Shown here one piece after another: positions 1 to 64,000 of a DNA stretch of 64,000 nucleotides (its first letter is position 1; each line of letters opens with the position of its first letter). The notes under the pieces are model-generated. The model was not told the origin of the DNA, made no database searches, and worked only from the letters and a program-made list of their open reading frames with translations. Position numbers and translations under genes: made by a program. The stretch is from an uncultured Candidatus Binatia bacterium (lineage in GTDB: Bacteria > Desulfobacterota > Binatia > UBA9968 > JAJDTQ01): NCBI GenBank assembly GCA_965242525.1, contig OZ251459.1, positions 3,456,001 through 3,520,000 of the forward strand, read 5' to 3'.

Positions 1-285
1 AGACTCATCGACCAGTTGAAGCGGGAGCGGGCGCCGGCCGTGTTCGGGTCCCGGGTGTTTCCGAGCCCGGTGCTCCGGCAGATTGCCACGGAAGCGGGAA
101 CCGCCTATATCGACAGCTTAAGGGACGACGCCCTCCCGGGGTCTCCCGGCGACCGGGAACACTCCTACACCGGCATGATGGTCGAGAACGTCCGCGCCAT
201 GGTCACCGCCCTCGGCGGCTCGGCCGAGGCCCTGAAGGCCGTGGACCCGGCGCCGGTGGCGGGCGCGCACGCCCGCTACCGGTAG
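1..285 (+). CDS. Metal (Zn/Mn) ABC transporter substrate-binding protein, C-terminal part (5' end outside window)
   Basis: Frame open from base 1; VFGSRVFPSPVLRQIA..LRDDALPG..SYTGMMVENVRAMVTAL is a ZnuA/TroA-type C-terminus; matching ATPase and permease lie downstream. Confidence 0.8.
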   Translation, partial: RLIDQLKRERAPAVFGSRVFPSPVLRQIATEAGTAYIDSLRDDALPGSPGDREHSYTGMMVENVRAMVTALGGSAEALKAVDPAPVAGAHARYR

Positions 286-310
286 GAGGGAAGACGGGCG
301 CCGACGAGCC

Positions 311-455
311 GGAGAACTCCGAACAATCGGGACAGGGGGCATGAGCGCGTCCTTCGACTTCGCTACGCTACGCTCAGGACGAACGGAGATGGGGGCGAAC
401 GGGGACAGGACGGTCAGGGCGAGGGAATCCATCCCGGATGTCTCGATTGCCTTGG
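311..455 (-). mobile_element. Degenerate MITE with REP-A hairpin
   Basis: GGAGAACTCCGAACAATC left end; reverse-complement REP-A core at ~345-385; body matches the 3983-4117 and 4919-5069 copies. Confidence 0.75.
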
Positions 456-470
456 AGCAGGGGCCATCTG

Positions 471-756
471 ACAGGAAGAAAGCCGGGATGAAGGGCCTGT
501 AAACAGGGACGGCCACCGCGCTGTCATGCTGTTTGCGGCGGCAGCTACTCCAGGAGCTTCCATACCCCCGTTCGTCCTGAGCGTAGCGTAGCGTAGTCGA
601 AGGACGCGCTTTTACAGGAAGAAAGCCGGGATGAAGGGCCTGTAAACAGGGACGGCTACCGCGCTATCATGCTGTTTGCGGCGGCAGCTACTCCAGGAGC
701 TTCCATATCCCCGTTCGTCCTGAGCGTAGCGTAGCGTAGTCGAAGGACGCGCTTTC
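471..756 (+). repeat. Tandem duplication of a 143-bp unit (element C + REP-A)
   Basis: ACAGGAAGAAAGCCGGGATGAAGGGCCTGTAAACAGGG...GCAGCTACTCCAGGAGCTTCC + REP-A starts at 471 and again at 614; third element C copy at 13445-13523. Confidence 0.9.
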
Positions 757-878
757 CCGCAGGGGATGAAGTTCGAGCCGGAATGGATCAGGAGTTCCCG
801 GGCGCGGACGAGCCCCGCAGCCCGGAGCGGCTTCAGCAGCCCCTTCGGGGCCAAGCGCGGCGGAAAGGAAGGCATCCG

Positions 879-1910
879 ATGATCGACGTGGACTACCCCA
901 TCATCGACGGCGACGGCCATGTGGTGGAGCCGGACGGGGAGATGGCCGAGTACCTGCCGGAACGGTTCCGGCGCATCCCCGGCAACCGCGAGTACTCGCT
1001 GTTCCCGCAGGACGCGTGGGCGTTCGGAGTGGTGGACCCGCACAAGCAGGACGTGCCGGACGCGGCCATGTGGCTGAGCTTCCTGGACGAGGCCGGCATC
1101 AGCGCCACCGTGCTGTACCCCAGCAACGCCGCGGCCGTGGGCATGGTGCGGCGGGTGGAATGGTCGGTGGACTTGGCGCGGGCCTACAACGACTGGCTGC
1201 ACGACAAGTTCCTGCGCCGGAGCGACCGCCTGCTCGGGGTCGCACTGTTGCCGGTGCACGACGTGGCGGCCTGTGTCACGGAGCTGCGCCGCTGCGTCGG
1301 CGAGATGGGCTTCGTGGGCGCGGTGCTGCCGTCCATCTCGTCGCCGCTGATGGCCTACGGCAACCCGGAGTTCGACCCCATCTACGCAACCGCCGCGGAG
1401 ATCGACACCATGATCGCGGTGCACGGCGGCTTCGTGGGCGCCCACAACTTCGCCGACCCGTTGCGGACCTATCGGGAGGTCCGGGCCCTCAAGCACGTGG
1501 TCCCGCTCATGAGCCACGCCACCAGCATGATCTCCCAGGGGGTGTTCGACCGCTACCCGAACCTGCGGGTGGCCTACCTGGAGGCGGGCTGCGGCTGGGT
1601 GCCGTACCTGATGGACGTGCTCGACGAGCAGTTCGAGCGCAAGGGCGCCGGCGACCTCGAGCGCAAGCCCAGCGAGTACCTGATGGACCCCAACGTCTAT
1701 TTCTCCTTCGAGATCGAGGAGCGGACCCTGCCGTTCTTCATCCGGCTCCTGGGCGACGAGAAGCTCGTGTGGCCGTCGGACTACCCCCACGAAAGGGCGC
1801 GGGCGGAGTTCTTCGGCGACCTGCCCGCGTTCTTCGCCCGCGAGGACGTGTCGGCCGATTCCCGGCGCAGGATCCTGTCGGAGAACCCCAAGCGGCTGTA
1901 CCGGCTGTAG
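879..1910 (+). CDS. Amidohydrolase_2 family (LigW/ACMSD-like) metal-dependent hydrolase/decarboxylase
   Basis: IIDGDGHV, RAYNDWL, LEAGCGW, WPSDYPH motifs; ATG 879 with GGAAGG upstream. Confidence 0.9.
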   Translation: MIDVDYPIIDGDGHVVEPDGEMAEYLPERFRRIPGNREYSLFPQDAWAFGVVDPHKQDVPDAAMWLSFLDEAGISATVLYPSNAAAVGMVRRVEWSVDLARAYNDWLHDKFLRRSDRLLGVALLPVHDVAACVTELRRCVGEMGFVGAVLPSISSPLMAYGNPEFDPIYATAAEIDTMIAVHGGFVGAHNFADPLRTYREVRALKHVVPLMSHATSMISQGVFDRYPNLRVAYLEAGCGWVPYLMDVLDEQFERKGAGDLERKPSEYLMDPNVYFSFEIEERTLPFFIRLLGDEKLVWPSDYPHERARAEFFGDLPAFFAREDVSADSRRRILSENPKRLYRL

Positions 1911-2036
1911 GAGCCTGCCCGAGCGAGCGGGAAATTGTCGGGAGGCGGGCGAACGGGTCCCTTTCGGGTGGGATGACGGGCCCCGGCGGCGCCGGACAGG
2001 GAAGCGAGGCATGGGTAGAAGCGATGAATCCCGAAA

Positions 2037-2146
2037 GGAAACCCTGAACGATTACCCCCGTTCGTCCTGAGCGTAGCGTAGCGAAGTCGAAGGACGCGCT
2101 TTCCCGCAGGGAGAGGGAATTCGAGTCGGAATTGATCAGGCATCCC
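2037..2146 (+). mobile_element. MITE with REP-A
   Basis: GGAAACCCTGAACGATT ... REP-A ... AATTGATCAGGCATCCC; same subtype as 48537-48647. Confidence 0.8.
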
Positions 2147-3010
2147 GAAAAGCACACGGACAGGGTCCACCGAGTACACGGGCGGCTCCACGGCCATCCC
2201 CACGGAGCGGGCCGGGAATGGAGCGAGCGGGGGCGGCCCATCGTGGAGTTGGCGGACGTGTCCAGCGGGTACCGGCGCGCCCCGGCCATCGCCCACGTGG
2301 ACCTGAAGCTCTGGCCGGCCCAGTTCCTGGCGGTGGTGGGACCCAACGGCGGCGGCAAGACCACGCTGCTCCGAACCATACTGGGGCGGCTGCGGCCCAG
2401 GGAAGGCCGAGTCACCCTCGACGGGAGACCGGCCAACGGCTCGTCCCCGGCGTCCGTGGGGTACGTGCCGCAACTGGAACAGATCGACATGGGCTTCCCC
2501 ATCACGGTGGAAGAGGTGGTGCTCATGGGCCTGTCGCGGCAACGCCCGTGGTATCGCCGCATCGCGGCCGCGGACCGGGACCGGGCGCGCGAGACCATGC
2601 AGCGGCTCAACCTGCTGGAGCTGCGCCAACGCCAGATCCGGGAGTTGTCCGGAGGCCAGCAACAGGCGGTGTTCATCGCCCGGGCGCTGTTGGGGGACCC
2701 GGAACTGATCCTGCTCGACGAGCCCACCTCCGGCCTGGACATGCGCTCCCGGGACGAACTGGTCCACTTCCTCCACGAGATCAACCACTCGGGCGTCGCC
2801 ATCCTCATCACCAGCCACGACCTCAACTGGGTGGCCGCGCACCTGCCCTGGGTGGTGTGCCTCAACCGGCGCATCATCGCCGAAGGCGAACCCCAGGAGG
2901 TGTTCACCCCCCGGGTCCTGGGCGAGACCTACAAGGGCGAGATGGTGGTGTTCCAGCACCGCGGCATGATCGTGGTGGGCGAGCGGCCCCACTCCCCCAA
3001 CGGCGCATGA
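2132..3010 (+). CDS. Metal ABC transporter ATP-binding protein (ZnuC-like); true start uncertain, possibly ~2243
   Basis: Walker A GPNGGGKT, signature LSGGQQQ, Walker B ILLDEP, H-loop TSHD. Confidence 0.9.
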   Translation: MIRHPEKHTDRVHRVHGRLHGHPHGAGREWSERGRPIVELADVSSGYRRAPAIAHVDLKLWPAQFLAVVGPNGGGKTTLLRTILGRLRPREGRVTLDGRPANGSSPASVGYVPQLEQIDMGFPITVEEVVLMGLSRQRPWYRRIAAADRDRARETMQRLNLLELRQRQIRELSGGQQQAVFIARALLGDPELILLDEPTSGLDMRSRDELVHFLHEINHSGVAILITSHDLNWVAAHLPWVVCLNRRIIAEGEPQEVFTPRVLGETYKGEMVVFQHRGMIVVGERPHSPNGA

Positions 3011-3104
3011 CGCCCGTCTCCATGGGCCCCCCGGCCATGCGCCTCCGCCCGCGGCCTCCGCGCCGGCGGCCCCGCGGCCGCCTCCCCTGCCCCGGAGACC
3101 CCCG

Positions 3105-3923
3105 GTGACGGTCCTCCTGGAGCCGTTCGGCTACGAGTTCTTCCGCAACGGCATGGCCGCCGCGGTCATCGTGGGGGCGGTGTGCGGGTTCGTGGGGGTC
3201 TATGTGGTGCTGAGGCGCATGAGCTACATCGGCCACGGCCTCGCCCACGCGCTCTTCGGCGGCGCGGTCCTGAGCGCCATGGTCGGCATCCACTTCTTCG
3301 TCGGCGCCGGCGTCTGGGCGCTGGTCAACGCCGTGCTGATCCACCTCATCAGCCACCGCCGGCTGGTGGGCGCCGACGCCGCCATCGGGGTGGTGACCAC
3401 ATCCAGCTTCGCCCTGGGGGTGGCCCTGGTCTCCACCTACCGGCGGTTCACCCTGGACTTCGAGGCCGCCCTCTTCGGCAACCTCCTGGGCATCACCGCC
3501 GTGGACCTCTGGGTCATGGCCGCGACCGCCGCGGCGGTGGCCGCGGTGATGGCGGTCATCCGCCGCCAACTCCTGTTCTCGACCTTCGACCCCGAGGTGG
3601 CCCCCGCATACGGCATCTCCACCGGGCGCACGGAGCTCGTCTTCATCCTGGTGCTGGCGGCGACCATCGTGGCCTCCACCCGGGTCCTGGGCGTCACCCT
3701 GGTGTCCGCCGCGGTGGTCATCCCCCCGGTCATCGCTCGTTACCTGACCCGGCGCTTCCGCACCCTCCTGCTCGCGGCCCCGGTCATCGGCGCCCTGTGC
3801 GCGGCCGCGGGCATGTACGCGAGCTACTTCATCGACGTCTCGTCGGGCGCCATGATCGTGCTCACCTTCGCGCTGGCGTTCGTCCTGGCGGGGAGCCGCC
3901 GGTGGCTCCGCAGGAACCCGTAG
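3105..3923 (+). CDS. Metal ABC transporter permease (ZnuB/MntB-like)
   Basis: VVLRRMSYIGHGLAH, DAAIG, TFDPEVA; multiple hydrophobic segments. Confidence 0.9.
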   Translation: MTVLLEPFGYEFFRNGMAAAVIVGAVCGFVGVYVVLRRMSYIGHGLAHALFGGAVLSAMVGIHFFVGAGVWALVNAVLIHLISHRRLVGADAAIGVVTTSSFALGVALVSTYRRFTLDFEAALFGNLLGITAVDLWVMAATAAAVAAVMAVIRRQLLFSTFDPEVAPAYGISTGRTELVFILVLAATIVASTRVLGVTLVSAAVVIPPVIARYLTRRFRTLLLAAPVIGALCAAAGMYASYFIDVSSGAMIVLTFALAFVLAGSRRWLRRNP

Positions 3924-3982
3924 GCGGGGGGTTTGGAGGGCGCGCCTGCAATCGCGGCGCGATCGTGGTTAGATTGGGGAAA

Positions 3983-4117
3983 GGAACCTCCGAACAATCG
4001 GGACAGGGGGGCGTGAGGGCGTCCTTCGACTCCGCTTCGCTACGCTCAGGACGAACGGGGATAGGAGGGTCAGGGTGAGGCAGTCCATCCCGGATGTCTC
4101 GATTGTTCAGCGGCTCC
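3983..4117 (-). mobile_element. MITE with REP-A
   Basis: TIRs GGAACCTCCGAACAATC / GATTGTTCAGCGGCTCC. Confidence 0.85.
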
Positions 4118-4225
4118 GGAGATAGAAGGAAGGGTCATGTGAGGGAATATGCCCTCACCCATTGTTCGAATGGTCGGAGTTTCCCTGGAACCGGGGAACC
4201 GCGGAACTGCGAATCGGGATACGGA

Positions 4226-4918
4226 TTGGGACTCCTTCGGAACAACGGGAACCGGCTCCGGGCGGGCATCGCCGTTGCGGGCGTCCTTGCCTTGGCCCTT
4301 TGGGCGGGCCTTGCGCGGGCGGATGCAGCGCCACGCCACCGGGAGGACGACCGCCGGACCGTCTCCCGGAACTGGAGCCAGGCGGGGAAGGTCTTGTTCC
4401 ACGCCGAAGTCAGGGAAGGGCTGCCGTCCCGGTCCGAAGGCGCGCTGGAGGTCCGGGTCAAGGACCACCGGAACGCCATCGACGACTTCCGCACCCTCGA
4501 CTTGAGCTTCGGAGCGCTCCGGCTTGCGCCGGAGCCGGGCATGAAGTCCTCGGACCCCGGGTGGTTGGAGCTGGCGCCCCTGCTGGACCGGCTGGATCTG
4601 ACCCGGTACAAGGACGGAACCGCGGCCGCCACCGTGTACCGCCACCGGCTTCGGCCCCGGCGCTTCGCCGCGGTGGACCTGCAGGTGACCGGGGTCCGCG
4701 GGGTGCTCGCGAAGACCGGCGGGGCGGTCCCGGTCAGGAACGCCGTGGGACCCATCCGCCTGGAATTCGAGGTCAAGCCGGACGTCACCACCGCGGTGGT
4801 CCTGGACTTGGAAGTGCTCGACTTGAGCGACCACCCCGGGCGCGGTTACGAGCTCCTGCTCAAGGGGTACGAGCTTTACGAGGATGGCAGGCTGCTGGAA
4901 AGGATACCGCCCGGTTAG
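4226..4918 (+). CDS. Exported protein, DUF4382-like (start uncertain)
   Basis: Signal-like GIAVAGVLALALWAGLARA; GALEVRVKDH..IDDFRTLDL and FEVKPDVTTAVVLDLEV resemble DUF4382; lies next to an SCO gene. Confidence 0.55.
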   Translation: MGLLRNNGNRLRAGIAVAGVLALALWAGLARADAAPRHREDDRRTVSRNWSQAGKVLFHAEVREGLPSRSEGALEVRVKDHRNAIDDFRTLDLSFGALRLAPEPGMKSSDPGWLELAPLLDRLDLTRYKDGTAAATVYRHRLRPRRFAAVDLQVTGVRGVLAKTGGAVPVRNAVGPIRLEFEVKPDVTTAVVLDLEVLDLSDHPGRGYELLLKGYELYEDGRLLERIPPG

Positions 4919-5069
4919 GGAACCTCTGAACAATCGAGAAATCCAGGATGGTCCAGGATGGATTCCCGATTCCCTCGCCCTGACGCCCCTATCCCCGTTC
5001 GTCCTGAGCGTAGCGAAGCGGAGTCGAAGGACGCGCTCATGCCCCCTGTCCGGATTGTTCAGAGGTTCC
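4919..5069 (+). mobile_element. Intact 151-bp IS5-like MITE with REP-A and TTAG target duplication
   Basis: Perfect 17-bp TIRs GGAACCTCTGAACAATC / GATTGTTCAGAGGTTCC; TTAG at 4915-4918 and 5070-5073. Confidence 0.93.
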
Positions 5070-5233
5070 TTAGGAGCCTGCCCCGGTAAGCGAATGGCAG
5101 CGAAAGGCAGAGGACCGGGGGGAGGCAGCCCCGGAAGGCGTTTGCTCCGACAGACTCCCGGCCTGTGCCGGAGCGGAGGCGGACGGGCGGCCGGAAGCGC
5201 GGGGGAAGTTCGGGGCGGGGCGGAGGAGCAACG

Positions 5234-5884
5234 GTGACGCGACGACGATTGGTGGTGCAGGTGACCGTGGGGGCGGTCCTGTCCCTGGTGCTGGCGGGGC
5301 TGGTGGTCCACCAGCTCCGCACGCCCCCGGAGGCACAGCGCCAACCCGCGCTGGAGCAACTGGCCCGGTACGGTCCCGCGCCCCGGTTCTCCCTCGTGGA
5401 ACGGAGCGGCAGGCCCGTGTCGGCCGGCGACCTCCGGGGCCGGGTGTGGATCGCGGACTTCATCTACACCGAGTGCAAGGACACCTGTCCGCTCCAGAGC
5501 CGCGCCATGGCCGCGCTGCAGGCGGACCTCCGGTCCTACGAGGACCTCCGCTTGGTGTCCGTCACCGTGGATCCGCTCACGGACACCCCCGAGACGCTGG
5601 CGCGGTACGCGAACCGGTACGGCGCCGACCCGGAACGCTGGCTGTTCCTCACCGGCGGCCTGGAGGAGATCCGGCGCATGGTGCAGGACGGCTTCCGCCT
5701 GAGCGCGACGCCCGCGGGCGGCGGGACCCCGGACCCGGTGGTCTTCCACAGCGCGCGCTTCGTGCTGGTGGACCGCACCGGCGAGATCCGCGGTTACTAC
5801 GACAGCAACGACCCGGAAGCGTTGAAGCGTCTGCGCGAAAACGCCCGCGGCCTGCTGGCCGGGGACGCCCCGGGAAAGCGGTGA
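5234..5884 (+). CDS. SCO1/SenC family copper chaperone
   Basis: N-terminal TM segment, FIYTECKDTCP (CxxxC), VTVDPLTDTP, conserved HSARFVLVD. Confidence 0.92.
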   Translation: MTRRRLVVQVTVGAVLSLVLAGLVVHQLRTPPEAQRQPALEQLARYGPAPRFSLVERSGRPVSAGDLRGRVWIADFIYTECKDTCPLQSRAMAALQADLRSYEDLRLVSVTVDPLTDTPETLARYANRYGADPERWLFLTGGLEEIRRMVQDGFRLSATPAGGGTPDPVVFHSARFVLVDRTGEIRGYYDSNDPEALKRLRENARGLLAGDAPGKR

Positions 5885-5910
5885 CCTCCCAGGATGCTTG
5901 GGGAACCATG

Positions 5911-6079
5911 GGAACCTCTGAACAATCGAGACATCCGGGATGGATTCCCGATTCCCTCACCCTGACGCCCCTATCCCCGTTCGTCCTGGGCGGAGCGGAG
6001 ACCCCCGTTCATCCTGAGCGTAGCGTAGCGGAGTCGAAGGACGCGCTTGTGCCCCCTGTCCGGATTGTTCAGAGGTTCC
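5911..6079 (+). mobile_element. MITE with partly duplicated REP-A
   Basis: Perfect TIRs as in 4919-5069; internal partial duplication of the hairpin start; no exact TSD. Confidence 0.9.
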
Positions 6080-6095
6080 TGTGAACAATGATCCT

Positions 6096-6139
6096 CGTTC
6101 GTCCTGAGCGTAGCGTAGCGAAGTCGAAGGACGCGCTTC
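6096..6139 (+). repeat. Solo REP-A
   Basis: CGTTCGTCCTGAGCGTAGCGTAGCGAAGTCGAAGGACGCG. Confidence 0.9.
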
Positions 6140-6156
6140 CTGGGAACATCGAGTCC

Positions 6157-7005
6157 ATGGAGAAGTCTTCGCCGTTATCGGAAACTTCGAGTGAGGGGAT
6201 GCGCGAGGCGGGATCCGTGAACGATCACAGCCGTTTGGAGAGTTTCTTCGGTTCGTTGAACCGGCGATTGTCGGAAGCCGCGGAAGCCGGCAGCCGCCGG
6301 CTGGAACGGTTCTTCCTCGAATTGAAACCGCGGCTCGAAGCCGCACGGTGGTTGGAAGCCGAGCGGGACCGGCGGTTCGCGCCCAGGTTCAACGTGCTCG
6401 ACCTCGTGCAGCCGGACGAACTGAGGCTGTCACGAATCATCGCGGGCCTGCTGGATCCGAAGGGCAAGCATGGACAAGGCGCGTGGTTCCTGCGCTGCCT
6501 GCTGGACAAGTTGCAGTTCGATTTCGACGGGGACGACGAGGATCTGAATCGCAGCCATGTGACCCTCGAATCGACGAACGAGGACCAGAGCCGTCTCGAC
6601 ATCAAGGTGGAAATCGGCCACCGCCATTGCCTGGCCATCGAGAATAAACCGTGGGCCAAGGACCAGACGAACCAAGTCGGGGACTACCTGAAGGCGCTGG
6701 AAAAGTACGAATCCCATCTTCTGATCTACCTGTCGGGGAACGGCAAAGGGCCAGGCGAAGACAGCCTTGGGAAAGCGGAGCGGGAGCGACTCGCAGAGCA
6801 GCTCGCGGGGGGACGGCGGCGTTTCGCCATCCTGCCGTACCGGGCGGCTGCGAAACTCGACGACGAGTTCAGCGATTTCCGCCCGGGCTTCTCCCTTGCG
6901 GACTGGCTGGCAGAGTGCCGCACGAAGTGCGACGCAGACAAGCTGCGCTGGTTTCTGCGCGATGTCGAAGACTATTGCCAACACCATTTGGAGGGAAGCC
7001 AATGA
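6157..7005 (+). CDS. PD-(D/E)XK nuclease family protein (PDDEXK_4-like)
   Basis: FNVLD..DELRLSRIIAGLLDPKGKHGQG, RLDI..LAIENK..DQTNQVGDY. Confidence 0.85.
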   Translation: MEKSSPLSETSSEGMREAGSVNDHSRLESFFGSLNRRLSEAAEAGSRRLERFFLELKPRLEAARWLEAERDRRFAPRFNVLDLVQPDELRLSRIIAGLLDPKGKHGQGAWFLRCLLDKLQFDFDGDDEDLNRSHVTLESTNEDQSRLDIKVEIGHRHCLAIENKPWAKDQTNQVGDYLKALEKYESHLLIYLSGNGKGPGEDSLGKAERERLAEQLAGGRRRFAILPYRAAAKLDDEFSDFRPGFSLADWLAECRTKCDADKLRWFLRDVEDYCQHHLEGSQ

Positions 7006-7625
7006 CGACTGCCGAGCATACGGCGATAAAGGAGTTCGTGCTGGCGCATGACTCGAATTGGGAGACGGCGATGGCCGTCTGCAACGCTTTGCCCGAGATC
7101 AAGAGGGAAGTCTGTGAACCGTTCCTGGAGAAATTGCAGGAGAAGGTGCTCGGCCGGCTAAGGTCGGACAACCTGTTGGTGGACGCCAAGGGTGACTATG
7201 CCTACGGGAAAGGGGCCGCGTCCTATGTGTGCATCTACTCCGGTCGCTGGCGTCCATATGACGGAGGGAAACGAGTGTCCGTCGCGCTTCGTGCGGAGTC
7301 TGCGGCACCAAGCAACTGGTACGTTTGCGTGGCCCACCCTATGTACATCAATGATATGGAGGAGAAAACCAGGGTCCGGTGGAAGGAAATTGCAACGCGG
7401 CTACAGGAAAAACTCAAAGGAAGATTCCAGGGGCACTGGAACGCGTGGTATGGCAAGATTGACGACAAGTACCGGGACTGGGACCCGCTCATTCCGGCAA
7501 TCTACCAGGAACTGCAACGGGAAGAGAGTGGTGAGATCATGCGCTACTTCGTCGAGAAGTTCGTCGAGATCGCCAAAGAAGCCGTGCCCATCATCGACAG
7601 CCTCGAAGTAGAGTCGTCATCGTAG
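7002..7625 (+). CDS. Hypothetical protein translationally coupled to the nuclease
   Basis: ATGA overlap, GGAGG upstream, 207 aa, lower GC. Confidence 0.7.
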   Translation: MTTAEHTAIKEFVLAHDSNWETAMAVCNALPEIKREVCEPFLEKLQEKVLGRLRSDNLLVDAKGDYAYGKGAASYVCIYSGRWRPYDGGKRVSVALRAESAAPSNWYVCVAHPMYINDMEEKTRVRWKEIATRLQEKLKGRFQGHWNAWYGKIDDKYRDWDPLIPAIYQELQREESGEIMRYFVEKFVEIAKEAVPIIDSLEVESSS

Positions 7626-7715
7626 TCGAGCACCGAGACTTCGCTCGATCCACTCAATCTTCCTTGCCCGATTCCACTTCCTGACCGCCTTTCCTCTCTG
7701 GATAGCGCTTTCCAT
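7617..7715 (-). pseudogene. C-terminal remnant of a small GIY-YIG nuclease
   Basis: MESAIQRGKAVRKWNRARKIEWIE resembles the AIxREKxIKxWxRxWKIxLIE tail of small stand-alone GIY-YIG proteins; abuts REP-B. Confidence 0.7.
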
Positions 7716-7977
7716 GGAGATGGATTCCCGCTTTCGCGGGAATGACGGAGGTGGGCGGGCGCGGGAATGACCGGGGGTGAGCGCCTGCGGAATGATGGTG
7801 GGGCGTCCGCAACGCCAAACCGAGGTTCGAGAACTCCCGAAACTTGTCCTGCTAGCGCTTTCCATGGAGATGGATTCCCGCTTTCGCGGGAATGACGGGG
7901 GGTGAGCGCCTGCGGAATGATGGTGGGGCGTCTGCGACGCCAAACCGAGGTTCGAGAACTCCCGAAACTTGTCCTGC
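7703..7977 (-). repeat. Tandem duplicated REP-B unit
   Basis: GGATTCCCGCTTTCGCGGGAATGACG at 7722-7747 and 7872-7897, each followed by near-identical ...GAGGTTCGAGAACTCCCGAAACTTGTCCTGC. Confidence 0.9.
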
Positions 7978-8048
7978 AACCGTCCGGTCTGGTAAGTTCC
8001 ACACAGGCTGTAGGCACCGTGCCGCCAGCACGTCCGCGGAGGGAAATC

Positions 8049-8960
8049 ATGGGCAAGGCATCCGGCAACAAGGCGTCCGGCAGGAAGGGGGGGCGCGCAC
8101 CTCGGCAGCAGGCCCCTGCGCCCATCCCGTGGGGCGGGAACTGGCCGGTGCTGGCCCTGGCCGCGGTCGGGTTGCTGCTCACGGGATACTTGACCGGCAC
8201 CACGTGGTCGGGGGAGAAGGCGGCCTTCTGCGAGGCCGGCGCCGACTGCGACATCGTCCTGAACAGCCGCTGGTCGATGCTGCTCGGGCTGCCCACGTCG
8301 CTCTGGGGATTCCTCGTCTATGCCGCCATCGCCGGCGCGGCCTTCGCCCGGCGCCGGGACAAGCGCTGGAAGCTGTTGGTCGCGGCCTCGCTCTTCGGCG
8401 TGGCGTACAGCGTCTATCTCACGGGCATCTCCCTGTTCCGGCTGGAGGCCGCCTGTCCGTATTGCCTCGCGTCCCTGGGCCTGCTGGCGGCCATTTTCGT
8501 CGTCACCCTGTTCCAGATCCCGCGGGAAAGCCGACGGTTCTCGTGGAAGCCCTGGCTCGGGGCGAGCCTGGGGACGGCCGCGGTCGCGGTGCTGGCCGTC
8601 CACATGGTGTTCTATTCCGGCGCCACGGTCATGGCCTCCGCCAAGGAGGACCCCTGGATGAAGGCCCTGGCCACCCACCTGGAGGAGACCGGCGCCAAGA
8701 TGTACGGAGCGTTCTGGTGCCCCGCCTGCGAGAGCCAGAAGGAGATGTTCGGAGCGTCCGCGGCCCGGCTGCCCTACGTCGAATGCAGTCCCGCGGGACG
8801 CAACGGCCCCACGTCGTCCACGTGCCTGGCCGCCGGAGTCCGTTCCTATCCCACCTGGACCATCGAGGGCCAGCGCCATGTGGGGGTGTTGTCGCCGTCG
8901 GACCTGGCGGACCGCTCCGGCTTCCCCGGCGTCGAGGCGCCGGCAAGGGACGGCGGTTGA
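8049..8960 (+). CDS. Vitamin K epoxide reductase (VKOR) fused to a thioredoxin-like domain
   Basis: C..CDIVLNSRWS, CPYC, MYGAFWCPAC, YVEC, SYPTW. Confidence 0.92.
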   Translation: MGKASGNKASGRKGGRAPRQQAPAPIPWGGNWPVLALAAVGLLLTGYLTGTTWSGEKAAFCEAGADCDIVLNSRWSMLLGLPTSLWGFLVYAAIAGAAFARRRDKRWKLLVAASLFGVAYSVYLTGISLFRLEAACPYCLASLGLLAAIFVVTLFQIPRESRRFSWKPWLGASLGTAAVAVLAVHMVFYSGATVMASAKEDPWMKALATHLEETGAKMYGAFWCPACESQKEMFGASAARLPYVECSPAGRNGPTSSTCLAAGVRSYPTWTIEGQRHVGVLSPSDLADRSGFPGVEAPARDGG

Positions 8961-9017
8961 CCCTGCGTCGGTAACCGGCCTCCATCGGACCGGGGCCGGC
9001 CCGCCGGGGCCGTCCAG

Positions 9018-9150
9018 GGAACCTCTGAACCATCGAGACATCCGGGATGGATTCCCTCACCCTGACCGTCCTGTCCCCGTTCGTCCCGAGCGCAGCGAAG
9101 CGGAGTCGAAGGACGCGCTCTTGCCTCCGTCCCGATCGTCCAGAGGTTCC
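9018..9150 (+). mobile_element. MITE with REP-A
   Basis: GGAACCTCTGAACCATC / GATCGTCCAGAGGTTCC. Confidence 0.88.
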
Positions 9151-9154
9151 CTGA

Positions 9155-12100
9155 ATGGTCCGGCAAACCGGCCAAGGCCCGGGAGAAGGTTGCCTGGACA
9201 AGCTCATCAACCCGTTTGCGGCCTGCTTCGACGCCATCAAGGGCCTGGATGTCTCCGAGGCCACCGAGCACACCCTGCGCGGGCCTTTGGAGACGCTGCT
9301 CGAGGCGATGGCCGCGGACGCCGGCCCCGGCCTCCGCGTCGTCCACGAACCCAAGCGGGACCCGGCCGGCCTGGGCGCGCCGGACTTCAAGGTCAAGCGG
9401 CACGAGGCCATCCTCGGCTACGTGGAGAACAAGAGGGTCGGCGCCGACCTCGACGCCGTGCTGCAATCGGACCAGATCGCCAAATACAGGAAGCTGTCCG
9501 GCAACATCGTCCTGACCAACTACCTGGAATGGATCTGGCTGAAGGACGGCGAGGTCAACCGGCGGGAAACCCTCTGCTCCGCCAGCGCGGTGGGGAACCG
9601 GCAGGCCCGGCTCGACCCGGACCGGGCCCACGAGGTCGCCGCGCTGGTCGCCGCGTTCCTGTCCACGCCGCCGGAAAAGCTGGGCAACGCCAGAAAACTG
9701 TCCGAGGCGCTGGCGGTGCGCTGCCATGACCTGCGCGATTTCCTGCTGGACGAGCTGGTGCGGCAGGACTCCTCACGGCGGAAGGGCCGGCTCTACGGCT
9801 TGTACGACGTGTTCCGGCGAGACGTGTTCCATGAACTCGAACTCGGGGAATTCGCCGACGCCTTCGCCCAAACGCTGGGGTACGGCCTGTTCCTGGCGAA
9901 ACTCAACGCCGGGGAGCGCACGCCCGTCACCCTGCACGATACGAAACGCTACGTGCCCGCCCATTTCGCGTTGATCCGCGAACTGGTGGACTTCCTGGGC
10001 GAACTGGAACAGGAGGAATACCGGGGGATCCGATGGCTGGTGGAGGAAATCCTCAGCATCATGAACACCCTGGACCTCGCCGCGGTCCTCGAAGACCTGG
10101 CCTTCACCAGGCCGCAAGCGCGGCCGGCGGACCCCGTCGAAGAAGATCGCCTGCTGTTCGCCAAAGACCCTTACGTCTATTTCTACGAAGACTTCCTGAA
10201 AGCCTACGACCGGGAAACCCGCAAGGCCCGGGGCGTGTACTACACGCCGCCGCCGGTGGTGAACTTCATCGTCCGCGCGGTGGACGACATCCTGAAGGAC
10301 ACCTTCGGCATCGCCGCGGGGCTGGCCGACCGCAAGCGCGTGACCGTGCTGGACTTCGCCACCGGCACGGGCACCTTCCTGCTGGAGGTGCTGCAACGGA
10401 TATTCGAGACGGCGGCCCCGGGCGTGCGCGGCCAGGTCGTGAGGGAACACGTCCTGAAGAACCTGTACGGCTTCGAGTACCTCATCGCGCCCTATACCAT
10501 CGCCCACCTGAAGCTGTCGCAATTCCTGCACGACCGGGGCTACGACATGCAGTCCGGCGAGCGGCTGCAAATCTACCTGACCAACGCCCTGGAGCCCATC
10601 GAGGCCCAGGCCAACTGGCTGCTGCCCGCCCTGTCGCGGGAAGTCGAAGCCGCGCAGCACATCAAGGACAACCCCATCCTGGTCATTACCGGCAACCCCC
10701 CCTATGCCGGCCACTCCCGGAACACCGGCGCGTGGATTACGGAGAAGATCAACGCCTACAAGACCGTGGACGGCAAGCCGCTGGGCGAAAGGAACCTCAA
10801 GTGGCTGCAGGACGATTACGTCAAGTTCGTCCGTTTCGCCCAATGGAAGATGGAGCAGGCAGAGGAAGGCGTGGTCGGCATCGTCACCAACCATTCCTTT
10901 CTGGACAACCCCACGTTCCGGGGCATGCGGCAGTCGTTGATGCAGACCTTCCACCGGTTGTACGTGCTCGACCTGCACGGCAATGCGAAGAAGAAGGAAC
11001 GGACGCCCGAGGGGGGCAAGGACGAGAACGTGTTCGACATCGAGCAGGGCGTGGCGGTCTCCCTGCTGGTGAAGAAGAAGGGGCTGCAACGGGGCGTGTA
11101 CCACGCCGACCTGTGGGGTCGGCGGACGGAGAAGTACAGGGCCTTGCTGGAAGCGGAGAAAGACACCGTGGAGTGGACGGAACTGAACCCGTCTCCCCCC
11201 TTCCGCCTGTTCATTCCGCAGGACGAAAAACTGCGGGACGAGTACGAACGGGGATGGAAGGTGACGGACATCTTTCCGGTCAATTCCGTGGGGGTCACGA
11301 CCGCGCGAGACCGTCTGAGCATCCACTATACGGAAGACGAGCTGTGGAGGACCGTCCGGGACTTTGCCGCCTTGCCGGCGAACGAAGCCCGTGAGAAGTA
11401 CAAGCTGGGAAACGACGCCAGGGATTGGAAAGTGGAGCTCGCCCAGCGTGACTTGCAGAGGAGCGGACCGTCGAAAGAGCGTGTGGTTCCCATTGCCTAT
11501 CGTCCGTTCGACGTGCGCCATACCTACTACACCGGCCATTCGCGCGGGTTCCACTGCAAGCCGCGCGGAGCCGTCATGCGGCACATGCTGGCCGGGGAAA
11601 ACATCGGCATCGTTACGACACGGCAGACGAAAGACGATTGGGCCGTGTTTGCGACCGCCCACATCACCGGACACAAATCGGGCAGCCGTTACGACATAAG
11701 CTACCTCTTTCCTCTCTACCTCTATCCGCCGCCGGAAGGAGAGGAAAGCAGGGATGCGCTGTTCGGCGCCTCCAAAGGCAAGGGGCGAACCGAAAACTTC
11801 AGCCGGGGGTTCCGCGCCTTCCTGGACGAAAAGTACGGACGCCGTTACAGCCCCGAAGACGTCTTTGGCTATATGTACGCAGTGCTGTACAGCCCCACCT
11901 ACCGCGAAAGGTATCGGGACTTCCTGGCGCGGGACTTTCCACGCGTGCCGTTCGTCGACGCACGAGAGACCTTCGAGACGTTATCGGCGCTCGGCCGGGA
12001 ATTGGCCCGGACGCACCTGCTCGAAACCGTCCCGACTTCCTTGAAGGTGGAGTCTCCCCCCGGCGACTACACGGTCGAGAGGCCCGTCTACGAGCCGCGG

Positions 12101-12322
12101 CGCGAACGCCTGCACATCAACGAGGCGCAGTACTTCTCCCCGACGCCGCAAGACGTCTGGGACTTCCACATCGACGGCTACCGGGTGCTCGACAAGTACC
12201 TGAAATCCCGCAAGGGCCGGACGCTCTCCCTCGACGAGATCGAGACCGTACAAGCCGTCGTCAACGTCCTGCGCTTCACCATCGACCAGATGCAGCGGAT
12301 CGACGCCTGCTGGAGCCCGTGA
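9155..12322 (+). CDS. Type IIG / ISP-like restriction-modification fusion (nuclease + N6-adenine MTase + specificity domain)
   Basis: APDF..GYVENK nuclease motif, RGVYYTP, VLDFATGTGTF, GNPPY, LlaBIII-like C-terminus (YRPFD, DFPRVP); no helicase motifs seen. Confidence 0.88.
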   Translation: MVRQTGQGPGEGCLDKLINPFAACFDAIKGLDVSEATEHTLRGPLETLLEAMAADAGPGLRVVHEPKRDPAGLGAPDFKVKRHEAILGYVENKRVGADLDAVLQSDQIAKYRKLSGNIVLTNYLEWIWLKDGEVNRRETLCSASAVGNRQARLDPDRAHEVAALVAAFLSTPPEKLGNARKLSEALAVRCHDLRDFLLDELVRQDSSRRKGRLYGLYDVFRRDVFHELELGEFADAFAQTLGYGLFLAKLNAGERTPVTLHDTKRYVPAHFALIRELVDFLGELEQEEYRGIRWLVEEILSIMNTLDLAAVLEDLAFTRPQARPADPVEEDRLLFAKDPYVYFYEDFLKAYDRETRKARGVYYTPPPVVNFIVRAVDDILKDTFGIAAGLADRKRVTVLDFATGTGTFLLEVLQRIFETAAPGVRGQVVREHVLKNLYGFEYLIAPYTIAHLKLSQFLHDRGYDMQSGERLQIYLTNALEPIEAQANWLLPALSREVEAAQHIKDNPILVITGNPPYAGHSRNTGAWITEKINAYKTVDGKPLGERNLKWLQDDYVKFVRFAQWKMEQAEEGVVGIVTNHSFLDNPTFRGMRQSLMQTFHRLYVLDLHGNAKKKERTPEGGKDENVFDIEQGVAVSLLVKKKGLQRGVYHADLWGRRTEKYRALLEAEKDTVEWTELNPSPPFRLFIPQDEKLRDEYERGWKVTDIFPVNSVGVTTARDRLSIHYTEDELWRTVRDFAALPANEAREKYKLGNDARDWKVELAQRDLQRSGPSKERVVPIAYRPFDVRHTYYTGHSRGFHCKPRGAVMRHMLAGENIGIVTTRQTKDDWAVFATAHITGHKSGSRYDISYLFPLYLYPPPEGEESRDALFGASKGKGRTENFSRGFRAFLDEKYGRRYSPEDVFGYMYAVLYSPTYRERYRDFLARDFPRVPFVDARETFETLSALGRELARTHLLETVPTSLKVESPPGDYTVERPVYEPRRERLHINEAQYFSPTPQDVWDFHIDGYRVLDKYLKSRKGRTLSLDEIETVQAVVNVLRFTIDQMQRIDACWSP

Positions 12323-12332
12323 GGAAGCTCCC

Positions 12333-13154
12333 GTGTCCAGGATCATCACCCTGACCACCGACTTCGGCCATCGGGACCCTTTCGTGGGCATCATGAAGGG
12401 AGTCATCGCCGCCATCGACCCCGGCGCAACCGTGGTGGACCTGACCCACGGCGTCGCTCCCCAGGACGTCACCGGCGGGGCCCTGGCCCTGGCGGCCGCG
12501 GTGGACTACTTTCCCGCGGGCGCGGTCCACTTGGCGGTGGTGGACCCCGGGGTCGGCAGCGCGCGGCGCGCCCTCCTGCTCGAAACCGACCGGGCCTTCT
12601 ACGTGGGGCCCGACAACGGACTCCTGCGGCTGGCCGCGGACCGGCAACGGCTGGTCCGCGCCGTCCACCTGTCGAACCCCGATTACCACCTGCGGCCCAC
12701 CAGCGCGACGTTCCATGGCCGGGACGTGTTCGCTCCCGTGGCCGCCCATGTGTCCCTGGGCGCGCCGCCGGAGCGACTCGGCGAGACCGTGGAAGCCTGC
12801 GAGGAGCTGGCCCTGCCGAAGCCGGAAAGGGACGGCGAGGGAGGCCTGGCCGGCCAGGTGATCCATATCGACGGCTTCGGCAACCTCACCACCAACCTCC
12901 GCCTCGGGGACCTGGAGCCGTTGGGCGGGGACCGCGTCTCGTTCCGAATCGGCGGCCGGGTGATCCGGGGACTGTCGGCCAGCTACGCCTCGGCCGGACC
13001 CGGCAACTACCTCGCGCTCGTCAACAGTTGGGAGCTGCTCGAAATATCCCGGTGCAACGGCAGCGCCGAAGCCGGACTCGGCGTCCGGGTCGGCGACCGG
13101 GTGGCAGCGCGTCCTTCGACTCCGCTTCGCTACGCTCAGGACGAACGGGGATAG
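12333..13154 (+). CDS. SAM hydrolase / SAM-dependent halogenase family (DUF62)
   Basis: ITLTTDFG, VVDPGVG, GPDNG, TFHGRDVF, IDGFGN. Confidence 0.93.
   Translation: MSRIITLTTDFGHRDPFVGIMKGVIAAIDPGATVVDLTHGVAPQDVTGGALALAAAVDYFPAGAVHLAVVDPGVGSARRALLLETDRAFYVGPDNGLLRLAADRQRLVRAVHLSNPDYHLRPTSATFHGRDVFAPVAAHVSLGAPPERLGETVEACEELALPKPERDGEGGLAGQVIHIDGFGNLTTNLRLGDLEPLGGDRVSFRIGGRVIRGLSASYASAGPGNYLALVNSWELLEISRCNGSAEAGLGVRVGDRVAARPSTPLRYAQDERG
13108..13151 (-). repeat. REP-A inside the 3' end of the DUF62 gene
   Basis: GCGCGTCCTTCGACTCCGCTTCGCTACGCTCAGGACGAACGGGG encodes the last ~15 residues. Confidence 0.9.
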
Positions 13155-13173
13155 CAAAGGTGGCTCTTCCGAC

Positions 13174-13404
13174 TTTCGTGTGGGTAAGGAAGGAAAGGGA
13201 AGCGACATCTCCGCGGACGCTCACCCGTCATTCCCGCGAAAGCGGGAATCCATCCGCTTTCCTCGCTCTCGTTGTACAAACCCTCATACATGGCACCCAC
13301 GGGGTTTGTTTGCTCGCAAGGTCTGGATTCCCGCTTTCGCGGGAATGACGAGGCGAGGCTTTCGCGGGGATGACGGGATGGGGAGTGTCGCAACCCACAC
13401 GAAT
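13174..13404. repeat. REP-B inverted doublet (13226-13251 / 13325-13350) inside outer inverted motif D
   Basis: Two opposed REP-B with a 73-bp spacer, an extra half-REP, and outer TTTCGTGTGGGT / ACCCACACGAAT. Confidence 0.88.
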
Positions 13405-13444
13405 TCCTGAAGCGCCGCAAAGGTCTCGGAGCCGGCGCCGTTCG

Positions 13445-13523
13445 ACAGGAAGGAAGCCGGGACGAAGGGTCTGTAAACAGGGACGGCTACCGGGCTATCA
13501 TACGGCCTTGCGGCGGCAGCTAC
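13445..13523 (+). repeat. Element C, third copy (possible promoter of the deaminase gene)
   Basis: High identity to 471-548 and 614-691; contains GTAAAC-N17-TATCAT. Confidence 0.8.
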
Positions 13524-13576
13524 CTTGAGACCCTGACAGCGGGTACGGCGCCCGGAACCCCACGGGAGAGGTCGCC

Positions 13577-14041
13577 ATGGCGGACGAAAGACTGAGTTGG
13601 GACCAGTATTTCATGACCATCACCCGGCAGGTGGCGGAACGGTCCACCTGCACCCGGGCCAAGGTGGGCGCGGTGATCGTCCGGGACCGGAGCATCCTCG
13701 CCACGGGCTACAACGGCGCCCCCGCGGGCATGCCCCATTGCACCGAGGCGGGCTGCCTCGTCTATGAGTCCAGGACTCCCAACGGGGAGGTCGAGCAGAA
13801 CTGCTTCCGCACCATACACGCAGAGATCAACGCCATCGCGCAGGCGGCCAAGAACGGCGCCAGCATCAAGGAAGCCTCCATCTACATCACCCACACCCCG
13901 TGCATCCACTGCCTCAAAGTCCTGGTCAACACGGGGGTGCGCGAGATCTTCTACGAGAAACCCTACAAGCTGGACACCGTGACCGACATCCTCGAGCACA
14001 CCGAGGTCACGCTGCATCCGGTGGCCATGCCCGTGCGGTGA
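13577..14041 (+). CDS. dCMP deaminase / ComEB family
   Basis: RSTC..VGAVIV, TGYNG, HAEINAI, PCIHC. Confidence 0.92.
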
Positions 14042-14288
14042 GCGCCGCGGCCTCCGGGCGGTTGCTTCCCGGAGGATGATGTTCTCGTTGGCGCAGAGAA
14101 GACAGGGGGGTTCGGCGGCCCTTCCCACGCCCCGGCCCGATACCCCGAAAGGTTCAGGCCGCCCAACGGGTTGTGGCGGGGTTCGCCACCGGACCGGGGC
14201 GCGCCGGGTCGACGGCACGGCCCGCGCGAGGGCGGGCGCGTGCTCGTCGAGAGTGGCCGCGCCGGGAGGGCGCGGGGCGCAGGAGCGC

Positions 14289-14615
14289 CTAGACCTTGCC
14301 CGCCAGGATGAAGGCGATGATCAAGGCGTAGATGCCCAGCGCTTCGATGAGGGCCAGGGACAGGATCAACGGGGTGAAGATCTTGTCCGCGGAGTTGGGG
14401 TTGCGGCCGATGCTTTCCATGGCGGCGCCGCCGACCCGGCCTTGCGCGAGCGCGCAGCCGAACGCGGCGATGGCGATGCCGAGGCCTGCGCCCAGCGCAA
14501 CGATACCCGGGACCATGCTCGCCCCGCTGCCGCCCGCGGCGTCGGCCGCGGCGGCGACCCCCGACAGGGTCAGCAGGAAGAGCCCCGTGAGAACGTAAGC
14601 CGTCAGTTGCTTCAT
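14289..14615 (-). CDS. atpE: ATP synthase F0 subunit c
   Basis: GLGIAIAAFG, RNP loop, LALIEAL; N-terminal leader extension. Confidence 0.93.
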   Translation of the reverse strand: MKQLTAYVLTGLFLLTLSGVAAAADAAGGSGASMVPGIVALGAGLGIAIAAFGCALAQGRVGGAAMESIGRNPNSADKIFTPLILSLALIEALGIYALIIAFILAGKV

Positions 14616-14689
14616 CTGTTCCTCCTTTCCGGCGCTGCGGAACGGTTCGCCAACCTCTCCTCTTCCTCCTCTACGGAACCTCGCAACGC

Positions 14690-15394
14690 TCAATGATCGT
14701 GGCTCATGGCCAGAGACGCATAGATCATGCTCAACAGTGTGAAGACGAACGCCTGGATCACCGACACCAGGGCCCCGAGCAGGTAGAAGAGCACCGGCAC
14801 CGCCACATAGGTGAGCGCGGTGAAGATCTCCACCACCAGGTGGTCGGCGAACATGTTGAAGGCCAGCCGCAGGCCCAACGTGAGCGGCCGGAACATGTGG
14901 GAGAACACCTCGATCAGGAAGAACAGCGGCGCGATCAACAGGAACGGCCCCATGAACTGCTTGACGTAGCTGCCGCCGTGCTCCCGGATGCCGAAGTAGT
15001 GGTAGGCGCCGAAGGAGACCAGGCCCAGGCCCAGGGTGATGTTGAGGTTGCTGGTGGGGGGCGAGAACCCCGGCACCAGGCCGATGAAGTTGGAGAGCAG
15101 GATGAAGATGAAGAACGTGCCGTAGAGGGAGAGGTAGCGTCGTCCCTTGGGGCCGATGACGCTGTCGCTCAACGCCGCCACGAACTCGATCAGGAGCTGG
15201 AAGACGTTCACCAGGGTGATGCGGTCGCTGGGGATCACCGCGTCATGGGTGTCCAGCAGGCGGCGCCTGACGCCCAGAGCCAGGACCACCAGCAACCCCA
15301 TGGCCACCAGCGAGAAGAACAGCGGCATGGACAGGACGCCCTGCAAGGACGCGGGTATCAGGTCGTACCAAGTGAATGGATGATGTCCCATCAA
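14690..15394 (-). CDS. atpB: ATP synthase F0 subunit a
   Basis: PPTSNLN, RPLTLGLRLAFNM, IQAFVFTLL. Confidence 0.95.
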   Translation of the reverse strand: MMGHHPFTWYDLIPASLQGVLSMPLFFSLVAMGLLVVLALGVRRRLLDTHDAVIPSDRITLVNVFQLLIEFVAALSDSVIGPKGRRYLSLYGTFFIFILLSNFIGLVPGFSPPTSNLNITLGLGLVSFGAYHYFGIREHGGSYVKQFMGPFLLIAPLFFLIEVFSHMFRPLTLGLRLAFNMFADHLVVEIFTALTYVAVPVLFYLLGALVSVIQAFVFTLLSMIYASLAMSHDH

Positions 15395-15398
15395 AGAG

Positions 15399-15764
15399 TT
15401 ACCGTCCGGTATCGTAGAGCCGATCCCACAGGATGGCCGGGATCAGGCAGTTGACCCCCACCGCGAACGAGAGCGCGTCCGGCGCCATGCGGGTCAACAA
15501 CATCCAGGAAGCTCCCAGCAGGAAGCCGAACTTGAGGACCAGCAGGGTCACCCCCGCCCGGACCCTTCCCTTGCTCGCGAACGGCGCGATCACCCACCTG
15601 ACGCCGACGGCCAGCAACAGGAAGTTCACGCCCATGAACAGCCCGCCCCACAGCAACCCGCCCGGCTCCACCCAATCCAGCGGGGCGAGGGCGAGCAGCG
15701 CAACCAGGAGCCCGTGCCAGAGGGCCACCCGCCACACCGGGAGTCCGCGGGACTCCCAACTCAC
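15399..15764 (-). CDS. atpI: ATP synthase protein I
   Basis: Hydrophobic ORF with GVNFLLL and LKF motifs; GTGA overlap with the upstream gene. Confidence 0.7.
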   Translation of the reverse strand: MSWESRGLPVWRVALWHGLLVALLALAPLDWVEPGGLLWGGLFMGVNFLLLAVGVRWVIAPFASKGRVRAGVTLLVLKFGFLLGASWMLLTRMAPDALSFAVGVNCLIPAILWDRLYDTGR

Positions 15765-16036
15765 GGCCGCTCCGCGGAGAAGTGCCGCAACAGCAGCACG
15801 AGGCGGTAGAAGGCGATGGCCAGCCCCAGCAGGCCCAGCGCCAGCACCATCCACGGAGAACTGCCCAGGTATTGGTCCGCATAGTAACCGAGGACCAGAC
15901 CGGCTCCCACCGTGGAAGGGAACTCGAAGCCCACCGCCGTGTATTTGGCGGCTCGAAAGAGGACGGGACTCTTCCGGGGGGCTCCCTCCTGGCCCTCTCC
16001 CCGGCCTTCCCGACGGTCCTCCTGCTCACCGCTCAC
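15761..16036 (-). CDS. atpZ: AtpZ/AtpI family protein
   Basis: VGFEF..GYYADQYLGSSPW..GL motif. Confidence 0.8.
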   Translation of the reverse strand: MSGEQEDRREGRGEGQEGAPRKSPVLFRAAKYTAVGFEFPSTVGAGLVLGYYADQYLGSSPWMVLALGLLGLAIAFYRLVLLLRHFSAERP

Positions 16037-16045
16037 TGGCTGGTT

Positions 16046-16074
16046 CTAGTAACATGCGGGCCTCCGCGGGTCAA
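16046..16074 (-). promoter_or_regulatory. sigma70-type promoter of the atp F0 operon
   Basis: TTGACC-N17-TACTAG on the minus strand. Confidence 0.5.
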
Positions 16075-16203
16075 CGCCTGCGGGCATGGAGTCACTGCGC
16101 CAAGCCTTCCGCACGGCCCTTCCCCGGGCGTCGAGAAGAGCGCGGGGAGGCCTTCGGACATACTTTCCGGGTCTTCCGGCTTTCGTGTGGGTCAACGACC
16201 CCG

Positions 16204-17502
16204 TCAGCGGGAGCCTTCCCCCTCGGCCCAGTCGGCGAACGCCGCCGCGGTGGCGGCGATGTCCTCCTCGCTGTGGGCCAACGACAGGAACAGCGCCTCG
16301 AACTGCGACGGCGGCAGATAGACGCCTCGCTCCAGCATGCCATGGAAGAAGCGCGCAAAGCGCTCCCGGTCGCAACCCCGGGCGTGGTCGGCCCGGGCCA
16401 CCCGATCGGGGCCGAAGAACACCGTCAGCATGGAGCCTACGCGGTTCACCGTGCCCCGAAGGCCGGAGGAGGAGAACCCCGCCTCGAGCCCCTCCTCCAG
16501 CAGCCGCCCCTTCTCTTCCAGCTCCCGGTACGCCCCCGGCGCCTCCAACGCCTTCAGGGTGGCCAAGCCCGCGGCCACCGTCACCGGGTTCCCGGAAAGG
16601 GTGCCGGCCTGGTAAACCGGGCCCGCGGGCGCGAGGCAGCCCATGAGATCGCGCCGGCCGCCGAAGGCGCCCACCGGCAGCCCGCCCCCCAGGACCTTGC
16701 CCAGGCAGGTGAGGTCCGGGGTCACGCCGTACCGTTCCCGGGCTCCGCCCGGGGCCACGCGAAAACCGGTGATCACCTCGTCGAAGATCAGCACCGCGCC
16801 CCAGCGGGACGCCGACTCCCTCAAGGACTCGAGGAACCCGGGCTCCGGCGGGATCACGCCCATGTTGCCGCACACGGGCTCGACGATGACCGCGGCCAGC
16901 TCTTCGCGGTGCTCCCGCATCAGGCGCTCGGCGGAGCCCGCGTCGTTGAACTCGGCGACCAGGGTCTCGCCGGTGAAGCTCTCCGGGACTCCGGCGCTGT
17001 CCGGCAGGGACAGGCTGGCCACCCCCGATCCGGCCCTGGCCAGCAGCGCGTCCACGTGCCCGTGGTAGCAACCGTCGAACTTCAGCACCTTGGTCCTGCC
17101 TGTGTAGCCGCGCGCGACCCGCAGGGCGCTCATGGCGGCCTCGGTGCCCGAGTTGACCAGGCGCAGTTGCTCGATCCCCTCCATGCGCGCACCCACGAGC
17201 TCCGCCAACTCCAGCTCCCCCCTGGTCGGGGCGCCGAACCCGGCGCCCGCGGACGCGGCGCGGACGACGGCTTCCACCACGGGCGGAGGCGCGTGGCCCA
17301 GGATCAGCGGCCCCCAGGCGCACACGTAGTCCAGGTACCGGCGGCCGTCCTCGTCGAAGACCTTCGAGCCCGCCGCGCGCGCGATGTACAGGGGCTCGCC
17401 GCCCACCGCGCTCCATGCCCGAACCGGGCTGTTGACCCCTCCCGGCACGACCCGCCGGGAGCGCTCGAACAGCCCGGACGAAACCGAGTCAGCGCGGCCC
17501 AT
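16204..17502 (-). CDS. hemL: Glutamate-1-semialdehyde 2,1-aminomutase
   Basis: PGGVNSPVR, NSGTEA, YHGH, FDEVITGFR, LGKVLGGG, YQAGTLSGNP. Confidence 0.97.
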   Translation of the reverse strand: MGRADSVSSGLFERSRRVVPGGVNSPVRAWSAVGGEPLYIARAAGSKVFDEDGRRYLDYVCAWGPLILGHAPPPVVEAVVRAASAGAGFGAPTRGELELAELVGARMEGIEQLRLVNSGTEAAMSALRVARGYTGRTKVLKFDGCYHGHVDALLARAGSGVASLSLPDSAGVPESFTGETLVAEFNDAGSAERLMREHREELAAVIVEPVCGNMGVIPPEPGFLESLRESASRWGAVLIFDEVITGFRVAPGGARERYGVTPDLTCLGKVLGGGLPVGAFGGRRDLMGCLAPAGPVYQAGTLSGNPVTVAAGLATLKALEAPGAYRELEEKGRLLEEGLEAGFSSSGLRGTVNRVGSMLTVFFGPDRVARADHARGCDRERFARFFHGMLERGVYLPPSQFEALFLSLAHSEEDIAATAAAFADWAEGEGSR

Positions 17503-17755
17503 GACGCCTCCCGAAACGAGCCTCCGTCCGGTCCCGCGGGGCCTGCCCACCGCCCCGGCCACCGCTCCCCGACCCGCCGCCGATGCGGAACCTGTCGAGT
17601 TCCTTACGGAAAATCCGGGCGGCTCTTTTCCTCTTGCAATGCAGGAGAGAAAGCATTAAGAGAACTCCCTTCCCGGCGTCCCGAGTTGGTTCCGAAACAC
17701 ACTTTGGCGACAGGCTTGATCCGTATCGAAGCGAGGTCCCCGGGCCGGTTCGAGG

Positions 17756-17787
17756 TTATCCACATCTGTTGACAGGATTGTTGATAA
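17756..17787. promoter_or_regulatory. DnaA boxes upstream of dnaA
   Basis: Perfect TTATCCACA 17756-17764; TGTTGATAA 17779-17787; weaker TGTTGACAG between. Confidence 0.85.
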
Positions 17788-17806
17788 CTGCCTCTTGCGC
17801 AAGCAC

Positions 17807-19141
17807 ATGGACACGATGAACCCGCTACCGCACGAGGTGCTGGAAAGGCTGGAGGAAAGGCTCGGCTTACACAATTTCGGCACCTGGATCAAACCGCTGC
17901 GGCTTGCCGGAGCCGACAACGGAGAGGTCACCATCGCGGTCCCCAGCACCCTCTTCCGCGACTGGCTCAAGGACAACTACCTGGACTGCATCGAGGAAGA
18001 GTTCCGCCGCCTTTCCGAACGGCCCGTGCGCGTCAAGCTGTCGGTCCGCCCGTCGCAGCGTCCCGGAAAAGGCGAAGGGGAGGCTCCCAACCCCGCCCGG
18101 AGACCGCGCCAGCGCGAACCGCGGACGACCCTGATCCCGCGCTACACCTTCGACAACTTCGTGGTGGGCGCGAGCAACCAGTTCGCCCACGCAGCCTGCG
18201 AGGCCGTCGCCGACAACCCCGCGGACCGCTACAACCCGCTCTTCGTCTATGGCGGCGTCGGCCTGGGCAAGACCCACCTGGTGAACGCGGTGGGGCACCG
18301 GCTGCTCCATCGAAACCCGCGCCAGAAGGTCATCTACACGACGTTCGAGTCGTTCATGAACCAGCTCATCGTCTCCGTGCGCGAGAACCGCATGAACGAG
18401 TTCAAGAACCACTTCCGCAACGTGGACGTGCTGATCGTGGACGACATCCAGTTCATCGCCGGCAAGGAACGGACCCAGGAGGAGTTCTTCCATACCTTCA
18501 ACTCCCTCTACGAGAACCGCAAGCAGATCATCGTGACGTCGGACCGTTTCCCCAAGGAGATCCCCGGTCTGGAGGACCGCCTCCGAAACCGCTTCGAGTG
18601 GGGTCTCGCCGCGGACATCCAGCCGCCGGACATCGAGACCCGGCTCGCCATACTGTGCAACAAGGCCGAGGCCGAAGCCATCGACCTGCCCCAGGACGTG
18701 GCCAACTTCCTGGCCACCAACATCTGGTCGAACATCCGGGAACTGGAAGGCGCCCTCACCCGCCTCGGGGCTTTCGCCTCGCTGAACAACGCCGACATCA
18801 CCATTTCCCTGGCCAAGGAGGTGCTGCGGCATACGCTCAGGGACAACGAGAAACAGATCACCGTGCGGAACATCCAGAACGTGGCCGCGGACCATTTCGA
18901 CGTCAAGGTGGGCGACCTCAAGTCCAAGCGACGCCCCAAGAACCTGGTCCTTGCCCGCCAAGTGGCCATGTACCTCTGCCGCAAGTTCACCTCGACTTCC
19001 TTTCCCGCCATCGGCGCCGAGTTCGGCGGCAGGGACCATTCGACGGTCATCCACGCAACCAAGGCCGTCGAGAAGAAGCTCCTGGGCGACTCCGAACTGA
19101 AGTCCACCGTGGACCGGATCGTGCGCCAACTCAAGAACTGA
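17807..19141 (+). CDS. dnaA: Chromosomal replication initiator DnaA
   Basis: YTFDNFVVG, YGGVGLGKTH, DDIQF, QEEFFHTFN, GGRDHSTV. Confidence 0.99.
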   Translation: MDTMNPLPHEVLERLEERLGLHNFGTWIKPLRLAGADNGEVTIAVPSTLFRDWLKDNYLDCIEEEFRRLSERPVRVKLSVRPSQRPGKGEGEAPNPARRPRQREPRTTLIPRYTFDNFVVGASNQFAHAACEAVADNPADRYNPLFVYGGVGLGKTHLVNAVGHRLLHRNPRQKVIYTTFESFMNQLIVSVRENRMNEFKNHFRNVDVLIVDDIQFIAGKERTQEEFFHTFNSLYENRKQIIVTSDRFPKEIPGLEDRLRNRFEWGLAADIQPPDIETRLAILCNKAEAEAIDLPQDVANFLATNIWSNIRELEGALTRLGAFASLNNADITISLAKEVLRHTLRDNEKQITVRNIQNVAADHFDVKVGDLKSKRRPKNLVLARQVAMYLCRKFTSTSFPAIGAEFGGRDHSTVIHATKAVEKKLLGDSELKSTVDRIVRQLKN

Positions 19142-19330
19142 GTGGAAACCGCTGTGGGAAAACCGGGAAGCCTGTGGACATGCCGAGGGTTCCGCCGGGG
19201 GTCCGGCCGGCCAACGTGGAACACCGGGCGTTGCCGCGATTTGTTTTCCACCGAAAAGGTGTTTTAATGCCGGAGGGTTTCGAAGCCTATCCTGATATCC
19301 ACAGGCCCTACTATTACTCCTGTCTTCCTA
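19142..19330. promoter_or_regulatory. Probable oriC: DnaA-box cluster, GC motif and DnaA-trios
   Basis: Degenerate boxes (TGTGGGAAA, TGTGGACAT, TTTTCCACC); ATATCCACA 19295-19303 + GGCCC + TACTATTACT. Confidence 0.85.
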
Positions 19331-19376
19331 TGGATTCCCATGGAAGAGGATAGGGCCGCGTGATCCGGGAGGATAC

Positions 19377-20483
19377 ATGCACATCAAAGCCAAGCGGGAA
19401 GATTTGTCGGGCGCGTTGTACTGGACCCAGAGCACGGTGGAGCGGCGCAACACCATGCCGATCCTGGCCAACGTGCTGGTGGAGACCCACGCGAACCGGA
19501 TCCGGCTGACCGCAACGGACCTGGAGGTGGGGGTCCGGGCCGCCCTCGACGGGGAGATCGTCACCTCGGGCCGCATCACGTTGGACGCAAAGAAGCTCTA
19601 CGAGATCGTCCGCGAGCTGTCGGGCGACGCCATCGAATTGAAGCGACTGGAGAACGACCGGGTGGAGATCCAGTGCGGCAAGTCCGTGTTCAAGATGGTG
19701 GGGCTCGACGCCCAGGACTTCCCGGCCTTCGCCGCCATCCCCCAGGACGGGAAGAAGGAATGCCCGGCCCACGTCCTGAAGGAGATGATCGACAAGACCC
19801 TGTTCTCCATCTCCTCGGACGAGACCCGCTCCAACCTGAACGGCGCGCTGCTGCACGACCGCGAGGAGGCCCAGGTCCGGATGGTCACCACGGACGGCCA
19901 CCGGCTGTCGCTGGTGGAGAGGGAGATCGGACCGCTGGGCCTCGCCAAGGGAGTGATCATTCCGAGGAAGGGGCTGACCGAACTCAGGAGACTGCTGGAG
20001 GATTCGGGCGAAGACAGGGTCTCCATGGGTTTCTCCGACAACATGGCGTTCGTGTGGAGGGGCGACGTGGAGATGTCCATCCGGCTCATCGACGGGGAGT
20101 TTCCCGACTACGCGAGGGTCATACCGGCCGACAGCGCCAGCGAGGCCAACGTCTCCCAGAACAACTTCTTCCGCGCGTTGCGGCGGGTGGCGCTCCTGGC
20201 CAGCGACCGGTACCGCGGGGTGCGGGTGGAGTTCACCAGCGGGAACTTGGCCATCTCGGCCAACAACCCGGACCTGGGCGAGGCGGCCGAGGAAATGGAC
20301 GCGGAGTACGGCGGGGCGCGCATCTCCATCGGCTACAACGCCCAGTACCTGCTGGACGTCCTGGGCGTCCTGGAACCGGAGGACGTGGTGGTGATGGGCC
20401 TCAAGAACGACGAGAGCCCGACGCTGGTGAAGCGCAGCGGCGACGACAGGCTCCTGTACGTGGTGATGCCCATGAAGATCTGA
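19377..20483 (+). CDS. dnaN: DNA polymerase III beta clamp
   Basis: MPILANVL, ATDLE, TTDGHRL, LIDGEFPDY, VVMPMK. Confidence 0.98.
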   Translation: MHIKAKREDLSGALYWTQSTVERRNTMPILANVLVETHANRIRLTATDLEVGVRAALDGEIVTSGRITLDAKKLYEIVRELSGDAIELKRLENDRVEIQCGKSVFKMVGLDAQDFPAFAAIPQDGKKECPAHVLKEMIDKTLFSISSDETRSNLNGALLHDREEAQVRMVTTDGHRLSLVEREIGPLGLAKGVIIPRKGLTELRRLLEDSGEDRVSMGFSDNMAFVWRGDVEMSIRLIDGEFPDYARVIPADSASEANVSQNNFFRALRRVALLASDRYRGVRVEFTSGNLAISANNPDLGEAAEEMDAEYGGARISIGYNAQYLLDVLGVLEPEDVVVMGLKNDESPTLVKRSGDDRLLYVVMPMKI

Positions 20484-20557
20484 CCGGGGCTCCCTCGCGT
20501 CCGAACCGGAAAGACGCGCCGGTCAGGAAAGAATCGCCCGGAACCATCCCTGTTGCC

Positions 20558-21064
20558 ATGGCGGAGACGGCCCACGCCAAGAGGAGCCTCGAGTCGGTGT
20601 CCTGCTTCGTGGTCACGGTGAGCGACACCCGCGACCGGGCCTCGGACCGGAGCGGCGCCCTCATCCAGCGGCTGCTGGAGGAGAACGGCCACAGGGTGGC
20701 GGGCTACGAGATCGTCAGGGACGAGCCCGAAGACATCCGCGCCCTGCTGCGGAAGGCCTTGGCCGCGGAAGCGGTGGACGCGGTGCTGTTGAACGGCGGC
20801 ACCGGCATCGCGCCCAGGGACGGGACCTACGAGGTCGTCAGCGGCGTGCTGGACAAGCGCATCGAGGGGTTCGGGGAGCTGTTCCGTTTCCTGAGCTACC
20901 AGGACATCGGCGCCGGGGCCATGCTGAGCCGGGCCGTGGCCGGGGCCGCGGGCTCCCGGGTGGTGGTGTCGCTGCCGGGGTCGCGGGGTGCGGTGGAGCT
21001 GGCCATGACCAAGCTCCTGCTGCCGCAGTTGGGCCACATGGTCGCCCAGGTCCGGGGGCTATGA
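20558..21064 (+). CDS. moaB: Molybdenum cofactor biosynthesis protein MoaB/MogA family
   Basis: VTVSDTR..DRSG, GGTGIAPRDGT, GFGELFR, SLPGS. Confidence 0.9.
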   Translation: MAETAHAKRSLESVSCFVVTVSDTRDRASDRSGALIQRLLEENGHRVAGYEIVRDEPEDIRALLRKALAAEAVDAVLLNGGTGIAPRDGTYEVVSGVLDKRIEGFGELFRFLSYQDIGAGAMLSRAVAGAAGSRVVVSLPGSRGAVELAMTKLLLPQLGHMVAQVRGL

Positions 21065-21306
21065 GGGTCCGGGTCAAGCTCTTCGCCATGCTGCGGGAAC
21101 GGGCCGGGGCCGCGGACGCGGTCCACGACGTCCCCGAGGGCAGCACCGTGGACGACCTGTGGGACCGGCTCCTGCGGGACCACCAGAGACTCTCCGGCGT
21201 CGAGTGGACGCTCCTCTACGCGGTCAACGGCGAATACGTGGAGCGGCATCGGCGGCTGGCGGAGGGCGACGAGGTGGCGTTCATCCCGCCGGTGAGCGGA
21301 GGGTAG
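21061..21306 (+). CDS. moaD: Molybdopterin synthase sulfur carrier
   Basis: VKLFAMLRE, C-terminal PPVSGG. Confidence 0.93.
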   Translation: MRVRVKLFAMLRERAGAADAVHDVPEGSTVDDLWDRLLRDHQRLSGVEWTLLYAVNGEYVERHRRLAEGDEVAFIPPVSGG

Positions 21307-21310
21307 CCCG

Positions 21311-21793
21311 GTGTACCGGCTTACGGACCAACCCATCGACGTGCAGGAGTTGACCGCCTTCGTGGGCGACCCCGAGGCCGGCGCGGTGGCCACGTTCATC
21401 GGCGCCACCCGGGACCACAACGAAGGCCGGTCCGTGGTGTCCCTGGACTACGAGGCCTACCCCGGCATGGCCGAGCGGGAGATGGCCCGGCTCGGGGCCG
21501 AGGCCGGCGCCAAGTGGCGGATCACCCGCATCGCCATGGTCCACCGCATCGGCAACGTGCCCATCGGCGAGGCCAGCGTGGCCATCGCGGTGTCGGCGCC
21601 GCACCGGGACGACGCGTTCCGGGCGTGCCGGTACGCCATCGACGAGTTGAAGAAGCGCGTGCCCATCTGGAAGAAGGAGATCTACCGGGGCGGCGAGGTC
21701 TGGATCGGCACCCAGACCGGCCGGCGCTTCACCGACGCGGACCGCATGGGCTCCGAAGACCAAGGCCGACGAGCAGGAAGGTCATCGCAATGA
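21311..21793 (+). CDS. moaE: Molybdopterin synthase catalytic subunit
   Basis: GAVATFIG, YEAY, HRIG, PIWKKE. Confidence 0.95.
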   Translation: MYRLTDQPIDVQELTAFVGDPEAGAVATFIGATRDHNEGRSVVSLDYEAYPGMAEREMARLGAEAGAKWRITRIAMVHRIGNVPIGEASVAIAVSAPHRDDAFRACRYAIDELKKRVPIWKKEIYRGGEVWIGTQTGRRFTDADRMGSEDQGRRAGRSSQ

Positions 21794-21879
21794 TCATCGC
21801 CGCAATCATACTCATCGTTCTTTTGGCGCTGGCTATCTGGTTCGTGGGAGATTGGGATGAAGATGAAGATGGAGATTGA
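21790..21879 (+). CDS. Putative 29-aa single-pass membrane protein
   Basis: MIIAAIILIVLLALAIWFVGDWDEDEDGD; ATGA overlap with moaE stop, AGGAAGG upstream. Confidence 0.55.
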   Translation: MIIAAIILIVLLALAIWFVGDWDEDEDGD

Positions 21880-21912
21880 GCTTCCGGCGGCTTCGCGCCG
21901 GCGGCTGGCCGA

Positions 21913-22650
21913 CTACCGGCCGTCCTCCATGCGGAAGACGGCCTGGGCCGGCAGGTTCTCCAGGAGGCAGTCCACGGCGCCGTCGAGGTAGCCGCGGTCC
22001 TTGGACTCCACCGTGACCCGCACCTTGTAGTCCGGGTTGTCCAGCACCGGATAGGAGCCCAGCAGGATCTCGGGGAACCGTTCCAGCACGTGGTTGAGGG
22101 TCGCGGCGATGACGCCCTCGCCGTCCCTGACGTAGATGTTCCTCAGGTGGAACGGGGCCTCGCGGAAGCGCTCCTTGATGGCGTGGAAGCGTTCCTGGAG
22201 GATCCGCGGCACGCCGGCGAAGACGTAAACGTTCCGGAGCCGGATGACCGGAGCGAACAGCGCCCCGCCGCCCAGGAGCTCGGCGCCCTCCGGAACCATG
22301 GCCATGCGCAGCCGCGCCGGGTTGATGTCGGCGCCGTACCTCTCTGCCAGCCGCCGACGGAGTTGCGGGTGGATGACCGCGGGGGTCCCGAACCCCTGGG
22401 CGATGCCTTCGATGGTGACGTCGTCGTGGGTGGGGCCCACGCCGCCGGTGGTGAACACCAGGTCCCACTTGTCCGAGTAGCGCGCCGCGGTCCGCCCGAT
22501 CAGCTCGCGCTCGTCCGGTATCACTGTGACCCGTTGCACGTCCACGCCGAGGAGCCGCAACTCGCGGCAAAGGAAGGTCGAGTTGATGTCCTGGGTCTTT
22601 CCCGACAGGACCTCGTTGCCGATGATGATGATGCCCGCGGTCTTCGACAT
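21913..22650 (-). CDS. CinA N-terminal-like molybdopterin-binding domain protein
   Basis: IIIGNEVLSG..DIN, TGGVGPTHDDVT, GSYP. Confidence 0.88.
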   Translation of the reverse strand: MSKTAGIIIIGNEVLSGKTQDINSTFLCRELRLLGVDVQRVTVIPDERELIGRTAARYSDKWDLVFTTGGVGPTHDDVTIEGIAQGFGTPAVIHPQLRRRLAERYGADINPARLRMAMVPEGAELLGGGALFAPVIRLRNVYVFAGVPRILQERFHAIKERFREAPFHLRNIYVRDGEGVIAATLNHVLERFPEILLGSYPVLDNPDYKVRVTVESKDRGYLDGAVDCLLENLPAQAVFRMEDGR

Positions 22651-22721
22651 GGCGCAGACCATAACATGAGACGACGCCGGCCGGCAAAGAAGCGTTGGAT
22701 TGGCAGGGAGGGTCTGGACGG

Positions 22722-23462
22722 ATGAACGGGACGGAGAAGTTCCTGATCGACGTGGCGTATCCGTACTGGGAGACCGAGGCCGAGATCGCCCGGCGGTTCT
22801 TCCGGGGCAACCCCACCCGGGAGCAGCACATCTACTGGCTCAAGGCCCAGCTATGGAAGGAGCTGCACCCGGTGGACGGTTACTTCAGCGGCCTCCACCG
22901 GGAGCTGGCGAACCTCGTGGACCTGTTCCCGGAAGTCGATCGGACCGTCGATCGGCGTCACTACCACGGGCTCATGGAGCAGTTGGTGCAGGAGTTCAAC
23001 CACTACGTGCTCCAGGCCGACATCCTGGAGTACCTCCTCCGCCGCAAGATCGGCTCGGACGACACCGTCCGGTTGCCCCAGGAGAAGGCCCTCGGCGACC
23101 TCCGCCGCAGCCTGGTTTCCGGCTCCGCGGCGGAGAAGGCCGCGGTGCTGGTGACCGAAGGGGGAGGGGCGAGGCTCTTCCGCGAGGGCCGCAAGCTCAA
23201 GGGCGGCGTGCTCGAGCGCAAGATCGCTGCGGCCATGGAGGTCATCTACCGGGACGAGAAGAACCACTACCGGGCGGCGGCCCGGGAGGCCGCGGCCTCG
23301 GTGGGCGGCCGAGGCGACCTCCGGGTGATGAAGCGGGCCATCGAGCGGGTCAGCCTCCAGCGAGTCCACATGAGGAACGAGATGTTCCTGTTCCCGTTGT
23401 CGGGAGCGGACATCCGCCGGGGCCTGGAACGGTTCCGCCGAGTCGAAGGGACCGGGCCATAA
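22722..23462 (+). CDS. Hypothetical protein, ferritin-like diiron candidate
   Basis: Host-like codon use; two ExxH motifs (QEFNH, DEKNH) plus KE and TEGGG. Confidence 0.6.
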   Translation: MNGTEKFLIDVAYPYWETEAEIARRFFRGNPTREQHIYWLKAQLWKELHPVDGYFSGLHRELANLVDLFPEVDRTVDRRHYHGLMEQLVQEFNHYVLQADILEYLLRRKIGSDDTVRLPQEKALGDLRRSLVSGSAAEKAAVLVTEGGGARLFREGRKLKGGVLERKIAAAMEVIYRDEKNHYRAAAREAAASVGGRGDLRVMKRAIERVSLQRVHMRNEMFLFPLSGADIRRGLERFRRVEGTGP

Positions 23463-23520
23463 GCGCTCCCTTCGACTTCGCTACGCTCGGGACGAACGGG
23501 GACGATGGTTCAGGGTTTCC
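23462..23520 (-). repeat. Degenerate REP-A with one MITE end
   Basis: CCTTCGACTTCGCTACGCTCGGGACGAACGGGG..GGTTCAGGGTTTCC. Confidence 0.8.
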
Positions 23521-23588
23521 GGAAGTCCAACCGGAAAGGGACCCCACTGCACGGCTCGCAGCAGGTTCCTGCATGCCCGGACAGGCTT

Positions 23589-24389
23589 CTAGGGCCTGCC
23601 GGTCTGGTGGGGCCTGGGGCCGACGCAGACCCCGCGGCGGGACGAGCGGATGAAGTCCAGCAGCGCCCGGATGTCCCCGGAGGAGTCGGACAGGGTCGCT
23701 TCGAGCTCCTTTACCGCGGCGCCCAGGTTCCGCCTCTTGCGGAAGAGGATCTGGAAGGCGTTCTTCAGGACCCGTATCCTGGCCTCGTCGAAACCGGCCC
23801 GGCGCAGGCCCACGACGTTCAGCCCGCGCACCGTGTGCTGCCAGTCGATGATGGAGAACGGGGGAACGTCCCGGCTGGTGACGCTGCCGCCGCGCATGAG
23901 GGCCACCCGTCCGATGCGGACGAACTGGTGCACCGCGCAACTCGCCGAGATGACGGCGCAGTCGTCCACCTCCACGTAGCCGCCCAGCACCGCGTTGTTG
24001 GTCAGGATGACGCGGTTGCCCAGACGGCAGTTGTGAGCCACGTGGGAGTTGGCCATCAGGAAGTTGTCGTCGCCGATGACCGTGGCCGAATCGGGCGCGG
24101 TGCCCCGGTGGACCTGGACCCCTTCGCGGAAGACGTTGCGGTGGCCGATCCGAAGGTAGGACTTGGCGCCCCCATAGGACAGGTCCTGGGGCGCGTCGCC
24201 CAGAACCGCGCCACTGTGCACCCGGTTCCGTTCGCCCACCTCGGTCCAGCCCATGACGATGGCGTGGGGCATGAGCCGCGTCCCGGCGCCGATCCTGGCC
24301 GGACCGTCCACCACCGCATAGGGTCCCAACTCGGCGTCGGGATGGATTTCGGCCCGTGGGTCCACCACGGCTGTAGGATGGATCGGCAT
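23589..24389 (-). CDS. lpxA: Acyl-ACP--UDP-N-acetylglucosamine O-acyltransferase
   Basis: IHPTAVV, PQDL, HRGT, HVAHNC, VHQF, GLNVVGLRR. Confidence 0.92.
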   Translation of the reverse strand: MPIHPTAVVDPRAEIHPDAELGPYAVVDGPARIGAGTRLMPHAIVMGWTEVGERNRVHSGAVLGDAPQDLSYGGAKSYLRIGHRNVFREGVQVHRGTAPDSATVIGDDNFLMANSHVAHNCRLGNRVILTNNAVLGGYVEVDDCAVISASCAVHQFVRIGRVALMRGGSVTSRDVPPFSIIDWQHTVRGLNVVGLRRAGFDEARIRVLKNAFQILFRKRRNLGAAVKELEATLSDSSGDIRALLDFIRSSRRGVCVGPRPHQTGRP

Positions 24390-24401
24390 GGACGCCTTGC
24401 G

Positions 24402-24590
24402 TCATCGACGGTCGGGTTCGTCGATGGGCTGCGACTCCTCTTCCGGTTCGTCGCCGGCGATGCGGTACGTCCCCTCCGCCCAGGCGCCGAGGTCGAGGTA
24501 TCGACAACGCTCCGAACAGAAGGGCCGGTGGGGGTTGTCGGCCCAGGGGGCGTCAGCGCGGCAGACGGGGCACTTGACCAGGGTCGGCAT
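24402..24590 (-). CDS. yacG: DNA gyrase inhibitor YacG
   Basis: VKCPVC..RPFCSERC..DLGAWA..YRI. Confidence 0.93.
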   Translation of the reverse strand: MPTLVKCPVCRADAPWADNPHRPFCSERCRYLDLGAWAEGTYRIAGDEPEEESQPIDEPDRR

Positions 24591-24749
24591 TCTGTAACGG
24601 GCCGCGGGGGTGGATCGCGTTGCCGCGGCTCCCAGTATCGTGTAGCCTCTCCCTTTTGAGTAACAGTTCGACCACGGTTTTTCAAAACCTTCGCGGCAAG
24701 GAAGGGGGGTCGAGGGCGCGGGCCGGCGAAGGCACGGAGCAGCAAGGCC

Positions 24750-25667
24750 ATGAGCGACCGGTTGCCGATAATCATCCTGGCCGGCGGCAACGATCAACTG
24801 GAGACCATACCCGGGGGACTCACGGACCGGGACATGCTGCGCGGGTTCAAGGGAGCGGTGCCGCTGCCGTCCGGGCGCTGCATCGCCGGCGAGCTGGTCC
24901 AGCGGGTACGCGAGAGCGAGCGGTTCACGGAGCCCGTGCTGGTGGGGCCGCGGCGGGTTTACCGCGGCTTGGTGGACTGCGAGATAGCGGACACCAGCGG
25001 CGACCTCCTGGCCACCGTCACCACCTTGACCGGCCTGCTCACCGAGCGCTACCCGGAGCGGCCCGTGGCCGTTTCCGCCTGCGACATCCTTCCCACCGCG
25101 GCGGACTTCCGCACGTTGCTGGACCAGTCGTACGCGCCCCATGCCGACAGCGGGCTGTGGTGGCAGATGGTCGCCGCGGAGCCCGCGGAGATGGGGGTCA
25201 GTAGGTGGAAGCCCAGCTACCGCTTGCGGCCTTCCCCCGGCGGGCCGTTGCTCAACCTGTATCCCGGCCACCTGCTGATCCTCCGGCCCTGCGCGGTCCG
25301 CTTGGACTGGTTCAACCTGTTCCTGATGCTGGCCTACCGCTACCGCAACCGCAGCATCTACGAGCGCATGATCCGGATCACCCTCCGGGCCGTGGGCCTG
25401 TGGCTGGCGGAGGACTGGAGCCGGGCCGCCTCCTTCCAGCGGCCCGGGCGCACGCTCGCGGCCCCCTACGGCATCTTCCGCACCTACCTCAAGTACTGCC
25501 TGCAACGGCTCACGGTTCCCGAACTCGCTGACGAGCTGGGCCGGCAGGTCATGGCGCCCGACCGCTTGCCGGGGGTGGAGCATCCCGTGGCCATGGCGGT
25601 CACCCGGATACGGTCCTTCGCCAAGGACATCGACACGCAACAGGAGTTGGCGGAAATCGCGGGTTGA
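24750..25667 (+). CDS. Hypothetical protein, MobA-like nucleotidyltransferase fold candidate
   Basis: IIILAGG..KG at N-terminus, ACDI, C-terminal DIDT. Confidence 0.55.
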   Translation: MSDRLPIIILAGGNDQLETIPGGLTDRDMLRGFKGAVPLPSGRCIAGELVQRVRESERFTEPVLVGPRRVYRGLVDCEIADTSGDLLATVTTLTGLLTERYPERPVAVSACDILPTAADFRTLLDQSYAPHADSGLWWQMVAAEPAEMGVSRWKPSYRLRPSPGGPLLNLYPGHLLILRPCAVRLDWFNLFLMLAYRYRNRSIYERMIRITLRAVGLWLAEDWSRAASFQRPGRTLAAPYGIFRTYLKYCLQRLTVPELADELGRQVMAPDRLPGVEHPVAMAVTRIRSFAKDIDTQQELAEIAG

Positions 25668-25760
25668 CCGGCGCTTCCGTACCCCGCTTCCCGGCTCCTT
25701 CGCCCGCAGGCAGCAAGCCGGCCGGCGTTGCGGACGCCCCCACCCCGTCATTCCCGCAAA

Positions 25761-25865
25761 GGAAACTCTGAACGATTATCCCCGTTCGTCCTGAGCGTAG
25801 CGAAGTCGGAGGACGCGCTTTCCTGCAGGGAGAGGATGTCCAAGCCGGAATCGTTCAGGGTTTCC
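25761..25865 (+). mobile_element. MITE with REP-A inserted in a half REP-B, CAAA target duplication
   Basis: GGAAACTCTGAACGATT / AATCGTTCAGGGTTTCC; CAAA at 25757-25760 and 25866-25869. Confidence 0.9.
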
Positions 25866-25954
25866 CAAAGCCCACCCACGTAGAAGCCTACCCTGTCATT
25901 CGAAGATTCAAAGCCCATTCCGTCATTCCCGCGAAAGCGGGAATCCAGACGGAC

Positions 25955-26011
25955 CATGGCACTCTGTATGTCGGTGTCACGTCGAATTCCGTTCCGCGGA
26001 TCTGGCAAAAG
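25955..26011 (+). pseudogene. N-terminal remnant of a GIY-YIG nuclease
   Basis: Translates HGTLYVGVTSNSVPRIWQK (YIG-box region, GTLYxGVTSxLxxRIWQHK type). Confidence 0.8.
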
Positions 26012-26019
26012 CGAGCGAA

Positions 26020-26095
26020 GGAAGGTCTGATCAATGAGCGCGTCCTTCGACTTCGCTACGCTCAGGATGAACGGGGATAATCGTTCAGAGTTTCC
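26020..26095 (-). mobile_element. Minimal 76-bp MITE with REP-A
   Basis: GGAAGGTCTGATCAAT / ATCGTTCAGAGTTTCC; flanks CGAA / TGAA. Confidence 0.82.
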
Positions 26096-26135
26096 TGAAG
26101 TGAGTGGATTCCCGCTTTCGCGGGAATGACGGAGT

Positions 26136-26223
26136 GAAGGCGTCCGCGGGGGGTCAAGGAGAGGACGCTGCGGAGGGTTGAAGGCGTCCGCAAGGGGGCT
26201 AGGAGGGGACGCTGCAGAGGGTC
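26136..26223. repeat. Two tandem ~44-bp hairpin units
   Basis: TGAAGGCGTCCGC..GGACGCTGC.GAGGGT twice; derived from the REP-B flank GCGGACGCCTTCAC. Confidence 0.7.
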
Positions 26224-26319
26224 AGGGAGGGGAGCCGCACAGGGAGGGGACGCCGCAACCGGATGGATGGCGCCGCATGGAACGGGCGCTGAGGGAACTC
26301 CTGGCGAAGGTCCGGGCTT

Positions 26320-27051
26320 CTATTCGGTGACCCCGGCGAGCCACTCGTCGAAGAACTGCGGCCCGTGGCGCTCCAGTGCGGGCGCGAACCGGGAGGTGGA
26401 GTTGCGGAGTTGCGCCACCGAGACGCCCGGGGTGGTCTCGATCTCCAGGGCGTGGCCGATGAACCACCGTTCGAGTCCGTCCGAGGTCGCTTCCGGGTGG
26501 AACTGGAGGGCGAGGGTGTGTCCGTCCCAGAGGAACGCCTGGTTCTCGCACGCGGGGGTCGAGGCCAGGAGGGCCGCGCCCCGGGGCAGGTCGAAGGTGT
26601 CCCCGTGCCAGTGGAGCACCTGCGTCCGGTCGGGCGCCAGGTGGCGCAGGGGGGAGGCGCTGCCGGCCTCGGTCAGGGACAGGGGGCTCCAGCCGATCTC
26701 CTTGCCCCCGGCGCCGAACACCCGGTAGCCCAGGGCACGGGCCATGAGCTGGGCGCCCAGGCAGATGCCCAGGGACGGCCGCCCGCGGGCGAGCCGGCGC
26801 TCCAGCAATCGGACCTCGTCGGCGAGGAAGGGGTACTGCCGTTCGTCGGCTGCGCTGATGGGGCCGCCGAGCACCATGAGCAGGTCCGCGCCCGCGGCGT
26901 CCGCCTGGTCCAGGCGGTCCGTTCCCGCCTCCAGGTACTCGATCCGGTAACCGGCGCGGATGAGGGGCGCGGCAAACGATCCCAGGTCCTCGAAAGCCAC
27001 GTGCCGGATTACCACGGCGCGCCTGTGCAGGGCGGAATCGGTATCGACCAT
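26320..27051 (-). CDS. Class I glutamine amidotransferase
   Basis: RHVAFEDLG, GICLGAQ, WHGDTF, QFHPE. Confidence 0.92.
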   Translation of the reverse strand: MVDTDSALHRRAVVIRHVAFEDLGSFAAPLIRAGYRIEYLEAGTDRLDQADAAGADLLMVLGGPISAADERQYPFLADEVRLLERRLARGRPSLGICLGAQLMARALGYRVFGAGGKEIGWSPLSLTEAGSASPLRHLAPDRTQVLHWHGDTFDLPRGAALLASTPACENQAFLWDGHTLALQFHPEATSDGLERWFIGHALEIETTPGVSVAQLRNSTSRFAPALERHGPQFFDEWLAGVTE

Positions 27052-27079
27052 CAGCGGAAACCTGCGTTGGACGATCCCG

Positions 27080-27184
27080 GGAAAACTCTGACCAATCGAG
27101 CCGTGGGCGAGGGCATTCCCTCGCGTGACCCTTCCATCCCCGTTCGTCCTGAGCGTAGCGAAGCGGAGTCGAAGGACGCGCTCC
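27080..27184 (+). mobile_element. Truncated MITE with REP-A
   Basis: GGAAAACTCTGACCAATCGAG left end, REP-A core, right end missing. Confidence 0.78.
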
Positions 27185-27185
27185 G

Positions 27186-27338
27186 TCACCTTCTCACGAG
27201 GCCCATTGCGACGCCTATCTTGACAAGGCCGCATCCCAGTAGCCAGAGCACATCCATTACGATGACCAACCCGTACATCACCATAGAAAACAGCAGGAGC
27301 ACCAAACAAAACAGCAGGAACACCAGCAGCTCGATCAT
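27186..27338 (-). CDS. Putative 50-aa hydrophobic membrane protein (not in ORF track)
   Basis: MIELLVFLLFCLVLLLFSMVMYGLVIVMDVLWLLGCGLVKIGVAMGLVRR; GGGAGG 8 nt upstream. Confidence 0.6.
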   Translation of the reverse strand: MIELLVFLLFCLVLLLFSMVMYGLVIVMDVLWLLGCGLVKIGVAMGLVRR

Positions 27339-27451
27339 CCCGCTTGCCTCCCTGGATCAACCGCAGGCACCGGCCCCACTCATGGCGGCCCTTGACCCTC
27401 TTGCCCCGGACCTTCCCACTAACGCGGAAAAGTCCTAAACTCAAACGCGGC

Positions 27452-29230
27452 ATGACGCGTTCCACCCCTTCCACCACCGTCGGTCCCGGCCGCTTGGCGC
27501 TACGCCGGCACCCCGTCCTGCCTGCGCCCGAGGGGCCGGTGGTCCTCCTCATCCTCGACGGCGTGGGCATCGGCTCCGGGGACGAGTTCGACGCGGTGGC
27601 CCTGGCGCGCACGCCGAACCTGGACGGGTTGGGCCAATCGGGCCTCGCGGCCTCCCTCCGGGCCCACGGGACCGCGGTGGGCCTGCCCTCCGACGCGGAC
27701 ATCGGCAACTCCGAGGTCGGGCACAACATCATGGGCGCGGGCCGGGTCTTCGACCAGGGCGCCAAGTGCGTGGATCGGGCCATGGACACGGGGGCCATCT
27801 GGGGCGGCTACTGGAAGACCCTCGTGGAGGGGATCCGCTCCGACCGGGGCGCCCTGCACCTCATGGGGTTGTTGTCGGACGGCAACGTGCACTCCCACGA
27901 AGCCCACCTGCACGCGCTGGTCCGCCGGGCCGACGAGGAAGGCCTGCCGCGGGTTTACGTGCACGCCCTGCTGGACGGGCGCGACGTTCCCGACCGGACC
28001 GCGCTGGTCCATGTCGAGCGCCTGGAGACCCTGCTCCGCGGCATCCGGGACAAGGGCGGCAGGGACTACCGCATCGCCTCGGGGGGCGGCCGGATGGTAG
28101 TCACCATGGACCGCTACGAGGCGGACTGGAGCATCGTGGCCCGGGGCTGGAGCGCCCACGTCCACGGAGAGGCCCCGGGGTTCCCCAGCGCCGCGGCCGC
28201 GGTGGAGCACTTCCGACGGCATGGGCACGACACCGGCGGCCAAGCGGCGCCAGTCGGGCCCGGGCGGCCCGAGCCGGGCTTCGGCGGGCCGCCGCCTGGA
28301 ATCAGCGACCAGGTGATCCCGGCCTTTACCGTGCGGCGCCCGAACGGCGCCCCGGTGGCCACCGTTGAGGACGGCGACGGGGTGGTCTTCTTCAACTTCC
28401 GCGGCGACCGCGCCATGGAGATCTCCCGGGCCTTCACCGAGGGGGCCGGGTTCGACCGATTCGACCGGGGCCGGACGCCAAAGGCGCGGTTCGCGGGCAT
28501 GATGCTGTACGACGGGGACCAGGGCATACCCGAGCATTACCTGGTGGCGCCGCCCGAGGTCCGCGGCCCCCTGGGCGAGTATCTGGCGGGCGCGGGCGTC
28601 GCCCAGTTCGCGTGCGCGGAGACCCAGAAGTTCGGGCACGTCACCTACTTCTGGAACGGCAACCGCTCCGGCAAGTTCGACGAGGCACTGGAGGAGTACC
28701 TGGAGATCGACTCGGACCGGGCCCCTTTCGAGGAGCGGCCGTGGATGCGCTCCGCGGAGACCGCGGACGCGGTGGTCCGCGCCATCGGCGCGGGCCGTTA
28801 CCGGTTCATCCGGGCGAACTTCGCCGGCGGCGACATGGTGGGGCACACGGGAAACCTGGACGCCACCGTGACGGCGGTGCAAGCCATCGACCTGGCCATC
28901 GGCCGCATCCTCCCGGCCGCGGCCCGTGCCCGGGGCTGCTTGGTGGTGACCGGGGACCACGGCAACGCCGAGGACATGGTGGAGCGGGGCGAGGGCGGCC
29001 GACCCCTCTACGCCTGCGGCAAGCCCGTCTTCCGGACCGCCCACTCGGTCAACCCCGTGCCCCTGTTCATCCGGGACTACTCAGGGCGCGGCTACGGCTT
29101 GGCGCCTCCCGCGGGCGCGGGCTTGGCCAACCTCGCCGCAACCCTGCTGGAGCTGATGGGCTACGCCCCGCCCGACGAGTTCGCCCCGAGCCTGCTGGAC
29201 ACCGCCCGGGGCGGGCAGGCTCCCGGTTGA
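27452..29230 (+). CDS. gpmI: 2,3-bisphosphoglycerate-independent phosphoglycerate mutase
   Basis: LILDG, GNSEVGH, DGRD, FRGDR, ETQKFGHVT, DMVGHTG, GDHGN. Confidence 0.96.
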   Translation: MTRSTPSTTVGPGRLALRRHPVLPAPEGPVVLLILDGVGIGSGDEFDAVALARTPNLDGLGQSGLAASLRAHGTAVGLPSDADIGNSEVGHNIMGAGRVFDQGAKCVDRAMDTGAIWGGYWKTLVEGIRSDRGALHLMGLLSDGNVHSHEAHLHALVRRADEEGLPRVYVHALLDGRDVPDRTALVHVERLETLLRGIRDKGGRDYRIASGGGRMVVTMDRYEADWSIVARGWSAHVHGEAPGFPSAAAAVEHFRRHGHDTGGQAAPVGPGRPEPGFGGPPPGISDQVIPAFTVRRPNGAPVATVEDGDGVVFFNFRGDRAMEISRAFTEGAGFDRFDRGRTPKARFAGMMLYDGDQGIPEHYLVAPPEVRGPLGEYLAGAGVAQFACAETQKFGHVTYFWNGNRSGKFDEALEEYLEIDSDRAPFEERPWMRSAETADAVVRAIGAGRYRFIRANFAGGDMVGHTGNLDATVTAVQAIDLAIGRILPAAARARGCLVVTGDHGNAEDMVERGEGGRPLYACGKPVFRTAHSVNPVPLFIRDYSGRGYGLAPPAGAGLANLAATLLELMGYAPPDEFAPSLLDTARGGQAPG

Positions 29231-29262
29231 CCCCTCTTTGCGGGCCATAGTAGGCTGCAACC

Positions 29263-31941
29263 ATGCCTTCGACGGGGAACACGTCCGGGAGGCCGGGGAA
29301 GCGCGGCGCCAAGGCCGGGTCCGGGAAAGGCGGGGTCGTGCTCCTGGACGGCTACTCGCTGGCGTTCCGCGCTTTCTTCGCGCTGCCGGAGAACCTCGGC
29401 ACCTCTTCCGGCCAGGTCACCAACGCGGTCTTCGGCTTCACCTCCATGCTCATCAAGCTGGAGGGCGAGGAACGTCCGGACGCGGTCATCGCGTGCATGG
29501 ACAAGGGGGCGCCCCGGTTCCGCCTGGACCGGTACCCGGAGTACAAGGGAGGCCGGAACGAGACCCCGGAGGCCCTGCGGCAGCAGTTCCCGCTCATACG
29601 CGAGGTGCTGGAGGCGCTGCGCGTCCCGGTGGTGGAGCTGGAAGGCTACGAGGCCGACGACCTGCTGGCCACGTTGGCCCGGCGGGCCGCGGAAGCGGGC
29701 CGCCGGGTGGTGATCGTCACCGGGGACCGGGACTGCCTCCAACTGGTGAACGACCGGGTGACCGTGCTGATGACGCGCCGGGGCGTCACCGACATGATCC
29801 GCTACGACCCGGCCACGGTGGAGGAGCGCTACGGCGTGGCCCCGGACCGCTGGACGGACTTCGCCGCCCTCAAGGGGGAGCAGGCGGACAACTTGCCGGG
29901 GGTCCCCGGGGTGGGGGACAAGACCGCGGCGCAGCTCCTGAAGAAATACGACGACATCGAGGGCGTCATCGGCCACGCGGCCGAGCTCACCCCCAAGGTG
30001 CGCAAGGGCGTCGAGGCGTGCGCCGGGCAGATCCGGCTCAACCGGGAGCTGGGCCGGCTGCTCGACGACGTGCCGCTGGAGACGGACGCGGACCTGTTCC
30101 GCCGTGAGCCCTGGGACCCGGAGGAGGTGCGCCGGCTGTTCGGCTCCCTGGAGTTCAAGACGCTGTACGAAAGGCTCCGGGCGCTGGGTCCCGGTTACGC
30201 CCGGCCCGACGAGGCCGCCATCCGGCCGGAGTCCGTGTCCCGGTGGACCTCCGGCAGCGACGTCCCGCGGGCCGACCCGGTGGCGGTGGCGTGGGACGAC
30301 CGCGCGGCGGCGTTCTGCGCACGGCCCGGCCAGGTCGGCCTGCTGCCTTTCGCCGTGGCCGCCCGGGCCGACGAAGCCCTTGCGTCCGAGGACCCGCCCA
30401 AGGTCGTGTATGAGGCCAAGCCGTTGTACGGGGCCATGATCCGCAACGGCGTCCGGTTGCGGGGCGTCCGTTGCGACCTCAAGGTGGCCGCGTACCTGCT
30501 GGACCCCGGAGCCACCGGCGGCTATGGCCTCGACGACATCCTGCACCGCTACCTCGACGCATCGCTGGACCGGGAGGCCACCGGCGCGCCGGAGGACGGG
30601 CAGCTCAGCCTGGAGGGGGAGGACGCGGGCGCCGCGGCCCGGAGCCACCGGCTGGCCGCCGAGGCGGTCGCGGTCCGGGCCGCGGCGCCGGTGCTGGAGG
30701 CGCGTCTCAGGGAGGCCGGTTCCTGGGACTTGGCCCAGACCCTCGAATTCCCGCTCACCGAGGTGCTGGCCCGCATGGAGCACGCGGGCATCCTGGTGGA
30801 CGACGAGTACCTGCGCACGCTCAACGACGAGTTGGGCGCAAGGATGACGGCCTTGCAGGCCAGGGTCCAGGAGCATGCGGGAGAGAAGTTCAACGTGAAC
30901 TCCCATCCGCAGCTCGGACGGATACTGTTCGACAAGCTGGGGCTGCCGAAGACCAAGAAGATCAAGACGGGCTACTCCACCGACGCCGCGGAGCTGGGCA
31001 AGCTCGCGGGTCGGCATCCGATCGTCGACGCCCTGCTGGAGTACCGGGAGGTGGCCAAGCTCAAGACCGGGTTCACCGACTCGCTCCTGGGGCTCATCGA
31101 CGCCCGCACGGGCCGCATCCACACCACCTACGAGCAGGCCGCGGCCGCCACCGGCCGGCTGTCGTCGTCCGCGCCCAACCTCCAGAACATCCCCATTCGC
31201 GCGGACCTGGGGCGCCAGATCCGGCGCGCCTTCGTGGCCCCCGCGGACAGCGTGCTGGTGTCCGCGGACTACTCGCAGATCGAGCTGCGGATCCTGGCCC
31301 ACCTGTCGCAGGACGAAAGTTTCCTGGCGGCGTTCGCCCAGGGCCACGACTTCCACGCCACCATCGCCGCCAAGGTCCATGGGGTGGACCCGGGGGAGGT
31401 GACCGCGGACATGCGCAGCCGCGTCAAGCAGTTCTCCTACGGCATCGCCTACGGCATGTCGGCCTTCGGCGTGTCCCAGCGGCTGGGCATCGAGGTGGGC
31501 GACGCCAGGGACTTCATCGACGCCTACTACGCCCAGTTCCCGGGGGTCAAGGCGTTCCTGGACTCCCAGGTGGAGCGGGCCCGGGTCGACGGTTTCACCA
31601 CCACCATGTTCGGCCGGCGGCGGTACCTGCCGGAGCTCCAGTCCTCCAACTACCGACTGCGCGCGGTGGGGGAGCGCATGGCGCTGAACGCGCCCATCCA
31701 GGGCACCGCCGCGGACATCATGAAACGGGCCATGATCGACGTGGATCGGGCGTTGCTGGAGGAGCCGGTGGCCCGGATGCTGCTCACGGTGCACGACGAG
31801 CTGGTGTTCGAGGTTCCCCGTTCCCGGCTGGAGCAAGCCGCGGGGCTGGTCAAGGCGTCCATGGAGGGCGCCGCGGAGCTCCGCTGCGGCTTGGTGGTGG
31901 ACGTGCACACCGGGGACACCTGGGCCGACGCGCACGCCTGA
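29263..31941 (+). CDS. polA: DNA polymerase I
   Basis: 5'-3' exonuclease (LLDG, YEADD, TGDRD, PGVG), TGRLSS, DYSQIELR, QGTAAD, VHDE. Confidence 0.98.
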   Translation: MPSTGNTSGRPGKRGAKAGSGKGGVVLLDGYSLAFRAFFALPENLGTSSGQVTNAVFGFTSMLIKLEGEERPDAVIACMDKGAPRFRLDRYPEYKGGRNETPEALRQQFPLIREVLEALRVPVVELEGYEADDLLATLARRAAEAGRRVVIVTGDRDCLQLVNDRVTVLMTRRGVTDMIRYDPATVEERYGVAPDRWTDFAALKGEQADNLPGVPGVGDKTAAQLLKKYDDIEGVIGHAAELTPKVRKGVEACAGQIRLNRELGRLLDDVPLETDADLFRREPWDPEEVRRLFGSLEFKTLYERLRALGPGYARPDEAAIRPESVSRWTSGSDVPRADPVAVAWDDRAAAFCARPGQVGLLPFAVAARADEALASEDPPKVVYEAKPLYGAMIRNGVRLRGVRCDLKVAAYLLDPGATGGYGLDDILHRYLDASLDREATGAPEDGQLSLEGEDAGAAARSHRLAAEAVAVRAAAPVLEARLREAGSWDLAQTLEFPLTEVLARMEHAGILVDDEYLRTLNDELGARMTALQARVQEHAGEKFNVNSHPQLGRILFDKLGLPKTKKIKTGYSTDAAELGKLAGRHPIVDALLEYREVAKLKTGFTDSLLGLIDARTGRIHTTYEQAAAATGRLSSSAPNLQNIPIRADLGRQIRRAFVAPADSVLVSADYSQIELRILAHLSQDESFLAAFAQGHDFHATIAAKVHGVDPGEVTADMRSRVKQFSYGIAYGMSAFGVSQRLGIEVGDARDFIDAYYAQFPGVKAFLDSQVERARVDGFTTTMFGRRRYLPELQSSNYRLRAVGERMALNAPIQGTAADIMKRAMIDVDRALLEEPVARMLLTVHDELVFEVPRSRLEQAAGLVKASMEGAAELRCGLVVDVHTGDTWADAHA

Positions 31942-32071
31942 GCCGCGGACGTCCCGGGGTGGTTTTCGGGTCCGATATGGACTATCCTGCTTGGCATGGA
32001 ACGCACGGCGCGGCGGTTCTCCCGGTTGGAGAGTTTGCCGTAACGATGGCTCGAACAGAGAGGAGTACTAC

Positions 32072-33064
32072 ATGAGGATAGTCAAAGCGGGCGTGTTGGC
32101 AGGGGCGCTCATGGCGGTTGGCCTGGGGAGCGCGGCCCACGCGGCCTGCGGCAAGGTCACGATTGCAGAGATGTCGTGGGCGTCCGCGGGCGTGGCGGCC
32201 CACGTCCAGGACGTGATTCTATCGAAGGGCTACGGCTGCCAGTCCGAGCTGGTGCCGGGCAACACGGTGCCCACGGTCACCTCCATGACCGAGAAGAGCG
32301 AGCCGGACATCGCGCCGGAGATCTGGCTCAACTCGGCGCGGGAGCCCATCGAGAAGGCCGTGGCCGAGGGCCGGCTCAAGATCGCCGGAGAGATCCTTTC
32401 GGACGGCGGCGACGAGGGCTGGCTGGTTCCGACTTACGTGGTGGAGAAGCACCCGGAACTGACGACCCTGCAGGCCGTGCTCGAGCGGCGCGACCTGTTC
32501 CCCGACAAGGAGGACCCGGGCAAGGGCCGTTTCTACACCTGCCCATCGGGCTGGGCCTGCCAGATCATCAACGCCAACCTCTACAAGGCGTTCGGTCTGG
32601 AGAAGGCCGGCTTCAACCTGTTCGACCCCGGTTCCGGCGAGGGGCTGGCGGCCGCCATCGCCAAGGCGTACGAACGCCGGGAGCCCATCTTCACCTACTA
32701 CTGGGCGCCCACGTCGGTGCTGGGCCGGTATCCCATGGTCAAGCTCGGCGGCATGAAGCACGACCCGGAGTCCTGGCCCTGTGTCATCGACAAGGACTGC
32801 GATGACCCCAAACCCAACCTGTGGCCGAAATCGGTGGTCTATACCGTGGTGACCGCCGGCTTTGCCGAGGCCGCGCCGGAGGCGTTCCGGTTCGTCTCCA
32901 GCTTCTCGTGGCCCAACAAGCTGGTGAACTCGCTGCTGGCGTGGAAGGACGACAACCAGGCCACCGGACGCGAGACCGCGGAGTATTTCCTCAAGAACCA
33001 CGAGTCGGTGTGGACGGCGTGGGTCACCGCGGACGCCGCGGCCAAGGTGAAGGCAGGGCTCTGA
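32072..33064 (+). CDS. proX: Glycine betaine/proline ABC substrate-binding protein
   Basis: Signal peptide, IAEMSWAS, CPSGWAC, YYWAP; operon context. Confidence 0.85.
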   Translation: MRIVKAGVLAGALMAVGLGSAAHAACGKVTIAEMSWASAGVAAHVQDVILSKGYGCQSELVPGNTVPTVTSMTEKSEPDIAPEIWLNSAREPIEKAVAEGRLKIAGEILSDGGDEGWLVPTYVVEKHPELTTLQAVLERRDLFPDKEDPGKGRFYTCPSGWACQIINANLYKAFGLEKAGFNLFDPGSGEGLAAAIAKAYERREPIFTYYWAPTSVLGRYPMVKLGGMKHDPESWPCVIDKDCDDPKPNLWPKSVVYTVVTAGFAEAAPEAFRFVSSFSWPNKLVNSLLAWKDDNQATGRETAEYFLKNHESVWTAWVTADAAAKVKAGL

Positions 33065-33092
33065 TCCTCCGAGATGACGGAGAAGGCGGCCG

Positions 33093-33974
33093 ATGATTAG
33101 CTGGCTCTGGGAGTTCCCGACGCTCGACGAGCGCGCGTTGCGGGGCCTCAAGAAGTCTTTCGACACGGGATACCGTCTGTTTTCCCGGAACTACGGCGAC
33201 GCCATCGAGGGCGCGTTCGATCCGTTGCTGTATTTCCTGATCTGGTTCGAGCGGCTTCTCCTGGGCGCGCCCTGGTGGCTGGTGATCCTCGTGATCGCCG
33301 GACTGTGCCTTGCGGCGAGCCGGAGCCTTCGGCTCACGATCGGGGTCGTGGCCGCCTTCTTCGTCATCGGCTTTCTCGGCATGTGGGGGGACACCATGCG
33401 CACCCTCGCAATCATCTTCGTCTCCACGCTGATGGCCATCGCCATCGGCATTCCCCTGGGCATCGCCATGGCCCGCTCGGACCGGATCCAGGCCATCGTC
33501 ACGCCGATCCTCGACGTCATGCAGACCATGCCCAGCTTCGTCTATCTGATCCCGGTGGTGATGCTGTTCGGCCTCGGCAAGATACCCGGCCTCATCGCGG
33601 TGGTGATCTACGCGGTGCCGCCGGTCATCCGGCTCACCAACCTCGGCATCCGGCTGGTGGACGCGGAAGTGCTGGAGGCGGCCCACGCCTTCGGCGCCGG
33701 CCGGTGGAAGCTGCTGTTCGGCGTCCAGTTGCCGCTGGCCCTTCCGAACGTCATGGCCGGCGTCAACCAGACCATCATGATGGCCCTGGCCATGGTGGTG
33801 ATCGCCTCCATGATCGGGGTCAAGGGGCTGGGCGAGCCGGTGCTCCGGGCGGTCAACAACCAGTACTTCGCCCTCGGCCTCTTCAACGGCGCCGCGGTGG
33901 TGACCCTGGCCATCGTGTTCGACCGGATCACCCAGAGCTACGGACGGCGGATGCAGGAGAAGAGTCGGACGTGA
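33093..33974 (+). CDS. proW: Glycine betaine/proline ABC permease
   Basis: MQTMPSFVYLIP, EAA loop, GVNQTIMMAL. Confidence 0.92.
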   Translation: MISWLWEFPTLDERALRGLKKSFDTGYRLFSRNYGDAIEGAFDPLLYFLIWFERLLLGAPWWLVILVIAGLCLAASRSLRLTIGVVAAFFVIGFLGMWGDTMRTLAIIFVSTLMAIAIGIPLGIAMARSDRIQAIVTPILDVMQTMPSFVYLIPVVMLFGLGKIPGLIAVVIYAVPPVIRLTNLGIRLVDAEVLEAAHAFGAGRWKLLFGVQLPLALPNVMAGVNQTIMMALAMVVIASMIGVKGLGEPVLRAVNNQYFALGLFNGAAVVTLAIVFDRITQSYGRRMQEKSRT

Positions 33975-35092
33975 TGGCAACGGACTCCCCGAACACCGAC
34001 CACCACGCGGGCTACGGCGTCTCCCCGGAAGACGGCTCCCCGGGCAACGCCGACGCCTCCGGTATCGACATCAAGGCGTTGTACAAGGTGTTCGGGGGCG
34101 ACCCCGCTTCCGCCATGCAGCTCGTGCACGACGGGGTGGGCAAGCAGGACCTCCTGGAGTCCCACGGGCACGTGCTCGGCCTGCGCGACATCAACCTGAG
34201 CATCGCGCCGCAGAGCATCCAGGTCGTCATGGGGCTGAGCGGTTCCGGGAAATCGACCCTCATCCGGCACATCAACCGCCTGATCGACCCCACCGAGGGC
34301 GAGGTCCGCATCGGGGACGAGGACGTGCTGGCCCTGGACGAGACCGCGCTCCGTCAGCTACGCCGGCACCGGGTCAGCATGGTGTTCCAGCGCTTCGCGC
34401 TCTTTCCCCACAAGACCATCCTGGAGAACGTGAGCTACGGTCTGGCCATGCAGGGGGTGGCCAGCGAGCAGCGCGAGGCCCGGGCGGGACGGTGGATCGA
34501 GCGGGTGGGGCTCAGCGGTTACGAGGAGTCGTACCCGCATCAACTGTCCGGCGGCATGCAACAGCGGGTGGGGCTCGCCCGAGCCTTGGCCACCGACGCC
34601 CAGATCCTGTTGATGGACGAGGCCTTCAGCGCGCTGGACCCGCTCATCCGTGCGGACATGCAGGCGCTCCTGCTGGAGCTCCAGCAGGAATTGAAGAAGA
34701 CCATCGTCTTCGTCACCCACGACCTCGAAGAAGCCATCGAGATCGGCGACCGCATCGCCATCCTGCGAGACGGCGAGATCGTGCAGAACGGCGATTCCCA
34801 GGAGATCGTCCTCGAACCGGCCGACGACTACATCTCCGACTTCACCCGCAAGATCAACCGCGGCCGCGTCATTCGCGTGGGCTCGATCATGGATCCCGTC
34901 CGCCCCGGCCTGAAGGAGCCGCTGGTCTGTTCCCGGGACATGCCGCTGGAACAGGCGCTGCCGATGGTGAGCGCTGCGCCCAACGAAGAGCTGGCGGTGG
35001 TGGACGAGGAGGGCCTCGTGGTGGGCTCGATCACGTTCGTGCGGATTCTCCTGGGCCTCGCCGGGCGGCGGTTGCCGGACTCGAAGCGCTGA
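33974..35092 (+). CDS. proV: Glycine betaine/proline ABC ATPase
   Basis: GLSGSGKS, LSGGMQQ, MDEAFSALDP, CBS-like tail. Confidence 0.93.
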   Translation: MATDSPNTDHHAGYGVSPEDGSPGNADASGIDIKALYKVFGGDPASAMQLVHDGVGKQDLLESHGHVLGLRDINLSIAPQSIQVVMGLSGSGKSTLIRHINRLIDPTEGEVRIGDEDVLALDETALRQLRRHRVSMVFQRFALFPHKTILENVSYGLAMQGVASEQREARAGRWIERVGLSGYEESYPHQLSGGMQQRVGLARALATDAQILLMDEAFSALDPLIRADMQALLLELQQELKKTIVFVTHDLEEAIEIGDRIAILRDGEIVQNGDSQEIVLEPADDYISDFTRKINRGRVIRVGSIMDPVRPGLKEPLVCSRDMPLEQALPMVSAAPNEELAVVDEEGLVVGSITFVRILLGLAGRRLPDSKR

Positions 35093-35127
35093 CGCGGATC
35101 AGCCGCGGACGGGGAAGGCGCGGGGTC

Positions 35128-35202
<75 letters not shown>

Positions 35203-35237
35203 TCTGGGTAAGGTCATATGCCATCCCGTCAACGATG

Positions 35238-37031
<1,794 letters not shown>

Positions 37032-37200
37032 GAGTGACTTGAGAATCCGCCCCAATACGGTATGATGGTTCGTGTATCCTGAATCGCCCTGTCCTGACGG
37101 ACTTCACCGGAGTATGGAACCCTGGCCCTGGTTCGGGTCTTTTCCCAGGTTCCTTTGGGGACGGCAATGAGGACGGTCTGGACGTTCGGAGGATTCTCCC

Positions 37201-37476
37201 ATGAATAGCACCACCTACACACGAGCGAGGGCAGATTTTGCCTCGATCTGTGACGAAGTTGTCGCCACGCGCGAACCCGTAATCATCAAGCGGCGCAACG
37301 CAGAGGACGTAGCGTTGGTCTCAGCGGACGAGTTGGCCAGTCTGATCGAGACCGCCCACCTCTTGAGATCGCCTCGAAACGCCAAACGCCTTCTGACTGC
37401 CCTTGGCCGTGCACAACGCCACGAGTTGCCTCCCTCTTCCGTGGAAGACCTTCGCAAGAAAATCGGCCTCGACTGA
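37201..37476 (+). CDS. yefM: Phd/YefM antitoxin
   Basis: TYTRARA..PVIIKRR..ETAHLLRSPRNAKRL. Confidence 0.9.
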   Translation: MNSTTYTRARADFASICDEVVATREPVIIKRRNAEDVALVSADELASLIETAHLLRSPRNAKRLLTALGRAQRHELPPSSVEDLRKKIGLD

Positions 37477-37482
37477 AAGAGC

Positions 37483-37704
37483 GTGACGGCTGATTCCATC
37501 CACGGACGAACCGCGGTACTTCATCCCGAGTTCGTTGACGACCTGCGCCATTGGGTCAAGACGAATCGCAAGATCGCCTTGCGCGTCCTTGACCTGATCG
37601 ACGCCATAATGCGTCAAGCTCCGTCGAACTATGATTTGTTGTCCCGACGGGTAGCTGATACTTTTGCTCTGGCTTTCTCGAAGAACTCTGGATTTTTGCG
37701 ATAG
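37483..37704 (+). pseudogene. yoeB: Truncated Txe/YoeB toxin
   Basis: FVDDLRHWVKTNRKIALRVLDLIDAIMR matches the YoeB N-terminus; homology stops at ~37613, before the GKPEPL/WSRRI region. Confidence 0.8.
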
Positions 37705-38645
37705 CGGTCTAAGAGCCATTTCAGAAACGCTTCGCTGTATTGGCCTGGAGAACCTGGTACTTTCCCTTGATAGAAAAAGTCCGTGCGGCTTTTTACTCCG
37801 TGTACTTTATTGATACATTGAACGTCATACGAGTTTACACTACTCTCCGGCAGCCCTGCATTGAAGCGTGCAATCAAGTCCTTTTGACGAAGCGGATGTG
37901 TCACGCTCGGGTCAGTGGGCTTCAATATGACTTGACTCTGTTGGCCACTTGTCGGCCCTGTCGTGAGCGCGATATCGGCCGCATCCGCTTTTTTCGTAAG
38001 GACGAGTTTGTAGTCTATAGGAATTAAGAATTCATTGTGGTGTTGTAGGTCACTGTACTCTTGTCTGATCCTTGCGCAGTATTCGGCAAGGAAAACCGCT
38101 GTGTCTCGTCCGAGACTTCGCCGGAGAACCTTGTCGTTCATATCCAACTGATCAGGAGCGACGTCGTACACAAGACTCATCATTCCTGCCGGGAACCGGT
38201 CGGCGAGCGATATGCCGAACCATGTATTGAGACGTTTGTGGTAGTTGATTACGCATGCCTGAAATAGGCACATCACGTCACGTGGAATACTGTTGACAAC
38301 AAGATGAACAGATTGGTCGCGTAGATCCGCCACCTGTTCTATATTGCGTCTAACTGGATCAGTATCATTAGGCATAATCTGCTTCAGACAGTCTCGTAAA
38401 GAAAGAGTTCTTTTGACTTTCTCGCTCTGGTTTCTATAGTAGATGAAGCGACGATTGCCTTTTTCTACTATGATTCGAGCTTTGAGCAACAACTCCCACG
38501 CATTGCAAATCAGATAACAAAACGTTTCTAAGCGGTACTGGATCGAGAGTCGGTTGATGGTCTCCAATGAAAGAACATATGCTTCGACACTTTTGTTGAG
38601 CAAGCGCCCTTTGAGACCTGGATTTCCACGCTGAATTTTCGTCAT
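37629..38645 (-). CDS. DUF3644-like (HEPN/Abi-type) protein, low GC
   Basis: KSVEAY..ETFCYLICNAWELLLKA, LRDQSVH (RxxxxH), THPLRQK; clear GC drop. Confidence 0.75.
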   Translation of the reverse strand: MTKIQRGNPGLKGRLLNKSVEAYVLSLETINRLSIQYRLETFCYLICNAWELLLKARIIVEKGNRRFIYYRNQSEKVKRTLSLRDCLKQIMPNDTDPVRRNIEQVADLRDQSVHLVVNSIPRDVMCLFQACVINYHKRLNTWFGISLADRFPAGMMSLVYDVAPDQLDMNDKVLRRSLGRDTAVFLAEYCARIRQEYSDLQHHNEFLIPIDYKLVLTKKADAADIALTTGPTSGQQSQVILKPTDPSVTHPLRQKDLIARFNAGLPESSVNSYDVQCINKVHGVKSRTDFFYQGKVPGSPGQYSEAFLKWLLDRYRKNPEFFEKARAKVSATRRDNKS

Positions 38646-38740
38646 GAGCTATAATCCTGACTTGTAACAGAGTTTACCATCCCACAACCACTCGATCACC
38701 TGAAAACAACGGAATAGGCGCTTCTGGAAAAGAGGCAACA

Positions 38741-41698
38741 TTACACCCGGAACACCTTCATCACTTCGTCGCCCAGGTGGTTGATGACCTTGACGGCGAT
38801 GCGGCCGGACTTGGGCTTCTCGAACGGGCGGGAGGTGTCGCTGTGGAGCGTAGCCCAGGCGTCCGGGTCGATTTCGGCCTTCAGGGTGGTCTTGAGGGAC
38901 TTGTAGGGGTCGTTGGCGCCGAGGAAGTAGGCGTGGCGGACGAAGAAACTCTCCTCGTTGTAGTCGGTGTCGATGAACCAGCAGGCGATGCCGTCCGGGC
39001 CGTCGGAGCGGACCTCTCCGGTCTGGGGATGGAACACGTCCACCCCGTTGATCTTGACTTGGAGCCGGTCGGCGTCCGCGGGAAGGATCTCGATGTCCGG
39101 CTCCCCGAAGACGACGAAGAGGTTGCCCTTGCCGGTGTTCTTCAGGTCGTCCGCCATGTGGAGGTCGGCGTTCATCCGGGCCTTGAGCACGGGGACGCGG
39201 CCGAGCTGGTCGAACTCCGAGGAGTGGGCGTCATAGCTGAACGCGCAGGCGATGAGCACGTCGAAATCGGCGTCGCCCGCCTCCCGGGCCGCAGCCACGA
39301 GGTCGGGTCTGGAAACGGTGCCGAACTCGGGGCCGATGAAGACCGCGGCGCGCTGCTCCCTGCCCTTGGCCCCGTTCTCTTCTCCCCCGAACCGGCCTTC
39401 GGCGCAAACGTGCCGGCCCGGCCACGGCCGGAGGGACGAAAACCGGATGCGGTCGTCCTTGTGGGCCTGCTGGACCCCGGCCGTCCTGAGTTGGTCCAGG
39501 ATCATCGAAGCGAAATCGTGAGGTTGTCCGTAGCCGGGAGCTGTCTCCGCGGCCAATTCGATCAGTTCGTCGTCCTCGTCCAGGCCCAGGACCCGGTGCG
39601 GCGACAGGCTATCGACCGTGAACGGACCGGCCACGCGCACCACGCTCCTGGCCTCACAGGGTTTGTCGTAGAGGTACTCGTAATCCGCCTTGGCCGCGAT
39701 GGAGGCGTCGGTCTCCTGCTGCCGGGCCATGCGCTGCTCCCACCATTGGGCGTGCAGGGCGGCCGGGGCCTCCGGCCAAGGGTCCGCGGGACGGGGCGGA
39801 AGCGTGTCGAGGGTGTAGTCGCGCTTGAGGCTGGCGTTGAGGTCTCGCAGAAGCCGCTGTGCCTGCGAGGCGTCGCGCCCTTCCTTCCCGCGTTCCGCCT
39901 GGAGCCTGGAAAAGAGCGCTTGCGCCGCCGGACTCCACGGGTCTTCGGCGTGGCGGGGGATCTCCCACTCCTCCCAGCTCGTGTTCATGGCCTCGTTGAG
40001 CTTCCGGCGCAGAGGCTCCAGCTTCTGCTGGCGCCTCTCCCATATGACGTCGATCTCGGCGTTGTTGGCGATGGACTTGAGGGTGATGTGCGGCACCCGC
40101 TCATAGACGAAGCCGTGGCGGATGTCGCCGTGGGCGGCCGCTTCGGACGGGACCTTGCCGGCGAGTTCCGCTTCCTTCCGCTGCCCCTCCGGGCTGTCCG
40201 CCAGGAGGTAGTAGGGATAGCGGGCGCCCATGACGCGGGTGCGGGCCAGCGCCAAGGCGACGCGGGAGGTGTCGATGGTGATCCAGCGGCGGCCCCATTG
40301 TTCGGCGACGTAGGCGGTGGTGCCGGAGCCGCAGGTGGGATCGAGCACGAGGTCGCCGGGATCTGTGGTCATGACAAGACAACGTGCTATTACTTGATTG
40401 GAGGTTTGAACAACGTAGCGCTTGGGATCTGATCGTGACTGAACTCCCCATGTATCGTCCCAGAAGGAAGAAATGGGGAATACAGGGAAGTCATCCAGAT
40501 ACCTTATGTATGCTATGGATATTCCCTCACTGACAATGCGATTGCTCCGCGCCAATCGATCAATTCCGATTTGGCTGGTCTTCCAGAAGCCAGACCTTGG
40601 ATGTCGAGTTGTTCCTTGAAAGGCATAGGGAAACCTACTTGTCTCTCCGCCACTCTGCGAAACCAATGGGCTCGGTCGAAAAAACCTGGTGCCGACAGGA
40701 ACTCTATCCCTTTCCGGCATGGTTGTTCTCGTTACTCGTTCGCCGGAAGGTAGCTCAACGCTGTTGTATTTTGTGCCACCCTCAACCCCTACTGCTTTTG
40801 CTTTGTACAGTTGCCTGAACTTGACCGTTACTCGATTCTTCGCGTACCACAACAAAAAATCGAATGTTGAGGATAGAAGTTCGCTTGTCTGACTGCTGGT
40901 CGTTACAAACGGAATGATTGAACATGCATTTTCTTGACCAAACACCTCATCCATCACCGCCCTTACCCGATGCACGTTCTCATCCCCAATCTGCACGAAC
41001 ACCGAACCGCTCTCCGTCAACAGGTCCCGCGCCACCGTCAGCCGGTCCCGCAGGTACGTCAGGTACGAATGGATCCCGTCCCGCCACGTGTCCCGGAACG
41101 CCTTGACCTGCTCCGGCTCGCGGGTGATGTGGTCGGCCTTGCCGTCCTTCACGTCCCGGCTGGTGGTGGACCACTGGAAGTTGGAGTTGAACTTGATGCC
41201 GTAGGGCGGGTCGATGTAGATGCACTGGACCTTGCCGCGCAATCCCTCCCGTTCCGCCAGGGACGCCATCGCCTGCAGGCTGTCCCCCAGGATCATGCGG
41301 TTCGACCAGTTGGCGTCGTGCCGGTAGAACTCGGTCCGGGCCGCATCGGACGGCAGACCGTTGAAGTCGGCGAACAGGTCGAACTGGCTGCCGCTCGCCT
41401 GTCCGTCGGCCCCGCCGTGCCGCATCAGGTCGTCGATCAACGCCTTGGGGTGGACCTTCTCCTGGATGAACAGCGGCGGCGCCTGCACCACCAGGTCCGA
41501 CCAGTCCTGAGCGTCCTTGCCGCGCCAGACGAGTTGCGGGTCCAGGTCCCGGTTGCGCCGCTCGTAGGCGACCCGGACGGGGTTCTGGTCGTCCTTCGCC
41601 ATCACCGACTGGTACTCGGCCGTCGGGATGTTCTTGCGCGACGCCTCGTCATGGGTCAGGGTCTCGACGGACTTGAGAGGTCTCGATCGTCCAGCCAT
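38741..41698 (-). CDS. mod: Type III R-M modification subunit (beta-class N6-adenine MTase)
   Basis: NRMILGDS, DPPYG, LDPTCGSGTT, C-terminal RIAVKVINHLGDEV. Confidence 0.9.
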   Translation of the reverse strand: MAGRSRPLKSVETLTHDEASRKNIPTAEYQSVMAKDDQNPVRVAYERRNRDLDPQLVWRGKDAQDWSDLVVQAPPLFIQEKVHPKALIDDLMRHGGADGQASGSQFDLFADFNGLPSDAARTEFYRHDANWSNRMILGDSLQAMASLAEREGLRGKVQCIYIDPPYGIKFNSNFQWSTTSRDVKDGKADHITREPEQVKAFRDTWRDGIHSYLTYLRDRLTVARDLLTESGSVFVQIGDENVHRVRAVMDEVFGQENACSIIPFVTTSSQTSELLSSTFDFLLWYAKNRVTVKFRQLYKAKAVGVEGGTKYNSVELPSGERVTRTTMPERDRVPVGTRFFRPSPLVSQSGGETSRFPYAFQGTTRHPRSGFWKTSQIGIDRLARSNRIVSEGISIAYIRYLDDFPVFPISSFWDDTWGVQSRSDPKRYVVQTSNQVIARCLVMTTDPGDLVLDPTCGSGTTAYVAEQWGRRWITIDTSRVALALARTRVMGARYPYYLLADSPEGQRKEAELAGKVPSEAAAHGDIRHGFVYERVPHITLKSIANNAEIDVIWERRQQKLEPLRRKLNEAMNTSWEEWEIPRHAEDPWSPAAQALFSRLQAERGKEGRDASQAQRLLRDLNASLKRDYTLDTLPPRPADPWPEAPAALHAQWWEQRMARQQETDASIAAKADYEYLYDKPCEARSVVRVAGPFTVDSLSPHRVLGLDEDDELIELAAETAPGYGQPHDFASMILDQLRTAGVQQAHKDDRIRFSSLRPWPGRHVCAEGRFGGEENGAKGREQRAAVFIGPEFGTVSRPDLVAAAREAGDADFDVLIACAFSYDAHSSEFDQLGRVPVLKARMNADLHMADDLKNTGKGNLFVVFGEPDIEILPADADRLQVKINGVDVFHPQTGEVRSDGPDGIACWFIDTDYNEESFFVRHAYFLGANDPYKSLKTTLKAEIDPDAWATLHSDTSRPFEKPKSGRIAVKVINHLGDEVMKVFRV

Positions 41699-42209
41699 GT
41701 ACAGGACCTTTCTACAAGAGCTTGCCGTTCGACCCTGCCCTGCGGTCAAGCAGCATCCCGGTCGCGTGTGCTTCTTCCATGCCGTCACCATAACAGAAAT
41801 CGTCGTCTGCATCACCGGAGGCATGACGGCAGTCCGGCGCATGCCGCCATCCCCAGTGACGGGAGCGGCAGGAGCACCGGCCGATGCCGCCCGGTGGCCT
41901 TCGGTGACGGCCTTGGAGTCTCCCTGTTGCCAAGTCCCTCGGATACCGTGCCACCTCGCCTCACATCCGGTTGACCCTGCGTTCTCCAGGCCGCGGCGAC
42001 GCCTGCGGTTGACGGTCGAGGGTCACGGTGGTAAAGTCCATCCCTGTGTATGGCTTGGCACCGGCCTCTCGACGTTACCGTGGCGTGTTACGGCTACTCG
42101 AAACGGTGTTCTTCTCGGTGCGCCGTCACGGACTATCGGAAGAGGCCCTACGCCCGACCAATCGGGGCACGTTCCACGGCGACGCTGCTCGCCCTCTGGA
42201 GGGCCGAAC

Positions 42210-42644
42210 ATGCGACACATACTTGACACCACGGAGTTGCTTGTCGCCAGTTGGATACTGGCAGGCGACGACGACCGGGACGATCGGATACCTACCTCAC
42301 ATGGCATCCTGGATCGGGCGCTCAAGACCGCTTTGGAGCAAGAGGCATTCCCGCCCTGGGTCCGCGATCATCTCCACTTCGTGGATTCCCGGGTCGGACT
42401 CCAATGCGTAGAGTTGCCCGAGCTACTGGATTGGGCGCAACGGGCACAGATCACGACGGCGCCGAACCCTTCCTATCAATCGGCCCAGGTACAGATCAGT
42501 GGCAAGGCGGCTCGACGGATACTGTCGGACCTCGAAGTTACGGAGGATGACGCCATCAAGTGGGGCAAACTCCTTCGGGATGCCGTATCCGAAGCGAACC
42601 GTGCGATAAACGCCTGGCCCGAGTCGGCCATCGAAGATCACTGA
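42210..42644 (+). CDS. Hypothetical protein (144 aa)
   Basis: GGAGGG upstream of ATG, intermediate GC, no recognised motif. Confidence 0.6.
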   Translation: MRHILDTTELLVASWILAGDDDRDDRIPTSHGILDRALKTALEQEAFPPWVRDHLHFVDSRVGLQCVELPELLDWAQRAQITTAPNPSYQSAQVQISGKAARRILSDLEVTEDDAIKWGKLLRDAVSEANRAINAWPESAIEDH

Positions 42645-42701
42645 TCCAACGCTTACTCGCGGGACCCCGTATCGCCCGGCCGGAATACGGTGGACGGGAG
42701 G

Positions 42702-42960
42702 GAGACTTGCCCGGCGTTTCAGGATTTCGTGTGGGTTGTGCACTCCCTCCCATGCGAATTCCCGCGAAAGCCCCACCTCGTCATTCCCGCGAAAGCGGGA
42801 ATCCACTTTACCAGATCCGCGGAACGGGATTCGACGTGACACCGACATACATGGCGCCATGTGGTTTGCCCACAAGGATGGAAACACAGAGAGTTTTCAT
42901 AAGAATCTGTGGATTCCCGCTTTCGCGGGAATGACGGTGGTGGGCGGCCGCGGGAATGAC
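42702..42960. repeat. REP-B inverted doublet (42779-42804 / 42911-42936) with motif-D flank
   Basis: Opposed REP-B, 106-bp spacer, half-REPs on both sides; 42702-42753 resembles the reverse complement of 13378-13428. Confidence 0.9.
42808..42900 (-). pseudogene. N-terminal remnant of a GIY-YIG nuclease
   Basis: MKTLCVSILVGKPHGAMYVGVTSNPVPRIW* follows the MKxxxVYILASxxxGTLYVGVTSxLxxRIW pattern. Confidence 0.8.
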
Positions 42961-43127
42961 AGCCTGACCCCTGTCGCTCTACTTTTCCCTCCTACCCTGC
43001 CCAGACAAAAGCCGGAAGAGCCATTCATGGCAGGCCAGACGCTACAGCCTGTCCCTGTGCTCTCGAGTCCAAGTTGTCGTCGTCGGATATCGCCCAACCG
43101 ACGAGGCAGGTCTTCTCCCGTTGCCGA

Positions 43128-43952
43128 GTCGTAAACCAGCTTGGACGTGGAGGTGTTGTTGCACACCACGATGAAGCACGGCGGAACCCCGATGTCGGCT
43201 TCCCGCCAGAGACGAAATACCTTCTCGTAGTGGCCGTAGAGGGCGTCCAGCGCGGTCAACAGTTCGGCAGGCAGGCTCAGAGGGTCCAGGGTCTTCGCCT
43301 TGCCGCGCCCCCTCCTGGGCATCTTCCCCCGGATGTGCTCCCACAGGTTGCGGAGCTTGGGCATGTCCTCGCCCGGCACGTTGTCCGCCACCGGCACCCG
43401 GGGAATCTTGCCGGCGCCCGTGGCCAGCTTGAGGGCGAGCCGCTGCAACTCCGGGTTGGCGTCGTCGTTGGCGCCGGCCAAGTGGTCGAGAAACCCCCTG
43501 CCGGTCTCGCCCGCGTTCGGCGCTACCTCGGTGAGCCAGATGGCGGTCTCCACCGCTTCGACCTGGCAGAAGAACGGACGGACGTCGCTGAATCGGTGGC
43601 TCCGCCAGTGCCGGAGCAGACGGGCGGTCTCCGGCGTCACCTGCCACCGGCCCGGGTCCGCGATGCTGCACCACCGGTCCACCTGCCGACGAACGGAGTC
43701 GATGAGGGCCGTGTGCTCGTACCGCTGCCGCTCGGTGGAAAGGCCCCGGCCTTCGTTGAACAGGACCGAGGTCCGCTCCTCCGCCTTTCCCCTTCGCTTC
43801 CTGGGCTTCGGGACGGGCGTGATGAACTGGGCGGGCCTTCGGCTTTCGACGAAATTCTGGGTGGGCTGCCCGGTCTCGTCCAGCTCCCAATGGCGCGTCG
43901 GGTACTCGTAAGGCGAGTTGAGCACGGGCCGGTCGAAGAACGGATTGGTCAA
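43128..43952 (-). pseudogene. res: Type III restriction (Res) subunit, internally deleted and truncated
   Basis: PVLNSPYEYP.RHW, PFFCQVEAVET; Walker A ATGAGK joins directly to PRVPVADN; no DEAH box; homology ends after STSKLVYD. Confidence 0.82.
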
Positions 43953-44213
43953 GACGATGCACCCCCCGGAGGATTGGCCATGGGTCACCGGAGCCTCGAG
44001 GACTTTACCATACCTGCCTGAACGCTGCCGAATAGATCACTCCCGACGGCTCTGCGTCTTGACGCAAGCGACCCGTGGGACCGCTGAATCGCCCGGCCCC
44101 TCCGCTCGACCCCGCCGGATCCCCCGCGGTACGGCGGGGTCGTGGGGAGGGAATCCCGTGCGCCGAGGCCGGGGGTGATCACCAGGAAGCCGCGGGTTTT
44201 CGTCCGGGGGTCC

Positions 44214-44242
44214 TTGACAGGGGCGCCGTAAAATCGGTTAAT
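44214..44242 (+). promoter_or_regulatory. sigma70-type promoter of the tct operon
   Basis: TTGACA-N17-GTTAAT. Confidence 0.45.
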
Positions 44243-44272
44243 CGCACCATCAAACCGGAGAGGAGGCATCTC

Positions 44273-45313
44273 ATGGTCCAAAGGATTCTCGTTCTGGCGG
44301 CAGGGTTGACGCTCCTGGCGAGCCCCGCCTGGGGCGACGCGGTGGCGGACTTCTACAAGGGCAAGACGGTCCGCATCGTGGTCGGGTATGGGCCGGGGGG
44401 CACCACGGACCTCACCACGCGGCTGATCGCCGGGGTCCTGTCGAAGCACATCCCGGGAAGCCCGCGCATCGTGGTGCAGAACAAGCCGGGCGGCGGCAGC
44501 ATGCTGACGGCCAACACCGTGTTCAACAACGAGCCCAGGGACGGCACCGTGATCGCGGCCATCAGCAGCGGCCTCGTCCCCAAGCAGGCCCGCGGTGAGC
44601 CCGGGGTCCGGTTCGACGCCCGGAAGTTCCAGTGGGTCGCCAGCGGGTTCGACACCTCGTCCATGTGCGCCATCCGCACCGACGCCGGGGTGGACAACCT
44701 CAACGAGGCGATGAAGAAGCAGCTCACCATGTCGAGCTTCAGCAAGGGCGGCCTTTCGCACGTGGAGCCGGTGATCTTCAACGCGGTGTTCGGCACCAAG
44801 TTCAAGGTCATCACCGGATACCCCAGCGGCGGCGCCCAGCGTCTGGCGGTGAAGAACGGCGAGGTCAACGGCTTCTGCACCACGTTCCAGACGGTGAAGA
44901 GCACCGAGCTCGCCATGTTCGAAGGCGCGGCCAAGTGCTGCAAGGTGCTGATCATCGCGGGCGCGGAGAAAGAGGACCACCCGCTGCTGGAGGGCGTGCC
45001 CGCGGCCGAACAGTTGGCCAGGGAGATGGGCAAGAGCGCGGACGACCTGTCCATGCTGAAGGCCATGAACGCCACCAACCGCATCAGCATCGTCCACGCG
45101 TTCCCGCCCGGGGTGCCGTCGGACCGCGTGGAGGCCATGCGCGACGCCTTCCTGAAGGCCTACAACGATCCGCAGGTCCAGGAGTTGGCAATGAAGTCCA
45201 AGCGTGAGCTGAAGCCCAAGCGCGGGGACCAGGTGGCCAAGATCGTCAACGAGTTGCTCGCCACCCCCCAGTCGGTCCTCGACAGGATGCAGGAAATCAT
45301 CTCCGAGAACTGA
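44273..45313 (+). CDS. Tripartite tricarboxylate transporter substrate-binding protein (TctC/Bug)
   Basis: Signal peptide, FYKGKTVRIVVGYGPGG, NKPGGG, PRDG, PPGVP. Confidence 0.9.
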   Translation: MVQRILVLAAGLTLLASPAWGDAVADFYKGKTVRIVVGYGPGGTTDLTTRLIAGVLSKHIPGSPRIVVQNKPGGGSMLTANTVFNNEPRDGTVIAAISSGLVPKQARGEPGVRFDARKFQWVASGFDTSSMCAIRTDAGVDNLNEAMKKQLTMSSFSKGGLSHVEPVIFNAVFGTKFKVITGYPSGGAQRLAVKNGEVNGFCTTFQTVKSTELAMFEGAAKCCKVLIIAGAEKEDHPLLEGVPAAEQLAREMGKSADDLSMLKAMNATNRISIVHAFPPGVPSDRVEAMRDAFLKAYNDPQVQELAMKSKRELKPKRGDQVAKIVNELLATPQSVLDRMQEIISEN

Positions 45314-45449
45314 AGACCCACGGAGCGCCGCATGGGCGGCCTCGGGTCCCCGTTCCGCGCCCTCCGCCGGGGGGCGTCGAGCGGGGACCCGCGGGCCGCC
45401 GCCGCGAACCTGAAGACCGTCAACCGTCCGTCCCCGCCGCGGTAACGCC

Positions 45450-46958
45450 ATGTTCGAAGCCTTCATCGGAGGTCTGCTCGACGTATTCAACCAGACCACG
45501 TTCGCGCTGATGCTCGTGGGCATCTTCCTCGGGTTCATCGTGGGCATCCTGCCGGGCATCGGCAGCCCCGGCGCGGTGGCCCTCATGCTGCCGTTCATCT
45601 TCAGCATGGACCCGGTGCAGGCGTTCGCGTTCCTGCTCGGCATGTACGCGGTGACCGGGACCACCGGCGACATCACCTCCATCCTGTTCGGCGTGCCCGG
45701 GGAGGTGGTGTCCACCGCCACCATCATCGACGGGCACCCCATGGCCAAGCGCGGCCAGGCGGGCCGGGCCCTGGGCGCGGCGCTCATGAGCTCGCTCGTG
45801 GGCGCCGTCGTGGGCGCGTTCTCCCTGGCCGCGGCCATCCCCATCGTCACCCCGCTGGTGCTGTCGTTCAAGTCCCCCGAGTTCTTCTCGCTGGCCATCC
45901 TGGGGATCTGCTTCCTGGCGGCCCTGAGCGGCGACAACAAGCTCAAGGGGGTGCTGGCCGGCGGGCTCGGGCTCATGCTCTCCACCGTGGGCCTCGACTA
46001 CCAGGAGAACATCGAGCGCTACACCTTCGGGCTGGTGAACCTCTGGGAGGGCCTCGGCCTCATCGCCGCGGCCGTGGGGCTGTTCGCCGTTCCCGAGATC
46101 GTGGAGCTGTGGGTCAAGGGCTCCAGCATCGCCGAAGCCCGCGTGGGCAAGCTGGGAGGCGTATGGCAGGGGGTGAAGGACACCTTCGTCCACCTGGGGA
46201 TCACGATCCGGTGCAGCATGATCGGCACCTTCTTCGGCCTGGTCCCCGGGGTCAGCGCGGCCCTGTCCCAGTGGGTTTCCTACGCCCACGCGGTCCAGAG
46301 CGCCTCGGACCGGAGCGGCTTCGGCAAGGGCGACGTCCGCGGCGTCCTGGGGCCGGGCGCGGCCAACAACTCCGGCATCGGCGCGGCCATGATCCCCACC
46401 GTGGCCTTCGGCGTGCCCGGCAGCGCCACCACCGCCATCCTGCTCGGCGCCTTCATCATCCAGGGGCTGCAACCGGGGCCGAAGATGCTGACCGAGCACC
46501 TGACCCTGACCTTCTCCATGGTCTGGCTCATCGTCATATCCAACGTCATCACGGTCACCGTATGCCTGCTGTTCCTGAACCATTTGGCGAAGATCACCCA
46601 GATACGCGGGTCGCTGCTCATCCCGGCCCTGTTCATGCTCATCTACCTTGCGGGTTTCGCCAACACCAACTCCTACTTCGCCATGACCACGACCCTGGTG
46701 TTCGGGGTGGCCGGCGTGGTCATGGTGAACCACGGCTGGCCGCGTCCGCCCCTGGTCCTCGGGCTGGTGCTCGGTCCCCTGGTGGAGCGGAACCTGTTCA
46801 TCTCCTACGAGATCTACGGGTTGAGCTTCCTGCTGCGGCCCATCGTCATGGCCACCTTCGCCATCGCCTTCACCGTGCTCTTCCTGCCCGGGATACAGGA
46901 CTGGATGGCGCGGCGGAGCAGGCCCAAGGAGGTCCCGGTTGAGCCGCAACCGAGTTGA
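45450..46958 (+). CDS. tctA: Tripartite tricarboxylate transporter TctA
   Basis: GILPGIG, GVPG, DGHPMA, ANN, GLQPGP, GLVLGP. Confidence 0.92.
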   Translation: MFEAFIGGLLDVFNQTTFALMLVGIFLGFIVGILPGIGSPGAVALMLPFIFSMDPVQAFAFLLGMYAVTGTTGDITSILFGVPGEVVSTATIIDGHPMAKRGQAGRALGAALMSSLVGAVVGAFSLAAAIPIVTPLVLSFKSPEFFSLAILGICFLAALSGDNKLKGVLAGGLGLMLSTVGLDYQENIERYTFGLVNLWEGLGLIAAAVGLFAVPEIVELWVKGSSIAEARVGKLGGVWQGVKDTFVHLGITIRCSMIGTFFGLVPGVSAALSQWVSYAHAVQSASDRSGFGKGDVRGVLGPGAANNSGIGAAMIPTVAFGVPGSATTAILLGAFIIQGLQPGPKMLTEHLTLTFSMVWLIVISNVITVTVCLLFLNHLAKITQIRGSLLIPALFMLIYLAGFANTNSYFAMTTTLVFGVAGVVMVNHGWPRPPLVLGLVLGPLVERNLFISYEIYGLSFLLRPIVMATFAIAFTVLFLPGIQDWMARRSRPKEVPVEPQPS

Positions 46959-47490
46959 CATACTCATCGGCCTGTTCCTGGTGGCGCTGCTCGCGTGGGC
47001 GGTGTGGGAGGCCCAGGACTGGCGGGCCCGCACCCGGTTCTTCCCCTGGGCCATCGGCTTCCCGGTGCTGGCGCTGTCGGCGGTCCACCTGGGCCTCAGC
47101 GTGTGGACGGCCATGCGCCCGCCGAAGCCCGAGGAGGGTCGGGAAGAGCCGGTGGAACCGGCCGCGGACGCCGGGCCTCCCCCGGACCCGAGCCTCGTCC
47201 GCAGGCGCACCCTGGAGATCTCCGCCTGGGCCGTGGCCTTCGCCCTGGGCCTGTGGCTGCTGGGGTTCAAGGTGGGCGGCCTGGTCCTCAGCCCCGCCTT
47301 CCTGCGGTTCCAGGCCCGCGAGACCTGGACCACGAGCCTCGTCTATGGCTTCGGCGTTTACCTGTTCTTCTTCGCTGGCCTGGAGACGGCCCTGGCGTTC
47401 CCGCTGCCCCCCGGACTCATCGCCCGGTCCCTGGGCCTCCAGTCCTTCGACTCCTACCTGGTGGACCCGATCCTGGACCTGTTCCGCTGA
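46939..47490 (+). CDS. tctB: Tripartite tricarboxylate transporter TctB
   Basis: Four-TM pattern, FFP, LPPG; operon context. Confidence 0.8.
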   Translation: MSRNRVDILIGLFLVALLAWAVWEAQDWRARTRFFPWAIGFPVLALSAVHLGLSVWTAMRPPKPEEGREEPVEPAADAGPPPDPSLVRRRTLEISAWAVAFALGLWLLGFKVGGLVLSPAFLRFQARETWTTSLVYGFGVYLFFFAGLETALAFPLPPGLIARSLGLQSFDSYLVDPILDLFR

Positions 47491-47505
47491 CCCTCCGGCA
47501 CGACC

Positions 47506-47534
47506 TTGACGCAGGGCAGGGTTTTCCGTAAAAT
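47506..47534 (+). promoter_or_regulatory. sigma70-type promoter overlapped by CGTAAA repeats
   Basis: TTGACG-N17-TAAAAT; CGTAAAAT-CGTAAAT direct repeat. Confidence 0.6.
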
Positions 47535-47623
47535 CGTAAATGATGAAATACGGCGCAGGAAGGAAGTCGCAGCGGAATCCGATGGTGCGCGAGCAGTCCC
47601 CGAAGTTTGGGATGCCGGGGGCC

Positions 47624-47758
47624 ATGAAGCGCCTCACCATCGACGTTCCCGCAGAGCTCCACGCCAACGTCAAGGCGGGCTGTGCAAGGCGAGGGGTCAA
47701 GATGTCGGACGCCATCAGAGACCTTCTGGAACGAAATTTCGGAGAGGCCGAGCCATGA
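47624..47758 (+). CDS. Small ribbon-helix-helix (ParG-like) DNA-binding protein
   Basis: [35 protein letters not shown]. Confidence 0.75.
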
Positions 47759-48570
47759 GCCGAGGACGGACCGGGACGCTCTTCGACCCTCCCGATGGAG
47801 GACGCACGCCTTCGGGAAGGAAGAGCCCCGACGGTGCGGCCACGTCGGACCTGGTGTTCTCCGTCTATGTCGGAAACAACGCCGACGTCTTCCCGCACGT
47901 GTTGAAGCTCCACGTGGCGGCCGGGGCCAAGATCGCGGACGTGACGTATGGCAAGGGAGTCTTCTGGAAGAAGGTGGACACCGGTGAGTACCAATTCTTT
48001 CCCTCCGACATTGCGGACGGAGTGGACTGTCGGCATCTGCCATACGAGGACGCGTCGTTCGACGCCGTCGTCTTCGATCCGCCCTACATGGAGGGGTTCT
48101 ACCGGAACGGCGGCTCGGTCAAGGCCGGCGACGGCACCCACAACGCGTTCCGTGACCACTATTCCAACGGCGACGAGACTCCCAGGGCCGACGGAGGCAA
48201 GTGGCACGCGGCCGTCCTGGAGATCTACCTCGAAGGCGGCAGGGAGGCGCACCGGATACTGAGGGACGGCGGGTCGTTCATCGTCAAATGCCAGGACGAG
48301 GTCAGCGCAAACAGGCAGAACCTGACGCACGTGGAGATCATCCATTCATTCGCAGAGGTCGGCTTCTTCTGCAAGGATCTGTTCGTGCTGGTACGTCCCA
48401 ACAAACCCGGAATGAGCCGGGTCATCCATCAGGTGCACGCGAGAAAGAACCACTCCTGTTTCCTGGTCTTCGTCAAGATCCCGCAAGGCAAGGGTCGCGG
48501 ACGCCGACGTCCGTCCTTCCCGCTAAATCCTACTCCGGAAACTCTGAACAATTGTCCCCGTTCGTCCTGA
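47755..48570 (+). CDS. Orphan DNA amino-methyltransferase
   Basis: [11 protein letters not shown] (motif I-like), FDPPY (motif IV), IVKCQD; ATGA overlap with the RHH gene. Confidence 0.82.
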
Positions 48571-48647
48571 GCGTAGCGAAGCGAAGTCGAAGGACGCGCT
48601 TTCCCGCAGGGAGAGGGAGTTTCAAGCCGGAATTGATCAGACGTTCC
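48537..48647 (+). mobile_element. MITE with REP-A, CTCC target duplication
   Basis: GGAAACTCTGAACAATT / AATTGATCAGACGTTCC; CTCC at 48533-48536 and 48648-48651. Confidence 0.9.
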
Positions 48648-48650
48648 CTC

Positions 48651-48676
48651 CGTCATTCCCGCGAAAGCGGGAATCC
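48651..48676 (+). repeat. Solo REP-B
   Basis: CGTCATTCCCGCGAAAGCGGGAATCC. Confidence 0.92.
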
Positions 48677-48700
48677 ACTGGTCATTGCCCTGCGAGCCTT

Positions 48701-49366
48701 TCAGTCTCTTGTCCTGTTTCCCTTTGCCTCGCCGGTCGTTGGCGCTTTTCGCCCGGGCGGTTTGCGCTTCTGCTTCGGCCGTGTTTCCGGCGGGTTCGTC
48801 TGCCGGCCGCATTCCCGATGGCGGAAGCAGTCCACGATGTGGTCGTTCACCATGCCGGTGGCCTGCATGTGGGCATAGACGATGGTGGAGCCGACGAAGC
48901 TGAAGCCGCGTTGCTTCATGTCCCGGCTGACGGCGTCGGAAAGGGTGGTGGAGGCCGGCACGTCCTTCATGGACTTCCAGCGGTTGCGGATGGGCTTGCC
49001 GTCGATGAAGCGCCACATGTAGCGGGCAAAGCTGCCCCACGCTTCCTGCACCGCCAGAAAGGCGCGGGCGTTCCGCCTGGCGCTGTGCACCTTGAGGCGG
49101 TTGCGGATGATGCGCGGGTCCTGCAACAGCCGCTGGAGCTTGCGGTCGCCGTAGCGGGCCACCTTGCCCACGTCGAACCCGTCGAAGGCCGCCCGATACC
49201 CCTCGCGCTTGCGCAGGACCGTGATCCAGGCCAAGCCCGCCTGCGCCCCCTCCAGCACCAGGAACTCGAACAGGGTCCGGTCGTCGTGAACCGGCACGCC
49301 CCATTCCTCGTCGTGGTACCTCACGTAAAGCTCATCGGTTCCGCACCAACTGCAACGTGTGGCCAT
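48701..49366 (-). CDS. tag: DNA-3-methyladenine glycosylase I
   Basis: RCSW, YHDEEWG, EGAQAGL, IIRNRLK, GMVNDH..C. Confidence 0.96.
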   Translation of the reverse strand: MATRCSWCGTDELYVRYHDEEWGVPVHDDRTLFEFLVLEGAQAGLAWITVLRKREGYRAAFDGFDVGKVARYGDRKLQRLLQDPRIIRNRLKVHSARRNARAFLAVQEAWGSFARYMWRFIDGKPIRNRWKSMKDVPASTTLSDAVSRDMKQRGFSFVGSTIVYAHMQATGMVNDHIVDCFRHRECGRQTNPPETRPKQKRKPPGRKAPTTGEAKGNRTRD

Positions 49367-49515
49367 GGCGTGTGTCCGGGGGAAGGCGAGGCTCTGCCCC
49401 CAGTCCCGATTGTCCAGGGTTTCCTATATCTTCTGGCTTGCATTGCCAAGGGAATCCATTGAAGATGCGAGTCGCAGGGTTTCATCACCATGCTTGGTCC
49501 CCGCAAGGAGGTCCC

Positions 49516-50070
49516 ATGAAACGCTTTCGACTGGTTCTGCTGGCCGTGGTCGCCGGTGCCGCCGCCGCGCTGCTGTCTGGCCCGGCTCATGCGGGTGCGG
49601 TGGTGGAAGTGGTGCTGGTGGATCGCCTGGACGATCCCCGGGGTTACTGTCTGGACATCCTGGGCTACAAGCGGCGGGCCAAGGTCGAACGGGGGCTGCA
49701 GGGCCACAGTTGCTACAGCTACCAGGGGGAGGTGGGCGTGGACCAGGGGTTCGACCGCGAGGCCGTCGAGGCGGGCCGGTTCCGTATGCCGGGCTTCGAC
49801 GTCTGCATGGCCGCGGACGCAGTGCAGCCGGGCGCACGGCTGGGTCTGGCGAAGTGCGGCGATTCGCCGGAGCAGAGCTTCTCGCTGACGGCGCAGGGTG
49901 AGATCGTTCCCGGAGGCGCGCCAAGCCTCTGCGTGACGGTCGCAGGCGGTGAAGGCGCGCCCGGAGGGGGCGGCAGGCCCGTGCACCTCAAGCGTCGCCT
50001 GACCCTGGAGCCTTGCGACGAAGGCCGCTCCCGGCACCAGCGGTGGCGGCTTCGCAGCGAAGCCGATTAG
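49516..50070 (+). CDS. Secreted ricin-B lectin-like (beta-trefoil) protein
   Basis: Signal peptide; GYCLDI, paired cysteines, QSF / QRW repeats. Confidence 0.7.
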   Translation: MKRFRLVLLAVVAGAAAALLSGPAHAGAVVEVVLVDRLDDPRGYCLDILGYKRRAKVERGLQGHSCYSYQGEVGVDQGFDREAVEAGRFRMPGFDVCMAADAVQPGARLGLAKCGDSPEQSFSLTAQGEIVPGGAPSLCVTVAGGEGAPGGGGRPVHLKRRLTLEPCDEGRSRHQRWRLRSEAD

Positions 50071-50108
50071 CCGCGGCCCGGAAGCCGCGGGGGGACGGGG
50101 TCCGGCGG

Positions 50109-51185
50109 CTACGCCAGACTGAACAGTGCCGCGGGATTCCGTTGGGTGATCTTCTCGTACTGGGGCGCGGTGATGCTCCCCTGTTCCTTCAGGTTGCGAA
50201 GCGCCTCGATCTCGGTGGACTGGTCGTTGTGGCCGTAGTCCGTGCCGATGACGATGTTGTCCTCGCCGGAATACCGGAAGACGTAGTCCACGTCGTCGTC
50301 CGTCTGGCATGATACGTACTGCCGGTATTCCTTGAGCGGGTTGTCCGGCAACTCTTTGCCCTTGGCGCCCCAACGGCGCTGCAGGTCCTTGACCACGTAG
50401 GGTATCCACAGCGCCGCGGCCTCGGCCCAGTGGAACCGGAGTTTCGGGAAGCGTTCCGGCAGCCCTCCCATGATGACCGAGTGGAACGCGCCGATGACGG
50501 GGATGCGGAACTTCCAGAAGCTGCCGCCGCCGTTGTACTGGGACACGAGGTCGAGTTCCCGGGGGTTGCCGTTGCCCACGTGGACGCCCACCGCCATGTC
50601 GAGTCGGCACATCTCCTCGTACAGGGGGTAGAAATAGGGGTCGGTCAGGAGCCGACGTCCCTCGATGCCGCGCATGAAGACCCCGCAGGCGCCCTGCTCC
50701 TTGCAGAACCGCAACTCTTCGAGGGCCGCGCCCATGTCCAGCAGCGGCAGCACGCAGATCCACCGCAGCCGGCCCTTGCCCTGCCGGTGCAGGTCGGCCA
50801 GCCAGCGGTTGTAGCCCCTGGTGATGGCGACCTCCCAATCGGGCTTTTCGGTGATCTGCTCGATGAAGATGGTCGGATAGAGGACCTGGACGTCCACGCC
50901 GAGCTCGTCCATGTGCTCGAGCCGCGCCTCCACGTTCTCCATCTCGCGGGTCTCGCGGGGCGTGAACATGACGCGGCCGGTGCGGTCGGCGACTTCGTCC
51001 AGCTCCCGGGCCGTCATGACGATGCGCACCAAGCCGCGGATCTTCCCGTCGATGAACCAGTATTCGCCTCCCTGTTCACCGCTGGGCTTGACGATGACCG
51101 GACGGTATTTCCGGTCCGCCGCATCCATGTAGTCCCAGGTGTGTTCCGACTCCACCACGTGGGCGTCGGCGTCGATGGTCGGCAT
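50109..51185 (-). CDS. Amidohydrolase_2 family protein
   Basis: IDADAHV, YNRWL, GVHVG, GTDYGH. Confidence 0.9.
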   Translation of the reverse strand: MPTIDADAHVVESEHTWDYMDAADRKYRPVIVKPSGEQGGEYWFIDGKIRGLVRIVMTARELDEVADRTGRVMFTPRETREMENVEARLEHMDELGVDVQVLYPTIFIEQITEKPDWEVAITRGYNRWLADLHRQGKGRLRWICVLPLLDMGAALEELRFCKEQGACGVFMRGIEGRRLLTDPYFYPLYEEMCRLDMAVGVHVGNGNPRELDLVSQYNGGGSFWKFRIPVIGAFHSVIMGGLPERFPKLRFHWAEAAALWIPYVVKDLQRRWGAKGKELPDNPLKEYRQYVSCQTDDDVDYVFRYSGEDNIVIGTDYGHNDQSTEIEALRNLKEQGSITAPQYEKITQRNPAALFSLA

Positions 51186-51190
51186 GGTCC

Positions 51191-51673
51191 CTACCTCGCT
51201 TCCTTGCGCTTGCCGCCCAGCCAAGCCTGCACTTCCAGTTCGGCGACGGCTCCGGGTATCAGATCGCTCACCCCCACGTCGCTCCAGACGGGATAGGGCT
51301 CCTTCACGTAGCGCTTCTTGACCTCGTTGAAGAGCGGGAAGGTCTTCCTGAAGTCGAGGCGGTAGCTTCTCAGCAGCACCACGTTGTCGAAGCCGATGCC
51401 GGCTTTCTCCAGGGTCGCCTGGATCTGTTCGAAGATGCTGACGAAGTTGGCTTTCAGGGCCGCGTCGTCGGCGTCCCGGGCGACCGGCGCGCCGGTGACG
51501 CCCGAAAGGTAGAGCATGTCGCCCACTCGCACCGCCGGCGCGAAGCCCACCGCGTCATAGACCTTCCGGTTCTCGGGAACGAAGACCTCGGGCGCAACCT
51601 TCTCCTCGGCGGCGAGGGCGGAAAGCGGCGCCAGCGACGCCGCCACGAAAACCAGCGCGGCAAAGTATTTCAC
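51191..51673 (-). CDS. RidA/YjgF family protein with signal peptide
   Basis: FAPAVRVGDMLYLSG, LEKAG, ELEV; N-terminal hydrophobic leader ending ALA. Confidence 0.8.
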   Translation of the reverse strand: MKYFAALVFVAASLAPLSALAAEEKVAPEVFVPENRKVYDAVGFAPAVRVGDMLYLSGVTGAPVARDADDAALKANFVSIFEQIQATLEKAGIGFDNVVLLRSYRLDFRKTFPLFNEVKKRYVKEPYPVWSDVGVSDLIPGAVAELEVQAWLGGKRKEAR

Positions 51674-51817
51674 GTGCTCCTCCCGTCCGTGGAGAAAATG
51701 GGAGACCGTCCGAATCCTGGCAGTTCCGGCCGAAAAGAGGCTGGCCATCCGGGAGACCTCGCGGGGCTGTCGAAGGCGTCCGGGGTTCCAGCATCCGAGG
51801 GCATCCGTGGGCGCGTC

Positions 51818-51839
51818 AAGAAACCCGCCGAAGGGGGTT
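51818..51839 (-). terminator. Intrinsic terminator after the lipoprotein gene
   Basis: Minus strand AACCCCC-TTCG-GCGGGTT followed by TCTT. Confidence 0.5.
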
Positions 51840-51914
51840 ATAGGTCAGGTAGGGGAGAAAGGGAAACGCCGCCCACGGGCAACCTGGGCGTCTCTGGGCG
51901 GCGTCTCGTGGGTG

Positions 51915-52928
51915 TCATCGGCAGTAATAGCTCTTCCGACCTTCAAATGAGCAGTGGGAAAGCTCCGGCGCCGGTGTCCGGGAAGAGTCCGAGTATGACA
52001 CCCCCCATGCTCCCGACCCCAACGTTCCACGCTCCACCAATCCACTCTCCAGCGCTCTACTCGGGGAATCCCGTCCGGCGCGCGTCCAGAAGTATCCACC
52101 GGCCGTGGAACCGCTAGTAAGGCCGACCACGGCAGGCACGGTTCCAAGGGTGTCGAACTTATAACCATATTCATCGCCTTCGACTCTCATGGTGTCGAGA
52201 CTCCACATCTCATGCTCCTCGCGCTCTATGTTGCTGGAATACAGCCTCATGCCTTCCCACGTGCGGTTGAACTCGCCCGGGATATTGATCGTTACGTCAA
52301 TATCACCGCCATCGTAGTACATAGAGGCCGTTCCCGTGTACAGAAGGTCCGTTCCCTCGTAATTTAGGAATGCTTTGCCTTCATAAGTGCCTATGAACGA
52401 CAGGGGCTCAGTAAGAAACTCATAAGCAAAAGGTGACCTGGTGCGCCGAAGAAGCGGGCTGTCCGGGTCCAACCAAACCAGCGAGCTGCCGGGACCTTCC
52501 CACAAGTCCAGACCCCCCTCCGAGGGAAGCGACAGGGTTCCCTCCGGGGTTGGGAGGTCCCCTATGACCGGAACAGGTGTTGACGTTCCCGGTGCTGGCG
52601 TTCCCGGCGGGTCAGTAACGGTTCCCGTTGGGCCGGTAACGGAGATAGTAACCCTGCCGCCCGTAACGGTAGCAACCCCGCTGTCAGAGACCTCGATAGT
52701 GCAGTCTGCCCCTGTGCACGTAGCGACGACCCGAACTCCCCCACTGTTGTAAATCGTCCGGCTCCGGCCAACAGGGATCGTACCCGATTCCAGACTATGA
52801 CCCTCCGGGAGTCCCGCCAGGACAGTCTGTGTTGGCGTTGGCGTCATGGAAGCGGTCTTGCCACCGCCTCCGCACCCGGCCAGCATCAACGCGCCTGCTA
52901 CTGCCAACGCCAGGATCGTTCCCTTCAT
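51915..52928 (-). CDS. Low-GC lipoprotein with Pro/Thr linker and beta-rich C-terminal domain
   Basis: Lipobox LAGC + GGGG; GGAGG RBS; atypical codon usage. Confidence 0.75.
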   Translation of the reverse strand: MKGTILALAVAGALMLAGCGGGGKTASMTPTPTQTVLAGLPEGHSLESGTIPVGRSRTIYNSGGVRVVATCTGADCTIEVSDSGVATVTGGRVTISVTGPTGTVTDPPGTPAPGTSTPVPVIGDLPTPEGTLSLPSEGGLDLWEGPGSSLVWLDPDSPLLRRTRSPFAYEFLTEPLSFIGTYEGKAFLNYEGTDLLYTGTASMYYDGGDIDVTINIPGEFNRTWEGMRLYSSNIEREEHEMWSLDTMRVEGDEYGYKFDTLGTVPAVVGLTSGSTAGGYFWTRAGRDSPSRALESGLVERGTLGSGAWGVSYSDSSRTPAPELSHCSFEGRKSYYCR

Positions 52929-53043
52929 TGGACCTCCCCCCTTTCATGGCGGCGGCGTGCAGCAAAGGAGATAACGGGGATACTGCATGCCCCGGTAATG
53001 GAGGACCGCACGCCGCCCGCTACAACGTCGAGGCTCCAACCCG

Positions 53044-53072
53044 ACACTACGACCTTCCGCCCGTCCTGTCAA
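53044..53072 (-). promoter_or_regulatory. sigma70-type promoter of the lipoprotein gene
   Basis: TTGACA-N17-TAGTGT. Confidence 0.55.
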
Positions 53073-53327
53073 TCCCTCTCCCCAAATCCACCACCCAATG
53101 TCCCCGACCCCCCTTTTCTCTTCCCGGTACTGGATTCCCAACGGTCCTTGCCTCATAATACTTGCACCTCGTTGGTGATGGCTCTTCTCTTTTTCAACTC
53201 CATCCTGACCCGCTCCACCGCGGGCGCCACCGAGGTGCTCCCCTTTGGTGGTGGGTCCGGGGCTCCGGCGCAGCGTAAGCCCGCGCATGGCCGGCGCGCC
53301 CGCAGCGGCGTGGGTCGAAGGAGTGGG

Positions 53328-53876
53328 ATGAAGCGCATCTGTGTCTTTTCGGGGTCCAGCACGGGCGCTCTCGACGACTATTCGCAGACCGCGGCGTCGC
53401 TGGGCCGCGAGCTCGCCCGGCGGGGCATCGGGGTGGTTTACGGCGGCGCCTCCGTGGGGCTGATGGGGTGCGTGGCCGACGCGGCCCTGGACGCGGGCGG
53501 CGAAGTCATCGGCGTCATCCCCGAGGCCATGGCGGTGGACCGCCTGATGCATTCGGGGCTGACCGAGCTTCGGGTGGTGGCCTCCATGCACCAGCGCAAG
53601 GCCATGATGGAGCGGCTGTCGGACGGTTTCATCGCCCTGCCGGGGGGCTACGGCACGCTGGAGGAGCTGGCGGAGATGATCACGTGGCTGCAACTCGGCA
53701 TCCACTCCAAACCCTGCGGCGTGCTCAACGTCAGGGACTACTATGGCCACCTGGTCCGCTTCCTCGACCACGCGGTGGAGCACGGGTTCCTCAAGCGGAA
53801 GCACCGCGACAAGCTCCTCGTGGCCGACAGCGCGGACGCCATGGTGGACGCGCTCCACCGCTTCCCGCGGTCTTGA
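53328..53876 (+). CDS. LOG family nucleotide phosphoribohydrolase (TIGR00730-type)
   Basis: ICVFSGS, YGGASVGLMG, MHQRK, PGGYGTLEE. Confidence 0.93.
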   Translation: MKRICVFSGSSTGALDDYSQTAASLGRELARRGIGVVYGGASVGLMGCVADAALDAGGEVIGVIPEAMAVDRLMHSGLTELRVVASMHQRKAMMERLSDGFIALPGGYGTLEELAEMITWLQLGIHSKPCGVLNVRDYYGHLVRFLDHAVEHGFLKRKHRDKLLVADSADAMVDALHRFPRS

Positions 53877-53895
53877 CGCGCCTGCGGCCGAGGGC

Positions 53896-55395
53896 TCACC
53901 GACGGGTCCGGGCGAACCCCCTGCGCGCCGCCGCGGCCAAGGCCGCCAGCGTCATCACCCAGGCGAACCAGTCGCCGTAGCGCACGTACAGGGTCCCGGT
54001 CTCCATCAGGGGCACGGCGGCGGTCAGCACTCCCTCCGAGAAGAGCGGCAGCGGCTCGGACATGCGGCCGGCGGGGTCGATGACCGTAGTGACGCCGGTG
54101 TTGGTGGAACGGACCAGGGCCCGGCGGGTCTCGATGGCGCGCCACCGCGCCAGCCGCGCGTGCTGCCACGGCGCCGCGCTGCGGCCGTACCAGGCGTCGT
54201 TGGTCAGGTTCACGAGCAGGTTCGCCCGCTCGTTCCCGACGAAGCGGCGCGACAACGCCGGCATCAGGTCCTCGTAGCAGATGAGGGGCGCCACGCGCGC
54301 GCCTCCCGGCAGCGCGAAGGCGCTCTCGATGGCCCCCGGGGTGAAGCCCTCGCCGATGGGCGGCATGCCCGGCAGGTCGCCGAGGAGCCACGCCAGGGGG
54401 ATGTACTCGCCGAAGGCCAGAAGCACCCGCTTGTGGTAGCGGCCCAGCACGCCCCCGTCGGGGTCCACCGCGAAGGCGCTGTTGTAGGTGCGGGTGCGGC
54501 CCCCCGGCTCCCGCCGGTAGCTGACGGCGCCCACGATCATGTGGGGATGGCGCGCCGGCAGGATCCCCTGCGGGATCTTCCCGGCGTTCTCCGGCACCCA
54601 CTGCTCCACCGCGGACTCGGGCCAGATGACCAGGTCTGCGTTGCGGTTCCTCTCCGAGAGGTCCCGGTAGGTCTGGAGGTTGGTCTCGAGGAACGCGGCC
54701 TTGCCCTTCCGCTTGATGTCGATGTTCCCCTGCACCACCGCCACGTGGAGCTTCTCAGCGGCGCTTGCGGCCGCGGTGACCTGCTGGAGCCGCACTTGGC
54801 CGTACGCCAGGGCCGCCGCCAGGAGCGCGCAGGACGCGGCCCCGGCGCGGACCGCGGACCGGAGGTCGCCGTCCCCCCGCCAAGCGCGAAGGAACCGGTA
54901 GAGGGCGGCGCCGCACCACAGCAACACGAACGTGGTCCCGTAGTGGCCCACGAGGTCCGCGGACTGGTTGAGCGAGGTGAACAGGGTCTGGCTGGTGGCG
55001 AGATACCAGGGGAAGAGGTTGGGGAACCAGAACTCCAGCGCCACCCAGAACACCGGCGGGAACAGCCCCAGGGGACCCAGCCCGCACAGGCGCACCAGGC
55101 CCGCCAACGCAACGAAAGGCAGGGCCGAGTAAACGGTGAAGAGGACGAACGCCGCGGCCGCCAGTGCATAGTTCACTCCGCCGAACACGTGGATGGTATA
55201 GACCAGCCAGTGGAACCCCAGGGCGATGGTGCCCAGCCCGGTGAGGGCGCCTGCCCGGAGCGCCTGCCGCCAGTCCCGGGCGCCCTCCACCGCGGCCAGG
55301 AAGGGCGCCGGCGCGAGCCAAGCCAGCGGGAAGAGGACCGGCCACAGGAACGGGAGGGCGATGAACGCTGCGGCGAGGAGGGGCCACGGAGACAT
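53896..55395 (-). CDS. lnt: Apolipoprotein N-acyltransferase
   Basis: VQGNI, WPE, YHK..FGEY, ICYE, TNDAW, RAIE, NTG. Confidence 0.95.
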   Translation of the reverse strand: MSPWPLLAAAFIALPFLWPVLFPLAWLAPAPFLAAVEGARDWRQALRAGALTGLGTIALGFHWLVYTIHVFGGVNYALAAAAFVLFTVYSALPFVALAGLVRLCGLGPLGLFPPVFWVALEFWFPNLFPWYLATSQTLFTSLNQSADLVGHYGTTFVLLWCGAALYRFLRAWRGDGDLRSAVRAGAASCALLAAALAYGQVRLQQVTAAASAAEKLHVAVVQGNIDIKRKGKAAFLETNLQTYRDLSERNRNADLVIWPESAVEQWVPENAGKIPQGILPARHPHMIVGAVSYRREPGGRTRTYNSAFAVDPDGGVLGRYHKRVLLAFGEYIPLAWLLGDLPGMPPIGEGFTPGAIESAFALPGGARVAPLICYEDLMPALSRRFVGNERANLLVNLTNDAWYGRSAAPWQHARLARWRAIETRRALVRSTNTGVTTVIDPAGRMSEPLPLFSEGVLTAAVPLMETGTLYVRYGDWFAWVMTLAALAAAARRGFARTRR

Positions 55396-55404
55396 GAACC
55401 CGGC

Positions 55405-55433
55405 AGTTTACGCACCTCGGGAGCGGGCGTCAA
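55405..55433 (-). promoter_or_regulatory. sigma70-type promoter of lnt
   Basis: TTGACG-N17-TAAACT, 9 nt before the ATG. Confidence 0.6.
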
Positions 55434-55495
55434 CGCGGACCGCAAACGGACCGTCGAATCCCGTTGACAGGGTAATTCCCCAACGACTAATGTAG

Positions 55496-55600
55496 GGAAC
55501 CTCTGAACGATTGCCCCCGTTCGTCCCGAGCGAAGCGAAGTCGAAGGACGCGCTTTTCCATGGGGAGAGGCGCCTCGATCCGGAATTGTTCGGAGGTTGC
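55496..55600 (+). mobile_element. MITE with REP-A
   Basis: GGAACCTCTGAACGATT / AATTGTTCGGAGGTTGC; flanks GTAG / GAAG. Confidence 0.85.
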
Positions 55601-55633
55601 GAAGGCGCGGTCGAACGGAAAGGGGGAACGGAA

Positions 55634-56665
55634 ATGGGCCAAGCATACGTGGACGCCGACGGGCACATCATGGAGCCCGAGAGCGAGATCAACGAGTTCG
55701 TGGACGACGCGTTCCTGGGCCGGGGCCGGCTGAGCTTCCGCCAGATGCTGCCGAGCCTGGACAAGTTCCATACGCCGAGGACCCGCTCCGTGGAGCAGCA
55801 GGGGACCTTCGACGCGAGCGTGGGACCCGAGCGGTGGCTCGAATTCCTGGAGAAGACCGGGATCGAGAGCTCCGTGCTCTATCCCACGGCCGGCCTCTCC
55901 TACGGCCAAGTGCACTTCCCCGAGTGGGCGGCGGCGTACGCGCGCGCCTACAACGATTGGCTGGCGGACAAGTACATGAAGTTCAGCGACCGGCTCAAGG
56001 GGGTCGCGCTGATCCCGCTCCAGGACGTGCCGGCGTCGGTGGAAGAGCTCCGCCGGGCGGTCAAGGACCTGGGCATGGTGGCCGCCATGCTTCCGTCCAA
56101 CGGCCTGGACCGGCACTTCGGCTCCGAGCAGTTCTGGCCGCTCTACGAAGAGGCCGAGAAGCTCGACTGCGCCCTTGCGGTCCACGGCGGCTGCTACGGC
56201 GACCTGGGCTTCAACTCGTTCAAGGTCTTTCCGGCCACGCGCGCGCTGGGCATGCCGTTCCCCCTGGCCATCCACATGACCGGGATGATGTCGGAAGGCG
56301 TGTTCGACCGCTTCCCGGAACTGCGGGTGGGCTTTCTCGAGGGCGGCACCTCGTGGATTCCGCTGGTGCTGGACCGGTTGAACCGCGAGGTGGAGTACGG
56401 CGGCCTGCGTCTCGACCGCGCGCCCATCGACTACTTCCGCAGCGGGCGGGTGTTCATCGGATGCGAGGGCAACGAGGACGTCCTGACCTACTGCGTCAAC
56501 CGGATCGGGCACGAGGTCTTCATGTTCTGCTCCGACTTCCCGCACGAGATCACCATGGACAACTGCATGGAGGAGATCGACGAGATCCGCGACCGGGAAG
56601 AGCTCACGGACGCGCAGAAGCAGGCGATCCTCGGGGACAACGCGCGGAACTTCTACAAGATCTGA
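55634..56665 (+). CDS. Amidohydrolase_2 family protein
   Basis: VDADGHI, RAYNDWL, VHGG, LEGG, SDFPH. Confidence 0.9.
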   Translation: MGQAYVDADGHIMEPESEINEFVDDAFLGRGRLSFRQMLPSLDKFHTPRTRSVEQQGTFDASVGPERWLEFLEKTGIESSVLYPTAGLSYGQVHFPEWAAAYARAYNDWLADKYMKFSDRLKGVALIPLQDVPASVEELRRAVKDLGMVAAMLPSNGLDRHFGSEQFWPLYEEAEKLDCALAVHGGCYGDLGFNSFKVFPATRALGMPFPLAIHMTGMMSEGVFDRFPELRVGFLEGGTSWIPLVLDRLNREVEYGGLRLDRAPIDYFRSGRVFIGCEGNEDVLTYCVNRIGHEVFMFCSDFPHEITMDNCMEEIDEIRDREELTDAQKQAILGDNARNFYKI

Positions 56666-56776
56666 TCCCACAGAAGGCCCGGCGAGGGGCGGGGGCCGCG
56701 GGACCTCCACCCCGCAGATGTCCCCGCCGGACCCGCGGCCCCCGCGCCCCGTCCCGGCGCGTCATGCCACCGCCGC

Positions 56777-56805
56777 TTGACGTCCCCGGACCGAAGGGTT
56801 ACCAT
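56777..56805 (+). promoter_or_regulatory. sigma70-type promoter of the RRM gene
   Basis: TTGACG-N17-TACCAT. Confidence 0.6.
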
Positions 56806-56970
56806 AGGGATGTCCCAATGGGGCAGACCCCATCGTAAGTCTCACCTTGCGAAGCCTACTCGAAGGAACGACCGACCGAGACCGTGGTTCAGAACGAGAT
56901 CTTGCCATGTCCGACTCCTTTTGAAGTTCGCGCCCAGGGTGTATGGCCATAACCTCCAGGAGGAGAACAC

Positions 56971-57249
56971 ATGGAAGGCAGGAAACTCTACGTCGGCGGG
57001 TTGCCGTACTCGACCACGGACATGCAGCTCACCCAGATCTTTTCGGAACACGGCAACGTCGAGTCCGCCCAGGTGATCATCGACAAGTTCACGGGCCGCT
57101 CCCGGGGCTTCGGCTTCGTGGAAATGGGATCTTCGGACGAGGCGGAGGCCGCGGTCAGCGCCCTCAACGAGACCCAGCTCGAAGGACGCACCATTACCGT
57201 CAACGAGGCCCGACCCCAGCGCCGGGACTTCGGCGGCGGCCGCCGCTAG
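56971..57249 (+). CDS. RRM RNA-binding protein
   Basis: RNP2 LYVGGL, RNP1 RGFGFVEM, VNEARP; AGGAGG RBS. Confidence 0.95.
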   Translation: MEGRKLYVGGLPYSTTDMQLTQIFSEHGNVESAQVIIDKFTGRSRGFGFVEMGSSDEAEAAVSALNETQLEGRTITVNEARPQRRDFGGGRR

Positions 57250-57444
57250 CGGGCGCGGGACGCGCGTCCCGCCACAGCCAGTTCGGTCCATCTCGTCACG
57301 ACGGGGCGCAGGGTCGGTCGCCCCTCGCATGACCGCAAGCCGCGGGGCGTCCGCGTCCCGCGGCCCGGTTCCACCCTTCCGCGGCGTGGACGGCTCCACG
57401 CGCGCCGTCCCATCTTGACATCGGTTTCCGGTCAACCTTATATG

Positions 57445-57546
57445 GGAACCTCTGGACGATCGAGACATGCTAGGAGGGATGCCCCCATCCCGGCATTCCT
57501 GTCCCCGTTCGTCCCGAGCGCAGCGAAGCGGAGTCGAAGGACGCTC
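57445..57546 (+). mobile_element. Truncated MITE with REP-A
   Basis: GGAACCTCTGGACGATCGAGACAT left end plus REP-A; right end missing. Confidence 0.8.
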
Positions 57547-57572
57547 CGGGCCGGAGCGAAAGGAGATGCGAG

Positions 57573-58694
57573 ATGGCCACAGGCGACGCGTTCGGCACGG
57601 CCAGCCACATCAGGCAGGTGGCCCGCATGGACCTGCCCGGGGGCGGCAAGATCGAGGTCGACAGGGGCTTCGCCTACGTGGGGCACATGGACCCGCCCCA
57701 GGGCACCTCGGTCATCGACGTGCGCGACCCCAGGAACCCCAGGCTCGTGGCCCGGCTCGACGTGCCCAAGGGCATCCACTCGCACAAGGCCGCGGTGCGC
57801 GACGGGGTGATGATCGTCAACTACGAGCGCTACGAGAACGAGGCCGAGGCCCAGGGGGGCCTCAAGGTGTTCGACGTCTCGGACCCGGCCAAACCCCGTG
57901 AGGTGTCGTTCTTCGAGGCTGCGGCCAAGGGCGTCCACCGCTTCACCTTCGACGGCCGCTACGCCTACTTCTCGCCCGTGATGGAAGGATACGTGGGCAA
58001 CATCGCCATGATCCTGGACTTGGCGGACCCCGCCAACCCGCAGGAAGTGGGCCGGTGGTGGATGCCGGGGCAGTGGGTGGGCGGCGGCGAGGAGCCCGCG
58101 TGGCCCGGCACCCTGCACCGATGCCACCACCCCATCCGCCGGGGCGACCGCCTCTACGTGAGCTACTGGCACGGCGGCTTCGTGATCCTGGACATCTCCG
58201 ACATGGGCCGGCCCCGGCTCGTGAGCCATCTCGACTGGAGCCCGCCCTATCCTTCGCCCACGCACACGACCCTGCCCATGCCCGAGAAGCTCATGGGCCG
58301 GGACATCCTCGTGGTCACCGACGAGGAAGCCCAGAAGGCCGCGCCCCTGCCCTACGCCTTCATGTGGGTGGTGGACATCACGGACGAGACCCGTCCCGTG
58401 CCCATCTCCACGTTCATGCCGCCCGCCAACGGCGAACCCGCGGGCCGCTACGGCGCGCACCAGCCCGCGGAGCAGGTCCATGGCAACGTCCTCTACGTGA
58501 CCTGGTTCAGCGGCGGCCTGCGCGCGGTGGACGTGTCGAACCCGTACCGGCCCCGGGAGGTGGGCCATTACGTGCCCCTGCCCGGCAAGGGACAGGACAC
58601 GGTCCAGAGCAACGACGTGTTCCAGGACGAGGACGGCCTGCTGTACCTCATCGACCGGCTCGACGGGCTGGAGATCCTCGAACCCGACCTGTAG
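57573..58694 (+). CDS. LVIVD repeat protein
   Basis: Repeated VIDVRDP / VFDVSDP / ILDLADP / VVDITD / VDVSNP units. Confidence 0.88.
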   Translation: MATGDAFGTASHIRQVARMDLPGGGKIEVDRGFAYVGHMDPPQGTSVIDVRDPRNPRLVARLDVPKGIHSHKAAVRDGVMIVNYERYENEAEAQGGLKVFDVSDPAKPREVSFFEAAAKGVHRFTFDGRYAYFSPVMEGYVGNIAMILDLADPANPQEVGRWWMPGQWVGGGEEPAWPGTLHRCHHPIRRGDRLYVSYWHGGFVILDISDMGRPRLVSHLDWSPPYPSPTHTTLPMPEKLMGRDILVVTDEEAQKAAPLPYAFMWVVDITDETRPVPISTFMPPANGEPAGRYGAHQPAEQVHGNVLYVTWFSGGLRAVDVSNPYRPREVGHYVPLPGKGQDTVQSNDVFQDEDGLLYLIDRLDGLEILEPDL

Positions 58695-58714
58695 GTCCGG
58701 TGCGCCGCGAACCC

Positions 58715-61123
58715 ATGGCCGAACGCGACGACCGCCGCGAGCCGCCCGCGGCTCTGGGCCACCTCCGGGTGGTGGAGCTGGGGGACACGCCCGCGGCCTA
58801 CGCCGGCCGGCTACTGGCCGACCTCGGGGCCGACGTGGTCAAGGTGGAGCCGCCCTGCGGCGCTCCCGAACGAAGGCTCCCGCCCTTCGCCGAGGGCGTC
58901 GAACACGCGGAGCGGAGCCTGACCTTCCTCCACGCCAACACCAACAAGCGCAGCCTGGCGCTGGACCTCGACGCGGCCGGCGACCGGGACACGTTCACCA
59001 AGCTGTTGCTGTCCTCGGACGTACTCGTGGAGGCCACGCCCCCGGGCCGGCTGGAGTCCTGGGGGATCACCGACGGTTGGCTCCGGGAGACCCACCCGGG
59101 GCTGGTCACCGTGTCCCTGACGCCCTTCGGCCGCACCGGCCCCTACCGCGGCTACAAGGGCAGCGACGCCATCGCCAACGGCGCCGGCGGCTTCCTCTAC
59201 GGCCAGGGAGACGACCAGCGAGGGCCGTGCACCGCGCCTTCCCACCTCGCCTACCAAGTGGCGGGCTGCGCGGCCGCGGCCTTGGCCGTGGCCGCGGCGC
59301 GCCACCGGCGGCTCACGGGCGCAGGCCAGCGGGTGGACGTGTCGTTGCAGGAGGCGCTGACCTTCACCAACAGCAGCGCCATCGCGCGCTACACCCAGGA
59401 GCACCGGATGCAGCGGCGTCCCGGGGCCAAGACCTACGGCGGCGCGGTGACCAACATCTACCGCTGCAAGGACGGCCGCTACGTCCACTTCACCGCCAAC
59501 CTGCCCCACATGTGGCGCGAACTGACCCGGAACTGGATGCCCGGCACGGTCCTGTCGGAACCCGAATGGGAGGACGCGGGATACCGCGACGCCCGGAGCG
59601 ACGAAGCCTCCGCGGTGGTGGCGGAGTTCATCAGCGGTTTCACCGCGGACGAGTTCGTGGCCGAGGCCCAGCGCCGCCACCTGTCCGCGGCCCCGCTCAA
59701 CACGGTGGGGGAGTTCGTGGAGGGCGAGCAGTTGGCCGCGCGCCAGTGGCTCCAGGAGGTCGAGCACCCGGTGGTCGGCCGCTACCGGGCGCCGGGGTTC
59801 CCCATGCGGCTTTCGCGCACTCCCATGCGCGTGCGCCGCCCGGCCCCGCTGCTGGACCAGCACCGGCAGGAAGTGCTGGCCGAGTTGGAGCAGGGCCGGG
59901 ACCCCGGGCCGCCCGCGGAGCGCGCGCACGCGGACCCCGGCGACGCCATGCTCGCGGGGCTGCGCATGGCCGACCTGACCCAGCAGTTCGCCGGCCCCCT
60001 GGGCACCGCCATCCTCGGCTACTACGGCATGGAGGTGGTCAAGGTCGAGTCCAACACGGTGGCGGCCAGAGGCCGGAGCGGCGCCGCCCACGCCGACATG
60101 AACCGGGCCAAGCTCGGCTGCACCCTGAACCTGCGGCACCCCCGGGGCAAGGACCTCTTCCGGCGCTTGGTGGAACGGTCCCAGGTGGTGGTGGAGAACT
60201 TCAGCGTGGGGGTCATGGAGCGGCTCGGGTTCGACTACGAGTCGTTGCGGCAGGTGAACCCCGGCGTCATCCAGGTGTCCATGCCCGGCTGGGGCCGGGA
60301 AGGGCCGCTGCGCTCGTGGGTGGCCTGGGGCTGGCAACTCCTGGCCTACACCGGGCTCATGCGCCTGTGGGGCTACCCCGACTCGCCCATGCGCGCCCGC
60401 TGCAAGATCGCCTGGCCGGATCGGGTGGGCGCGGTCACCATGGCCCTGGGGGTGGCCGCCGCGGTGGAGCACCGGGAGCGCACCGGAGAGGGGCAGTTCA
60501 TCGAGGCCGCAATGCTGGAGGCCCAGGGCGCCATGATGGGACCCGCCATCCTGGACTATACGGTGAACGGCAACGAGTGGGAGACCCTGGGCTACCGGGA
60601 GACCCTGGGACATCCCTACGCCCCCTACGGCTGCTACCCCTGCGCCGGGAACGACGACTGGATCATCATCGCCTGCGAGACCGAGGAGGAGTGGCAGGCC
60701 ATGGTCCGGGTCATCGGCCCCGGATCATGGGCCGGCGACCCGCGCTTCGGGGACCGGGAAGGACGGCGGGAACACCGGGAGGCGCTGGACGGGAAGCTCT
60801 CGGAGTGGACCCGGACCCAGACCGCGCGCCAAGCCTTTCGTCGCCTGCAGGAGGCGGGCGTGGCCGCGGGCGTCCCCATGTCCGGCGAGGACCTCTACTA
60901 CGACCTCCACCTGCGCGAGCGCGGCCACGTGGTGGAGATCGACGAGCCTCCCTGGGGCCGGGTGGGCCACCACGGACTGCCCGGCATCCCGTCCCGCTCG
61001 CGGGCGAGCGCCGCGGCGCCGGCGCCGTGGATCGGCGCGCACAACGATTACGTGCTGGGCCAAGTGCTGGGGTTGAGCGCGGAGGAGATCGCCGCGCTGG
61101 AGGAAGCCGAAGCCGTCAAGTAG
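58715..61123 (+). CDS. Double-domain CaiB/BaiF family III CoA-transferase
   Basis: Two copies of GA(D/E)VVKVE, N.(NK/AK), VE(A/N), FG..GP / WG..GP and AP.(L/I)(D/G).H motifs. Confidence 0.9.
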   Translation: MAERDDRREPPAALGHLRVVELGDTPAAYAGRLLADLGADVVKVEPPCGAPERRLPPFAEGVEHAERSLTFLHANTNKRSLALDLDAAGDRDTFTKLLLSSDVLVEATPPGRLESWGITDGWLRETHPGLVTVSLTPFGRTGPYRGYKGSDAIANGAGGFLYGQGDDQRGPCTAPSHLAYQVAGCAAAALAVAAARHRRLTGAGQRVDVSLQEALTFTNSSAIARYTQEHRMQRRPGAKTYGGAVTNIYRCKDGRYVHFTANLPHMWRELTRNWMPGTVLSEPEWEDAGYRDARSDEASAVVAEFISGFTADEFVAEAQRRHLSAAPLNTVGEFVEGEQLAARQWLQEVEHPVVGRYRAPGFPMRLSRTPMRVRRPAPLLDQHRQEVLAELEQGRDPGPPAERAHADPGDAMLAGLRMADLTQQFAGPLGTAILGYYGMEVVKVESNTVAARGRSGAAHADMNRAKLGCTLNLRHPRGKDLFRRLVERSQVVVENFSVGVMERLGFDYESLRQVNPGVIQVSMPGWGREGPLRSWVAWGWQLLAYTGLMRLWGYPDSPMRARCKIAWPDRVGAVTMALGVAAAVEHRERTGEGQFIEAAMLEAQGAMMGPAILDYTVNGNEWETLGYRETLGHPYAPYGCYPCAGNDDWIIIACETEEEWQAMVRVIGPGSWAGDPRFGDREGRREHREALDGKLSEWTRTQTARQAFRRLQEAGVAAGVPMSGEDLYYDLHLRERGHVVEIDEPPWGRVGHHGLPGIPSRSRASAAAPAPWIGAHNDYVLGQVLGLSAEEIAALEEAEAVK

Positions 61124-61204
61124 CCCGCAGGCAGGGCGTGGATGGCGTGGATCCTGCGGGGTGCGGCCCCTGCGTCTTCCGGACCCCCTCCGCTAATTCC
61201 TGCG

Positions 61205-62089
61205 TCACTCCTCCCGGGAACGGGGGCCGAAGGGCTCGGGCCGGAACGGCCGGTCGCGGGCCTCGAAGAAAGCGCGCAGCCCGCCCCGTTTCCGGGCTTC
61301 CTCCAACCGCTTGTTGAACTCTTCCCGCTTGGTGAGCCGCGCCATGGCGCTCAGCTCCGCGTTGAGCAGCCACGCCTTGTGGAGTCCCATCATCTCCAGC
61401 CCCTGGGTGGCGATGGCGAGGTTGATCTTGACCGTCTCCGGCGGCACCAGCGCCACCCGCTCGACCATGCGGAAGCACTCCTCCAGCAGATCCTCCCGGG
61501 GCGCCACCTCGTTGACCAGGCCGATGCGGAGCGCCTCCCGGGCGTCCACGTGGTCGCCGGTGAGGGCGTAGCGCAGGGCGTTCTTGGGGCCGGCCAGCAT
61601 CACCCAGACGAAGTCCGTGCCCGCGGCGTGCCGCACCTGCGGCTGGCCGAACACCGCGTCGTCCGCGGCAACCGTGAGGTGGCAGGTGAGGGCCAGCCAG
61701 GAAGCGGCCCCGAGGCACCAGCCGTTGACCGCGCCGATGATGGGCTTGGGGTACTCCCAGCGGTAGAGCCGGCGCCGCAGCATCTCCTCCCGGTCCCGGT
61801 CCCGGAGCTGGTCGAACTCCCGGTACAGGGGCACGCCCTCCGGCAGGGCCTGGGGCCAGACGGTGTCGGGGGCGCCTTCCCGGGACATGTCCTCGCCCGC
61901 GGAGAAACAGTCGCCCGCGCCGGTGAGGACCACTCCCCTCACTTCGGGGTCCTCCCTGGCCTCGGCCAGGGCTGCGTCGAGCTCCGCCAGCAGCGCCGGG
62001 TTCAGGGCGTTGCGCCGTTCCGGACGGTTGAGGGTGACGAGCGCGCCGCAGCGCCGCTTTTCGTAGAGGATGTTCCGATAGGTGGACAT
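61205..62089 (-). CDS. Enoyl-CoA hydratase/isomerase family protein
   Basis: TLNRPERRNAL, FSAGED, AVNGW, EALRIGLV. Confidence 0.9.
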   Translation of the reverse strand: MSTYRNILYEKRRCGALVTLNRPERRNALNPALLAELDAALAEAREDPEVRGVVLTGAGDCFSAGEDMSREGAPDTVWPQALPEGVPLYREFDQLRDRDREEMLRRRLYRWEYPKPIIGAVNGWCLGAASWLALTCHLTVAADDAVFGQPQVRHAAGTDFVWVMLAGPKNALRYALTGDHVDAREALRIGLVNEVAPREDLLEECFRMVERVALVPPETVKINLAIATQGLEMMGLHKAWLLNAELSAMARLTKREEFNKRLEEARKRGGLRAFFEARDRPFRPEPFGPRSREE

Positions 62090-62114
62090 GGGGTCTCCTT
62101 GCCTGGCCGCGGCG

Positions 62115-62993
62115 TCAGTCCTTGGGCTTCGACCTCGGCCCGAAGGGCTCGGGTTGGAACGGTCCGTCGCGCAGTTGCAGGTACTCCCGGATGTTCTTCT
62201 CCCGGGCCTCGTTCAGGGGACGGCGGTGCTCCTCCCGCAGCATGACGTGGGCGGGGGCCGATAGCTGGGAGTCCAGCAGGAGGGCGTCGCGCAGGCCCAT
62301 CATCTCCATTCCCAGTGTGGCGATGGCGAGGTTGATCTTCACCGTCTCCGGCGGCACCAGGGCGATGCGCTCCACCAGCTCGAAGCACTCGTCCAGCAGC
62401 CGGTCGTGGGGCGTTACCTTGATGACCAAGCCGATGCGCAGGGCCTCATGGGCGTCGATGTGGTCCCCCACCAGGCCGTAGCGGAGCGAGTTCTTGACCC
62501 CCGCGAGCAGGGTCCACAAAAAGCTCGTGTTGGAGCCGTGGCGCACCTCGGGCTGGGCGAACACCGCGTTCTCCGACGCGATGGTGATGTGGGTGCACAG
62601 GGCGAGCCACGAACCCGCGCCCATGGCCCAGCCGTTGACGGCGCCGATCACCGGCTTGTCCAGTTCCCACAGCCGCAGGAACTCGTTGCCCTCGCGCCCG
62701 CGCCAGGAATCGATCCAGTCGGAAGCGGACTGTCCAGCGGGCACACCGTAAGGCCATTCGAGGTCGCGCCGCCGGCCGGGCTTGGGTCCCTGGTCCATGC
62801 CCGCGGAAAAGGCGCGCCCGGCGCCGGTGAGGACGATGGCGCGAACATCGGGATCGGCCACGGCCTCGTCCAGCGCGGCCGACAACTCGGTCTGGACCGT
62901 GGGGCTGATGGCGTTCATCACCTGCGGGCGGTTGAGGGTGATGAGCGCGCCCGAGCCGCGCTTCTCGTAGAGGATCTCGGAGTAGTCTCCCAT
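62115..62993 (-). CDS. Enoyl-CoA hydratase/isomerase family protein (paralogue)
   Basis: TLNRP, FSAGMD, AVNGWAMG, QPEV. Confidence 0.9.
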   Translation of the reverse strand: MGDYSEILYEKRGSGALITLNRPQVMNAISPTVQTELSAALDEAVADPDVRAIVLTGAGRAFSAGMDQGPKPGRRRDLEWPYGVPAGQSASDWIDSWRGREGNEFLRLWELDKPVIGAVNGWAMGAGSWLALCTHITIASENAVFAQPEVRHGSNTSFLWTLLAGVKNSLRYGLVGDHIDAHEALRIGLVIKVTPHDRLLDECFELVERIALVPPETVKINLAIATLGMEMMGLRDALLLDSQLSAPAHVMLREEHRRPLNEAREKNIREYLQLRDGPFQPEPFGPRSKPKD

Positions 62994-63116
62994 GGGTAGG
63001 CCCCTCTCCTTGGGCGCAGCGCAACCGGACCGCGGTCCACATGCCGTTGACGCGCCGCGGGACAGGACACTAGCAGATCGGACCGGGCATGGCGAGCATG
63101 AGGCTATCGTTCGAGG

Positions 63117-63752
63117 CTACCGTTCCTTCTTCCAGACGATCCGGTAGATGCCGGCCACCTTCGAGAGCGGCAGGACGATGGGGTCGTAGCCGTGGGCGAC
63201 GCTGAGGAGCACCAGGTTGTCGGTCTCCTTCCTGACCCGCTTGATCAGGTACTCGCCTTCCACGGTCTTCACCACGCAGTAGTCGCCGGAGCGCCATTCC
63301 CTGCCCGGCGAACACACCACGACCTCCCTGTTTTCGTAACGCGGGCTCATGGAGTCGCCGCGGACCTCCACCCCGAAGGCGTAGGCGTCCTCCAGGTCGT
63401 AGGGCCGCGCCACCCGGCTCCACCCCTCTCCCACCGGGAAGCCGTCCTCGGAGAACTCGCCCCGGCCCGCGCCCGCACGCCCCACCACCGGCAGGTCGTC
63501 CGGCACGTGGCCGGACACGTCCCGCACCTGGTCGCTGGTGGACAGCAGCCACTCCAGGGAGACCCCGCACACCGCGGCCAAACGATGGAGGATCGCGGAC
63601 TGCGGCGCCCGGTCCCCGGCCATGTAGTTATAGACCGCGGTCTTGGAGACCCCCGCCCGGGCCGCCACCTCTGCGGGATCCCGGCCCGACAGGGCGAGGG
63701 TGATGCGGCGCGCGAGGTCCGTCCTGGGCAACCTTGTCTTTTGCCTTGGCAT
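63117..63752 (-). CDS. CI/LexA-like repressor (XRE HTH + S24 peptidase)
   Basis: HTH VAARAGVSKTAVYNY..G, VSLEWLL; Ala-Gly site RAGAG; GDSM serine and IKR lysine. Confidence 0.9.
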   Translation of the reverse strand: MPRQKTRLPRTDLARRITLALSGRDPAEVAARAGVSKTAVYNYMAGDRAPQSAILHRLAAVCGVSLEWLLSTSDQVRDVSGHVPDDLPVVGRAGAGRGEFSEDGFPVGEGWSRVARPYDLEDAYAFGVEVRGDSMSPRYENREVVVCSPGREWRSGDYCVVKTVEGEYLIKRVRKETDNLVLLSVAHGYDPIVLPLSKVAGIYRIVWKKER

Positions 63753-63780
63753 GGTGTATCCGTGCCCGACTGAAAAAAAG

Positions 63781-63821
63781 GCTTGACAAGATAGTAATCA
63801 ATTGTTAACTATAAGTCAAGC
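63781..63821. promoter_or_regulatory. Palindromic divergent promoter/operator
   Basis: GCTTGAC..ATAGTAATCAATTGTTAACTAT..GTCAAGC; TTGACT-N17-TACTAT (minus), TTGACA-N18-AACTAT (plus). Confidence 0.8.
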
Positions 63822-63879
63822 GCAAGGCAGAACCCGAAAACCGAAAGCGCGAACCGAACCGAGCAAAGGAGCGGAAACG

Positions 63880-64000
63880 ATGGCAAGCGGGACGAAACGG
63901 CATCTGAAACCGGTGCCGCGGGGGAAAGGCCCGAAGAAATGGGTCGAGGTGGACGCTTCCCTGATAGGGCTGTCGGTCCTTGCCGCCCTGAACAACTTGG
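63880..64000 (+). CDS. Start of a gene divergent from the repressor (partial)
   Basis: AAGGAG RBS; MASGTKRHLKPVPRGKGPKKWVEVDASLIG..., open to the window end. Confidence 0.55.
   Translation, partial: MASGTKRHLKPVPRGKGPKKWVEVDASLIGLSVLAALNNL

Follow-up and report, generated by a model that had tools for sequence, protein, structure and literature searches.

Hairpin doublets of a Binatia genome as decayed copies of an Ssn-type nuclease cassette carried in an ISL3-type MITE

Introduction

Most head-to-head hairpin doublets in the genome of an uncultured Candidatus Binatia bacterium, and about a third of its single hairpins, are internally deleted and decayed copies of a cassette in which a small GIY-YIG nuclease gene lies between two inverted 26-bp palindromes. 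One intact cassette survives and, like at least 39 of the 56 doublets, sits inside an ISL3-type MITE. We regard it as likely that an Ssn/NTS cassette was captured by this MITE, multiplied by ISL3 transposition and decayed by internal deletion, its hairpins being kept. The core association of hairpin and nuclease is already published (Chenal et al., Nat Commun 2025; PMC11893778); the additions made here are the ISL3 vehicle, an invariance confined to the hairpins, and sister genomes that are rich in hairpins and in which no nuclease gene of this type was found.

The doublets came to notice in a 64,000-nucleotide stretch of DNA, here called the window. A preliminary description of this stretch had taken the palindromes for REPs with fossils of a GIY-YIG gene between them and had proposed a candidate new GIY-YIG/REP mobile system. 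Since that link, including the analogy to insertion sequences and RAYT, had been published by Chenal et al. (PMC11893778), the system is not a new candidate; the doublet ancestry that was proposed is nonetheless right for this genome.

SsnA of Neisseria meningitidis, as reported by Chenal et al. (PMC11893778), is a 94-aa single-domain GIY-YIG nuclease of the Ssn family (CDD model cd10448) that binds its target, the NTS (defined as CGTCATTCCCGCGMAVGCGGGAATCYRG), as ssDNA only and cuts a few nucleotides upstream, in one strand orientation only; the substitutions Y6A, Y17A and E64A abolish cutting. The same report presents Ssn enzymes as the first case of site-specific nucleases whose cutting is confined to ssDNA, finds a degenerate motif on both sides of 42% of ssn homologs and a homolog in 81% of the genomes that exceed 200 motifs, and likens the NTS-ssnA-NTS layout to an insertion sequence and to a REP/RAYT pair; its Discussion leaves open how the hairpin targets reach hundreds of copies. 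Earlier, Di Nocera, De Gregorio and Rocco (BMC Genomics 2013; PMC3733652) had catalogued the CGTC-1 REP family, mostly head-to-head dimers “apparently lacking a dedicated transposase”, and their article notes that in other species CGTC REP dimers can sit within small palindromes. Literature searches that joined GIY-YIG to repetitive extragenic palindromic sequences found nothing under those terms; paired with REPIN, GIY-YIG returned nothing on REPINs by title or abstract opening, mostly restriction enzymes; paired with miniature inverted repeats, nothing bacterial; and SsnA with GIY-YIG, from 2025, only the Chenal paper.

The hairpin and its copies

The 26-mer CGTCATTCCCGCGAAAGCGGGAATCC occurs nine times in the 64-kb window with 0 mismatches, just as the preliminary description had counted, and in none of 100 shuffles of the window. 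The exact copies start at 7722, 7872, 13226, 13325, 25921, 26106, 42779, 42911 and 48651. The main contig (C1) of this genome (G000) holds 215 exact copies and 236 with at most four mismatches; of the inexact ones, 17 differ at one position, 3 at two and 1 at three. As ssDNA the 26-mer is predicted to form an 8-bp stem with a 4-nt GAAA loop, leaving CGTC and CC unpaired, at -9 kcal/mol (z -3.97). Copies on C1 less than 600 bp apart form 56 convergent pairs (plus then minus; 74-353 bp), and close pairs of other orientation number 5 divergent and 7 same-strand; a further 124 hairpins outside doublets are single.

The 26-bp palindromes are CGTC-1-type REPs and, at the same time, the NTS or “Ssn-related motif”. 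They share with the CGTC-1 family, as set out in the 2013 article (PMC3733652), the CGTC head, the 8-bp stem starting with AT, the 4-nt loop, the CCA tail, a mostly head-to-head dimeric arrangement, dimers that may be placed in small palindromes, and no known transposase of their own, and they match the NTS consensus at 27 of 28 positions; copies in which the next bases are AG match at 28 of 28, as read by eye. They differ from that family in that their dimer spacers are traceable to ssn, whereas the text of the 2013 article knew no associated protein (PMC3733652). The features of the window are as follows.

7641..7747, minus strand: single NTS (7722-7747) fused directly to ssn codons 57-82 (tblastn E 1e-5)
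13162..13416, no strand assigned: complete ISL3-type MITE with a 125-bp NTS doublet (13226-13350), defined by a TIR pair and a target duplication
25921..26131, no strand assigned: NTS doublet, 211 bp long, that contains an ssn remnant (25955-26014, plus strand; tblastn E 2e-5)
42713..42736, plus strand: left 24-bp ISL3-type terminal inverted repeat (TIR) of the MITE around the focal doublet (TIR pair G000:C1:3498713-3499022)
42779..42804, plus strand: NTS / CGTC-1 REP, left arm of the focal doublet (exact 26-mer; fold; NTS consensus 27/28)
42808..42900, minus strand: ssn remnant, codons 1-30 then a stop (translation, tblastn, blastn)
42911..42936, minus strand: NTS, right arm of the focal doublet (exact 26-mer)
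42999..43022, minus strand: right ISL3-type TIR, diverged (pair 3498713-3499022)
48651..48676, plus strand: single NTS hairpin (exact 26-mer)

An intact nuclease cassette

The preliminary description had predicted an intact REP>GIY-YIG<REP unit, and a six-frame Pfam search of the genome located one at G000:C1:3303650-3304002, where an intact GIY-YIG gene of 104 aa lies between two inverted exact 26-mers, the hairpin encoding the end of the gene, its stop and the eight codons before it.

C1:3303650-3303675, plus strand: first flanking hairpin
C1:3303655-3303966, minus strand: intact ssn coding region
C1:3303977-3304002, minus strand: second flanking hairpin

The protein matches PF01541 over residues 5-77 of 104 (E 1.5e-15); its only other Pfam match, T5orf172 (PF10544, E 0.028), falls below the cut-off and covers the same stretch. 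Among five orthologs Y7, Y18, R28 and E65 are invariant, and Y7, Y18 and E65 correspond, by position alone, to the inactivating Y6A, Y17A and E64A mutants of SsnA (PMC11893778). The resident system thus resembles Ssn/NTS in its hairpin, in a small single-domain GIY-YIG protein (~95-104 aa) whose presumed catalytic Tyr, Tyr and Glu match by position, in cognate hairpins that face inward on both sides of the gene, and in hundreds of hairpin copies. By analogy with its Neisseria relative, the protein most likely cuts ssDNA just 5′ of CGTC. The system differs in that the nuclease gene survives in decayed form between most of the paired hairpins here, that the cassette rides in an ISL3-type MITE, that the hairpin supplies the end of the gene, and that it is known from sequence alone. 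A homing endonuclease of the I-TevI type, which would cut dsDNA of alleles that lack the intron or gene, was considered and set aside, the protein being single-domain with no separate DNA-binding domain. NCBIfam gave no family for either small GIY-YIG protein, and a PDB sequence search with the protein gave no Ssn structure and only weak UPF0213 matches (1zg2, E 0.048; 1ywl, E 0.11); its top row, a WD-40 repeat, is spurious, and the UPF0213 and SLX1 matches stand at E>0.04.

Spacers as gene fossils

In 51 of the 56 doublets at least 20 nt of spacer align, by sensitive blastn, to the cassette interior of the 353-bp intact unit, hereafter the master. Most doublets keep both cassette ends and lack a middle piece, and outside the hairpins they are about 67-95%, roughly 80%, identical to the master; a cassette match also lies in the inner flank of 38 of the 124 single hairpins. 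When residues 1-96, a query that leaves out the hairpin-encoded tail, were run against the genome by tblastn, 27 HSPs were obtained at E<=0.01, every one of them no more than 200 bp from a hairpin, in a zone that takes up at most 2.3% of the chromosome; 20 shuffled protein queries gave 0 matches each. One deletion form of ~121 bp is represented by 13 aligned copies that have the same two deletion junctions at 13 different sites; given these common junctions, the copies must have multiplied after the deletion. The series of fossils between hairpins appears not to be described in the main text of Chenal et al. (PMC11893778), from which the words pseudogene, remnant and dimer are absent.

The focal doublet illustrates how such a fossil is built. 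Its hairpins face inward, and it consists of master positions 225-353 joined to 1-31, so that the gene remnant lacks cassette positions 32-224; the blastn match to master 225-353 has 87.6% identity over 129 nt (E 1.6e-38). The minus strand of window 42808-42900 translates to MKTLCVSILVGKPHGAMYVGVTSNPVPRIW followed by a stop, and whole-genome tblastn matches 42811-42900 to residues 1-30 of the intact protein (73% identity, E 4e-10). Elsewhere in the window, 25955-26014 matches residues 14-33 (80%, E 2e-5) and 7641-7718 matches residues 57-82 (69%, E 1e-5), a partial tandem duplicate of the 7641..7747 unit carrying the second NTS of that locus at 7872-7897. The fragment at 13280-13320 is too decayed for a protein match and is recognisable at the DNA level as part of the ~121-bp class of the cassette, to which the doublet 13226-13350 belongs.

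What the preliminary description had observed in the window is borne out, and its interpretation in part. Three of the four GIY-YIG pieces that it placed beside palindromes match the intact protein by tblastn, and the fourth is found in DNA only; the doublets are deleted derivatives of the cassette (51/56), such derivatives did spread (the ~121-bp form), and the remnants are commoner near hairpins than elsewhere (27/27 HSPs, 0 in 20 shuffles). The PF01541 check that it proposed gives a match for the intact protein and no Pfam match for the short window fragments (0/3), which are too short.

An outer element of ISL3 type

When the ~121-bp doublets are aligned together with their flanks, a longer repeat emerges that ends in inverted 24-mers (GGC(G/T)CTTC..TTCGTGTGGGT). 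Sixty such TIR pairs were found, 50 of which enclose at least one hairpin; the remaining 10, of 111-171 bp, are hairpin-free copies of the same MITE. Their 8-bp flanks are identical at 8/8 positions in 9/60 pairs and at 7/8 in 7/60, and among 2000 mismatched pairs used as a control 2 reached >=7/8; only 16 of the 60 pairs keep >=7/8 of the target duplication. Doublet-bearing pairs with a perfect duplication include those at

C1:1764976
C1:2531837
C1:3372192
C1:3469162 (window 13162-13416)

and in the last of these the octamer GCAAAGGT stands at both 13154-13161 and 13417-13424. The focal doublet lies in a TIR pair whose target duplication is not preserved (2/8 matches), and the master cassette inside a 798-bp pair (C1:3303429-3304226) with 3/8.

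Members of the ISL3 family (ISfinder) have ends of the GGCTCTT type and produce an 8-bp target duplication, and elements derived from insertion sequences are familiar, as in ISfinder/ISsaga, as MITEs or mobile insertion cassettes. A DDE_Tnp_ISL3 remnant (E 8e-32) lies within the TIR pair at C1:2328572-2329256, and ORFs beside a TIR at C1:~3895000 match Zn_ribbon_ISL3, HTH_Tnp_ISL3 and DDE_Tnp_ISL3, the stretch C1:~3894787-3895810 being a TIR-bounded, broken ISL3 copy. From the ISL3 ends, the target duplications, the transposase remnants and the hairpin-free copies it follows that the outer element is an ISL3-family MITE and the nuclease cassette its cargo. Like other IS-derived MITEs, it has inverted ends in common with ISL3 transposase remnants and an 8-bp target duplication, carries a passenger in place of a transposase, and has left many deletion derivatives; it differs in that the passenger is a suspected selfish hairpin/nuclease cassette and that G000 has no intact partner transposase. 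All five ISL3 transposase matches in G000 are partial or broken, and among 28 genomes of the genus a full-length ISL3 transposase was found only in G016, whose element has related but different ends.

Within 400 bp, 27 of the 56 doublets have both ISL3 ends, 12 have one and 17 have none, a diverged end having escaped the search in at least one of those 17; the 211-bp doublet at 25921..26131 is among those with no ISL3 end detected over this distance, and 72 of the 124 single hairpins likewise lack one. In other phyla the 11-mer ISL3 core, even with one mismatch allowed, was found at 2 of the 80 best-matching cassettes, about the chance level, and ISL3 is therefore not the general vehicle.

Hairpin invariance and the genus

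Pairwise identity among the 13 aligned ~121-bp copies is 100% and 99.4% in the two hairpins, 87.1% in the spacer and 82.6% in the TIR, in agreement with the earlier claim that the REPs stayed invariant while the gene decayed. Drift at the rate of the spacer would alter most 26-mers; the hairpin must hence be held by sequence-specific selection or conversion.

The motif is present in 16 of 18 sampled genomes of the genus, at up to 458 copies with at most one mismatch, and only 4 of the 18 yielded a homolog of the master protein. In two single-contig complete genomes, G012 and G003, 285 of 339 and 121 of 179 hairpins, respectively, are exact; no ssn of the master type was found in either, only a different, YhbQ-like small GIY-YIG gene. 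In the gene-bearing G017 and G015 the exact fractions are 166/590 and 87/390, and this comparison gives no support to the idea that hairpin exactness tracks the presence of ssn. The genomes in which no cognate gene was found include some with 179 to 512 hairpins (<=3 mismatches). Tight hairpin conservation in sister species in which the nuclease gene was not found sharpens the question of how the hairpins are maintained and spread.

The ssn orthologs of G017 and G015 occupy one syntenic site behind the same gene, and their hairpins are confined to the downstream side. A different hairpin of the CGTC type, with the stem ACCCCGGC, flanks the G014 ortholog, as fits the co-variation of protein and motif reported by Chenal et al. 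(PMC11893778). All 20 sampled doublets of G017 and G015 are ~100 bp long with short G- or C-rich spacers that, judged by eye, are unrelated to the gene; an ISL3 core was found within 400 bp of 0/20, and copy-specific palindromes (>=7 nt) surround 11/20. In G000, inverted complementarity beyond the hairpins amounts to 5.4/12 matches against 5.5 in the control. The origin of doublets as gene fossils is accordingly not general: in these two sister species the spacers appear unrelated to the gene.

Relatives in other phyla

A relative of the protein is encoded at 557 of the 580 candidate loci, and most relatives are 95 aa long. Relatives at 60-79% protein identity occur, by their record labels, in Dehalococcoidia, Gammaproteobacteria, Binatia, Spirochaetia, Planctomycetota, Nitrospinota, cyanobacteria and others. 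Among the best 80, 24 are bracketed by this hairpin (<=3 mismatches), again facing inward from either side; 34 have it on one side and 22 on neither.

How the doublets multiplied

One intact NTS>ssn<NTS cassette is retained in the genome, and the hairpins are held invariant by a sequence-specific constraint. We posit that in this lineage an ISL3-family MITE took up the cassette as cargo, forming a “mobile insertion cassette”, and multiplied mainly through an ISL3 transposase acting in trans, with gene decay afterwards. An ISL3-type MITE with 8-bp target duplications offers an ordinary DDE-transposon route for the spread of the doublets; much of that spread in this genome is accounted for by such a transposon, which probably placed many of the copies. 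We infer that ISL3 transposition, and not the nuclease, was the main multiplier here. The preliminary description had implicated the GIY-YIG enzyme in mobility; the cassette ancestry of the doublets stands, but their mobilisation by the nuclease is not supported by these results, and an ISL3-type MITE surrounds at least 39 of 56. The head-to-head REP dimers of the 2013 catalogue can thus arise by decay of a nuclease cassette that has multiplied as a unit, and such a cassette can travel as a passenger of an ordinary DDE transposon. Several observations run counter to the ISL3 reading: the end-less doublets (17/56) and single hairpins (72/124), the broken transposases, the few pairs that keep a target duplication, and the multiplication of doublets without ISL3 in the sister species (0/20).

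An alternative that we consider possible, though clearly the less likely one, is that the Ssn nuclease itself mobilises the hairpins by nicking ssDNA upstream of them, whereupon host repair or replication would copy the cassette and the gene-less doublets in a REPIN- or homing-like manner, with ISL3 as an occasional vehicle; the hypothesis is raised in the Discussion of Chenal et al. (PMC11893778). It would account for the recurrence of the cassette layout across many phyla at 60-79% protein identity, for the sister-species doublets without ISL3 ends (0/20), 11/20 of which sit in small palindromes, the type of target expected of single-strand mechanisms, and for the finding of no RAYT in G000. 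It also draws on a polar footprint: a half-hairpin unit lies within 45 nt upstream of 127/236 hairpins in G000 but downstream of only 6/236, starting 24-27 nt upstream in 118 cases, and in other phyla the corresponding figures are 24 upstream versus 9 downstream of 101. Yet GIY-YIG enzymes hydrolyse DNA, and none is known to rejoin strands; there are hairpin-rich genomes (179 to 512 copies) in which no cognate gene was found, and the best-preserved insertions of G000 carry ISL3 target duplications. Moreover, since SsnA cuts the motif strand in one orientation only, an inward-facing pair would be cut once on each strand and not at both ends. Taken further, NTS and Ssn could constitute a self-propagating ssDNA element, the first REPIN-like system run by a GIY-YIG hydrolase, with the capture by ISL3 a side-show; cuts upstream of the hairpin on transient ssDNA would trigger copying, plant doublets in the centres of palindromes and leave polar tandem half-hairpin units upstream, and invariance, even where the gene is missing, would reflect continual re-seeding or conversion. 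This bolder version is to us a tentative idea with a modest chance of being right. The ISL3 and nuclease routes are not mutually exclusive.

We think it improbable that the hairpins are host-domesticated sites without present mobility, serving, for instance, to restrict incoming ssDNA through Ssn as in Neisseria, to terminate transcription or to stabilise mRNA, with the doublets as inert relics kept only for their hairpins. The invariance of the hairpins against a 13-17% drift of their neighbourhood does imply selection or conversion on the hairpin alone, and the single syntenic place of ssn in G017 and G015 is what a resident host gene would show; but a deletion class at 13 sites and 8-bp target duplications demonstrate transposition, selection per site spread over about 230 sites would be very weak, and the single hairpins show no replication-strand bias (66 vs 58, p 0.53), a split to be read against a poorly defined skew profile, the extremes of cumulative GC skew being merely 1.2 Mb apart, which leaves origin and terminus uncertain. 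Least credible of all, to the point of being very nearly dismissed, is the spread of these REPs by a RAYT (an IS200/IS605-type Y1 transposase) in the manner of classical REPINs. REPINs and RAYT transposases, reportedly described by Nunvar in 2010 and by Bertels and Rainey in 2011, share with the present system paired inverted hairpins at high copy number and a gene that is present in one copy between such repeats, and this analogy alone speaks for a RAYT. The enzyme here, however, is a GIY-YIG hydrolase rather than an HUH/Y1 transposase, and the head is CGTC, not GTAG. The preliminary description had named a RAYT as the competing explanation; PF01797 gave 0 matches at E<=10 in G000, which is 98.96% complete, and was positive in control genomes.

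Surroundings of the window loci

In four public runs compared with window 7000-26999, the short-read contigs all stop at repeats (X1 ends at 13135 and resumes at 13419), no displayed piece spans an element, and the joints in these contigs are cross-mapping of other repeat copies. Public sponge metagenome runs contain relatives with which about half of the sampled 31-mers are shared. In a comparison of the surroundings of the focal doublet (window 41900-43800) with 27 other species genomes of the genus, no empty site was recognisable, the coding DNA being 73-88% identical and the left flank non-syntenic.

Half-hairpin units on the outer side of the hairpin

Throughout the main contig of this genome (G000:C1), hairpins are accompanied by a tandem "half-hairpin" unit, composed of CGTCATTCCCGC followed by ~13 C-rich nucleotides, which lies just upstream of the hairpin and on its outer side only. 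A unit is present within 45 nt upstream of 127 of the 236 hairpins, starting 24–27 nt upstream in 118 of these, and only six hairpins have one downstream. At loci from other phyla, the unit was counted upstream in 24 of 101 cases vs nine downstream. These units could arise by slippage at the hairpin, or they could be the footprint of cutting just upstream of it.

Examples of half-hairpin units
Window 42737–42778: half-hairpin units
Window 42937–42960: half-hairpin units
Loci L044, L053, L067, and L080 (cassettes of relatives): half-hairpin units

The nuclease cassette across phyla and hairpin doublets in sister species

The GIY-YIG nuclease shows 60–79% identity in records whose labels span many phyla (L044–L123), and in one of these records, a Dehalococcoidia MAG (L044), the gene (77% identity) is bordered on both sides by the identical 26-mer; together, these sequence comparisons suggest frequent horizontal transfer of the cassette. 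Two sister species, G017 and G015, contain hairpin doublets of ~100 bp with G-rich/C-rich spacers (L124–L143, n = 20), in which no nuclease remnant was discerned by eye and none of which (0/20) has ISL3 ends. Eleven of the 20 lie inside palindromes (≥7 nt) that differ from copy to copy, an arrangement resembling the palindromic targets described by Di Nocera 2013 (PMC3733652).

A second small GIY-YIG gene and its possible partner hairpin repeat

In the sister genomes G009 and G003, inverted copies of another abundant hairpin repeat, GTTCGTCCTGAGCGTAGCG..CGAAGTCGAAGGACG (family D1 in the window), bracket a further small GIY-YIG gene of YhbQ-like type; in G012, the stretch examined shows solely the upstream copy. 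The G000 counterpart has become a pseudogene: it contains two TAG stops, and a single copy of this hairpin repeat lies upstream. The YhbQ-like gene and this repeat appear to constitute a second pairing of nuclease and hairpin in the genus.

Second hairpin repeat and YhbQ-like gene
Window 547–631, 2037–2121, 48537–48621, and six more: second hairpin repeat
G000:C1 3870142–3870351: YhbQ-like GIY-YIG pseudogene
L034–L036: the corresponding sister loci

Arrangement of hairpins and other repeats

Unlike the usual inward-facing pairs, five hairpins at G000:C1 37220–37478 form a same-strand tandem array with a period of 58–59 bp. Three of the 13 aligned doublets of ~121 bp carry an interior that is inverted relative to the two different MITE arms; recombination between the inverted hairpins would yield such flipped interiors.

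Doublets (~121 bp) with flipped interior
G000:C1 677642–677917
G000:C1 1108112–1108394
G000:C1 2063423–2063712

At window 7703–7982, a hairpin and the junction linking it to the nuclease remnant are present twice as the result of a local tandem duplication (families D7 and D13; period 125–150 bp, 95% identity over 98 nt).

On the 4.15-Mb contig G000:C1, just 1.2 Mb separates the maximum of the cumulative GC skew (1.15 Mb) from its minimum (2.36 Mb), reflecting either weak skew or a chromosome that is rearranged or misassembled.

Another dispersed family in the window, GGGAACCTCTGAACAATCGAGACATCC..., is frequently fused to the other repeats, some copies being joined to the ISL3-type end.

Copies of the GGGAACCTCTGAACAATCGAGACATCC repeat
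Window 311–350, 3982–4021, 4918–4957, 5910–5949, 9017–9056, 27080–27119, 57444–57483
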